Shown here: one piece after another, positions 1 through 64,000 of the stretch | Layout: each line of letters starts with the position of its first letter | Position numbering within the stretch: position 1 is the stretch's first letter | NCBI GenBank assembly: GCA_010093605.1 | Contig: MU004182.1 | Span: 1,583,032 to 1,647,031 of the forward strand | DNA length: 64,000 bases | Source: Lophium mytilinum | Taxonomy: Eukaryota | Direction: 5' to 3' | Position numbers and translations under genes: made by a program | The notes under the pieces: generated by a model | Databases searched by the model: none | What the model was told of the DNA's origin: nothing | What the model saw: only the letters and a program-made list of their open reading frames with translations

Positions 1-3000
1 GTTTCTTAAAGCTTACTAAATTAGAGACAGGGCTTACTTATAGCTATTATTATGTACTTATCTATATAGCTCGCGTATATATAATAGTAGTCTAGCTTAT
101 ACTATTAAAAATTATTTTAACTTATTATTATTATAGGTAAGTAGTGTAGAGTAGTAATAGGTTATATATTATTATTTTTCTAGTAGTGCTTTCTACTATT
201 AGTAGTTATTATTAGCTCTTTCTTACTAATATATCTATACTAATAAATCTAATATAGTAATTATTAGAGATAGAGGAGAGAGTATTAGCTACTACTATAG
301 CTGCTATTACTTTACTCTATACTGCTACTTATCGCTTTTATAGAATAGAGGTAAGGTAAGATTTAATAGAAAGAGGAGATATATAGTGCTAGGCTAAGAG
401 TTTTAAAATTATCTATCTTAGCTACTAACTATTATAGATAAGCTATTATTACAGGCTATATATATATATAACGGGCAGTTATATAGTAGCGTTATTATAA
501 GGTCTTAAATATATAGTATAGAACTATTATATATTAGTAGAAGTATTAGAGGCTAACCCTCTAACACGTTATAGCTATCTATTCTAGTCTTATAACTATT
601 TCTTTCTTTCTATTACCTGCCTTTATATTACCTGCACCCTATAGAGTTACGTTATATATAATATTAACCCTACTAACTATAGAAAATTCTTTAATAAAAT
701 AAATAGACTACCTATTACTAATAATAAGATTAAATAGCTACTACTAGATTAGCTCTATTACCTTTATAATATATAGAACCTATAAGTAGCTAATATACTA
801 CCCCCCCACCGCAAAATAGACTACTTAATTAACTTTACGCCTAATAGTAAGCTACTAGTATAGAAGGTCTATAGTCTCTTATAAGATTAAGCCGCTATAG
901 TTAAAGTATTTATTAATAAAATATAATCTAAAGGCTTTATTTAACTAAGTTTATCCTTCTTTACTACTCTAATACTTATTATTAAGAAACCTAGTAGGGG
1001 CCTATATATCTATATAGACTATAGAGGACTAAATAATATTATAATTAAAAGCTATAATATACCGCCTCTAGTTAAGAATATATTAGCCCTACTAGCTAAA
1101 GCTAAATACTATACTAAGCTAGATATTATTAGCGCCTTTAACGCTCTATATATTAAAGAAGGTAATAAATATAAAATAGCATTCTTAATAAGATAGGGTC
1201 TATTTAAATTCTTAGTCCTTCTATTTAGCTTATATAATGCACCTAGCTTATTCTAAGCCTATATTAATAATATACTATATAAGAATCTTAACTAGTACTA
1301 TATAGCCTATATAAATAACGTACTTATCTTTAGTAATAACCTAGAAGAGTATAAGAAATATATTATCTCTATAGTTATAAAACTAAAAGATATAGGCCTC
1401 TTTTTTAATATTTATAAGTCTAAATTTGCAGTCTAGAAAGTTAAGTACCTAGGCATTATTATAGGCGTTAACGGCGTGTATATAGACCTATATAAGGTTT
1501 AAATAGTACTTAACTAGCCTATTTCTAGAAACCTTAAGAATATCTAGACTTTTCTAGGTTTCTATAACTTCTACTATTATTTTATTACTAGATATTCTAA
1601 GTTTATAGTACCTCTCTCTACGCTTATATTATCTACTAGAAAATTATTTAAATTCCCCTAGAAAGATAATAGTAATAAAGTACACGCGTTTACCCGCATT
1701 AAGAAATATTTCTAGAATGCCCTCTAGCTAGCTCTATAGAACCTAGACTATAAGATATAGATTAAATATAATTTCTTAGATTATATAGTAGTAGCTATAC
1801 TATTATAGGTCTAACTAGATAGTACTCTATAACCTATTACCTTTATATTATAATAAATAATACTATAGTAAATTAACTATACTATCTATAATAAGAAACT
1901 GCTTACTATAGTTCTAGCGTTTAAAGACTAGCGCCTAGAACTTACCGGCTAAGGCTAGAAATATAGTAGCCCTATTAATATAATCTCTAACTATAAGAAC
2001 CTTTAGATATTTATAATAATAAAGCGCCTTAACTACTATTAAGTATAATAGGCTAAATTCTTAGCTAAATTTAACTTTAAAATTACGTATAAACCTAGTA
2101 AACTTAATAATAAACTAGACCTTCTTACTAGATATTCTAGTAATAAACTATTAGAAGGTAACGCATATTATAAGTATTAAGAATAAGTTATACTTAAGCC
2201 TGCTAACTATAAATCTAATATATACTATACTATTAAACTAGCCTCTATTCTTATAGATAACGCCCTATAGTATACTATTATAGACCTAGCCTCTATAATA
2301 TATAACCTAAGTAAATTTAACTAACCTAATAACTAGCTACGGCTTACTATTATATATATATAATAGATAAGACTATACTTAGAGCCGTGCATAGATAAGA
2401 TAAATAACTCTATACTAGAGCCCTCTATAGAAGATAAAATATATAATTCTTCTAAGTAAGAATATAATTCTAATACTAAGCTATATAATGCGTTAAAGTC
2501 TATTCTTACTAGCAACTAAATCTTATAATATATTAAGAAAGCCTCTTAAGCTAACCCTATTATATAAGTAGTAAAGTATACTAAGCGCTATAATAAGTAA
2601 TAACTACTAGCTTAATTCTACCGCGACTACTACCTATAAATTAAGCTTAGAGATTATAATATAATTAATAACTTTCTCTATATTAGAAAGAAGCTCTATA
2701 TACTAGCCGTACCTAAACTATATATAGTAATTATTTATTCTATATATAAACCTAAACTAGCTAGTTATACTAGAATAACTTCTACTTATACTAGGCTAAG
2801 TAACTATTACTACTAGCCCCTTATAATATCTAACGTTAATTAGTATATAGGCGCTTATATAACCTATTACTACTTAAAGTACTTTAAAGAAGGTAAGTAA
2901 GGCCTTCTTTACCTACTACTAATTCTGCATTACTACTAGTATAATATCTTAGTTAACTTTATTAAACTACTACCCATTTATAAATAATAGGGCTAGAAAT

Positions 3001-4349
3001 ATAAGTATATTATAGTTATAGTTAATTAACTATTTAAGAAGAGAAAGTTTATCCCGCTTAATTCTATAAAAGTTAAGCTAGTTATCTAAGTATTTATTAA
3101 ATAGGTCTAGTATAAGAAAGGCTATCTATATACTATTATATCTAATTAAGAAGCGCAGTTTATATTATACTTTTAGAAACGCCTCTACGCCTGTATTAGT
3201 ACCTCGCCTAAGTTATTATTATTATTCTACTCTAAAATAGATAGCTAGACTAAGATTACTAATATAGTACTTAAGTAATACCTATAAGCCTACGTTAATT
3301 ATAAATAAGATAACTAGGTAGACCTTCTACCTATAGCTAAATTTAAAGTAAACTGCGCTAAAATAATAATAGAAGTATTACTATTTATAGTAACTAAAGG
3401 CTATAACCCGCGCTTAGGTCTTAAGCTAGTAGATAACTCTATTAAACCTAAAGGCCCCTAGAAATTACTATAAGAGAAAGCTAACGCCCTAGCTAAATAA
3501 ATTAACTAGCTTTAACTCTTTCTATATAATAAGCTTATCTAGATCTAAGTACGCTAAGCTTATTATATAAACCTTAAGCGCAAGCCTACACCTAAGTTTA
3601 AAGTTAGTAATAAGGTTATACTTAATGCTTGCAATATTAAGATACAACGCCTAAATAAGTTACTTAATTATAAGTAGCTAGGCCCTTATAAAATTATACG
3701 CGTTATTAATAATAGTGCCTATAAGCTTATACTACTATAAACTATAAAAGAACTATTTAATATCTTCTATCTATAGCTACTCTATAGGATTACTTATAAG
3801 CCGCTTAAAGAATAAATATATAATAAACCCGGCCCTATTAAAGTTAACTAGAAAGGTTTTAAATAATAGAATGTAGATAATATTATTAACTTATAAATTA
3901 ATAAAGTAATAGTTAATTCTACTATAGATAAGAAAGGCCTCTTATAATATAAAATCTAATATACTAGTTACCCTAACTAGAACGCTAAACCTAAGTAGGA
4001 ATTATATAAAAGCACATTTAATTACTGTAATATTATAATAGACTACTATTATTAATACCCTAACGCCGCTAGACCTTATAAGTCTTTTAAGAAACCTAAG
4101 TACTAGAAACCCCTACTAGCTATAATTATATTAAGACTATAGAAGTAGACCTTAAGCTAGATATTACTAAAGCTAACTAGCGCTAGCTAGCTAAGTAATT
4201 ACTAACTCTATTAGAAGACGCTAACCTAGTAGACTACTAGATAATAGATAATATAAAGGTTTATAAGTTTAACTTCTATACTAATTTATATTACGCCTAT
4301 ATAGTACCTATAGTTTATAATACTATATAAAAAGACTAAAGAATTATAG

Positions 4350-4490
4350 AGAATTATAGTAAGATTATATAATTATATTAATACTACGTAATTATAGTAA
4401 TACTATGTAATTATAGCAAGACTGCATAATTATATTAATACTGCGCAATTATAGTAATACTACATAATTATAGTAATACTAATAATTAAT
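4350..4490. repeat. About 7 copies of a 19-bp tandem repeat (AATTATAGTAATACTACGT-like) in the Gypsy 3' UTR
   Basis: Units such as aattatagtaatactatgt, aattatagcaagactgcat and aattatattaatactgcgc are visible directly. Confidence 0.8.
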
Positions 4491-4617
4491 AGAAGAACTA
4501 ATTAAGAAAGAACTAATTAAAAAGAATTACCTGCGCATAGTAAGTATAAAACGGAAAGGCTAAAAGTATAATACTAGAAGAAGCTCTATATATAGTTTCT
4601 TTTAGAGGGGGGGTAGT

Positions 4618-4914
4618 ATTATAGCTATAATATAACTTCTATTATAATATATTTTTAATATATATAATAGTATTATATACTCTATAGTATATAATTACTA
4701 TTATATAACTAGGCTTAGCGCCAGCCTCGCCTACCTTTTAGCTAGCGCTCCGCGCCTTTCTTTCTCTCTTATAGCTACTTTATCTATATATACTAATATT
4801 AGGTCTTCTCTTATAATTTACTATTATACTATAATATTAGGCTTAGTAATCTTCTTATAGTAATTCTAGGTTCTATTAGAATATAGTAACTCTATAGTAT
4901 ATATTCTTATAATA
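4618..4914 (+). repeat. 3' LTR of the first Gypsy element
   Basis: Starts just after the PPT with TATTATAG (RIP form of TGTCACAG). Shares GCTTAGCGCCAGCCTCGCCTACC with the minus-strand LTR at 14211-14320. Right end is approximate. Confidence 0.65.
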
Positions 4915-6338
4915 CTTAGAAACTATATTATAGAAGGCTTTAGTAGAGTTAAGATTAATATTAATAGTATTAGTAACTCTATTATAATTAATATAGAATA
5001 TAATACCTTTAGCTATTATAGTAAAGTATAACTTATAATAGTTAAAGTTATAGCGCCCTAATATACCTAGTATAGGTAATTCTAGTTCTAGTTATAATAG
5101 TATAACTATAGTAGGCGTAGAGAAGCTCTATACTAATAGTAGGGGGTTATTATTACGCTAGGCTTTTTAAGTAAATAGAAAAACTAGGCTAGTAGAAACG
5201 TTATTATTCTAGATACTAAGTAGATTATCTTAATTAAAGTAGACTACTTTATAGAGGTCTATAGTAAATTAGAATTAATTATTCTTATTTTCTTTATTAA
5301 GCTTATTAAGCTTCTAGTTAAGCTATATACTATCTTCTTTATTAGAGGTAATATAAAACTTCTTATTATCTAGGTTAATAGAGCGCCTACTACGCTAGAG
5401 AATAGTAGTTAGTTATTAACTATAGGCTGCAGCTATATCTAGTCTAATAGTACTAGCTTTTAGTATATAGAGTTTACTATAAGCGGCTAGCTACTCTAGA
5501 GTAGAACTAATACTATATTAAGATAATTTACCTATTTTTTTATATAGGGCTTTAGTATATTAGATCTCTTATTATACTTACTAAGAGTTAGAGGCTAGTA
5601 TTAACTAGGTAGCTTAGCTATTAAGGGTAGAGTATAGGTTAGTATTACTACTCTTATTAATATATATATTACTAGAGAAAGCTTCTAAATATACTATAGT
5701 ATATTTACTATAACTTAGTATTATAGATAAATAGTTCTACTTATAGGGTTTTAAATAAGAAGAAACTAGTATTAGAGAGTTACACTAGTTAACTATTACT
5801 AGTTAGGTAATAGTAGATAGTATTCTAGTAGGTAGATAATAGTTCTAGTAGTTAGGTAGAGAAAAAAGTTAGTATAGAAAGAAAGGTTATAGAGCCTTTA
5901 TAAAAGCTAGAAAGTAGATATAGCTAGTACGCTTCTTAGTAGCTATTCTTAGTAGCTAAACTAATTAGTAAATAATAATAACTATACTAGGTTTAGTTAG
6001 TTTATACGCGTATAGATAGAGGTATAATAGTAAATAGATTTATAGAGCCTATATATTAGTTTATATAGATAATAGAGTATAATATCCTTACTATAAGGTT
6101 ATAGAGCCTTCTTCTATTCTAGTTTCTTATTAATAAAGGTTATAGAAATTAAATTTAGTAGCTATAGAGGTACTAGTATATATATAGATAGATAGATATA
6201 AATAAATAAATAGAAAAAGTACTTTTAATATCTTCTAGAAGCTAGAAGAATAGCTACTTTATATTAAAGTATAATATAGAATTATAATAGAAAACTAATA
6301 GTATTAAGTATATAATAAAGTAGCTATAAGAAGAGAGA

Positions 6339-9300
6339 TACTAAAACTAGTAAGGGTTCTATTAATAGTATAGACGCTAACTAGTTTACTACATAATTCT
6401 ACTAAAGTATATAGAACTATAGCTATATAGTCTCCTCTCCCTTAGTATAATCTAAGAAGTAATTAAATCTATATAACCTAATTTTAATAGGTTATAAGCC
6501 CGGCTTAGCTAAGTATTATCTAATATCTATATAATAATATACTAAAAATACGCAGGAGACCTATAATAGTTAACTACTGCCCTTCCGTTATGCAACCTCC
6601 TGCATAATCTAACTATAGAATTAAGTAGATTAATCTATATTTAGAAATCCGGACTAGGTCTAGATGCTAAAAATATTAAAACTTTAGTATAATATCTAGC
6701 TAGACCTATCTAGACCTATACTAACTATAGTACTACTCTATTTAAGCTATCTATATATAATATACTCTAGTAACCCCTTATATCTAAAATAAACATCTAG
6801 ATCTAGGCCCTTACGTGCCCGGTTTAATTAAGTAATAATAAAGTAAGTACCCGCTATTATAAAATAACATTTAAAATACTTAAAGGGAAGAAAATCCTCT
6901 TTATAATAAGTTTAACATACTCTCTCTACCTACTATTACGTGTTTAAAAGATATATAACCTTTAACCTTATCTACTAAAGCCTGCCTGGAAAGAAGTCTA
7001 TTATATACTAAATTAAAACAACTTCTAATACCTAGCTAAGAACCTCTTAGTTAGTGCCTTTAAGCTATACGCTAAAAGACCTTAAGATATTAGACTATTA
7101 GATAAGTAGGACGCCTATTTTAAAATTATAGCCGGCACTAATAAAGATTATATTAATAATAATATATTAAATACTACTATTACCTTAAACTACTCTATAA
7201 ATAACACTTTTCTATTAAGTATTAATAGCTATAATCTATAGGGACTATTAGTATAGTTAAGACCTAGACTAAGGCCTAAAGTAACTATAGAAGCTATCTT
7301 ATCTTAATTAGAGACGCTAAGTATATCTTCTATATCTATATAGTAGACTTATATATTACTCCGCATAGAAATACTACCCTATTAATACTTTCTAGCTCTA
7401 ATTACAATTAGATCCTTACTAGAATTATTATCCGGGTTATTCTTATCTAAGCTAGAACTAACTTCTTTATCTTCTTTATCCTCTAGATTAGAACTAATTG
7501 CCCTAAGACGCTATACTAGTTAAGATAGGTAAAGCGTTGCTAGCTTAGATTAAGAAACTTAACTTATTAACTAGCTAGATTTAGTAGAATTAGGAAATAA
7601 TAGTATAGCTATAAATAAATAGTTTTAGCAATCTTCTAGTAGGGGGATAGAATTAGATAGCACTAATAGCTTCTCTAGATCCTTAAATAGTAATAATAGT
7701 TACTATAGATACCCCTATAGTAGAATAGAAAGCTAGTAGATCTACTTAACCTTTAAATTCAGGTACTATAATAGTAGTAGACGCTAGATTAATTATAAGA
7801 TAGAAAGATAAGATAGAGAAATATAAGGAAAAACTAAATAAATAGCTTAACTATTAGGACTAAGTAATATCTATAATTATAACTTAATACGGGTCTAACG
7901 CACAATATATAATAGATAATATTAAATAAGTAGTACTACTACTTAACACCCTATACCTCTACTTCTAAGACGTAGGCCACGGGATAATTTATTAGCGTTA
8001 ACTTAACTATAGTAATATATTATTTAATAATTATATAAGTGTAGAGGACTTTATAGATAAGCTTTAAAAAGTAAATTAAAACCTTACTAACGTTAATCTA
8101 ACCTGTAAATATAGTAAAGTATACTTAATTAATAACTTCTTTAATAGACTTAGAACTAACTACTAAATATTAGCTAACCTCTTCTAAACTTAAAATCTAA
8201 CTATTCCTATAAGAGATGCAACTAGTATTATTATAAGACTAGCTTTAAACTTTAGCTCTACTATTATAGTAATGCAACATTATAAGACTTCTCTTAAAGT
8301 AGATAAAGAATATAAAAAAGCTATAATAGCCACGCAAGCTAAAGGGAAATTACATAGTACTAGAAATGGAAAAGAAAACTATACTTATAATAAGTATTAT
8401 ACTTATTATAAAAAGAAGGCCTAGCATAATACCTCTACCTACTAGAAACTTTACCTATACCTAGAAAAGAAGTTTAAAGAAAAGAAGGCGGCCAAGAGAA
8501 AGGTAAAATAAGAAAAAAAGGCTAATAATTCTAAGGAATCTAGTTTAAAGCGCTAGAAAATAGATACTATTAAGAAATATAGCGCTAACCTAGTAGTCTT
8601 TTCTACTAATTTTAAATTTCTAGAAGAAACTAACTATATTACCTATATAGTAAATACGTCTACTATATTTAATAATATCTAGCTAATTAATACGGGTTAT
8701 TTAACTTACTATTATAGTACCTAAAAAGACTTTATTAAATCTATAATAAAGCTATATTAAGGCCCTAGAATAGAAGAAATAGAAGGGACTATTACCTAAC
8801 TAACTAAAATAGAAATAGTTCGGCTAGAATGCGACTATAAGAGATAGTAGGTTTTTTTCTACCTTACTAATATATTATATACTTCCGGCTTTAAATATAA
8901 CCTTATATTAGTCTTAAAACTAATAAACTAAGGTGCACGCGTAAGCTTTAAACCCCGTTAAGCTATAATAGAACTCTTAGAAGTTACTATTCTAGTACCC
9001 TACTAAAAGAGGGTCTACGTAATTTAATAGTAGAAGAAAGATATTACGCCTATATTAGTAATAGCTATATATAAAATTATAGATCTAACGCTTTAAATCT
9101 AGCATAAATAAATAGCTTACCTAGGTAAATAAAACCTCCGCAAGCTCTAAGGAATATTAGTTAGTATAAAGCTACTTAACCTAGACTGCCTATATATAGG
9201 CTGCGTAAAAGGTTAGATAAAAGTAGGGTTCTATAAGTATTATAACTAATAAGAAATAAGTCTACTAGAACTAATCTATATAGATATAGCCGGTCCTTTT

Positions 9301-12300
9301 ATACTAGAATATAATAGAGTAAAATACTAGGTAACCTTTCTCTATAATAAAACCTAGAATATATAGGTCTATCTACTTAAATATAGAGATAAGTTCTTCT
9401 ACTATTTAAAATACTTTATTAACTCTAATAAGACTATTAAGCGCCGCATTAGGCGCATTAGACTAGACTAAGTAGGGGAGAATATTTTAGGAATCTTCTA
9501 AGAGTACTACTATAACTAGGGGATTCTCCTAGAATATATAGAAACGGACTAATACTAAGAAAATAGCTCTATAGAAGTACTTAATTAGTATATACTCTCT
9601 AAACTAAACTCTACGCTATTTAACGCTAGCCTAAACCTAAAATAGTAGCTAGAAGTACTATAAGTAGTTATTATAGTTTAAAACTAAAGCTCTAGCTTAG
9701 TAATTAGTATAACCCTATACTAAGCTTAGCACGGTAACCTTCTAGACCTATTCTAGCTACATGTAATTAGCTTAAAATACTATATATTAAAGAAAGAGAG
9801 AGACTAAAAGGTAATTAGATATATAAGAACTAAAATATACACGCTAATTAGATACTTAGAAGGATAATACTACTAGTTATTAAATAAGAATAATTAAATT
9901 CTAACTATAACGGATATTATTTATCTAGAAGAATAAAGTTATACTAGAAAGTAGTATAAAGTTAATGCACTACTATATAATCTAGTAAATTCTACTACTA
10001 TAGCTATACTTTCTATATAAGCGGCCGCACTAATAAGTCTTAGCTAAAAGAGATAGCTAAGTACTACTTGTAATCTATATAACAGTAATAGAGACGGAAA
10101 TAAAAGTAACTCTTCTCTGCTAAAATAAATATAAAGTCCTACGCTATTATAGTACTAGACTCCTCCTTAGTTACTATAATTACTATCTTATTATAGTTTA
10201 CTAGCTTACTTACTAATACTAGTATAATCTATATATACGTAGCTAATATAAAGGCAGCTATTATATATATAGTTAGTACGCACTTAGCTCTTATAGAATA
10301 ACCTAAAGTAAGTACTACTATTATAGAAGGTCCTATAGAAATATTAGTATATATAAGTTAAGCCTAGAGGATCTATAACTTATATATAAAGTATATAGAG
10401 TATCTATTTAGAATTACCTCTTAACTTAAATAGATACTGCATTCTAGAAATAGTAATACTTAACTATCTAAATCTAAATTAATTAGAAAAAGAAGTATAT
10501 GCAACTATTAAGCTAGCTATTCTAGAAGCAGCACTTAAGAATTTATAATTAGCTAACTTAGAGCTACTAGAAGAACCTAAGCTAGAAATATAAACTAGAC
10601 CTACTACTAGAGAACTAGATTAAAATATAGCTCTACTAAGCCTAATAGCTACTACCGCCGTTACTAAGCTATTTAAATCTAAAATATTTAATTAAGCTTA
10701 AGTAGATCTACTCTAGAATAAGTAGAAGAAGGCTATAAAGGATAAAGTTCTATTACTAAAAGAAAATAATACCTAGACCCTTATAAATATACTATATAAC
10801 CGCCGCGTTCTAGAAGAAAAGTAGATATTTAAACTTAAACGCGGGCCTGCTAGAGAGATCCTATGCTATAAAGCTTAGTAGGTAGTCTAAGACTTTAAGT
10901 AATAAGAAGAAATTAACTACTATAAGACTTTTACGTTAGTAGTTAAGCCTATAAGCTATAAAGCTATCTTTACTATAGCCGCAGCCCTTAACCTAGAAAT
11001 TAAGTAGATAGATATTAAAATAGCATTTCTATATAGTAATATAGATAAAGAAATCTATATAGAATAACTACGCGGCCTTAGCTAACCTAGAAACTAAGTC
11101 TATAAACTTAATAAGGCGTTATATAGCTTAAAATAATTACCTAGAATATAGTATTATACTCTAGCTACCTACCTAAAAGGTTATAGCTTCTTACTATTAA
11201 ATTTAGACCTTACTATATTCTTTAAAGGCTATATATTTATTATAGTATATATAGATAACTTATTAATTATAGAACTATTATATAATAAAATCTAGAAAAT
11301 TAAGAGTCTACTTAATAATTATTTCTAGATGTTAGACCTAGGCCTATATAGCTACTATCTAGAAATATTAATTATATATAATAGACGGAATTAAACCCTT
11401 ATACTTAATTAATAAGGCTATATATCTAAAGTCCTTACTAAATTTAAAATAAATAAGAGAAAACCGTGCACTACGCCTATAGACACTAGCCGCATTAAAG
11501 TACTAGTAGAAGACTATAAGGCAACGCTAGAACTTAAAGCGTAGTATATAAAAGCTATTAGATCTCTAATATATACTATACTTAGTACTTACCTAGACAT
11601 TATATACGTAGTATTAGTATGCAGCTAATATCTAGTAAATCTAGCACTAGCGCATAAAAAGGCAGTTAAACGCGTACTTTAGTACCTATAAGGTACTATT
11701 AACTTCCGCCTAGTATATAAAGGGGAATTAGCACCTCTTATAGAATATACTAACTCTAACTAAATAGAAGACTAAGAGACGCGCTGCTCTATAGCTAGAT
11801 ATATCTTTAATATTAGTAGCGTAGCTATTAGCTAGTCTTTAAAATAATAATTAGTAGTTATACTCTTATTATATAAAGCTAAATATATAGAAGAAATATA
11901 AGCTATAAAAGAAGCTATATAGCTATAGAGTCTTCTTTAGAAGCTCTTAGCTATAAAGTTACCTTTAGTAATAATTATATACGGCAATAACTAAGAAGTA
12001 ATTACCTTAGCTAGAAACCTGCAGTTTTACTTCTAGACTAAGTATATAGCTATCTAACACTACTATATATAGAAAAAGTAAGCTAATAATACTATTAACC
12101 TCTAATTTATACTAATAGAGGAATAAGTAGCTAATAGGCTTATAAAAGTACTACTAAAAGATTATTTTCTACTCTTTTAAAAAGTAATTAGTTTAAAAGA
12201 ATATATATACTAAAGGGGGAGCACTCTTTTCTATATATATAGGTTTTAATAAGGCTTCTATCTAAAAATTCTTTTCTATTTTTTCTATAAGGTTTTTAGG

Positions 12301-14210
12301 TTTTCTAGATTACTAGACTTCTTCTATACTCTATTCTTTCTTAATTTACTATTCTAGATAGAGGGGGAGAATATAATAACCCTTAGAAACGTATAAATTA
12401 GCTAAAACTAATTAAAATAAGTATATAATGTCTAAATAAACCTAGATCTAGTATATCTATAGTACTAAAAGTAGACCTATCTATAAAAATAGAAAAAGTA
12501 GGTCTATTTATACTTAATAGTATAACTAGAATTACTTAAAAAAGCGTTCTAGATATTTAGCTATATATAGAAACCTAGAATCTATTATAACTATAGTACT
12601 AAGCGGGTTAAGCGGGTCTACTAAAGAAATAAAAGCAGGTCCCTTTATACTAATAGTAATATCTAAATTATTCTAGAACGCATTTATATATATTAACTAT
12701 TTATAGAGAACTAAACCTACTTATAGAAACCTAGATCTACTATAAATAAGTAGGCTAAGCAAGTCTACTAGAAAAATAAAAGCGGGTCCCTTTATACTAA
12801 TAGTAATTTTAAATTATCTAAAAACGCTTTTATATATATTAACTATATATAGAGAACTAGACCCCTTTTTATCTATAGTTTAATAATATAGTATAAACTA
12901 AAAATGCATTTCTATAATAAATAGTTTATTAAATCCGCTTTTCTTTAGGTATAAAAGACTGCCGTTCCTTCTAAATTAAATTAGTATCTTCTTAGATAAA
13001 TTCTATCTTTTCTTCTTTCTAATTAGCTAAAAATATAAGTAGTTCCCAATTCTTTTCTATTAAAGTTAAGAAGGAAACTCCTAAACTTTCTATAGGCCCT
13101 AACTCCCCTATATTATTCTATAGCTCTAACACTATAATCTATAGTAATTATTCCTCTATTTACTTTAAAACGCTTGCGGAAACGCCTATAGAAGTTCTAG
13201 ACGAGTTTTTAGATAAAATAGTAGAATTTTTAGATGCATCTAAAACTATAAAAGGGAATAGTAGTAAGAAGAATAATAATAACCCTATAGATAATAACTA
13301 CTAGCCTTACGTAGCCTACTATACTTATCTAAATATTACTACCGCTACTAAACCTATAGATATTCCTATAAATAAAGTTAGTATTTCTAAGCTAGAATCT
13401 ACCTTCTAATAGCTTACTATAGTTAATTATAACCTAGCTATTACTATTAGAGGCGCTAAAATACTTCTAGAGGCTCTCTTACCTACTATTAGCCCTAGTA
13501 TTAAAGAACTAGTAGAACTTAAACTTACTAGTATTTATACCTAGAAGGATAGAGTTCTTACTACTACCGCTAGCTATTCTTATAAGGTTATTAAATCTTA
13601 TAAGCTTATAATACTTAAAGAAAATAGTCCCTTCTACTATAAAGATAGAAATACTACCTATAGTACCTTTATAAGAACTAATAGTATTATATACTTCTAC
13701 CTATTTAAGAAAAAAAGTAGAGAAAAGTAACTCCTCTATAGTAACCTCTAGATTACCTCTAGCTTTATTACTAAGAACCTAGATATTCTTAATAACTTTA
13801 TATAGACCTAGTTTACCCGCCTAAACTAATTAATAGAAGCTAACTTAGCTATAGAAAGTCTATAGTTCTACCTAGACTCTATTACTAATAAGATAGAGGT
13901 TTTAAAGCTAAAGCTAGCGTAGGTAGAAGAGAAGAAGTCTTAGTTAGAGTAGAAGAATACTAACTTTTATTTAATAGACCTACTTTATTAAATATACTTA
14001 GAGGAAATAAATAGATTAGTAGAAGTTAGCTTATATCTTTTCTATTACTAGAGTAGAAGTACTAAAACTAGTAAGAGTTCTATTAATAGTATAGATACTA
14101 ACTAGTTTACTATATAATTCTACTAAAGTATATAGAACTATAGCTATATAGTCTTCTCTCCCTTAGTATAATTTAAGGGGTAATTAAATCTATATAACCT
14201 AATTTTAATA
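6339..14210 (+). mobile_element. Full-length RIP-degenerate Ty1/Copia LTR retrotransposon
   Basis: 151-bp direct LTRs at 6339-6489 and 14060-14210. 5-bp TSD AGAGA at 6334-6338 and 14211-14215. PBS GGTTAT(G/A)AGCCC at 6490. Integrase (~9100-9700) precedes RT (FKLKRGPAGEIL.YKA.WV at ~10830, YVDD-equivalent at ~11250). Confidence 0.95.
12430..12865. repeat. About three degenerate ~130-150-bp tandem units in the Copia 3' region
   Basis: Recurrent aaacctagatct...aaaagc(a/g)ggtccctttatactaatagtaat...tatatattaactat blocks. Confidence 0.7.
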
Positions 14211-14864
14211 AGAGAGTAGGGCGCGGAGCGCCGGCCGAGAGGTAGGCGAGGCTGGCGCTAAGCGAGGTCAGGTGACGGTGGCACGTGATAGGAAGTCACG
14301 TGACGCCGTTGCCTGTGACAGGAACGTATCGCGATAAGGGTCGCGTTACGGCCATGACACTAGACATAAAGAGTAAATATAGTTGTATAGTAGTAGGCAT
14401 TAGGGGCAGGCCAAATTTTAGTGGGGGCAGGTGCCGTGCGCATCGCTTAGGTGTACGCGTTTTTCTGTCAGCCGCGTGGTACCTATGGTTGCGAAGGTGT
14501 GAAGGGGTGGGGATGGACAGGGTTGAGGTAATTCGGCCCGTTTTCTCTTAGCATTATCATCACGTGATGCAAAACGATACATGAATATCATTCTTCTCAT
14601 TTGTGCACCGCTAGGTTGACATGGTATTCTCACCGCCGTGATAAGATTTGTAAAGATGTGAAGAGACACCTATACTCGTCAAAAGGCAGTCTAAATCCGT
14701 CGCTCGCCCTCGACCGCTCTCAACCACGGTTCCGTCGACCTCGCCCACGAATCCAAGTCATATGACGCCTCTCCTTATAGCTACGGCACACCACGCTACC
14801 AATACCTTCTAGCCAACCATTCCACCAGACTTTTTTCGAGAGCGCACAGAAACCAAAATTCCCC

Positions 14865-15410
14865 TTAAGATAACGGCACCTTGCTTCCATACGGCCAGAG
14901 GCGAAACATTGGAGCAGCACAGATCAAGTAAGCGGCAAATACTAGCAGAAGTAAGCCTAGGAGCCCGCCGCACCTCCGGAACCTGATACGAGGTGTCGTA
15001 ATCGTATCGGACGAGGATGGAGACTCGGGCGAGGATGGGGGCGCGGACGCCAACGCTTGACGCCGTCGGGGCACGTAAAATCTAGCGGCTGCGGTGGGTG
15101 TAGATAGGACGTCAGCCGCGGAGAGTCCGGATTCGAGATCGCTGTGATCGGAGAACTGATGATGCGTTAGGCATAGCCTGCGGGATAACAGATTGGCCTC
15201 TCTACTTACGGAGTCGTAGCTTTGGGAGCTGGGGATGTATGCTGGTGGCAGTGACTCCATTGATGATGGCTGATCTCTCAGCTCGGGGGATGAAGGCAGA
15301 ACTGGGAAAGAGGTGTACTCTAGTGCTGGTACATAGGGTGGTGGAAGCGGAGTGATTTCTTGGTCAGGGTATGCCGGTGGTGCGTCGTTTGGAGTGTTTG
15401 TCAAAGCCAT
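14865..15410 (-). CDS. Small hypothetical membrane protein with PPxY motifs
   Basis: ORF from ATG at 15410 (MALTNTPNDAPPAY...). Contains PPAY, PPPY and PPAY, and one C-terminal hydrophobic helix (GGLLGLLLLVFAAYLICAA). Confidence 0.6.
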   Translation of the reverse strand: MALTNTPNDAPPAYPDQEITPLPPPYVPALEYTSFPVLPSSPELRDQPSSMESLPPAYIPSSQSYDSVSREANLLSRRLCLTHHQFSDHSDLESGLSAADVLSTPTAAARFYVPRRRQALASAPPSSPESPSSSDTITTPRIRFRRCGGLLGLLLLVFAAYLICAAPMFRLWPYGSKVPLS

Positions 15411-15899
15411 GACTGTTGGTAATGCCTCTAGCCTTTGTAGCGCTGTAGGGGCGCACACTTGCTAGTTATGCCCTTGTAGAAATAAGATGTCGGCCTGGTA
15501 TAAGTAGGAAGGGAGGAATGGAGGTTGATGATCTTATAGCCACCCTGATTTTCTCGAGTTCGCGAACCTTGGGACAGCATACCTATGCTGGTTCCCTGAT
15601 CCACCCACAGATGATTGGTTCATTGGGCTGAATTGCTCAGCAGAGGTTTTCATAGGCTGGAGTTGTGTCGACATACCGGGCATTTGATTCATCTATTCAA
15701 AGGTAGCCAGCACAAGACATCAAATCATGCCAGGCATGAGGGCTAAAGCCAATAGAAACCCACACATAGATATGGCAACATCACTAAGGGAGTCTTTCTT
15801 GAGAGCAAGGGACAGGGGTATGTGAATTCATTATGTCGCCGCAAGACTATCCAGTCGGTATGAACCTCATCAAACTCCAAAGTCAATGAGCAAGCTCCG

Positions 15900-16960
15900 C
15901 TACATCACCACACAGCACGAGTTCTGCTTCTTGGCCTACGACGTCGAAGTTAGCGTCAAGAGCTGGATACAATTCCTCTTGATTTTCCACAATCTGGGTG
16001 ACTTACCTGAGAATAGAACAGTTTGCTCGACGCGCTCAGAGTGTCAGACTTTGCGACTAAGTCGTCTATCTTCTCGCCTCGCTCCAGGACCGATTCGATC
16101 GTCTTGTGCAGCACGATTTTAGTCTCATCTAGCTCTTTCTGTATCTTCGTCAAGGCGTCCGCCTTGTTCGGGTCCTGCCATGTTTCGATGTACGTTGCGA
16201 GCTCGGGGAAGGGAAGTGTAGTCGGGGTGGTGGCGTTTTCCCAGGTTTTCTTGGGGTTCTTGACGATAAACTCTGTGGACAGGCATTAGACAGCGGTGAG
16301 AGCAGCACGAGTCCTTGGTCCTTACCTTCAGCTACTTTGTTGAGCAGCTGATGAGCTACTCGAGCCGGGTATTCCTCATCTTGTGGTTTGTCAACTCTCT
16401 GTCCAATACTGTTTATTTGATGATCATACCTGCCATGAGCAAAGCAACAAAGCCACCTTGAACCTTGCTATAATTGTGGTGCACATAGACGTTGTAACCT
16501 GAAAGTAATGTGAGACTAAGTGGCTATGCGTGCTCGGCCGAGAGAGTTGCGTACCAGTCTTGCTGTCCTGCACCACCTCTCTTTGGACTGTGCCATTGGG
16601 GTCTTTGGCCTTTGCGCCTTTCACTATGATCCCCGCAGACACGGCCATGAGTTCCGCTACGGTGCCTCGCATGAAGACATTCACCTAGAAGAGTATGAGC
16701 TCAAGTTTCGATATCGGAGGAAACTCAAGTTGCTATATCGGAGGGATCGTACGCTAGTTTTGAGGGAGGTTTCGGCGCATAACTCCTGTAGGCGAATTAG
16801 AGGACGCATAAAGAAGGTTCCATGATGGTGGGAACTTACAACCGGCGGGTCTGCTTTCTTCCACACCTATCTGAATGTCAACAGTTGTCCCGAGACTCGG
16901 TAGACTCGAACAATGCTCTAGTTGGGAACGGAGGCTTACACCGATATAGGTAATCTTCAT
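15900..16960 (-). CDS. YKT6: Ykt6-family prenylated longin R-SNARE (about 8 exons)
   Basis: N-terminus MKITYIG, YPARVAHQLL, SNARE motif KIQKELDETKIVLHKTIESVLERGEKIDDLVAKSD, C-terminal KKQNSCCVVM (CCaaX). GT-AG introns connect the pieces. Confidence 0.93.
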
Positions 16961-17439
16961 GGCGGCGAGTGAACTGGAGACAGTATGTTGTACGAAGGGC
17001 TAAGCAGGAGCTACGTCGAAGTTATCCAGGTGGCGGAAAGAAGTTGCGTAAAGAGGTCGGCGAAGTGGTGCCTGGCCGGAGCTGAGGTGTTGATATAGGA
17101 CGGGAGCGTGGTGGCGGAGTTAACTGGACGTCAATTTGTCGTATTCAAAACGGAGTACATTCCTTGGCGTTTTTCTCCGTGCACCCCCCCTAATTTTGTA
17201 AGCGCGCGCCTGGGATCGTTAGATAGGATATATATTAATTTTTAACCACTTTTTAACATACCTATATTAGCTATTAGTAAGGCCTCTTATATATATATTA
17301 GAGCTTATATACTAATAATTTTTAGTATTTCTAGTATAAGTTAATAACTTAATCTATAGTTAAATCCTCCTCTCTACTAGCGCGTAAACCTAACTCCAGA
17401 ATTAAACCCTAATATTAGCCTTACAGCGCCTAGATATTA

Positions 17440-18480
17440 TGCGGCTCCTCTAGCTTAATAAGCACCCTAAATAGATTACTAAGGTTATTTATATCTACTA
17501 GAAGATAGTATATAATATAGAAAAATGCATAATTCTCTATAGCGCGCCTATAAGGCCTCTATAAATTAAGATAGAATAGCTAAGAAGGCTTACTATAGTA
17601 GATAAAAAGGTAGTACTCTAATAGCTTCTAGAAAATAGCTAGTGTAATTAAGATAAGATTTAAATATAGCTTAATCTTAAGTGTAGTATTAGAGCTTTAT
17701 AGCTAACTATATTACGCATAATAAAAAGAAATAGATAGAGTAAAAAGTAGGCCTAGCGCTAGTTAAACTGCGCAAGTAAGAAGTTAAGGTTAAAGTACTT
17801 AGAGCTTACTAGTTACTATAAGCTAAAAGATCTTATTTTTCTTAATAAGTCTATATTTAATAAGAAGACTAGCTAGCGCTATTATATATACGCACCTATT
17901 AGAAGTTCTACGCGCTACTAGGGGCCTATAAATTACGGAAATATATAGAGTATATACGTAGTAATAAGTATAGTAGAGTAGCTACTATATATAGCTATAT
18001 AAGAGGGCTACTTTAATACTAAGAAGTTCTAAAGCTAGGTTATTACTACTCTTCTACTAGCTATAGAAGGCGAATTTAAGGGCCACTTAAAGGTTATTAT
18101 TCTAGATAATATTAGAATATATACTAAGAAAGCTCTTATATATATAATCTAGGCGTAAGAATATCTAGTATATTTTCTACTACTATACTTACTAGATTTT
18201 AACCCTATAGAGTTAACCTTTACTACGCTAAAGGCGTAAATCTGCAGGTATTACTATTACCTGCGCCCGGCCTATTATAACTTTAGTAACTTCCTAAGAG
18301 CTGCTATTAAGTAGAGCCGGTATAATTACTTTACTTAAAAGTAGTTCTATTATATAGCTAGAGGAGTATACTATATAAGAGAAGAAATAGATAGAATTTA
18401 GGCTAAGCTAGATATATATAAGAGAGGTAATACTAATACTTAAATTAAGAAGAAGTAGATAGAGAAGTAGATTAAGGCCT
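17440..18480 (+). pseudogene. RIP-inactivated DD34E (DDE_3-type) transposase
   Basis: De-RIPped FLDES at ~17840, ILDN at ~18100 and LPPYSPDFNPIE at ~18177-18212. There are 34 codons between the second D and the E. Ends are approximate. Confidence 0.85.
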
Positions 18481-18559
18481 AAGTATATACTATATATAGC
18501 CTTTCTATATAATATATACTCTATATATAGCCTTACTATTTTTTATATACTTTCTAGGC

Positions 18560-18640
18560 TAAGGCTTAAGTATTAGCGCTGGCGGATAATCTAAGGCTTA
18601 AGTATTAGCACTAGCAGATAATCTATAGCTTATATATTAG
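18560..18640. repeat. 32-bp direct repeats containing GGCTTAAGTATTAG, downstream of the transposase
   Basis: aaggcttaagtattagc(g/a)ct(g/a)gc(g/a)gataatct occurs twice, plus a partial third copy. Confidence 0.8.
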
Positions 18641-19906
18641 TATAGAGTAAAGTTATATAGTAAAGCTTAATAGCTATTATTTATTTTTCTATATATTCTT
18701 ACCTCTCTCTTAACTCTCTTTTTTCTTTAGACTTTATATACTATTAATTACTACCTTTATAATACTATAGCTAATAATACTATAGCTAATAACGCTAGTA
18801 ATTAGGGCTCTATCTCTAGCCTAATTAATAATATTCTTATAGAGCCCTCCCCCTCTCTACCTCTTACCGCGCACCTCTTTAGAACCGCGTACCCCTTTAA
18901 GCCCCTTAGAGTTTGCCCAAATCCTCTAGTAATATAGGTAGTAGTAGCTAGGCCGCTCTCTACTAAGAAGAAGATAATAGGCGTTTAAGCTAAAGATAAG
19001 GCGCTAGAAGCTTTCTCTAGCGAGAGCCTAGAGAATTCTAGCCCTTAGAGGCTTTATATAGTATATAGTAGGCCTATACACCCCCTTTCTACTTTTACTA
19101 TTAGTAGAGATATCTATAATATACCTAACTAAAAGAAGAATAAAGATAAGAATAAGAATAAAAATAAAAAGAAGAGAACTAATCCCCCTCTACTATATAT
19201 AATTTCTAGTATAGTAGCTTAAGAATCTAGCTAACCTATTTATATAGAAAGCGCCGCGCTTACTACCTACCCTTTTCCCTTACTATTACTATTATTCTAG
19301 GCCTACTAACTTTCTCTTAGTATACTAATAACCTTACTACTACTCTTAGCTCCTCTACTATTACTATAGCCCTCTAAGAGCGCTTCTACTATACTAAGCT
19401 TACCTATATAGAGCTTATTAACGGCTAATATAGCTAGAATTAGGCGGGCCTAGCCTGCGGCGTATATCTAAAGTGCGCCTAGAATATATCTATAGGGGGC
19501 TATTATTAGTATAATATTAATTTCTATACTAATAATAATCTAGGTAGTAAATATAGTATATATAGAGTTAGAAGTAAGCGCTATATATAGGTTAATACTG
19601 CGGGAGATATAGTAGTATTTAAGTAGGCTCTAAAGCCTAGAGCTAGTTATACTAGAAGAAAGAAGTAGAGAATTAAGCCTATTTAACTATATACTTAGGA
19701 ACTATAACTATAACTTTAAAAGGTTATTACTACTAACTAATATTTCTATATATCTAGCACGCGGATATAAATATACACATCTAGACGCGTAATTTAGCTA
19801 TCTATTTATATAATTTAGACTTATATTTACTAAGATATAATAAAGTAATAGATTCTATTTCTAGGTAGCCTCCCTATTTTATATATACTCTATATATAAT
19901 CTAACC

Positions 19907-20172
19907 TAAGGCTTAAGTATTAGCTATAAGAATTCTATTCTAATATTTTACGGCTTAAGTATTAGTAGTAAGAATCTTATTTTAATATTTTAAGGCTTAA
20001 GTATTAGCGCAGGGTAAATTTTCTCTACGCTAATACTTAAGCCTTAAAATAGAATCCTTACTACTAATACTTAAGCTGTAAAATATTAGAATAAGATTCT
20101 TACTACTAATACTTAAGCCGCAAGATATTAAGGTATATTTTTATATTTTACCTATACTAATACTTAAGCCTT
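19907..20172. repeat. Internal palindromic array: three direct and four inverted copies of GGCTTAAGTATTAG
   Basis: Direct copies at ~19910, 19952 and 19994 (42-bp period). Inverted copies at ~20030, 20064, 20106 and 20157. Confidence 0.85.
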
Positions 20173-22719
20173 AAACTATAAATACCCTTTAATTAATAGG
20201 TAGTATATATATTATAGGTAGTATATATTAGATAGATAGTATATATCTATTACTATATACTCTACCCCCTATTACCTAGTAGAGTAAGATTAAACGCTAC
20301 TTTATTCTTCTAGTATAGCTACTTAAACCTATATAGCTTCTTAGTAAACTTTATAGCTATTCTATTTAATATTTCTAGCTATATAGCCTTATAATACGCC
20401 TCTAAGCTTCTATTTATTATCTAATAAAGGAAATCTATATTCTAAGCCTAATTTATTACTACCTAGGCCGCCTACTACTAGCGCTAGCGTAAACTAGCGT
20501 TCTATATACTATTAACTTTCTAATAGAAGAACGCCTCTAGTATATCTATATTCTTCTTCTTAGAGTATACTAGGCTTAAGCTCTTTAGTTAGTAAGGTTC
20601 TATAGCGGCCGGGGCCTAAGTTAAGGGTGGTAGTAGTAGTAGTAGAGAAAGAAGAGGTATAGATATAAATGCCGGCGCATATAGAAATGCTAGAAACCTA
20701 GTAGAAATATATAGATTTAGTAGATAATAGAGTAGTAGAGAAGGGGGAGAATAGTAGCTATACTACTACTATTAAGGCTATAACTAAGGCTATAATAGAG
20801 GCTGCTATATACTTAAAAACCTCTTAGCTATAGCTATTATCTATTATATACTACTAAGCTCTATAGTCTACTTTATTATTACCTTAATATTATCTATAGT
20901 ACTTACCGCCTACTACGCTCTTATTATCTTTACTAGCTAATAATATTTTAAACCTATAGGCCTGTTTATTTAAAGCTCCTTTAATAATTTAATTAGGGGC
21001 ACTAATATAGTAGCCTTACCGCGCGCTATAGTATTAGCCTATACCTTCTGCTACTTAGTAAGTATAATAAAGTGCTCGCCGCTATTAAGAAAGTAGTAGC
21101 TATTAAAGTTACTACACTCTTTATTAGTATACTTCTAATACTGCATTAGGTCTATATTATAGTCTCTTGCATTAGTAATTCTACTTATTATAGCCTTATA
21201 CTACTATAGTAGCTTCCCGCTATAACTTTTAGGTATAGCTATAGCCGGTAAGAACTTAAGTATAATTAACTTTCTAGATAGATTAGATATAACTTTATAT
21301 TTAAATAGGAGCGCTATAGTACTCTTCTAGAAGACCGCCTACTTTATATTAAGGGCTATAAATAATCTATTAAAAGAGAATATAGAGAAGTTATCTATAT
21401 TATATATTTATATACTACCTTTACTATTTAAAGTATATATTATAGTAGTATAGAAAGTAATAGTATACTTCTAGTAGTTACTATTAGCCTACGCCTTTAT
21501 AACTAGCTTATTAAGTTCTAGCTTAATATTATTACTAGAGAGGCTAAGCTGTATCTTTATACCTACTACCTTGCTGCCCGCCTTCTTCTTATTAATAAAT
21601 AGCTAGAAAGATAGGTTAATATTATAGTCTAGAGGACTAGCAGGTAATAGCAGTAATATTAATACTATACACTTATAGCGCGCTAGAGTAAGAGAAGTAG
21701 AAGAGAATATAAAAGGTAGACCTCTACCTCTATCTAGTAGTAATAATAGCAGTACTACTAGCATAGAGTTATAACTATTCTAGATCTCTTTATTCTATAC
21801 TACTTCTTCTTACCGCTATACTATCTCCTCTTACTATTGCGCTGCCTCCTCTTACTATTACGCTGCCTCCTCTTGCACTGCGCGCTACCTATCTATCGCC
21901 GCAGCCTTACATGTAGCCTTCTTAGCTACCTAAGCCTCGCGCTATAGTCTATTCTTTCTCTCTCTTACTACTTTAGCTAAAAGATCTATATCTAGTCTTG
22001 CGGCAGCTTTAATAGTAGCTTAGCTATTATTAGAGTATATATATCTCTCTCTCTAGGCAGTAGTCTATATATTCTCTAGCGCAACTCTAAGCAATCCTAT
22101 AAAAGTACCTACTTCTTTTCTTCCTCCTCTTTCTCTACCTCTTCTAGCCGCTAGTAGGTCTCTAGAGTATTAGGCATTATTATTAAAGGTTACGCTGCAT
22201 TAAGAATATTATAGTAGTACTAGAATACTAGAAATTATTAGTATATAAGCTCTAATATATATATAAGAGGCCTTACTAATAGCTAATATAGATATATTAA
22301 AAAGTAGTTAAAAATTAATATATATCCTATCTAATAATCCTAGGCGCGCGCTTACAAAATTAGGGGGGGTGCACGGAGAAAAACGCCAAGGAATGTACTC
22401 CATTTTGAATACGACAAATCTCACAGGCAAGGCGGGCGGTCAGCGACTCCATTTATCTTGGCATGCGCCCGAGCTCAACCTCGACGCTTGAATCTCCTCG
22501 TGCCCGTCACCACGCTGCTGTTCTCGTCCTCCGACGATAATTACAGCAGCACCGCCAGCTTCAATCATCCTCCAGCTTGCCATACAAAACACAATCCTCG
22601 GGACCCTTGCCCACGTCGCCACCCTTCGACCACCACATCCCCCGCTCCTCCGAACTATCCGCATCCGACAGCAAACAGCTACCTACACACTTCGAGGATT
22701 ACGATACGCGTGCAAAACA

Positions 22720-23209
22720 ATGGCGTCGCGCATCATTAGCTCCGCTGCCAGGCACGCTACGTCGCCCATCATCAAGAGCTCGAGGTTTGGTGCGCAGAGG
22801 TCATTCAGCGCCGGGGCGAGGTTGCAAGATGCCGTAGTTGCTCCGGTAAAGAAGCCGGTTGGCGCATTTAGAGGCGGGTGAGTGGCTTTTTCAACCCCTA
22901 CTCCTCAATGCCAGAGTCCCGGTAGATGCTGATGGGTTGCAATTGTACAGGCTCTTCGGCTTCCTCCTCGGTACCGCCGGTACTGGCGCGGGCATGTACT
23001 ACTACGTCCTGGACGAATATAAGGTGTCGAATGAGCTGTTGACTGAAGACATCTACGTGAGTTCTCCTTGTTGCTGATAGGAAAGGCCAATGTCTGGTTG
23101 GGAGTAGTCTGACACTGCATCACAGGCACTACAAGCTGCCGTGCAGAGGATAGAGTCATACGTCCGGACGCTCGAGGAGAAGGTTGAGGCATCCACTAAG
23201 AAGAAGTAG
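22720..23209 (+). CDS. Small conserved fungal protein, probably mitochondrial single-pass membrane
   Basis: Exons 22720-22877, 22951-23056 and 23126-23209. Arg/Ser-rich presequence (MASRIISSAARHA...RSFS), then PVGAFRGGLFGFLLG...YYYVLDEYKVSNELLTEDIYALQAAVQRIE. Confidence 0.85.
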
Positions 23210-23576
23210 AGGGCCTATAGAACCTGACGCTCTTCGGACCGCATTGAACCAGATGGAAGCTTGGGTCCTATCTGCATGGTGTGATCATCATCGTGAACGC
23301 GCCCCGTCGGTCATTTTCGGACAGATGCCTCGTAGCAGAGAACTTGTTAGCTGTGAACTATGGGCAAAGGTCTGGTGGACTATCAAACTTGTAGCGTGGA
23401 AAACTTGTATTTGTATATCTCGTTTCTGATGGTTATTCCAGCTCTCAAATGCTCATCTGCAAATACTAAGGCGCTTGCTTTGGACATAATTAACGAGCCT
23501 CTACGTCATTGCTACATTACTTTCCCTTTCCACTCCGCTCTCTCTCTGTCGATATACCTTTTTCCAGCTTTCATGT

Positions 23577-25676
23577 TCATACAATCGTCAATCTCCTCGT
23601 TACTGTCTTTGCCCTAGCTGTTTGCATTTCCAGAAGGGGGTCCATAAAATGTGAGCCTAGTCTTTCGAACGCGCCAGGTCTTTTGAACGATAGTCCGAGA
23701 ACAAGGTAGACTTCTCGGTAGTCCGGATCATCTTTGGTGAAGGCGGTATATAAGAGCAAGTGATAGGCCCGATACCAGTCGCCGGAATGCTTAATTTCAA
23801 CATCGCTACTCCGATGCGGCGCAATATCTGAACCAGTGCACCATTCTTCGGCTGGATAATGTTTCGGAAGAGGGGACGCGGCGAGTTGTGTGTCACATTT
23901 GAAGCCGAAACCTGCCATCCTGTAATCAGGTTTTGGCTTCTCATCATCCCAGCTATAATCCACCCATGCTCCTCCATCCCATGTTTCTGGGATACGGATC
24001 CAGGATGGAGCAACAGGTCCCTCGACAATGATACTAGCGTCTTTTACGTGGCCGAAAGGATTAGCACCCGCTAGTGTGCAAGTAGCCTCTAGCATTTTCG
24101 TGGCTTCGACATTCGCCTCGATATTCTCCGCCCTATAGCGGACTCCACCGCTGATAGAGGCCCAGCTGAAAGTTGGTGCCTGATAGCTCGGACATAACTC
24201 GATCGGCCTTGGGTAGGGAATTGTGTGAGAGGCTACCCAGGATAAGCCAAAGATGACATGCTGCTCCCATATCCCGCCCAAGTACCGGCCTTCAATTCTA
24301 GGCGACAATCTCGCTACCACGCCAGACAATGCGGGGAGCTTATCCGTGCCTTTGGTTAGGTTCCGGCGTGAATAAACCGGCACAACACGTGTATACCAGA
24401 AATGTAGTGCTTCTGCCTTGGTAAACTGTGCTACGTTGCGAAAGTTATAGTCGTGGCGGTCGTCCTGAAACTTGGTGTTATTCATGCCACATTCGCAGCA
24501 GTGAATGGCATTACACTCCCATTTCATCTCCGCGGTCGAGTAGAGTAGGCTTCGAGGTGGGAGCAGCCGCTCTTGATAAGTCCATGCGCGCATGTCAATA
24601 GGGTCAATGGGATCTAAAAGAAATTTATGGTCCAAAAGCTCCTGAAATCTGACCGGTGTAGGCGCGGGAAAATCACTCCCAAGCATGACAGTTCCTGCAA
24701 GTATATCCTTGCGTACAAGCATACCTTTTTCATGCCCAGATGCCGCTGCCGCGGCTATAGTAAGAAGGGAATTTTGGTATATCGATCCCATCTTCGCAGA
24801 CTGTCGCTCCCAATCTTCTTGGTCTTCCTGGATGATGCACTTTAATGGGTCAGCGCTACCTCAGATAGCTCACCGAAAAGGTCTTTTACTGACTATAGAA
24901 TCAATCCATAGAAAGCGATAACCTAAGAAGGCCGTGACCTGGATGGCATCTTGAAAAGTTCGAGGTAGTCTTGCCCATGGGATGTCTTTCTTCCATTCAA
25001 TCAAGTCTTCCTTGTTTCTCGTCTTCAGCGGCTGCTCCTTGCCCCAGCAATGCGACAGCGCAACGTAACTTCCTTTGTCTCCGTCCGTTTCAACCAACTG
25101 TACCTCGAATGACTTCGACTTATCAGCCCGCTTCCGGATATACAACAGGCGATCTGGCAAGTCGACACATCTTGTATCCGCACATCCCGGATGCTCCTTC
25201 AAACACCGCCTCAGCCACCTCCTCGCAAGCATCAGGGAACCTCGAGACCCGGCGTGCTCCAAGACCGGCGCCCACACTGGTAGCGTTGGATGCTCCTGAT
25301 AATCTTGTAGTTCCTCCTCATCTTCGACATTGTTCGGATCCTTAGGAAGGAAGACGTAAAGCGAGATGTCCTTGAAAACAACCCGTGGAGGATGTTTAGA
25401 ACTATAAAAGAGTGTGTATATCTTTTCTTCTTCCCACCCTTGCGTAAAGAACTCAGAGCCATGGGATTGTCTCCATACCTCGCTGGCGACGTCGTATATG
25501 TCGCAGATCAACGCGCACAAGTGACAGGACTCAGCGGATCTGGAGTAGACCTCTGATGCGATGGTCTCGGACGCAAAGCCCTCTTCTCGTTTATGCGTTT
25601 GGTTGCAGCAGATGATGCAAGTCATGGTTTTCCGCTTCCTAGTCTCCCACGAAAAGAGTCGCTGGAGGAGAGACAT
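23577..25676 (-). CDS. HET-domain (heterokaryon incompatibility) protein
   Basis: YVALSHCWG, LPRTFQDAI, FLWIDSI/CIIQ (intron 24840-24893), MGSIYQNSLLTIAA, RAWTYQERLL, DKLPALSG and APTFSWAS. Confidence 0.93.
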
Positions 25677-26255
25677 GACGACGCTGTTGTGGCCCACTAT
25701 ATATTTGCGGACGTAATGCCTTGCAACACGGTCTTGGGTCCGGGAGGCTTTCTGGATGGTGGGTCGAGTGCCCGATCAAGAAACAACAAGTGCTTTTGCT
25801 GTGGCTTGGGTTCGACAGCTCCTTCTGCAAGTTGTCCTGTAAGAAGACGGGAGGGCGGGAGGCTCGTCGCTTTATCTGAGCATCAGAGGGTGCGAGGCGG
25901 AGTAAGTGATTTTCGTGGCGCAGCAGCGGAGCGTCTCCAATGAACGATTGGCTGTCTGCAGGTATCCATACCTAAGGTTCACAACAACGATGATCCGAAG
26001 CGACATGATAAGGATATATTCTTGAGCAGTGACACTATATGGCCTCTTCAACATCGACTTCCAAAGAATGGGCTAAGCCGAATCTGGTTGCATAGACAAA
26101 ACCCCCATATTTCCAAGTCTTTCTATCAAGAACTGAAGCTTCTGCCTTCTCAGCTATTGGGAACGTGAACCATCTGGGCAAATAACGACCTTTGTGTTGA
26201 GGCTCGATCACTATACTAAGTAGCATAAGTTGAACGTCCTTGAAGGACGTCCTAT

Positions 26256-26467
26256 ATCAGGTTACAGAATTGAGGTACATTTGGCGTGTTAAGATGTATA
26301 AAGTGGAGTCATTCCATGCAATTGACACTCAGTTTTGGCATATTATTGCTCGACACTCCAGATTAAGCTATAGAATTAGAGATAATCTTGGTGTGGTGAG
26401 ATGTATAAAGTGGAGCCAGTCCGTGCGATATGAACTCGATTTTGGCATACTATTGCTTGACACCCTA
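26256..26467. repeat. Diverged ~106-bp tandem duplication
   Basis: AGATGTATAAAGTGGAG and TTTTGGCATA.TATTGCT.GACAC each occur twice, about 106 bp apart. Confidence 0.8.
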
Positions 26468-26626
26468 AATCAGGTCGTTTTGAAACCTGATGTGCTGAAT
26501 AGCATATTCCACGCACGGACCCCTGAAATTTATAAACCCATCTCCACCCCACCAAACCGGGCATCCATCTCGAAAAAAATCTCCCCCTCCATCCACCCCA
26601 CAACACCACCCCGAATCCCGATTTCG

Positions 26627-29348
26627 ATGGCCACACCCACCATGGCAACACCCAATTTCACCCTCCGCCCCCTCTCCCACGGATCCCTCTCTCTCAAAGA
26701 CGGCTTCCGCGTCCACCTCTCACCCGCCTCGCTGCGCACGCTCGGCCTGGTAGCTGGGGATGTGTGCCGCCTCACCACCACTCCTTCCACTACGGCCCCC
26801 TCCACCCCCTCCTCCTCGGACCGCTCGGGTCTCGCGATCGCATGGCATGCCCTAGACACGAATATGGGCAGCGTCGCGAAACCGCTCGCGAAAGTCACGG
26901 AGCTGTTGAAGGATGTGTATGGTTTTGCGTTCGCGGATAGGATACAGATTGCGGGCGCGAGGGAGGGGTGGAGGGCGGCGGAGACGGTGTGGGTGAGGTT
27001 TGAGGCCGGGGAGGAGGAGAAGGGGATGCGGTATGGGGGGAAGCAAGAGGTGGAGAGGTGGGCAGGAGTTGCGTTAGGTGCGTGAGGTTAGTGATGTTTG
27101 CGTCTGTAAAGGTGTGGTGTTAACGGGGAATAGGGGAGGTTGATATGGTTGTCCCAAATTGCTCATTCGAAGTCCACAGGAGGGGGTTGAGGTATAAGAG
27201 CCAGCCGGCAAAGGTTAGGATGGTGGTTGAGAGGGTGGAGGTGGAGGGCGAGGGTGATGGACCGTTTGATTTCGTGCCTGGGAAGAGTCGGGTTAAGCTC
27301 CTGGGGGCTGAGGATCTAGACTTGAGAAAAGAACAACAAGAGGCAACACCAGTCACGACATTGATCCAGATTGAGAAGGAGGGGATTGGTGGGCTGGACG
27401 ACCAGATCCGGGGGATCAATGAGCAGTTGAGAATGTTAACACAACCGCCAATACCGCGCCAACATAGCCTGGATAGGCCTTCGAGTATCCTTATCCACGG
27501 GCCAGAAGGAACAGGAAAATCTCTGTTGCTGGAACGGCTAGTAAGAGGGCCTTGGCAGCAGGTGATACGTCTGGACCGGAAATGGATCGCTTCAAACGGC
27601 AAAACGGCATCCAAGTCTCTCGCAGACGCTTTCCAGAAAGCAAAAGGATCTCAGCCGAGTCTCATTCTTATCGATAAGCTGGACAAGCTGCTAGGAAAAG
27701 CGGAAACGCTTTGTGAGGATCTTGCAGAGGAGATTCTGAGTCTGAAGGGATCAAGAGTCTTTGTGGCTGCGGCTACGCGAAGTATCTATGACATTGATGC
27801 GAGTTTGAGAGAGAGTGTGGCTTTTAGGCATGCTGTGGAGATATTTCCGCCGAATTTACGGCAACGAGAGGATATATTACGGCAAGTTATGGGTGCGGTG
27901 CAAGATCCTGCAGCTGTACTTGCTGCTATACCTACTGCTGTACAAAGCTCGAGTTCTGTACGAGACTCGACTACCGTACGAGACTCGACAATTGCACAAC
28001 CCTCAACTCCTTCACAAGACTCGACTAAATCACAAGAGTTGCCTACAGCAGAAGAAGCCTCCTCAACAGAAAACTCGCCTAAAGTAGAAGATCCCGCTTT
28101 AGTCCAAGAATCGGATCCCGTAAAACACTCTAATATAGAGAATGATCTGCACGCTGTACAGGAGTCTAATACCACACAAGACTCGAAGACAGAACAAGAC
28201 CTGAATACAATACAAAAGTCATTTGTAAAAGAAAACCCGACTAGGATAGGGTACGAATCCTTAGCAGAACGCACTCATGGTTTTGTCGGGCGAGATCTGG
28301 AGAAGCTCTGCGTTCTAGCTCGAGACCACTTTTTGTCAAGATGCCAGATCATTACCACTTTGACTACTACATCGGATGATCCGATCACCCCCGCAGAGAT
28401 CACCCAGGATGACTTCGATACCGTTATCGACAAGGTTCATGCAAGCATCATGAATGAGGTGGTGCTGGAAGTACCCAAGGTTAAATGGACCGATATAGGC
28501 GGTTTGGAGAATGTCAGGCAGCTCATGAACTCTGTGACAATCCGTCCGTTTAAGGTTCGTAACCAAGTAATCCTCCACTGTACGTATCTAATACATATCA
28601 TCAGTATCCGGATCTCGCTATCAGTTTCGGTAGTACTCAGAACCGCAAAGGAGTCTTGCTCTACGGGCCGCCTGGGTGTGCCAAAACGCTTGTTGCTCAA
28701 GCTGTGGCGACTGAGTCAAAGCAAAACTTCTTGGCAGTCAAGGGATCCGAACTGATCAACATGTATGTGGGTGAGTCTGAGCGGGCGATTCGCGACGTTT
28801 TTAGGCGGGCTCGTGCGGCGAAACCCTGCATTATCTTCTTCGATGAGATCGACTCAATCGGGAAGTCGAGAGAGAAATCGCATGACAGCGGATTAAATGT
28901 TGTCACCACTCTCTTGAACGAAATGGACGGCATCGAGACATTGAAGGACGTCTTCATCATAGCTGCCACCAACCGGCCGGACATTCTCGACTCTGCATTG
29001 ATCCGCGCTGGTCGTTTCGACGCACACGTCTACGTCAGACTGCCGAGCATTGAGGCCCGTCGGCAGATCTGGGAGATCCACACGCGACACATGCCGTTGA
29101 CTGGAGACGTGGATCTGCAGAAGCTGGCACAGGGGACAGAAGGCAGCAGTGGGGCGGATATCAAGGGACTCTGCGCAGAGGTTGTGGAGCTCGCGATTTC
29201 AGATTGGGAACTGGATCAAGAGCAGAAACCGGCGGTGAGGATGGAGCATTTTGACCAGGCATTGAAGACCCATGTGCCGCATACGCCGAGAGAAGTGGCA
29301 CAGCGCTACGAGGAGTGGAGACCTGGGGTGTCGTTGTCCGGGGATTAA
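26627..29348 (+). CDS. AFG2: AFG2/Drg1-like double-ring AAA+ ATPase
   Basis: Introns at ~27078-27132 and 28555-28604. D1 Walker A GPEGTGKS. D2 has GPPGCAKT, FLAVKGSELINMYVGESERAIRDVFRRAR, FFDEID and ATNRPDILDSALIRAGRFD. Confidence 0.8.
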
Positions 29349-30426
29349 CAGTGGATGAGTGATATCTTCCGGGTCCTGAATCCTCTGCTCACGGACTGCG
29401 AGAGCCAACCGGCGCGACTATTCGCACCGACGGACTTCAGCCATACGGTATGTGAGTCGGGAACTGCAGCATTGCAGGCAGGCTATATAAATGGAAGACA
29501 CGACAGAAGACGATTACCCGCATGAAGGAGGTAAGACAAGTTTCACGGTGCGAGGACGAAACAGAGTAGATATCACGAAGTCTGGCGTCGGGAAATGTCC
29601 GAGCAGTCTACCAGTAATGAGCAATCTTGGATGCCCAGGAGCGCCGCTGACACAACAACCAAGATCTCTTCCTCATCTCCCAAGCTGCAGGGCTGGAGAC
29701 GTTAACAGGGCTGGCAACTCTCGGTATGGCGCCTGAAGGTTGACGCAAGTCCCTCTCTCACGGGCGGCTGGCGGTCCAACCATAGCCGTGACGTGTTTAA
29801 CCATCCGCGCTGCCGGGAGAGCCGTTACGACTCGGCGGCACATCATCTCGTGGTACGGGGCCAGTCAGGATGGTGTTGTGGTTGTTCAGTAGGAGCCCTG
29901 GTCAACGGCGCTTCAATAAGCGAGATTGGGTTGGATGTGGGAGAGGCCTCTGAAACGCGCTCTCACCACCAACAATCACCAGCACCACCACTCGCGAGAC
30001 AGCCGCTGCGTTAGTCGCCCGGGGCAGCCTGACACAAATCTGGTCCACGGCCAATCCCGCACGCCGTTTATGACAAGCCGGCGGGCAGCGTCCCCGCCAG
30101 CCAACCGTGCTTCGGCATCGAGGGCCATCCCGGGCACCATCACTCTCCTGCCAATTTCTCCCTAACATGGACGGGAGCACTGCGGCCCTGAGGCACGAGC
30201 GGCTCTATTCTGCTACGCCGTGGCATGTTAGCTAACGCTTCTTCTTTCCTTCGTCCTTCCTTTCTCATCTTTCTCGTCTTCGAACTCTACCGTCTTTACA
30301 CCTCTGGCTCTCTGGAGAGCCGTCCATTCCTTACTGTGCGCGTCAATATCCAACCTCAGTCACTCTTTTCAACACCCCGCTCCCCTTGATACCACTTGCG
30401 CGCCCGACGACACCCTTGAAACCGCC

Positions 30427-32647
30427 ATGGCCAGGATGTTGGGCAGATCGAAGTCGCTCCGATTAAAGAGCTCACAGAAAGACCTGCGCCAACAGGAAGC
30501 CGACGCGCCCACGCCACTCCCCACTGCCCGCGACGACGAGCCTCGGAGTGATCATCACCTGGACAGTTTGAGGACTGCTGCACTTACCACCCATCCAGCC
30601 AAGCGTGCAGAGTCGCCCGAGCAGGTGCAACGCCCTAGAACAGCCAGCGCCCCAGGAGACCGCGGCAAGCCTTCCCAGTTCCACAAAAAGGCTGCCCCCG
30701 TCGCCATCACTTCGGATGAGGCTACCTTTAGCTTTGCTCTCCCCTCGCCCACGACCGTCCTCTACGCCGCAGAGGTTCATGAGGACGACATGATTGGGAT
30801 GGCTTTGGGCAGTCCGACGACACCGGCCCGCTGGAATCAACCTGTGCAGCCTACCGACTATGTGACACGGCCTGGACTCAATCGAACCTACACCCATATT
30901 GCGTACGACCCTTCATTCCAGAGTTCAGATTATGAAGACGGTGTTGGCAAGAACTCTACGACGGATTCCGATCCCGGTCAAGATGTTACGAAGCCAAAAG
31001 TCAGCCGGTGGAAGTCGATCTTTGGAAGAAAGAACACCGCCCCTCAGCCTTTCTATCAGTTACAGCAGGCTCCAGCGCCTTCGTCCCAAGTACACAGTCA
31101 CAACGAGGTAGTTCAACACAGGCAGCGGTCTTCATCTCGCGCGAGTACACGAGAAGCTCTTACAAAACCAGCGCCTACTTCAGCCCACGAAATCCGCGAA
31201 GCGCGCAAGAAGCACAAGGCTGCAAAGAAGGCGGCCGCGGATGAAGCAAAAGAAGCGAAAAATCTCAAGATCGATTCTGGGAAATCTCTCACGTCACGAT
31301 ACGAGAACATGAAGGCTGAAGTCAGCCCCAAACCACCCCCGAAAGACGATTGGCGTTTTCAAGTTCCCAGAGTCACAGTTTCTAGTGGCTCCCAAACTAC
31401 TTCGCCCCGGACGCCGGGCTCGGGACCTCTGCTCGATGTCGACATTCCGAACGTTGAAATGGAACGTTACAGTGTGATGTTCGGAAGTCTGCTACGGCCA
31501 GACCGTTCTTCTTCCCTCCTCGTAAGACGACAGGCTGATCCAGGGAAGTTGAAACCTCTAACGGAGCTCTCCAAGAAGGTGTGTGATCGTCCGCAATTTT
31601 CTTACTGGCTGAATTTCCCACTAATCGGCAGAGTAGAAGGACTACATTGACGGCAACAACGGGCTACTGAAACCGACTCGGCGGGCCACCTCGCCTTCGC
31701 CTGCCAAATCACCAACCTTCTCCTTGTCCTTGTTCCCCCCAGCAGCCAGTAAACGTGACCAAAACCCGCCCTCGCCGCGGGTTACGTCGCTGCACCGGCC
31801 CCGGCCCCTAGCGCGGTCAAACACGGCACCAAGTATCTCGCCTAGTCGGCAGACGTTCGCAGACCCAGATGCCGCTGACGACGCGGGGTCGAAGTCACAG
31901 AAGAACGCTCCTCGCAGTAGCGCCGCCCCTCGCATGCACCAGGTAGCTGAAGCCGAGGCGGACTCAGCAACGCAGCTTCTGACTCCCACACCATCTACTC
32001 GGGCCTCGTTTGATTCGCAGGAAACAGCAATGGTGCCGCTCGTCGTAGACCCCAATTCTTGGGACCCCCGCCTTGAGGAGCCTGAGTGGGAAATCCTCTC
32101 GAAGCCTACCGAAGCCGCGTCTCAGGTACAGCAGCGGCAGGGACTGGGGAAGTTGCAGGAGGAATCACAGTCATCGCCTCCCCACAATCACCAACAGGAA
32201 AAGCCGCGTCGACCATCTCAGTCACAGCCTAAATCCCCTCCGCAAGCTCAGGCTCGGCACTTGACAAAGCAAACGCAGAGATCTACCGAGGACCACCGAC
32301 TTCCCCCCACATCGGCGAGGTCCCAGTCAAGAGACAGCCCACGAATTCAAGTCCACCACTCCCCGTGGGACAGTCCCCGCTCTCACGCTTCGAACTCGCC
32401 AAAAGAACGTCCCTCCCCTAAACACACCCAATCAGAACGGGACGTCCGAGGGAAAGGCCCCACCGTGGGTCTTGCGCGGCAGGTCAGTGTCTCCCGCGCC
32501 ACAGGGCCGAAACTACTGAAACCGATGGTCGTGTCACCGCCGGGACTCTCGGAGAAGCTGGTCGACCGCAAGCCGCTGACGCCGACGCTGGTGGAGTTGA
32601 AGAACTCGGGAAGGAAGAGTCAGAGGGTTGTTCTTGAAGATGCGTGA
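30427..32647 (+). CDS. Hypothetical Ser/Pro-rich fungal protein
   Basis: Two long ORFs joined in frame by intron 31579-31636. Conserved-looking islands IGMALGSP and LLDVDIPNVEMERYSVMFGSLL. Confidence 0.8.
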
Positions 32648-34375
32648 ATAGCGTATGCGAAGGCCGATCGGGCCGGGTTGTGTTTTCTTGCGTTGGGCGG
32701 GAGTTTTGGTATTTGGTATTTTCGGCTTGAGCGTGGGTGAATGGCACGGTACGGATTGGATTGGTGGGATACACGACCTCGACGAACGGAGAACTTGGTG
32801 GGTTGTGGGACGGAGGCGTTCACGGTGACACATCTGCGGTGCCAGATCTATTTTCGTGAGATCAGGACGCGTGGGCACGGTGGGGTCTCGAGCGCACAAT
32901 GTGTTGCGTCTTTCGAGCCGCGGGTCGGCGATTTGGGGATATTCAAGGAACATATTGATATATCCAGAATTGCTTCGGAGGTGTCAAGTATCAGGTGTAT
33001 TGAGGCTATTGCCTTCCTTTCATCCTGTCCTCTGCAGCAGTCAGAGGTGGAGGTAGCAGCATAGTACGTATTTGGCACAGCGCTTCCTGAAGCGTTGTTG
33101 AGACAATTGTTTCGAAACTTATTCTTTTGTGTTATGCGTTCGAGCGACTCTAGACTGGTAGGCTTATAAATGGAAAATTATTACATTTCAACACTTCCCG
33201 TGGTCTAGGACTATGTCTATCTTGGATGAAGCTTTCGACAGGGCACTCTTGCTTTACCGCCAGCAGACAAGCCCGTCGTCCCTTTCCTTAGCCATCACAT
33301 GCTATCACGTGAGTCTATAATTCCTCTCCTTGACGGAATCACATTGGACTCGGCCCAGTCTAGCACAATCTTCTCCAACTAAGTCAGGTCTTGAGATAGG
33401 TTGGGAAGCTCCAGACTTTGGGTTCACATGGATCGCGTCAGGTTGACACGTGACCTACCAGATTTAAACTCCAGACATGTGAAGATACCTAAATTCAACC
33501 TTCCAAGGCTGGAATCCGTCTCATGAACTGCAACTGTCACACTGTAGCTCCAAAGGGTGTTATCAACCATCGTCATCTGATTAATCTCTCGGTTTTTCCC
33601 GTTAGTGGGTCGACTAGATATCGTCCCATGTTTTCTAGAAGGCTTCTAGCTTCCTTCAACACCCTGTAAGTTGCGCGATCCGGCGCCATCCTGACTCGTG
33701 GCGAAGTCGCAATTCAGCCAACGGGCGCCTGGTCGCAGCCTCTCACAGCCTCTGTCGCAATCCCTTTGCAGTCATCACTTGCGCAGCCTTGTGCGACCAA
33801 TTCACCGCCTGAGGGCCCATCTTCTTCGGTATCGCGCACGAAATGTCTCCCATTCTCAACTTCCACACGATGGCAGTACGCGAGCAGAAAGAAACAGCAT
33901 TCTTCTTAAACAGCTCGATCCCTCGGTCCACCTTCATCTGCAGCACCCCGCCTAAGCCCTGCTCCCGTGTGGGCCCGTCATTGGAGAGAGCGCAACAATC
34001 GATAGCGAGAGGTACGGGCACTGCCGATTCCCTGCGGCTCCAGCCTGAAGCGGCAGCTCGCAGACAGCCTTGGGGGAGCCCAAGGCGAACTCCCAGCTGC
34101 CACAGAAGGGCTAGTGAGGCTGAGCTGCTATCCCACTCACCGGCCCTGACGTGACCGTTCCCGCCCTCATTTCGCTGTCCTTAACAGCCTGCCTAATCTG
34201 GCCAGCTCTGCAACTTGAGTCTACATGCTGGGACTCCCCAGAAACCGCGGAAACTGTCGAGTTGGGAAGGCCGTCTGCAATCCAACCACACCTCGCTCGC
34301 AGTAGCAGTGCAGCACCTCCCTCGCTGTTGATCACGGTGCCATCGGAGGGCGCCACACCGACCTGACACGCAGAT

Positions 34376-36954
34376 ATGTCCGGACTCGAGGTAAGTCGCC
34401 CGGGAAGCCTGTAAGATCGCCGGCATTTTGTCTGAGCGGATCATAACGCTCGGGTCCAGCCTGTCGCGCTGAGGACCTGCCTTCGTGGGAGCCTTTTATC
34501 CTGGGAATCGCCTCGTGGCCTTCCCGTATCCTTCCTCTTATTCCAACGTCTCCCTTGCCCCTCCAAACTGCGACTTGATGGGATACTCTGCTAACATGCG
34601 CTCGGGAGAACCTCAGGTCGTTGGCGCCGTCGCTGCGGTCGTCTCAGCCTTCCATGGCGGGGCCGAGTTGGTCACTCAGATCAAGAAGAAGCATAAGAAG
34701 AGGAAGGGCGAGCAGGCATACAAGGAGAAGCAGTTGCAGGAGTCGCTGCAGAGTGGCGAGGTCCAGATCGAGACGCGATACGGGGCCGATTGCCGCGAGA
34801 TGGGTGAATATGTGAAGCGAGGCGACGGTAAGACGGAACTTTATTTTTACCAGCAACACTTCACTCGCTAACACCTTCACAGTCATTGCCCGAGACCGGC
34901 TCCTACATATTGCCGTGGCCATTCAGGCCGAGATTATCAGAAGCCTTCAACTCGCTGTCAAGTACGAGAACGCCATTCTCGACCTCACCGTCCTGCACGA
35001 GACGTCCATCATGAACCGGAAGGATACTTTGGTCACTTTGGACGAGCTGAAGCAGCGGATATTGATAACATTTCCACCGGAGCGAATGTCCCCGCCTGCT
35101 CTGGATTCACCTGGTAGACAGACTTTCCAGTCCACGGAGAGCCTTGCTGCAAGCATGGTCCCGGACAACTACCTACCGCCTGGTATCACCATCCCGGATC
35201 AGCACGAGTCAGACAGCAAATCCAGCTTGAGTAGGTTTCTCTCCACGCGGAGGACCAGCGGGAGGAACTCGGTGCAACACTCGCCTTCGAATTCCTTGTC
35301 AGGCGCCAACTTCACTTCCGGATATCAGTTCCTGGGACCCCCAATCCAAGAAAGCAGCATGCCTGGCCACGACTCCCACCCTGTGAATCACGCGGACATC
35401 TACCAGGACATCAACGACACACTCACTTCTTTCCAAGGTCTTCATATTGACAATACGCGCCGTGATACACTCGGTCAGCTCCAAGGTCTCCCACAACCAC
35501 AACGACCACCACCACAGTTTGACCCCGCAGACCTCTCAAATCACCCGGCCTTCACAAACCCACCAATCAACTTGGCAGACATATCTAGTCATCCGGCTTT
35601 TGCTAAGTCACGCAACATGGGAAACAACCCCGGTCAACGTGTTGACTCTCCAAGCTTGCTGAACCGCAATCCTTCTACGTCTACTGCGTCGGTCTACTCA
35701 GATTACAATGCTGAACCTACACGCAAGAACGTGGGTACCACCTTCAGTCAACCCTTCGACGCGAACTCATTCGGCCGCAACGACTCCACTTCCAGCCGCT
35801 CAGCGTATTCGGACCGTATCCCAGCATCTGTTCACAGCCATAGTTCACATGCGTCCGTCGGAACGACTGGATCCTCAAATTCTGCTTTCTCGCCCAGAAC
35901 CTCAGCTACCAGTGCAGCTACACCAACCACTCCTGTCACCCCAGATGTCAGCCAGGGGCACTTCACGTACTCGCTATTCCCTCAGGTATCGCGCAAAGGC
36001 CCTAGCCCGCCTCCTCTGATGGCTCCCCCTCCCCCTCCTCCAGCAAGGGCTCTACCATCAATACCTGCTCAGCCAGTTCCTCCCGGTTCCAACCCTCCGC
36101 TGAGCCCGAGTGCGCTGAAGATCAACAATCCCTTCAGCCCGAGTACTCCACCAGCATCTAGCACTCCTACCAGCCCGAGCGCGCTCAGCATTAGTGCCCC
36201 CTTTAGTCCGAATGCAAACACGCGTGGTCCCAACACACTGAGTACCAGTAGCTCTGTCAGCAATGTTCCGAGCTATAGTTCCTCCACGCGTCCTTCGCTA
36301 ATCTCTAATATGTCGAACCTTACACGTACCACCACTAGTAGCTCAAACACATCGACTCCCTCGACCATCAATGCTGCCAACATGCTGACTGGCCGGCCTT
36401 GCAAGCAGAACAATTACTGGGGCTTCTGCAAAGGCTCATGGGCTGTGCGCGAAGAGCTCAAGAAGGGTCTTTCGGTGCAAACCCGCCCGGAGGGCCTGTA
36501 CAACAACGTCTCGGTCTGGCAGTGCAAGCACTGCCTCTTCCAGGGCGACACGTTCCATAAGACGATCCCGGGCAAAAAGAAGAAAGAAATCGTGATCGAT
36601 CCTAATATCCACACCTCCGCTGTGGGCATCAAGTACCGTTTCATCTTTCTCGCCAAGTCACACGTCAAGCGTAAGAGCTCGACGGTGAACTGGGACGTGA
36701 TGATCTCGGGGTCGAAGGGCGGGTGCAGCTACGGATGTGTGATCTGCTGCGCCGAAGGAAAGAGCACGAGCATCTTCGGGAATGTCAACACCCTCATGAA
36801 CCACATCTTCAACACCCATGCGAAGGGGATGACCGAGGAGGTGCAGCGGAGCACGAAATGTGTTGTTGGACGAGAGCCGGAGCCGGGAGAGCAGTGGGAT
36901 GTGTGTATCCCGTTCAAGCGATTTCTCGGAGACGGCACTGCTGTGGCAGAGTAG
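34376..36954 (+). CDS. Hypothetical protein: N-terminal helical domain, Ser/Pro-rich linker, C-terminal Cys/His-rich domain
   Basis: Exons 34376-34390, 34617-34827 and 34883-36954. Begins MSGLEVVGAVAAVVSAF. C-terminal CKQNNYWGFCKG, WQCKHC, FLAKSHV and YGCVICC...H...H. Confidence 0.85.
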
Positions 36955-38318
36955 ATCACGAGATCACGAACGATCGTAGAGTTCATCTTGGTCGATCGGG
37001 TAACGCGGCATCCGTATTTTTGGGCGCCTCATGTCACCTCACATTATCCTGATTTTCATTTCCCTTTTCTTTCCATGTTATCATGTCATCATATTACAGC
37101 ACTCGGTCTTTTTGGGTTAGTTTGCAGACTTGATACCCTCCCTGGTTGGCGATATCACGGAATGGGGAGTTACCAAGGGTGTTTGCTTTTGCAACAGTCT
37201 TTCTCTTTTGGCTAAGGAAGAGAGAGCAGAGATGTAAGAGCGCTGTCGCTTATTGGGGTATGTTTACTTTACGTAAGACATGATCAACACAGCGGCTCGA
37301 GTTCAAAATGTTATTTCAAGGCTGAACAAATCTGCCCCGAAGTGCATGAGGAGGATGCAAGATCAAGACTAAGTCACGTGGCTTATTCAAAGGCCGCTAG
37401 AGCCAAAGCTTTGGGCGACCAAGGTTAGAGCTCCACTACTTTATCTCAACGACGGTGGGGCTGGCTAGACCCTCTTGCTATACCAACTAAATGTCATGGC
37501 CCAGAATAGACGTTGAGCTCTTGATAATGCCATTGGCCTGAGGTGTGGATCGTGACGACTCTGATCCCCCGCAGCATGTGAGAGACTCGCCTTCAATCTA
37601 GAACCTGATACTAACACAATGAGGTCCTAGAGAGCTTATGTAACCAATAGAAACTTCCCAAGCCCTTCGACTAGTAAGTCTACGCTACATCATTCTTCCA
37701 GACCTCTAATCCCCCACAGGGAGATTGCGACTCTCATACCCATCTAGCGGTCTAAATAAGCTTTCGAGATTGGGCACTGTCTATGGCTGCGTTTCAGAAG
37801 TCTAGATGTTGACGACATGGAGACGGATCGGGAATCTGAACGCGATCGTGAGGCTAGAGAACAAATTAGAGGGCGTATGAGCGGCTTCGTGCACTCTCTT
37901 CGTTGCGCTCACAATCCGAGTCACCCGACCTACGTGATGTGGGTGCTTATCATGGGAGCTGCTCCCAGCGCGCTGCGGTTAAGACAGTTCGATTCGTCTC
38001 TCGAGTGTGTCGTGCCTGCTTGTATCACCCATCGAGCTGGATAGGAGCTAAACAACAACGCCACCTCCTCTCTTCTTTTCTCATTGCAGATCAAACCTCA
38101 CTTCTGCAATTCGCTCCCTACTTTCATTTCCTTGTCATTCCTATACCCATTGGTCCTGGCCACCTCTTCTACTGTCTTGCGACGACAGATTCTACTATTG
38201 ACACCGCATCCATACGATACCTGCCGCCTACCTATATTTTTATCCGCGACGCCTTCAATTGAATACCTTCTCCACCAACCGCGTAGGGCGCCAGCACTTC
38301 CTTGCAAATACGCTTGTA

Positions 38319-40442
38319 ATGGATGTGTTGCAGCGCTTTTTGCCCGCTACTACGCCTACCAATCCCCCTCTCCTGGATCGGCGACCAACGCCTGTTCCAC
38401 CAAACATCGAGAGCATCGCCAGTCCACAAAGCCGAGAGGGCTTCTCTGAAGACGCAGAGAGGGATGAAAATGCAACTTCACTCGATGTCTTCCTGGAAAG
38501 CAAACCCAGTAGCCCCGCCGTCGTCCCGCCCACCATTGTTGTGATCGAGGACAGCGATGCGAACAATAACTCCTCGTCATCGGATACGGGCATTCTAGAC
38601 TACCGGGTAGACGAAGCCGATGCCAGCGACCGTACCATTCGACATCACAATCGCCGGACCCTAGTCCCCCGCACGCTTCCCAGAGACGTTCCTCGACGGA
38701 AAGCTGGCAGGCAACGCCTACGTCGCTCATCTAGCAACTCTGGCGTCGAAGCCATCTCGAAATATAAGCAGAAGGCCGATGAAGTCAAGACCCTCGTGGA
38801 ACAAGTTCACGAACTTCGCGTATCACCCTCTGGGACACCTCCACATAGGCCCTGGAAGCTGAGACGAGTCAGTACGGCCCCTGGACTGCGCGAAAAACAT
38901 ATGACGGATGGTAATAAGCACGGTGAGCCCCGATTCATCTGGATCCCAAGCACGTCCTCAACAGCGGACACTTCGTGTCACACTACGAACGTTACTCCGT
39001 CCGAAAAGGGTATAAGGGACGATTGCAGCACACCGTTGCGAGCATACTTGGAACGACCGTCAGATAGCAGAACGAGCAGCCCATCTAGAATGCTTTACAA
39101 ACCAAATTTGAAGAAAAAAGCGATAGGTAGCCCGCCCTCAGGTCTTACATGCAACGAAACCATACCCGGACATCGACGAACGAAAGCTGTCGACTTCGAT
39201 AGTCCGACATCTCTATTCACATCTTCGGTCACAAAGTTGAAGACGTGGATAGCAGAAAAAGACAGAACAGTGACCACTGATTCTGGAATCGAGATAGCTG
39301 AGGCGAGGACCGTATCGTTCATGAAACCGCGATCAAAGAGCAAAGCCGCAGACTCAGCTGTCACGCGTACCGATGTCCACGTAGTTGCTATATCGGCTCC
39401 AGACGGCGACGCGACACCTCGCAAACGCTCCGCAACGCCGACAAAGCAGATCGTCCAAACAGGCACCGGAGGCTACGGGGTAGTTTGGGACGACGCTCCC
39501 AATTCTTCTCCAGACAACGAATCCCACCGTCGCGGATCGAGTGCCGGTCAAGCTCTCGAAGCTGCCGGCTCCACCAGTCTGGAACGAGTAGACACGAAGC
39601 TCTCCGACTGGAGCTGGCGCAACGTAAACCCATTTGAAAAAGCTGCGAGACGAGACCGGAAGCCTTCACAGTTCGTCCCGAATATCGTCGTTTTCCCAGA
39701 TGATTCCTACGAAGACACCGTCTCGACCGTCGCGTCCGGCCGCCACATTTACCCCCGAACCACCAACTCCTCCACGCTCGACTCCTCGGAGGACACAGAT
39801 GCATTCGTCGCACCCCCAAACAGCCTCCAATCCTCCTCCTTCCTTCTCCCCCGCCACGACCCGCCTCCACCCCCCAACAGCGCCTCCTCCTCCGGCGGCC
39901 TCCTCCCACGCCGCTCTCCACTCGCTGGCCGCAACAGCGAGAGCCGCGCCACCGACACCACCGACACTTCTGCCACCTCTCTCTCCTCTTCGTCCGCGTC
40001 CTCGGCACTCCACGGGGCTGTCCTGCCTCCACCCCCTTCTCCATCTACCACCGATATCCCTTCCTGTGCCTCCGACCGCCCCAGAATGAAGAAAGACTCC
40101 CTCTTCCCCTCCGCCTCGGACGAGCACCTCCACATCACGACCACACATCGGCTGTCGCATATCGATAACCTGCATTTCCGCACGCATAAGGATAGTCTTG
40201 CTGTGGCGCGCGCACGGTGGGAGCGGAAGTACTCGAATGCGATGGGGATGGTGGGGAGGGGGGGCGTGGATCCGGAGAGGTTTGCGAGGAGGTGTAGTGT
40301 GGCGATTGCGCGGAAGCGGATGAAGGGGAGGCGGGAGAAGGGGAAGGGGAGGTTGGAGAGTTTGAGTGAAGGCGGCGGAGAGGTGGGTTTGGCGAGGGTG
40401 GGAGAGGTGGGGAGGGGGAGGGTTATTAGGATTGTGGAGTAG
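38319..40442 (+). CDS. Hypothetical low-complexity protein
   Basis: Single ORF of about 700 codons from the first ATG (MDVLQRFLP...). No recognisable domain. Confidence 0.7.
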   Translation: MDVLQRFLPATTPTNPPLLDRRPTPVPPNIESIASPQSREGFSEDAERDENATSLDVFLESKPSSPAVVPPTIVVIEDSDANNNSSSSDTGILDYRVDEADASDRTIRHHNRRTLVPRTLPRDVPRRKAGRQRLRRSSSNSGVEAISKYKQKADEVKTLVEQVHELRVSPSGTPPHRPWKLRRVSTAPGLREKHMTDGNKHGEPRFIWIPSTSSTADTSCHTTNVTPSEKGIRDDCSTPLRAYLERPSDSRTSSPSRMLYKPNLKKKAIGSPPSGLTCNETIPGHRRTKAVDFDSPTSLFTSSVTKLKTWIAEKDRTVTTDSGIEIAEARTVSFMKPRSKSKAADSAVTRTDVHVVAISAPDGDATPRKRSATPTKQIVQTGTGGYGVVWDDAPNSSPDNESHRRGSSAGQALEAAGSTSLERVDTKLSDWSWRNVNPFEKAARRDRKPSQFVPNIVVFPDDSYEDTVSTVASGRHIYPRTTNSSTLDSSEDTDAFVAPPNSLQSSSFLLPRHDPPPPPNSASSSGGLLPRRSPLAGRNSESRATDTTDTSATSLSSSSASSALHGAVLPPPPSPSTTDIPSCASDRPRMKKDSLFPSASDEHLHITTTHRLSHIDNLHFRTHKDSLAVARARWERKYSNAMGMVGRGGVDPERFARRCSVAIARKRMKGRREKGKGRLESLSEGGGEVGLARVGEVGRGRVIRIVE

Positions 40443-42012
40443 GGGTAAAGTACTGAGGGGTGGACTAGGGGTTCTGGCGCAAATAAGATAAGTAGAGTTT
40501 GGAATTGAAGTTGAGTTCTAAGACTTGTGATTTGTCGTATGTCATGGAGCTGTCACGTGTTATACCTTCTTAGTAGTAGGCCTGCGGTATAAAATCTCCC
40601 TCTCCTTCTCTTAATCTTACCTTTTTTGTTAAGGGCGAGTCGGACAGCTTTTCAAGCAAGCGACGAGGGAAGTACCCAGGGAGGCGGATCTGGCTGGCTG
40701 GTGACTCAAACACGACTTATGCGTGAACGATGACTGGGTTTTCTTGGAGCTTAGAAAAAGGCACGACTAGACTTAGATGGTGTCGTGGAGTTGGTGGAGA
40801 GCAGATTGATATGACGGTTGACGGATGGAGGTTGTGGTGGATGTGGGCATGGTGATGGTGTGCGGGAGGTTGAGGTGGTGATGATTGGTAAGTTTTTGAG
40901 GCGGTGTTGAGGATTGGTAGGCTCCGTGGAGGATGGTGGGGAGAGATTTGGGGGTTGAAGAAGATACTTAATGCAGGTGATAGTATCTGCACATTGAAGG
41001 AAGGCGACATTATGTACATGGAGCGACTTTATTTGCCACTAGCTTTGAGCGTTATAGGCGATTGCTGGAATCCAACAACCTACCTATGTCGCGAAAAGAA
41101 GTCTAGATAGCTAAGAAGAGGACTTGGGGGTCTTCGAACCCGAGTTTCGCGACCTATCGATTGCTATCTCATTTGTTTAATTCTCTCATGTAATATTGCA
41201 TCAGATTTCCCATATCTTCATCAGCCACTCTCCCAAGATCTTTCACTTTCACGTTCCATTCTATAGGAAACGCTTTTGCGAAGCGTATACGACTTGCTGT
41301 GCTCATAGGCTGGCTCTCCGTTGATGGGGGCAGAACTCCAATCGGCTGATATACCATCCCATTCTCCAACGGCAGCGGCGAAGGAGTCTGGAGCGTTTTA
41401 TAGTATACGATAGCGTGCTCTTCAGGTCGACATCCCGTTTTTGTCGTACCTCGATTCCCATAGGTAGAAATTGGACTACAATCTCATGAGTGCGGAACAG
41501 TCTAATGAATTTTGGACGTACCATGTATAGCAGAATCCCATCTTTTCAGCTACAACGACGAACCTCCTTATTTGAGTGATTACCTTGGCGCCATACTTCA
41601 CAATCGAGACGTTATCTGGAAATGTTCCTGGCGCTCTCGGAGTTTCTCCCATGAGTTCAGTAAAGAGCATTGAGAAAACCTGATTGACTCTGTTAGCTGT
41701 GAAACGCTGGTGGACGACTGCTATACTCTTCCGCGTTTGAAGAATCCTCTGGCATCCTGCCGAACGAGATAGGCTATGGAGTTTACCACGTTAGCGCTTC
41801 ACAGAGACAGTTGTGGAGTGTGATGCACGTTACATACCGGGATCTAGCTCTTCATACGCTCCAATAACTCCTTTCATTTGGTTATACACAGGTCTGTCCT
41901 GCTCTTTCGTCTTTACCATGTCACGACTTGACACTGAAGACGCTTCAAAGGGTGCAGACTGTTTGTATCCTCTCGAATATTCAAGGACAGGAGATAATTC
42001 GAACAGCGTGCT

Positions 42013-45000
42013 TGTGGAATTCTTGATATACGGTTGATATTCGGATGTCGTGCACGTGATGTATAGATCTACTGTAGGAACGCTTTCCTACATAGATCTA
42101 GTGTAATTAAGGCCTGCACGGGCCTCTCTAATATGTATATAGCCTAGCTAGATTCCTATATAGAATTAATATTAATTATCCTCTAAATTCTTATATTATA
42201 TAATTAGAAATATTATATCTAGTAGCTTAGTTATAGTTCTAGCCGCCTCTAAGGCCTCCTTAGAGGGCTATTAGGTCCTTAAACTTAATAGCGTAAAGCT
42301 AGCTAAGGCTATATTTTTATAATTAACCCTTAGTAATAATAGAAGACATTAGCTTCTATAATTAGTAGAATTTTTAGATTATTATAATAATACTAAGCCG
42401 TGTTAACAGTTTCTAAAAATTAACCTAATTAGTAATTAATAATAACTACTAATAATAGCCCCTAATTAGCATTAGGCCGGCGTTATAGTATAACTACCTA
42501 TCGCGAACATCCTTATAAAAATTAAACGGTATAGGTCTAAAGAGCCCTTAGCTAGAATATTACTGCGGGATTTTCCTATCCCTTTTAATACTTCTACGCA
42601 ACTAACTACGCGTTCTATTAGCTGCTAAAGCAAGATTAATAGCAGGATAGCGAGAAGAATAATATTATAGCTTAATAGAGCCTAATAATTATATAGTAAT
42701 TAGAAATCCTTATAAGTTAATTATAAGAAGAAGGCGGAGAAGTCCTTTTAAGAATTCTTCCTCTCTAATAGGATATTAAAAAGCATTTAAGAAAGAAACT
42801 TAATATTACTATCTTAGCACCCTTTTCTTACTCTTTACTTTAATTATATTGCAGTTATTAATTCTTTTCTACTCTTTCTTATCCTTAGATATTCTATAAC
42901 CCTTAGCTTCCTTTTATATCTAGTAATAGATATTATTATTCTAATAGATTACCTTCTAACCTTTAAGAACTCTTCTAAAGGCTCTTTTAGTTTAGCACTA
43001 TATCTTATAATCTATCTAATCTAATATTAGCCTTACAGGCTAAGCAGGCCGCTGCCCTAGAACCTATTAAGCTACTAGTTTAAGGTCCTCTAATTATTTA
43101 CAGTAGTGCCCTAGCCTATAATCTAGGGCTTACCTATTAAGGGCTATTATTTACGCCTTCTTTAGATAGCTATTAACGCTTCTAAGCCCCTATAATAGAG
43201 TATATAATAGATTACTAGGGACTAGAACTCTTTAGTTCTATATTAGCTTCTTCTATATAATAGTAGCAGGCTACTATACTAGGGCAGCTATAAGCTATAG
43301 TCCCTAATTACTATGCCCGCGTTAAGAATATATTAGATAACCCCTAGCAGTAGCCTACTTCTTAGAGTGCTACTAACTTCTAGGGTTTATTATCTAACGC
43401 TTTCTTAGATTATCTAATACTAGACTATAATAAGCCTATATTAGAATAAACTATATAAGAGCTCTAATAAGCCTTTAAGAAAATATTAGCTATAAGAGAA
43501 CCTTATCTAATAGCGCTACCTAAAGTTCTTATAAGGACTCCCGCTATATAGTTAGGTAAAGTTAATAATAATGCGTACCCTATCTAGATAGTTTAAATGC
43601 GCAACTTTATTACTATATAAGCGGACGCCTATTAATAGGTTTACTAGTAGATGCTAGAAACTTAAAAGATTTAGCTAGCCGGCAGCTATACAGCTAGAAC
43701 TGTGGCCGTTTAATAGAACTAAGATATTTAATAGCACTACTAAGGCAATACTAAGTTTACTATATTAGATTAGTTCTTTACTACCTTTAGCCGCCGCTAT
43801 AAGAGCGTAGATACACCGGAGCAACGCTAACACCGCTTTAATAAAATAGTGTAGATAACTAGTGCTTATTAGTTCTTTAATAAGCTTATTAGGGCTACTT
43901 ATATATACCCTCTTAATATAGCTCTATTTAATCTTAAAGTACGTTAATATGCCCGCGTAGGTTTAAAACCTAGCCTTAAGTTCTATATTAATGCCTAAGC
44001 GTAGGCCCCTTCTAATTTTAATAAATAGATAGCGTAGGTTGCTACTACTAATAAGCATTAGATCTCCTAGTATAAGAGAATAAGAGACTATTAGGGCCGC
44101 CTTAATACTATCTCTAGGGCTAATAAAGAATTAGATAATAATTACTTTTAAGGAACTAACGTTAATTCTAATAAATATAAATATCTAGATACTAAAGATA
44201 ACGCTAAACTTAATGCCTTTAAAGGTAGAAATACTACCAGATCTTAAGAACGCGGTTAAGGCTATAGCGGACGCAGTAAAGGTACTACCTAATAGAATAC
44301 TAATACGCGTAAGTACTATAATTATAGCAAGAAGGGCTATATTAAACGTAACTATACTTAGCTAGCTAAAAAGCTATTAGAAAACTAGGAGGGTTAGTAG
44401 CCTTAAAGCAACTAACTAACCTAAAAGATAAGACTCCTACTTTTTATAAACTTATAATAGAAAAGAATTAGCCGCCCTTTAATAATCCTTCTAACTAAAT
44501 TATTATTAAATTAATAGAAGAAAGAATCTACTACCTTAACTCCCTAGGTAAATGTCTTTTAGAATATAAGGGAACTTTAGAACTATCTAACTATTAGAAA
44601 AGAACTACCTTTTTAATTAACTGTAGCGCTAATTCCGTCTATATATTATTAAAGCATGCTTAATATTAGCTAAAGAATGTTAAAATAATAGCCCCTAAGG
44701 CAGTTAAACTTCTCTTAGGTGCAACTATAATTAGTATAAAAGCCTTAGAGATTCTATTTAAGATCTATATACTATTAGGTACTCTAACTATATATATTCT
44801 AGACCTTAAAGAGTATTAATGCATTCTTAGTATAATCTAGCTATAGTAATACTAAGCTATTATTAACTTCTTTACTAATTCTATTACCTTGTAAATATAG
44901 GTTAGCCGCAACCTAAAGATTAAACTAGTAGCTTATTAGCTTAATGCATTAAGCCCTATTATAGACCTTAGTCTTTCTAAACTAGAATACTAGGGTTTTA

Positions 45001-48000
45001 TTAATGCAATATTCTATTAGAAGTATAAGAGGCTCTTAGTAGATAAGCTTAATTCCGCTTACCTTTATATTGTAAAAGCTTCTAATAAACTAACGCTAGA
45101 TTAGGTACTATAACCCGGCACTAATCCGCCATTAGAAGATAAGAATTTATTACCCCTAATTAATTATATTACTACTTCTATGCAAGAGAAGTTCTAAGAG
45201 CTTCTTAAAGAGTATAAACCTTATTTCTATAATATCCTTCCTAATATTCTACCGCCTAAGCATAGATATAACTATCTAATTAATACTAGAGATGTAAAGC
45301 TAGTAAATAATATAGTATACCGCCTCTTATATTATTAAATAGAAGAATAGACCTAATAGATCTATAAGCTACTAGAATAGGGCCTTATCTAAGAGTCTAT
45401 TAGTGCCTAGGGATCTCTAGTTCTTTTTATTCTAAAGCTAAATAGCAAGTGGCGAATATGCATTAACTATAGAGTACTTAATCTAGTAACCTAGAAGAAT
45501 ATCTACCCCCTACTACGCATTAATAACTACCTATAGTTATTTAGGAAGGCTAGGTTCTTTACTAAGATTAATTTAACCTCTAGATATTACTAGCTATGCA
45601 TTTATTAATTAGACGTCTATAAGACTGCTTTTAACATAATTAAAGGGAAATTTAAATTTCTAGTTATACCTTTTAGTCTCTATAACGCTCCTGCTACCTT
45701 TTAAGCTATTATAAATAATACCTTACAACTATATCTATATTAATTTATACTTATCTATATAGACAATATTATAGTATTTTTAGAAATATTAGAAGAGTAT
45801 CTTAACCACCTCTAATTATTATTTAAAGCTCTTAGAAAGAAATAACTATTTACTAAAACTAATAAGTACTTAATTACTTAAGAAACTATTAAGTTCTATA
45901 GCTATATAGTTTCTTATAGAACTATAAAACTAATAACTAATAAACTAGACNNNNNNNNNNNNNNNNNNNNNNNNNNNNNNNNNNNNNNNNNNNNNNNNNN
46001 NNNNNNNNNNNNNNNNNNNNNNNNNNNNNNNNNNNNNNNNNNNNNNNNNNNNNNNNNNNNNNNNNNNNNNNNNNNNNNNNNNNNNNNNNNNNNNNNNNNN
46101 NNNNNNNNNNNNNNNNNNNNNNNNNNNNNNNNNNNNNNNNNNNNNNNNNNNNNNNNNNNNNNNNNNNNNNNNNNNNNNNNNNNNNNNNNNNNNNNNNNNN
46201 NNNNNNNNNNNNNNNNNNNNNNNNNNNNNNNNNNNNNNNNNNNNNNNNNNNNNNNNNNNNNNNNNNNNNNNNNNNNNNNNNNNNNNNNNNNNNNNNNNNN
46301 NNNNNNNNNNNNNNNNNNNNNNNNNNNNNNNNNNNTAACTAATTACTACTTATTATAATACCTATAAACTACTAAGAAAGCCTTACTAAGGCTTACTTAA
46401 TAGATTAAAAATTTCTAGTAGTATAACCCTATAATATAGTATTACTTAAAAGCCCTTATAATAGTACCGGACGCAATTAGTAGGCGCCCTAATTTTACCT
46501 AAGAATACCTTACAGCCCTCTCTAAGTATAAAGATCCTAATATAGAGTATATTAAAGATTTAAAGAAGTTCCTTATAACGGGCCTTAAGTCTACTCTCTC
46601 TAAACAGCTATTAGAGGCTAAATTAAAATAACACCGGCTTTACTGCTAAAGAATCTATCTGTCCCTATATTAGAACTTTATAATTCTAAAAGAAGAACTA
46701 TGCTATTACTTCTATAAACCTAATAGTAATCTAAATCTATATACTCTTAAGAATACTATACTATATATTACACCTTTCTATTATTAACAGGTTCTTAATA
46801 GAACCTACTAGCTAGGCTACTTTATATACCGCGGCATGCAGAAGGCCCTATAAGTATATAGCTAGTAGCTAATAATAAGTTATAATACTAATAAATACAC
46901 TTATAAGTATACCTTATGCTAGCTAGTATAGAAGAGAAAGATTATTTATAAACTAACGTTTTATTAGGTTAAGAATTAAGATCTATTTAATAAATAGGGC
47001 ATTAATTTAATTAGTAGATTACTATAATTAATCTATAGAAATTACTAGATTATTACTACTATTAATTACGCTATAGGTTAGCCTAAAGCTGCTACGCTTT
47101 CTAATACTTAAGCTAAGACTATAGTAATATTTATCTATAAAAGAATCTACTACTAGTATAGACCCCTAGCGGCGTTTACTTCTAATAATAGTTTAAACTT
47201 TCTTTCTAAAGTTATTATAGTACTATAAAAGCTTATTAAGACCTGCTATAATATTATAACGCTATATTACTCTTAGGCAAATAGTAAGGTAGAGAGGCTT
47301 AATAGAGTCTTAGGGAATATTCTTATAAAGCTAATAATTAATTAAGATATAGCTATATAGAATACCTAGTTACTAGCTATAGTATATATAATATGTACTT
47401 AGAATACCTTCTATAGCTATACTCCCTACTACCTTATATATAGTAGACGTCCTTAAGTACCTAATAATACTTTAGTACCGGCTCTTAATAAGACTGCAGA
47501 TAAAGAAGCTAAATTAGAGTATTATTTAGCCCGCATTAGGAAAGTTTAATACATGCGCGCACTAGCAGAGGATTAGCTACTAAAGAAAGTAATTATAGCA
47601 GGCCTATAGAATCTATAACCTCTATCTAAGAAGCATCTAGTTACTTAATAGAAGATTAGTTTCTAGGTACTCCTTTAAAATAAGGTTAAGAGGAAATTTA
47701 GAGCAAAATAGTTTAGTCTATTTAAAATTATTACTGCTTATTCTTTTAGTACCTATATGCTTTAAACACCTACTAATTAAGTATTAAAGAACCTTGTTTA
47801 CGGCAATAGGTTAGTAAATACACGCATTAATACTTATATAAAGTTTTAGAACTAAGAAGACTCTAAATATAACTTAGAATATTCTAATAATATATTAGAA
47901 GATAACTAAGTACTTTAGAACTAAGAGGATTTTAATAATACTAATAAAGAGCGTGCTACACGTTAAGAAGAAGTTAAACCTAGTAATAATGCTGTCGCGA

Positions 48001-51000
48001 ATATATTAGATGTAGACAACGCTAATAGAAAGCTATAGTCTAAGTTTACTATAATCTCTAAAGTAGAATAGAATTAGAAGATTACTAAGTATTAATTAAA
48101 GCAGCAGTATAAGGGCGCAGAGCTCTTCTAGAAAGAAGAGAAGAACGCTTAGAAACTGCCTAAACTAAAGCTATATTAAATACTAAGAGATTTTAAAGAG
48201 AGAGTTCTTAAGAGAGACTAACGGGCTACTAAGAAAAAGGAACCTAAAAAGGGTTAATTAACTATTATACTAGTATAGGTTACTAGCTTTATAGTTATAT
48301 AATATAAAGATGCAGGCAAGACTACTATAAATACCTATTAGAAAGTTTATATGCATAAGCTAGAGATAAGTTAAGATAAGCTTAACGTTCTATAGGGAAC
48401 TAGTAATTACGCAGCACCTATAGAATAACCTAATAATGCATTAGTGCTAGCTATAGATACTAATAATAGGGAACCATTAGAAATAGCTTAAGATAGTAAT
48501 AGGACACCTAAGAGTGTAAATACTACTATCTAATTACCTAATACTGCGCACTAAGATAATAATAAGTATAATAGGGATACTATTATCGTGCGGCTAAGGG
48601 GTAATGCTGTTATTTAAACTAATAATACTGCGGAGCTGCAGGATAAAGAGATTAACTTAAGAGCTAAGAATACTAAAATGCGCATAAATAATAAGTTCTT
48701 AGATAAGAATACTAGCTCTAATATATAATTAGAGAGCTCCTCTAGCAGTAATACTAGTATAATAGATATTAAAGATAATAAGAATACTAGCAGCAATTAC
48801 AAGTTAGATTTAGATAGTAATTTTAATGCACCTATAATACAACCTACCTAAGCTCTTAATATAAAGTTGCGCGGAAGAAAGCGCAAGAGAGCTTAAATAG
48901 CACTTCTATCCTAAGCTAATAGAGTGTTAGAAGAACTCTATATATTTATTACCTAGATTTCCTTTATTAATTTAAATTTAAGCGTTTAATTCTTTATTAT
49001 TACTTATTTAGCTATATTTTATCTTTAGAGAATTAAAAAGATAATAAATTTAAGAACCTATATTAGAGATTAACTAAGCTAAGCTTATACTTCTATTATA
49101 CTTAACCCTTCTTATATCTAGAAGGGGAGGGAAAATTAATGCTTTTCTATTAATACTAGCTAAGCTAATATACTCTTAGTCCTTCTAGGTAGCTATTCTA
49201 CTACTAGGACTTCTTCTACTAGGACTTCTATAGCTACTACTACTACTAGAATAGCTATTATTATTCTTCTAAGGCTGTTTTAGAGGCGCGCTCTAAGTTA
49301 ATATATTTTAGCTATGCTTGCTAGCCCTATTCTTCTAGAGAATAGTATTTAGAGAGCCTATTTAATACTAAGTAGAGTTTAAAGGGGTCTCTCTAGTAGA
49401 GTTATTATTATTACTAATAGATAACTAAGATAAGCGGCGGCTTAATAGTATATTAGGAGTAGGCTCTTAAAAGCGCTGTAGAGAACCTAAAGAAGAATAA
49501 TAAGAGGTTAAAGAAGTTAGAAAAGTTAAAGGCTAAGTAGAAGAGGTTAGAGAGTATTACCTTAGACCTTAAGTGCTAGAACCTAAAGTAGCTGCATTTT
49601 CTAAATCTAATGCAGCTGCAGATAATTACTAGAAGCTAGATCTTAAACTAGAAGCCTAAGTAGAAGCACTACTAGAGCCCTATAGATAATATTAAGCTAT
49701 TAGAGATTTAGAAGTATAAGAAATACCTAGATTACGTAGTAGTATAGCAGTCTTCCTTTAAATTAACTCTATTAGTAGCTGCATAGCTAAGGCTAAGCGC
49801 ACTATATTTTTAGCCAGGTTCTTAAGAGATTCTTGGTCGCAAAGAGAAGATATAAACTTAGTAATATTATAGCAACCTTATTAAATGCAAGCCCTAGTAG
49901 TCTTCTAATAAGCTATTAGAGTCTACCCTTCTATAATAGGTATTAGCTAAGTTCTAAGATACTCTAAAAGTAAAGCTAAACTTACCTTAAAATAAATAAG
50001 TCCCCTTACTACCCTGCTAATAATATTCTATATAGAATTCTTAGTAGAGAGAAGAACTATCTAGATTATAAGCCTAAATATATTTACTAAACTAATAGCC
50101 TCCCGAGAATATTCTTAAGTAGTGGTTGCAGGCCCTAAAGGTAGAAGAAGCCCTAGAATTCTTACTATAATCTACTCTTAAGCCTAAATACTATTTAAGA
50201 AGCCCTATAAAGCGTAAATTATAGCTATAGTTCTTATTTAAAATTAGTTTATTATTTCTAATATTACTAAGAAACTCTTAAAGTAGTATATTTCTCTAAG
50301 CTCTACTACTACCTTTAAACTTTAGGGGGTATTTAGTATAGTTTAGATAATTAGAAGCTATAGCGTAGCGTTAGAAGGCTTAAGAAAGTAGAATAGAGTT
50401 ATTAAAGGCTATTAGCTATATATAGCATAGATTATAGAACCTCTAGACTATTAGAAGGTTAATAATTAATATAAGTATAATAGTAACTAGATCTTATTAG
50501 CTTTATTAAGAGAAAGAGCTAAACTATTATTAGAAACTTACTATAGGCCTATAAGGCTTTATAAGCCAAGATGCCTAAGGATTTATAAGAGCGTAGAACC
50601 TTATAACTATAGCTAGAGTCTAAAGAATTATTGCCTCTATTATCTCCACCTCTTCTATAGAGCAAGCTAGAGGCTATAGAACCTAGCTAAGTATTAAGCA
50701 ACGTTATAACGCTAACTTAGAGTAAGAAAAAGCAGCCTAGAAGCTAAGAGAGAGAGAGTTCTAATAAAGAAATTAATAAAGAAAGATAATAGTAATAAGA
50801 AGAGAAGCTGTAAGAGTCTTTAATAAACCTTTAAAGTTAAGAGAAGCTTAAACCTTAAAGGAGAAAGTTAAGTATAGAAGAAAGAGTATAAGAGCATTAA
50901 AAAGGCCTTATATATACTCTAGATTCTTAAATCTATTACTTCTAGATTACTACTTACCGCTCTATAACGTACTAATAGCTTCTTAGACCTATATAAAATT

Positions 51001-51650
51001 ATAAGCTTCTTACTAGATTATAAGGGACTTTATAAGATTTCTAATAAGCCTATTATTAGCTATTATAGCTCTAATTGCATATTAAAACCTAATGCGCGCT
51101 AGCATACTAATATTTATATTACTGTATAATTCCCTCTATTATAAACACTTTATAATCTCTTCTAATTCTTTCTTACTATCTAGCTATTAAATATTCTAAT
51201 ACCTCTATTATCCCCTACTAATATAGTAGTAGACCTCTAAAGAATTCTAAACCCCTCTTAGATAATATTACCGCAATATTACTATCTACTAATATACTAT
51301 TTATAGTATTATATACCCCTAGAAGCTTTAAAGCTTCTAAAGAAGCTAATAGCCTAATATGCTAATAACGCACAGTATAAAGTAGTAAGCGCGATATACT
51401 ATTATAAATATAATTTAATAGTAAATTAGATCTAAAAGGGGAGGATATAGAATTCTTAATATATAGTTAATATTTAGATATTATATATATAATATATAGA
51501 TCTACTATAGGAACGCTTTCCTATATAGATCTAGTGTAATTAAGGCCTGCACGGGCCTCTCCAACGTGTATATAGCCTAGCTAGATTCCTACATAGAATT
51601 GACATCGATTGTCCTCTAAATTCTTACATCACGTGATCGGAAATATTACA
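42013..51650 (+). mobile_element. Full-length RIP-degenerate Ty3/Gypsy LTR retrotransposon
   Basis: 205-bp LTRs at 42013-42217 and 51446-51650 (TG...CA at the outer ends). 4-bp TSD TGCT. PPT AAAAGGGGAGGA at 51434-51445. RT (KWR.CI.YR.LN...YPL.RI at ~45445-45525) precedes integrase (~46950-47450). Confidence 0.95.
45951..46335. other. Assembly gap (385 N) inside the Gypsy pol region
   Basis: Run of N characters. Confidence 1.
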
Positions 51651-52982
51651 TGCTCAGGGTGTGTCGAACAAGAGTAATGCAGTGCTCGTCCCCTAACGCA
51701 GAGTGCACATTGTCTTTCGCAAGGGCCTTGACTAGGCACAAATTAGATAGATGATTAAGCATTTTCAAAAAGGAAGCTTCTAAAGGTTGCAACATGGAAC
51801 ACATGAGCCTCTAGGCGGTGTGTGAACGTCTTTCGGACGCCAGGCGCTCCGTAGTGAGCGACTTTCGATAAGGGGAGAAGACTCAACAACCTACATCTGT
51901 CCAAGTACAGCTCCAAGCTTTCCAAAAGTCGCCTAAGGAGGTTCGAATTCGCAGGGTTCAAATGGCTTAGGCCACCAGCCTGCACGTCGAAACCCGTACT
52001 CCACATTCGAAATCTGTCATTTTCGTTCGAGTAGTGCGATCTCGATAGCTGCCCCGGATCCCCAGCAGTCACTAGCCGCGTTGAAATGTCCTCGAAGAGG
52101 CTTGTGCAACGGCTCACTTTCCCAGAAACTCCATTGATGTCCAAATTGGAAGGGACTTTTCTCTCCCGTTCTACCAAGGCAGGCCATGAACTGTTTGGCT
52201 GCTCGGCAAGCGTAGTCCCGCTAATAGACCCTCTTGCATAGGCTTCCTGGATCGGAATTGTCAAATTATCGCCTGATTGATGTGAGGATGGCGGTTTCTG
52301 CAACAAGTCAACAGTATTGACGTTGGCGGTCGTTGTGGCAGATCTATTAACGTGAGTTGTTTGCAGTAAGATTGGGTTCAAGTGTACGTGCGGTTCGCTC
52401 CATATATATATTGGATTTGATTTCTCATCAAACACTATGCGATAATATCTTCTATGTTCGGAGCTCCATATCCAGCCCTGATCAGTGCTCTCCATGTCCC
52501 GGAGAAAGAAACATTGATGTCGTGGACTATTTCGTAGCTGGCATATCCGAAAAGCTGATGTGCGTTCAAAATAGTTTGGTATGTAGCAAGATATCGTGCG
52601 CGGATAATGAACGTGCGAGGTGAGTTATACAACGTTGCCTTGAAGGCTGATTTGATCGCGGAACGATGCGGGGTAGGGAGTGTGGCTTTTACTGACAGCG
52701 TCCAATTCGCTATGCCCGAAGTCAGCCTTGCATCGTTCACCGGTCATTGTGTTAGATAACGATCAACCTTGTTTCTCGATATAGAGCTCTTCCCCTCTTC
52801 ACTTCAGACATGCCGTCCTAAGCACTCCAGTATGCGCACGATCCCTTTACCTAACAACGTGGTGAGCTCGCTATTACGTCTCCACTAAGACGATCGCGAG
52901 GCTATATTCACGGTCAACTTTTCCGGCTGAGGCCCATCGCCGTCAGAACTGTATCACAAAAACGATAGATCACCTATGAACC

Positions 52983-54687
52983 ATGCCAGACGCGTTTGAA
53001 ATCGCAGGTTTAGTATTGGGAATTATTGGCGCATATCCAGCAGTTGTCTCGGTGCTAGAACTTTATATTGGAGGTTTACAAGCACGGTCAAGCGTCCACG
53101 AGGACCAAGTCCGGGCGTTCCAGCTAGACTTGGGCGTGCAAAGCGCGCTGTTTGAGAATTCATATTGTATTCTTATGAATGTTCAAGACGCTACGGTGCT
53201 CCAGGGTGCCAAATCATCGGATTGGCAAAAGATCTCCGACTCTATCAAACTCAAAATCACAAACGAGAAGCACTGGGCAACATACGGCAAGCTTCTGCAA
53301 TCCATCTATGAGTGTTGGAATACGCTCATCCTACAGATTCCGAGGGTACGTTGTTTTCCCATGCTGATGATGTTCTTCTAGCAAAGCATTCTCCTTTTTG
53401 CTTTTACTAGAACTAAACCCATACCGGAATGTCTGCTAATAGACTTAGTAGCCTCCCTTGCGCGCATTCGGGCAGTCGGATCTAAATTGGATGCAACAAA
53501 CTGAAGAAATGTTGAAGAGAGTAGAATTCGTTATCAAGAACACAGCCAGATGCGGTTTGCTCAATAAGCTCAAAGTCAAGAACGCCGAATTGATTACTTT
53601 AGTCAAGCAACAAAGAACAATGCGTAAGCAACAGCGGGACCAAACTCGGAACCACACAGCTTATTTTCGAAGTGTACAATCTGCCGCGCTAGAATTTTGT
53701 GAAGTCGTGGCATCATCTCTTGGATGCACATGTACCTCGACACATGCTATCACTGTAGAGCTCCAATCCATTGCTGCTCCCCGGTCTCTCGCAGATAGCT
53801 CCGGTGGATATGCTTCTACGTCAAACTCCCCTTTGGAGATGGAAATGACATACAAGCCTGGAATCAATGGTACCATACCGGTGCCTATGAAGCTAGAATT
53901 GTTCTATCCTTTATCAACTACTACGCGGCGACTATACTTGCAACAAACATGGCAAGGGCTCTCACGGCCAAGCTCAACACATTGCTTAGCGCAAAGTATG
54001 GAACGAATACTACAAGGCTCGGTGATAGGATCTAAAGCTGAATATCATATTCCTGGTCATGAATCCATGCGTATGCATATAAGCCGGAAGCAAGCCTTAA
54101 CGCACAATTCCATTACGTCTTTGGGATCAGTGATTGCGAATCAATCACTCCCTTGCTTTCAGAACGGCAACTTCTTCGAGCGAGATAGAATCAACATGGC
54201 AATTGTCCTCACCTGTTCCGTCCTCGGTCTCCACTCAACCCCTTGGCTTCCTGATCTTTGGACAAGTGATGACATCGAGTTCCTGCCTTTAACTGGCAAC
54301 ATCACTCGTACATCTTTGCAAAAGCCGCGAGTTACTATACCGGTCCAACGTGATAGCTTGTTGAGCACCGGGCGGAGGACACCCTCATTCGGCGTTCGTA
54401 ACAATTCTCTCTTCGCTTTGGGAATGGTCCTTCTTGAGATACTCATGGGAGCATCGCTTGCTTCCAAGCGGACGACAAATGAATCGAACATTGAGGCAGC
54501 ATGGAGGCTCGAGCATGTTGTGTGCAGTAAAGAGCTACCATTCTGGAAGGAAGTGGTCAGCGGATGTCTCCACTGTCCCTTTTCTGGCATAGACATGGAT
54601 CTAGCATCTGACCCACCCGATCTTCTGGACTGCGTACAAACAGAAGTGCTCCAACCTTTGCTGAAGGCCTCCGCGGCACTTCCATAA
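52983..54687 (+). CDS. Protein with N-terminal hydrophobic/helical (HeLo-like) domain and C-terminal kinase-like DUF7580-like domain
   Basis: Intron 53346-53451. N-terminus FEIAGLVLGIIGAYP. C-terminal MAIVLTCSVLGLHSTPWL...WTSDDIEF, LFALGMVLLEI, VVSGCL and EVLQPL. Confidence 0.8.
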
Positions 54688-55639
54688 TCCTGTTCAGTCA
54701 TTATCTCCTCGGTTTGCTTCCGGATCGGTCACATCGAGACTGCTGAAGTTTAAATTATTTTTCAGCTCTCTCAGAACTGGTACATCTACGATATCATCAT
54801 CCTCGACAAACAGTCTGGTTTTGCCGGCTTCCCTGCCGTGGTGTCCCTGAATATGGTGATCATTTCCGAATCTCGAGCGCTATTGAAGGAAACAGAGAGT
54901 GAAGAAGTGTCCTACTCCAGACTTTGAATGTATACATAACTTATACCCTTTGTGAATGGGAAATCTCAAGTGGCACAAGTTTAATCATAGGACCGGCTGG
55001 TAATCTACTGATCTCTCGTACGCAACCAAAGGCGTTCTAGAGTGAATTGAAACACGTGACATGTGTTGCATTTCTTAACATAATGAGCACTGCTTCATAG
55101 AAGCGGGGATAGTCGCACCTTGAAAACGTCTGGGGAGCACAGTACTCAAAAGATGAGATGGAGGCTCAGGCGCGTCGATGAGTTGCGAGGTGAACATATT
55201 GTGGAAATGCTGGGTACGTATATGCTCTGCTTAAACCAGGAGTCTCACGCCCGGCGGGACAGAAGGGAAAGGCCATGAAACGACTCTCAAATAGGATCAT
55301 CTAGCGCAAGTGACCTTGACTAGATATCACGTGTTGCGCAGTGCGGTGCCCAAAAGGGCACCGCTTGCGGCGACCAAATAGGGAACTGGAAGCGAGAATC
55401 CTCAATGTCTCCCACCGGTGACCGGAACTACCGTACTTCAACACTTCCGCTGCCTATACGTCTGCTTTCAAGCGTCCATTTATTTCCTTTCATTATTAAG
55501 ATCCTTGCCTTCACGAAAAATCATTCTAGAATACAGAAGACTCCTCGACTTCCTCGCAGTCTCAGCCTTGTTGGCCCTCCGCTCAACTATTGGAGTTTCA
55601 GTTGCTCCAAGGTCCATATATACGGCCACATAGTCATCT

Positions 55640-57262
55640 ATGCCGCCAATGGCCTCCATATCTGCTCGAAGGTTTCAGATAAGACGAAACCTTGCAACTA
55701 CTGACTCCTACAATCCCTGCGCCGGCATCGAGTTCGATCCTCCACGTGACTCGGACGAGCTATTTGATGCTTTGAAGGTCGCCTATCCTCGTCGGAAAAC
55801 GCACAAGGCGCGTATGAGAGAAGCGATTATTGAGTTCTTAGTCAGTGAGCGAGAGGCGTCGAGGTCGCGCAGCGGGAGTCCGGTAGTCTCGACACGTGAC
55901 AGTGACCGCAGTAAGGATATCGAGTACTCGGTAGAAGGGCCTGATGGGCCCGGTGCATCACATAAGATATCACAAGAGTCCGCTACGCAGAGTAGTAGGA
56001 AGGAAAGCTTTGTGACTATCACGACGCCTGAGCCACGTCCAGCTACCACGCTTCCATTAGCCGATGACATTCTGAAATCACAGACACAGATGACTCATCA
56101 GAGGTCCATAACTGTGCATTCTTCAACTTCTACGAAGGTTGCAGTTAATGATTTAACGATCGTCTGGAGCTCTGTCGACGGTCTGGCGCGGAAGGCAAGG
56201 GTCAAGCGCATTATGACTGACGACGAGTTGGAGCAATATCGGCTCCGGAGGGTTATCGGAGCATGTAAAGTGTGCAAATCAAAGAAGCGCAAGGTACCAA
56301 AAGTTTTTTCTAGCATGTGGAGCTTCAAACTAATGAGCTTTTAGTGCATTCACGGCGATCAACCTCCAGCAAGCCCGCCTGACGCAGAAGTAAGAGTCTC
56401 GAAGCGGCAAAAGGCTTCTACGCCCAACTCACTGGAAGCTTCTGCTACAGGAGCGGAACCGAAATCTGCTTCCTTAAGCCAAACGGCGGCTACAAATGTT
56501 GAACCCAGCGAGAATCGCCGGAACGAGTGCAGAGAGAACCCGCGAGTCAACGCCCAAAAGACTTCACCAGCAACTTCAGGCAACTTTGATTCAAACGCTT
56601 GGATGCTGGGCGCAATGGATGAGTTCAATGAAATTGATGCCGCAATAAATGCACTAGGATACACAAAATCTCCTCCGCCGTTTCAACCAGCACAGGTTCC
56701 TGCTCTAGAACTACGTCATCCCGTTGTAGATCCGGGATATTCAGAGACAGCTATCCCGATTCCGATAGATGATATGAATATCCCAAGCGCTGGTGAATTT
56801 CAAAAGCCACCCCAAGTACACCTCCAGAAGACGGCCCTAGCAGACCTACCCCAGTTCATATCACCGGCAGAACTTGATCTAGGGTCGGTATCACAAACAC
56901 CCGACGTCAACATCGAACAACCAAAGAGTCCCTCTAAGCTCTCGAACTTCTCTTCAAGACTACTTCGAAAGTCTGGTAAAGCGAAAAGTAAGGCAGACCA
57001 TGTGGACAGGCCGAGGGAGACACATAAGATGGGATATAAGGAGCAAAGCTCGGCCAAGATGACTCTGAAGCAGTTTTTCAGTCCTAGCCGCATGAATCGT
57101 CTGGATGATCTTTATCTCACCGAACCACCTCCCAATCCGCCGTCTAGATACGCAATGGACGATTGGCAACCCCACGCTAGCGAGCTCCCAGTGCACGAGG
57201 TTTCCCAGCGATTTCCCGTGTACGAAATGGAGCTCGCTCATGAGCTTGAGTCGACGCTTTAA
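55640..57262 (+). CDS. Putative transcription factor with a partial zinc-cluster motif
   Basis: Intron 56293-56344 joins two ORFs. RRVIGACKVCKSKKRKCIH supplies three Cys and one His rather than the full Zn2Cys6 motif. Confidence 0.7.
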
Positions 57263-57485
57263 GAGGCGCCGTGCTGAGTCTTATATCACAAGAAAGATGC
57301 GCTGAAAGTCGTCATGAAAAGACACCACCTCTTAGGGTGGACATAACGCTGTTGTTGGCACGCTTATGCCATTACCACGAATTTCGCAGCTAGGAGCTCG
57401 TTGACTTGTGTATCATTCCGAATACTTTCCAGGAGACTACACGATAAAACTCATTCGACAGGTAAAACATTACTTCATTCGCACA

Positions 57486-58671
57486 TCATGTCCCCTCAAA
57501 TACTGGACCATGCGCGCCCCTTCCTTGGCCCTCGGTTACCTCTTCAATCGCGAGCCCTCGGTCCGGCCCGGATTGCCACGCATGACCTGTCCAATTTGCA
57601 CCGCTCGATCTCAGGCTCGAGGGACTCTGAGGCGTCTCAGAGGCTGGACTGTGATGTGCACTATCCAATTCGACCGGATACCTGACATCACCTGGGGCTT
57701 CTGAGAGCCTATGAGGCCTGAAAGAATCGCTCGGGATGCCTTGAATAGGTGAATTAGATGGCAGTTCGTAAGCAGTGGGGTTTGGCGATGCCGCATGGTG
57801 AAACTTTTGATAAGACGGTGCGGGGGAGGTGTAAGCTGGCGGGATGGAATCTATTGGGACAATGTCAATAATATCAATCCGACTGCCATGTATATTTAGA
57901 GGGCATACCTCGTGGATTACCCGACTTGGGTGCTTCAATGATTTCAGGTTGCCCAGCGCCAGGCGGAAAGGACAACCGGGTTTGGAGAGTGTTGTTGCTT
58001 TCGTTGCGGGATTTCTTTGCGTGTCGAGCGAAGTAGATGATTAGGCCAATGATGATGGCGAGGGCTGCTACACCACCAGCTGCTCCGCCTGCAATAGCAC
58101 CCGTATTGCTCTTATGACTTGTGTTAACCACAGTCGGAACGCTTGTCGGAGTCGTCAAAGCATTGGTGATACAATCGGAGGTTGCTGTGGAAGGTGCTGA
58201 TGCGGAGCTATATGCTGCAGAGCTGATGAATGTACTCATACTCGACGCTTTCACGGATGCTTTTGTAGAAGATCCAGCCGACGTAGCCAGGGCGGATGGA
58301 GCTCCTCCAGTAGCAGAAAAGTCGGAAAACTGATCTGGAGTGTCCATAAATGCAGCTTGGAGATCGGCGCTCGGACATCCTTGGTCTTGGTTACACGCAG
58401 GAGACTTGCAGCAACCCATAAATGTAGGGGTGGTGAAATTGCAAGTATAAAATGCGCTTCCAGAAGGGCACTCCAAGTCTTTGAACGAACCATAGTATGT
58501 TGGGTTGAATGATGCTGGTTCAAGAGCCCCAAGTGGACAGCCATTTCCGTCGCATGCTTGTTGTGCACAGCATCCTGCAAAGGTGGAACCGGAGCCTTTG
58601 GCACAGGCATACCATTTGCTACCGCTCGGGCAAGAAGGCTCGAAAGCCTGACGTTCGTAGTTTAGAGACAT
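57486..58671 (-). CDS. Cys-rich single-pass membrane protein with a Mid2/Wsc-like sensor architecture
   Basis: Two Cys-rich repeats (CPSGS.(W/F)Y.C...F.GCC...AC...GCP), a Ser/Thr stalk, TM GAIAGGAAGGVAALAIIIGLIIYF, intron 57851-57908, and a tail with YELP and VELD motifs. Confidence 0.85.
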
Positions 58672-60110
58672 TAGGATTGAATAAGATGAGTTACGAGACG
58701 AGATAAAACATGCGAGGAAAGCGAGCGACAGCACCAAACGGATGCAGGGAAAATCAAGCGTCTGAAGAAGCGCGCGGAAACTGAGACCTGGCCCGACTTA
58801 TCAGGAAGATACGTTCGGCCTGACCAGGCCATATGACTAGCTGTCATGCAGACGAAGTCACACACGGGAAGGCCCAGAAAGGCTGTGGGGGCCAGCCTTG
58901 CACCTGTATCTCCATCAGTAAAGAGCAAACGCCCTGTTTTGCGTACTCTTGCACCACCCCGCTCCCGGAAGAGGGGAAGCCGAGCAAATCGGGCGACGTT
59001 CTACTTTTCGTTGGGATATTGGATAGGCTCATGGTGGCGGAGTGCGGAAAGCTGCAGGAAGCAGGTAGTTCAAGACAGCACACCCCGCAGGCAAAAGCGC
59101 CTTCAAGGAGACTCAGCCTCGACGATGGGGTGAGATTGAGGTCTACTATTTAGCCGATATCAAGTTGAACTGTGCTTGATGTTTTGATGTACTTCTTGAT
59201 GGAAACATCGTGTAAGATGACGAAAAAGGACGAACGATGCGAGGTGGTGCAGCTCAAGAACAGCCTCGTCGGCCACAAGCAACAGCTGTTGTCTCGGAGA
59301 CTTACTAGTAGGTGTCAAGTGTCAAGCTGCGGACCCCAGGCAGCCCTTGCGTTGCCATATAAAAGGAGAAAGGTCGGTTGTAGTGGCTCGATGTCGAAAA
59401 GGCGGAGCTACGCACATACATCACGTGATACATTTCCCCGATTTGCTATTCGAATGAAATGAATTCTAAAGTTCCAGTAACTTAGATACAATATGGTTCT
59501 AAGTTTGCTACCTTTCTACGCTTCTCTAATACAATATTCACTTATACAAATCAGGTCGATGAGGAAATGTCACGTGCTTGCGATGACATGGACAAGTCTT
59601 CTCCGCTTCTCCGTCCTACTATCTTCCATCACACAATCACTACGATCATTATCCTCAACTTTTGCTACGCGCATTGAAAGGAGGAGGGACGAATGAATCG
59701 CGTCGTGCCCTTGCAATGAATATTAACAGCCTTATACTCACCGCACCCTGTCACCGATCTTGTTTTTAGAACGCAGCACTCTGCGCAAATCCTATGAACA
59801 TGATTAGTGATCGGTCAGACGCATAGGATAACACATTTGGAGTAATATAAACCGCACCCCGCTCTCTCAAAATTTCCACGTATTTACGTAGTACCCCCGA
59901 GACAATCTCACTAGAAATTATTTGTAAGCCTTGTCTTACAAAGCAAAGTAGACGCCCACATCATGTCACGTTATTTCCAAATTATATAAAGAAAGTTCCG
60001 TGAGAGCTTAGTTCATGGTGCGCCACATTTCTTGCTTTGTTCTACGTTCAGAAACATTCTATCGTCCTTTGTAAGACCTTGCAACTACCACAACTTCGCA
60101 CAGATACACC

Positions 60111-61303
60111 ATGGCAACTCATGCTGCAGTCGTTACGGTTGGGTTGAAAGCACCACTCGCAATCCGTCAAGTCCCTACGACGCCTCCGACCAAAGGAGAA
60201 GTCCGAGTAAGAGTCGAGTGGACCGCTTCAACGCCATTGGATCTTCACCAAAACGATGGAGGTCTTCTCGTGAAGCATCCTCAGATCTTGGGTGACGGCA
60301 CTGCGGGGACGGTCGTAGAAGTTGGGTCAGGAGTACACAATGTCAAGGTGGGAGATAAGGTATGTGTGTAGGAACGGTGTCATAGACGCTTGAGCTGATC
60401 TCAATATGCAGGTCTTTGGCTTTACATTCCGCGAGCAGAAAGAGAAGTCGCACCAGGAATTTTGCACTTCCCAGGAGACGAATTTCGGAAAGGTACGGTG
60501 TGAACAGTTCACTCTGTGATTATTTTACTGAAATTCTCAAGGTTCCGGAAGGCTTCACGATGCAGCAAGCGGTCACCCTTCCTAATAACTTCGTCACCGT
60601 ATTCCATGCTGTCACCACTGATTTTGAGCTACCTCTGCCGTGGCCCAAACCTGCCGAATACGTCCCACCACATTCGAAAGATCCTATCTTGATATGGGGA
60701 GGGTCTTCGTCGGTTGGACAGTTTGCACTTCAGATTCTGAAGTACTATGGCTATCAAAACCTTATCACAACATCCTCGAAACGCCATCATGAGTTCCTCA
60801 AAAGCATCGGAGCCTCCGAAACTTTCGACTACAACGACGCAGACGTATCTTCTGCGATTTTAAGCGTGGCTACGAAGAGCTCGTCCGGACCCGCCATTCC
60901 GTTCATTCTGGACTGCATAGGATCTCAGGACGGAAGCATTCGACCCATTGCTAAGATCGCTCAAAAGGATACCAAGGTTGCCATTTTGCTACCAGTGGTT
61001 GTGAGAGATTCGAGTGAAACTACACCACCCGAGTACTCCATGGATGTGCAAGCGGCTGCCAAGTGGGAAGACGAGGTGGACGTTCGAGGTGTTCGGACGC
61101 ATTTCTACGCGGACAACGAGTTCTTCCGCGATCATTTGCAAACGGAGGTCATGCCGACGATGCTCAAGGAGGGTATCGTGACGCCGAACAGGCAGCGCAT
61201 CATCGAGGGTAACACCTTGTTGGAAAAAGCACAAAAAGCAATGGATATCATGAGGAGGAAAGAACAAAGTGGTGAGAGACTAGTGTGGCGAGTGTCAGAA
61301 TAG
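60111..61303 (+). CDS. Medium-chain dehydrogenase/reductase (GroES-like, enoyl-reductase/ToxD-like)
   Basis: Introns at ~60360-60411 and ~60493-60541. PQILGDGTAGTVVEVGSGVHNVKVGDKV and ILIWGGSSSVGQFALQ. Confidence 0.9.
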
Positions 61304-62137
61304 ACCAGCGAGAGGTTCGTATCGCCATGATCTTACACATGAAAATCGAATCTTCGTACGTAATACTTAACTGATCAGCCCCGCGACTGCAACACTATGT
61401 ACTTTATATACCAAACTCCATAACGTCTTCCACCCCTGACCGAGAATCACCCACCACCGAGAACTCGGTACTCTAGCGATTTTGATGGGGCGAGCCGCTA
61501 GACCAAGTGCTACTCAAGCGTGACCATATATACGCGCGAAACCCTCCACCAATTCTCGGTGGTAGGTGATTCTCGGAGGTTTGTGGAAGACGTTACAAGG
61601 AAGTTGATTAGCTTAGAATCTAGGCGGAAAACTGATACCAGCGCAAGATGATCTGGCCTAGCGCGGCTCCGAGGCTGTTTATTCCCGGAATCTGTCAGCA
61701 CGCACAGTCTTGATACAGTAAGGAAGGAAAGATTGGTATACCGGTTACTCCTAAAAGCCTAGTTGTACTACGTGCAGCAAAACATTGTCTAGAGGGGCTA
61801 GCTAGATATGCTCGAGCCTTATCGTGAGTCCCTATCTTTACACAGTACTCAACACCTCTAATTTAGGCCTAGCTTCCGCTAGGAAAATATTCTGCCTCTA
61901 CTTATGTTCACTTCTACAACCTCTTCCATGCTCTCTGATAACAAAACAGCAACAAAGCCATGTTAGACAATGAGTTGCTAGTCGTGAATCAAAAGCTATT
62001 CTACCTTAATCAATTGCCTGCATGGAGAGAAAATGGGGCTACGAGGAGGCTTGTTCTTTAAAGTCTAGAGCATCCACAGCTAGCACCTAGGTAATAGTGA
62101 TACCTCTAAAATCTCCATTTCTGTTGCTTTTCTCGTC

Positions 62138-64000
62138 CTACAGTCGAGAGGGCTTCGATTTTCTCGCTGTATTGATCTGGCAACCGATTCATCAGTGGGT
62201 GTTCTCTATCAAAAGTTGATTTCAGAGTCTGCCATACCTTCAAATACTTGGCCACATTTGCGCTGCTGTGCTTTGAACCGTCTACTTGATTTTCTGGGTG
62301 GTCCGCTCGCCCATCATCAAAGTTCACTATCGTCGAAAACTCCTAGAACGCGTTAGCAAACCCTCATCGGCAGGCAGACGAGATGAGTATGGCCAACACA
62401 CTTTCAGCACATCCTCGGGCGTCAAGGGCTTGTCAAGGGGAAAAGCAGCGCCACCAGCCCGCTGCCACCTCGTCTTTGCGATCCATCCAACGCCAGCCTC
62501 GTACAACCCTCCGGTCGGATTCGATAGCTTATCACTGCATAAAGCCACTACCAGTGGAGCAATGTAATCAGGCTTCAATGCCTGTACCACGTCTTCCGGC
62601 ATTATCGTCCGTGTCATGGCGGTTCCGGCTGTCGGAGCTACTGTGTTGATGTAGATGTTGTACTTCGCACCTTCTAGGGCTAAAGAGCGACCAAATCCGA
62701 GAGTCCCAGCTTTCTAAATAGATGAGTACTGTGAGTTTTCGCACTCTTGATGCTTTTTTAAGGAAAATGGATTCACTTACTGCTGCAGCATAGTTGGATT
62801 GGCCGAAATTGCCATATATTCCCGTAGTGGACGTGATGTTGACAATGCGTCCGTATTTTTGCTTCAGCATGTAGGGCCAGGCCGCCTTCGTGACTCTGTA
62901 GGTACCTCCAAGATGAACCGCCAAGACCGACTCCCACGTCTCGTCTGTCATATTTGAGAACGCCTTGTCGCCCAGAATGCCCGCGTTGTTTACGATGATA
63001 TCAATCCGGCCATAGGCTTCGATGACAGCTTTTACGATTTCTTCTCCCTTCTCCACCGACAGCGTCACTCCAATGGCCTCTCCGCCTGCCTTTTTGATCT
63101 CTTCAACTACGCTCGCGGTGCTCGCAACATCATTGACAGCGACCTTGGTCCCTAGCGCTGCAAACTCAATGCAATACGCTTTCCCTAACCCTGCCGCACC
63201 GCCCGTGACCAGCACCACCTTCCCCCGGAAGTCCAGCGTTTTGTCTCCGTCACCCCTCGGTGCTTTCTTAGCCTCTTCAAGCTTAGCTATCATATCCGCA
63301 GACCCACTCGGATGCTCTGGCTTCTCTTTCTCAAAGTCCCCAATCTCTTCCCACATTCTCACTACCGCTCCAGCAGTGAAGCTATCATCAGGCCGAAACA
63401 ATGCGCCCTTCGACCGCTCCCACCGGATCTTAGAGAAAGTGCCGGCTGCCGCCTCAAAGATAGAGCCGGTCTCCGTGTTCGAGGAGTGAACCAGGACCGC
63501 GACAAGCGGTACCACATACACCGGCGACATGGCCGCTAGCACCTCCGGCGTCATGACGGTTGCCGTGAGGCGGGAGCCAGCACCGGGGGCAAGAACATTA
63601 GCCTGGATGTTATACTTCTTCCCTTCAAGCGCCACCGTCTCCGTGAATCCGACCAGCGCGAATTTAGCAGCTATCACGACTCAGGGTCAGCCTCAGATTC
63701 CCCTAAAATTAATCATCGTGAACTCAATTCCCAACATCCCCGCCCACTTTCAATGGAAGGAAGTAGATTCCTCACCTGCATAATTCGTCTGACCGAAGTT
63801 CCCAAAGAGTCCACTCGCACTACTCGTATTAATCACGCGCCCGTACTTCTGCTTCCTGAAATACGGCCACGCCGCCCGCGTACACTTATACGCCCCTTTC
63901 ACGTGCACCTCCATAATCAGGTCCCAGTCCCTCTGCGCCATATTCCTGAAACTGACATCACGCAAGATACCCGCGTTATTGATCAGCACGTCGATGCGGC
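62138..64000 (-). CDS. FOX2-like peroxisomal tandem SDR (3-hydroxyacyl-CoA dehydrogenase) without a hydratase domain; 5' end outside the window
   Basis: Two SDR domains ([40 protein letters not shown]). Last intron 62177-62237 gives a final exon [12 protein letters not shown] ending in the PTS1 signal SRL. Confidence 0.88.

What the first reader, a model, noticed from the sequence alone, without database searches (positions are those of the whole stretch)
41169..41770. DUF6590-like domain looks like a MazF/PemK endoribonuclease toxin fold
Seen: the spliced C-terminus reads ...ITQIRRFVVVAEKMGFCYTCPISTYG...SRIRFAKAFPIEWNVKVKDLGRVADEDMGNLM. Known (from memory): E. coli MazF has RPAVVLS...GMCLCVPCTT and GVALADQVKSIAWRARGATKKGTVAPEELQLI, with catalytic Arg and Thr residues. 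Inference: the R-x-hydrophobic strand, the G.C..P..T motif, and the I.W....K.G.V..E helix all fall in the same order. That would make this fungal domain of unknown function a MazF-like RNase effector, possibly used in regulated cell death or antiviral defence.
Basis: partly seen in the sequence, partly recalled or inferred. Interest (0 to 1): 0.85.

Follow-up and report, generated by a model that had tools for sequence, protein, structure and literature searches.

The report
Fungal DUF6590 domain has MazF fold
A small, expressed fungal gene of unknown function is predicted to fold and pair up like the bacterial RNA-cutting toxin MazF, which suggests that a large fungal protein family descends from, or copies, a toxin type thought to be confined to bacteria.

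Summary
A four-exon gene on the minus strand (41169-41919) encodes a 197-aa protein. It is identical to an annotated hypothetical protein of Lophium mytilinum. A public transcript contig joins all three introns exactly. Pfam calls residues 37-188 DUF6590 (154 bits, cut-off 27).

The fold claim is strongly supported. An AlphaFold2 model (pLDDT 89.5) was compared with 48,161 solved chains. All 11 chains with Z of 8 or more are MazF, Kid/PemK or CcdB. The best Z is 9.8, with 95 of 104 residues aligned at 2.4 A. Unrelated folds score 5.5 or less. A homodimer is predicted at score 0.70, best control 0.00. 29 of 151 relatives carry two tandem domains.

Sequence-level kinship is only twilight. 0 of 54 members hit Pfam PemK_toxin. 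hhalign probabilities are 6-35%.

The Arg (R81, 72 of 83) and Thr (T100, 73 of 83) are conserved. Their equivalence to the MazF catalytic pair is not shown.

RNase activity, toxicity and any role in cell death or defence remain inference. No paper in the searched library mentions DUF6590.

The parts
41838..41919 (-). CDS exon 1 (ATG 41919-41917; residues 1-27 plus the first base of codon 28)
   Evidence: Reading. It is the first ATG in the transcript contig that reaches 42042. The product equals P0002.
41774..41837 (-). Intron 1, 64 nt, GT..AG
   Evidence: The contig of run X1 joins 41773 to 41838, 'skips 64', ends CT..AC on the + strand.
41727..41773 (-). CDS exon 2 (residues 28-43, ...LDPAYLVRQDARGFFKRGR)
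41680..41726 (-). Intron 2, 47 nt, GT..AG
   Evidence: Contig joint 'skips 47', with the cut shifted by 2 as the tool notes. Leaving it unspliced would give an in-frame TAG.
41522..41679 (-). CDS exon 3 (residues 44-95 plus two bases of codon 96). It holds strand 1, the long strand1-strand2 loop, and R81 R82 (41568-41563).
   Evidence: Pfam DUF6590, E 1.4e-7, profile positions 9-59..
41476..41521 (-). Intron 3, 46 nt, GTACGT..TAG
   Evidence: Contig joint 'skips 46'; sequence.
41169..41475 (-). CDS exon 4 (residues 96-197 and stop TGA 41171-41169). It holds P97-I98-S99-T100-Y101 (41474-41460), K108, H116, E133, S157, R158, N170, K172, G177 and the C-terminal helix.
   Evidence: Pfam DUF6590, E 1.4e-26, profile positions 62-151..
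41199..41747 (-). DUF6590 domain (residues 37-188, across introns 2 and 3), predicted MazF/CcdB-type barrel plus C-terminal helix
   Evidence: 154 bits, cut-off 27; model; fold matches.
40900..42042 (-). Minimum extent of the transcript (3' UTR at least 40900-41168; 5' UTR 41920-42042)
   Evidence: Records 1 and 2 of run X1. 40900 was the edge of the stretch laid, so the 3' end may lie further on.

Best explanation
The gene encodes an intracellular, 197-aa single-domain protein of the fungal DUF6590 family.

Shown by prediction and comparison:
- The domain is a member, or a very close structural copy, of the CcdB/MazF (PemK/Kid) superfamily. It has an SH3-like barrel closed by a C-terminal helix.
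- It has three elaborations. The loop between strands 1 and 2 is long (residues 53-74). The loop after strand 3 is longer and highly conserved (T100-H116). There is a roughly 35-residue insert at 121-156.
- It is predicted to form a symmetric homodimer through strand 1, the strand1-strand2 loop, the 89-92 hairpin and residues 162-172.

Inferred:
- The dimer binds single-stranded RNA in the groove at the dimer interface, as MazF does.
- It cleaves that RNA without a metal. It would use R81 at the start of strand 2 and the T100/Y101 turn after strand 3. A family-specific polar set would assist: K108, H116, E133, K138, S157, R158, N170 and K172.
- No antitoxin gene exists. Control must therefore come from expression, from the enlarged loop, or from the conserved N-terminal segment that packs on the domain.

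This copy differs from its relatives in two ways. It has Tyr where 72 of 83 relatives have Lys138. It also lacks the N-terminal Trp/Tyr motif that its closest relative carries.
For: - Gene and transcript.
- Family: PF20233 at 154 bits against a cut-off of 27.
- Model quality: pLDDT 89.5, pTM 0.82, and 150 of 197 residues at 90 or more. The Atlas's own model has pTM 0.80.
- Fold, exhaustive search: of 48,161 chains, 11 have Z>=8, and all 11 are MazF, Kid, PemK or CcdB. Examples are 5xe2 (Z 9.8, 95 of 104 residues, 2.4 A), 7ewi (9.7), 4mzm (9.2), CcdB 1vub (8.5) and Kid 1m1f (8.2). The type III toxin CptN follows at 7.0, and unrelated Tudor/SH3 folds score 5.5 or less.
- Fold, second look: E. 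coli MazF 1ub4 scores Z 9.2 with 96 of 103 residues aligned.
- Foldseek: 30 of the 31 listed rows are MazF-type, probability 0.97-1.00, TM by target 0.49-0.66.
- Dimer: ipSAE 0.70 in 3 of 3 runs against a best control of 0.00. The runs agree in at least 85% of contacts and pLDDT is 86-87. That mark was reached by 21 of 30 microbial homodimers and 0 of 23 monomers in the tool's calibration. For eukaryotes it was reached by 17 of 29 and 0 of 30.
- Tandem forms: 29 of 151 relatives have two DUF6590 domains in one chain. The N-terminal copy keeps 12 conserved, mostly polar, positions in 290 of 313 cells, the C-terminal copy in 241 of 317. This is the pattern expected of a pseudo-dimer that keeps one working site.
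- Conservation over 83 full domains: R81 72, R82 70, T100 73 (plus 6 Ser), Y101 82, K108 77, H116 79, E133 74, S157 76, R158 74, N170 79, K172 76, G177 83.
- Collinear weak profile matches: KMGFCYTCPISTY against MazF 42-54 (P 4e-4, probability 35%), and residues 156-192 against MazF 70-106 (P 6e-3). The extended alignments put G42 opposite G10, R81 opposite R29, P97 opposite P50 and G177 opposite G92.
- From the literature: Arg25 and Thr48 of B. subtilis MazF are essential and widely conserved (PMC10893535; abstract and passages of sections 2.4 and 3 read). The strand1-strand2 loops of MazF lie at the dimer interface and cross between subunits in MazF-mt1 (PMC11394972; abstract and passages read). 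This matches the predicted interface here.
Against: - Sequence methods do not confirm membership. 0 of 54 members hit Pfam PemK_toxin at E<=10. No PDB chain is hit by phmmer or by the family profile at E<=10. There are no NCBIfam MazF/PemK or PADLOC hits. hhalign probabilities are only 6-35%, with 13-36 confidently aligned columns.
- Where the P-x-T motif aligns, MazF T52 faces the variable S99 (Ser or Thr in 40 of 83). The conserved T100 faces T53.
- Most of the strongly conserved polar residues (H116, E133, K138, R158, N170, K172) have no counterpart in MazF. The chemistry or the ligand may therefore differ.
- I could not superpose coordinates, so no conserved residue has been placed in the MazF substrate groove.
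- CcdB, which is not a nuclease, scores within about 1 Z of the best MazF.
- A constitutively transcribed MazF-type RNase with no antitoxin would be expected to be harmful. No antitoxin-like ORF was found in the flanks: 8 small ORFs gave no credible Pfam hit.
- This copy has lost Lys138.
- A shared fold does not show function. The dimer pass may reflect the model's memory of solved MazF dimers (caveat stated).
Confidence: 0.5

Rival explanations
1. The fold is the same but there is no nuclease. DUF6590 would be a MazF/CcdB-shaped dimeric binding module for RNA, a peptide or another protein. The conserved polar residues would then serve recognition rather than catalysis, and the protein would not be toxic.
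For: - The gene is transcribed with no antitoxin nearby.
- The family is large, with 1214 cluster representatives at E<=1e-3. Its members often carry long disordered Gln/Asn/Tyr/Pro-rich tails (alignment). That fits scaffold or granule proteins.
- SH3/Tudor-like binding barrels are the next structural neighbours, Z 4.5-5.5.
- The T52-equivalent position 99 is variable.
Against: - Near-invariance of a His, a Glu, two Arg, three Lys, an Asn and Ser/Thr residues, clustered in the loops that form the MazF active site, is more typical of an enzyme.
- The polar positions decay unevenly between the two copies of tandem proteins. This suggests a site that needs only one intact copy per dimer.
Confidence: 0.3
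2. It is an enzyme on the MazF scaffold but with a different substrate or chemistry. A His116/Glu133 acid-base pair could act on a nucleotide, a modified RNA end, DNA or a protein. On this reading 'MazF-like RNase' would be right about shape and wrong about reaction.
For: - H116 (79 of 83), E133 (74 of 83; the other 9 are gaps) and R158 (74 of 83) are the best-conserved polar residues, and they are absent from MazF.
- The loop after strand 3 and the 121-156 insert are new elements.
- One relative is fused to a protein kinase domain (1 of 25 long relatives scanned).
Against: No known member of the CcdB/MazF superfamily has such an activity (my recollection, not tested here). R81 and the P-x-x-T turn are retained, as in MazF.
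Confidence: 0.12
3. It is a CcdB-like poison of a type II topoisomerase rather than an RNase.
For: CcdB chains score Z 8.5-8.8, within about 1 of the best MazF rows, which the tool treats as tied.
Against: - Only 4 of the 50 entries listed are CcdB (ranks 44, 47 and 49 among them). The other 46, all ranked higher, are MazF or PemK.
- Both local profile matches are to MazF motifs.
- The last residues of the domain, which in CcdB contact gyrase (recalled), are not conserved here: positions 192-196 are variable or gapped.
Confidence: 0.04
4. The resemblance comes only from the predictors. The real fold would differ, and the motif order would be chance.
For: No experimental structure exists. Both models come from neural predictors trained on the PDB. 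Sequence searches find no link. Foldseek E-values are only 1e-3 to 1.6e-2.
Against: - Two different predictors agree.
- pLDDT is at least 97 across most of residues 81-197.
- Matches cover 90% or more of the MazF chains at 2.1-2.9 A, and no unrelated fold comes within 3 Z units.
- Two independent weak profile matches are collinear with the structural match.
Confidence: 0.04

Closest known systems
MazF / PemK / Kid type II toxin endoribonucleases (Pfam PemK_toxin PF02452; e.g. PDB 5xe2, 4mzm, 4mdx, 1ub4, 1m1f)
   Same: - The same barrel plus C-terminal helix, over 95-107 aligned residues at 2.1-3.3 A, Z 8.1-9.8.
- A predicted homodimer with the strand1-strand2 loops at the interface.
- An Arg at the start of strand 2, a Pro-x-(x)-Thr turn after strand 3, and a Gly before the last strand, in the same order.
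   Different: - It is eukaryotic (fungal), spliced and monocistronic, with no antitoxin gene.
- The domain is about 170 aa instead of about 110, because of three insertions.
- It has its own conserved polar set (H116, E133, K138, R158, N170, K172).
- It is not recognised by the PemK_toxin HMM (0 of 54).
- The Thr is one position out of register.
- Activity is untested.
CcdB gyrase poison (PDB 1vub, 2vub, 4elz)
   Same: The same superfamily fold, Z 8.5-8.8 with 90-96 aligned residues, and a dimer.
   Different: It ranks below the MazF entries. The CcdB C-terminal contact residues have no conserved counterpart. The motif matches are to MazF, not to CcdB.
Type III toxins ToxN / CptN / AbiQ (PDB 4rmo, 4ato, 4glk, 7d8o)
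   Same: They are endoribonucleases on an enlarged Kid-like fold of similar size (155-168 aa). Z is 4.6-7.0.
   Different: The scores are clearly lower and the rmsd is 3.8-4.8 A. These toxins are inhibited by RNA repeats encoded next to them, and no such repeat is involved here.
Pfam DUF6590 (PF20233), a fungal family of unknown function
   Same: It is a full member: 154 bits against a cut-off of 27, profile positions 2-151 of 152.
   Different: This copy lacks the N-terminal Trp/Tyr motif and has Tyr in place of the family's Lys138.

Membership tests
Pfam DUF6590 (PF20233) | Match to the family HMM above the gathering score | tested here: met
   P0002 scores 154 bits (cut-off 27), E 3.9e-45, over residues 37-188. 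The exon pieces also match.
CcdB/MazF (PemK/Kid) structural superfamily | SH3-like barrel closed by a C-terminal helix that superposes on solved members over most of their length | tested here: met
   All 11 chains with Z>=8, out of 48,161, are members. The best is Z 9.8 with 95 of 104 residues aligned at 2.4 A, and the next unrelated fold scores 5.5. In the second look 140 of 997 chains have Z>=8. See also Foldseek. The test is on a predicted model, not a solved structure.
CcdB/MazF (PemK/Kid) structural superfamily | Homodimer as the functional unit | tested here: met
   The predicted complex of two copies scores ipSAE 0.70 in 3 of 3 runs, against a best control of 0.00. The pass may owe something to solved MazF dimers. 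29 of 151 relatives are tandem two-domain proteins. This is a prediction only.
Pfam PemK_toxin (PF02452) sequence family | Match to the family HMM | tested here: not met
   0 of 54 DUF6590 members match at E<=10. The same model finds MazF and ChpBK in E. coli K-12 and 15 loci in five other genomes.
Pfam PemK_toxin (PF02452) sequence family | Significant profile-profile similarity | tested here: inconclusive
   hhalign probabilities are 10.9%, 35.1% and 6.1%. Pairwise P values are 4e-4 to 6e-3. The matches are short (13-36 columns) but collinear.
MazF-type endoribonuclease (function) | Catalytic Arg at the end of the strand1-strand2 loop (R29 in E. coli, R25 in B. subtilis) | tested here: inconclusive
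   R81 is conserved in 72 of 83 domains. It lies opposite R29 in two extended alignments, but those columns carry no confidence. No coordinate superposition was possible.
MazF-type endoribonuclease (function) | Catalytic Thr/Ser after strand 3 (T52 in E. coli, T48 in B. subtilis) | tested here: inconclusive
   With P97 aligned to P50, T52 faces S99 (Ser or Thr in 40 of 83). The conserved T100 (T or S in 79 of 83) faces T53. A one-residue shift cannot be ruled in or out.
MazF-type endoribonuclease (function) | Sequence-specific cleavage of single-stranded RNA; growth arrest on expression | not testable with these tools
   This needs a bench assay.
Type II toxin-antitoxin module | Adjacent, co-transcribed antitoxin gene (MazE/PemI type) | tested here: not met
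   The transcript contig holds only this CDS. Eight small flanking ORFs gave no credible Pfam hit; the best was E 0.18 to an unrelated family. The neighbouring large ORFs are unrelated.

The most novel reading that the evidence does not exclude
DUF6590 would be the first large eukaryotic branch of the MazF/PemK toxin superfamily. On this reading hundreds of fungal genes encode antitoxin-free, dimeric endoribonucleases, or single-chain pseudo-dimers. Their activity would be held in check in cis, by the enlarged strand1-strand2 loop or by the conserved N-terminal segment. Fungi would use them as self-contained RNA-cleaving effectors in stress, conflict or cell-death pathways. The copy in this window would be an expressed, N-terminally shortened variant, cut off from its Trp/Tyr-motif exon by a 10-kb RIP-mutated repeat block.
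Probability: 0.3. Interest if true: 0.8.

Novelty: new variant of a known kind. Interest (0 to 1): 0.62.

Why it matters
MazF/PemK toxins are treated in the literature as a prokaryotic invention. An automated survey of toxin-antitoxin families found only Doc-like and ParE-like hits in eukaryotes (PMC2446400, passages read). [quoted passage not shown]

If a fungal family with more than 1,200 sequence clusters is a MazF-fold dimer with a conserved active-site-like surface, three things follow:
- A Pfam domain of unknown function gets a concrete, testable biochemical hypothesis.
- It raises the question of how a cell tolerates such a protein without an antitoxin.
- It offers a new set of possibly sequence-specific RNases.

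The claim is cheap to test by expression, an RNA cleavage assay and point mutants.

Tried and rejected
- Direct sequence links: phmmer and the family profile against PDB sequences gave nothing at E<=10. Pfam, NCBIfam and PADLOC scans gave no MazF/PemK hit. BLASTP of P0002 against E. coli MazF gave one non-collinear match, E 0.18.
- Global hhalign (-glob) gave a meaningless alignment.
- The window's whole genome is not held, so paralogues in this genome could not be counted. tblastn found no second DUF6590 copy in the window.
- A pattern scan of 185,579 prokaryotic genomes with the DUF6590 alignment matched 54 stretches, and none was confirmed. The method sees only two short motifs, so this is weak evidence that prokaryotes lack the family.
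- RNA runs: no listed holder is on record as RNA. The one run found is labelled 'RNA?' by guess. I treat it as transcript-derived because its contig lacks all three introns.
- No contig of that run lies on 42075-42300. I draw no conclusion from that.
- Homologues of the 246-aa ORF at 51755-52495: none at E<=1e-3 among 915 candidates.
- Earlier findings of this scan: nothing on this genome or sequence. One unrelated note concerned a phage MazF-like relic.
- Literature: 0 papers for 'DUF6590' and 0 for 'PF20233'. The searches 'PemK + Ascomycota', 'MazF-like + fungal', 'MazF / filamentous fungi / toxin-antitoxin' and 'MazF / PemK / eukaryotes / fungal genomes' found no report of a fungal MazF-fold family. 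Supplements and subscription journals were not searched.
- A role in heterokaryon incompatibility was considered because a HET-domain gene lies in the window. It is 16 kb away and nothing links the two genes, so I dropped the idea.
Full report
**What is in the sequence**

The finding lies in a gene on the minus strand. Reading searches gives four exons: 41919-41838, 41773-41727, 41679-41522 and 41475-41169. The stop TGA is at 41171-41169. The three short GT..AG introns are 64, 47 and 46 nt long.

The conceptual product is 197 aa. Searching with exon 4 returned a database protein, P0002, of exactly this length. It is 100% identical over exon 4 and is named by NCBI as a hypothetical protein of Lophium mytilinum. 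Its sequence equals my splice model residue for residue.

One public run, X1, holds a 652-nt contig that skips exactly these three introns and reaches 42042. A second contig covers 40900-41237. The run's kind is only guessed to be RNA, but an intron-less contig is what a transcript gives. So the gene is expressed and spliced as modelled. The first ATG of that transcript is the one at 41919.

The protein has no hydrophobic N-terminus, so it is presumably intracellular (read from the sequence).

**Family**

Pfam assigns residues 37-188 to DUF6590 (PF20233) at 154 bits against a cut-off of 27. The two exon pieces also match separately.

A full HMMER pass with exon 4 over 1.84 billion cluster representatives found 1214 with E<=1e-3 and 153 with E<=1e-10. 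Of ten looked up, the five with an organism name are ascomycetes: Mytilinidion (two), Parastagonospora, Lojkania and Pycnora.

No paper in the searchable library contains 'DUF6590' or 'PF20233'.

**Fold**

I aligned 54 family members (A1) and predicted the structure. The model has mean pLDDT 89.5 and pTM 0.82. Only residues 1-28 and part of 53-74 are weak. The order of elements is strand 43-52, a small strand 67-69, a long hairpin 75-89/92-99, strands 116-121, 141-144, 158-160, 165-168 and 172-179, and a C-terminal helix 181-196.

- Foldseek against the PDB listed 31 rows. Thirty are MazF-type toxins and one is CptN. E-values run from 1.1e-3 to 1.6e-2, probability 0.97-1.00, and TM by target 0.49-0.66 for the MazF rows (0.35 for CptN). 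No row reached E<=0.001.
- The search that does not depend on Foldseek aligned the model to 48,161 representative chains. Eleven have Z>=8, and all eleven belong to the CcdB/MazF/Kid superfamily. The best is 5xe2 (Z 9.8, 95 of 104 residues, 2.4 A). CcdB 1vub scores 8.5 and Kid 1m1f 8.2. The type III toxin CptN follows at 7.0, and then the list drops to Tudor/SH3-like barrels at 5.5 or less.
- A second look at Foldseek's top 997 chains gave 140 with Z>=8. The 50 entries shown are all MazF, PemK or CcdB. E. coli MazF itself (1ub4) scores Z 9.2 with 96 of 103 residues aligned at 2.4 A.
- The ESM Atlas holds its own model of this protein (pTM 0.80). That model's structural neighbours outside DUF6590 include PemK/MazF clusters at TM 0.48-0.65. 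Its best named neighbour by language-model features is a PemK_toxin cluster at 0.82, which is a lead only.

Two predictors and three comparison methods therefore agree.

**Sequence-level kinship**

This is twilight-zone.

- None of the 54 members hits Pfam PemK_toxin at E<=10.
- Neither the protein nor the family profile hits any PDB sequence.
- NCBIfam and PADLOC give nothing relevant.

I took E. coli mazF from the K-12 record. I then built two MazF profiles. The narrow one used 20 sequences and was later widened to 82. The diverse one used 14 PemK-family sequences from six genomes.

hhalign gave three results:
- KMGFCYTCPISTY against MazF KTGMCLCVPCTTQ, probability 10.9%.
- The same match at 35.1%, P 4e-4, with the wider narrow profile.
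- With the diverse profile, residues 156-192 against MazF 70-106, probability 6.1%, P 6e-3.

Both local matches are collinear with the structural match. The relaxed alignments put G42 opposite G10, R81 opposite R29, P97 opposite P50, S99 opposite T52, T100 opposite T53 and G177 opposite G92. Those extra columns carry no statistical weight.

**Arg and Thr**

Over 83 full-length domains from 74 proteins, counts out of 83 are:

| Residue | Count | Residue | Count |
|---|---|---|---|
| R81 | 72 | E133 | 74 |
| R82 | 70 | K138 | 72 |
| T100 | 73 (plus 6 Ser) | S157 | 76 |
| Y101 | 82 | R158 | 74 |
| K108 | 77 | N170 | 79 |
| H116 | 79 | K172 | 76 |
| | | G177 | 83 |

In MazF the Arg/Thr pair is essential. 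This is Arg25/Thr48 in B. subtilis and Arg29/Thr52 in the Symbiobacterium homologue (PMC10893535, abstract and passages). R29 and T52 are invariant in my 20 E. coli-type sequences.

The register is not settled, however. With the prolines aligned, the conserved T100 is one residue past T52. In addition, most of the best-conserved polar residues of DUF6590 have no MazF counterpart.

The conserved stretch T100-H116 sits in the loop after strand 3. R81 sits at the start of strand 2. These are the places where the MazF catalytic residues lie. I therefore think the functional site is in the same location but elaborated.

This copy has Tyr at 138 where 72 of 83 domains have Lys.

**Dimer**

Two copies of residues 25-197 were predicted to bind. 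The ipSAE was 0.70 in all three runs against a best control of 0.00. Contact agreement was at least 85% and pLDDT 86-87. In the tool's calibration the mark was reached by 21 of 30 microbial homodimers and 0 of 23 monomers. For eukaryotes the figures were 17 of 29 and 0 of 30. The tool warns that likeness to solved dimers can produce a pass from memory.

The symmetric interface uses 48-52, 54-56, 66-79, 89-92, 112, 162-172 and the C-terminus. This places the enlarged strand1-strand2 loops at the interface. The same is described for MazF, and especially for MazF-mt1 with its long cross-subunit loops (PMC11394972, passages).

Independently, 29 of 151 relatives carry two DUF6590 domains in tandem. 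In these, the N-terminal copy keeps twelve conserved, mostly polar, positions in 290 of 313 cells and the C-terminal copy in only 241 of 317. Examples are K138 (25/29 against 16/29), E133 (26/26 against 16/20) and K108 (25/25 against 19/26). The pooled test ignores relatedness, so the P value is not a probability. The pattern is what a single-chain pseudo-dimer with one working site would show.

**Context**

The gene abuts a 9.6-kb AT-rich block (42100-51700). That block has GC 0.29, TpA/ApT 1.76 and (CpA+TpG)/(ApC+GpT) 0.33. This is a strong RIP signature. The gene itself is not affected: its values are 0.78 and 1.15.

There is no antitoxin-like ORF in the flanks. The downstream neighbour is a 746-aa Ser/Pro-rich ORF without a Pfam match. 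A HET-domain gene, an AAA ATPase and a DUF7580 gene lie elsewhere in the window. Nothing links them to this gene.

**Verdict**

- Observation: confirmed.
- Fold interpretation: supported, at about 0.9.
- Mechanism: the most likely one is RNA binding and metal-independent cleavage at the dimer groove. I give about 0.5 to the whole statement and about 0.4 to cleavage proper. The main rival is a non-catalytic binding module on the same fold.
- Cell death or antiviral defence: pure conjecture.

I file it as a new variant of a known kind. It is a eukaryotic, antitoxin-less, insertion-bearing branch, or a structural copy, of the CcdB/MazF superfamily. It is not recognised by sequence models, and I found no report of it in the searchable literature. 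Supplements, subscription journals and Pfam clan tables were not visible to me.

Noticed in passing
window 51755-52495 (-), with 42100-51700: A 246-aa ORF begins with the Trp/Tyr motif (W-x-W...YY...W) that many DUF6590 proteins carry at their N-terminus. blastp gave 7 hits at E<=1e-3 among 152 relatives. tblastn with the N-termini of P0003 and P0007 hit 52495-52397. The ORF lies on the same strand, 10.5 kb upstream of the DUF6590 gene, across the RIP-like AT block. The closest relative, P0007 (Mytilinidion), has the motif and the domain in one 230-aa protein. The Lophium gene may therefore have been split by a repeat insertion. The rest of the ORF has no Pfam match and no homologue was found.
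   Followed up: partly
window 1-13900, 17100-21900, 42100-51700: Three AT-rich blocks (GC 0.27-0.31) have strong RIP indices: TpA/ApT 1.76-1.86 and (CpA+TpG)/(ApC+GpT) 0.13-0.33. In the gene-bearing blocks the values are about 0.75 and about 1.15-1.2. The genome alternates gene islands with RIP-degraded repeats.
   Followed up: partly
window 42013-42042: In run X1 a 1833-nt contig of depth 82 shares only these 30 bases with the gene's 5' UTR and then continues with unrelated GC-rich sequence. It could be a short repeat shared with a highly expressed locus, or a branch in the assembly graph. It is unexplained.
   Followed up: no
window 23577-25775 (-), 27124-29348 (+), 52980-54687 (+), 62568-63680 (-): Neighbouring genes by Pfam are a HET (heterokaryon incompatibility) domain gene split by an intron, a two-domain AAA ATPase, a DUF7580 protein, and a short-chain dehydrogenase. 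The large ORFs at 30232-32647, 34816-36954 and 38202-40442 have no Pfam match.
   Followed up: no
relatives P0003, P0008, P0009, P0012, P0013 and others (not in the window): About a fifth of the listed relatives (29 of 151) are tandem two-domain proteins. Their C-terminal copy has lost conserved polar residues more often than the N-terminal copy.
   Followed up: yes
relative P0093 (632 aa, Pycnora praestabilis MAG): This protein has a protein kinase domain (36-310) followed by DUF6590 (467-620). It is the only fusion to a known domain among the 25 longest relatives scanned, and it could be a gene-model artefact. Separately, P0068 in the hit list is a cupredoxin-repeat protein without DUF6590, so it is a false positive.
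   Followed up: partly
residue 138 of the product (codon 41351-41349): This copy has Tyr where 72 of 83 family domains have Lys, and its closest relative P0007 also has Lys there. It also has Leu at 132 and Thr at 123, where Gly is usual in the family (52 and 53 of 83). This may be a sign of relaxed or altered function in the shortened gene.
   Followed up: partly
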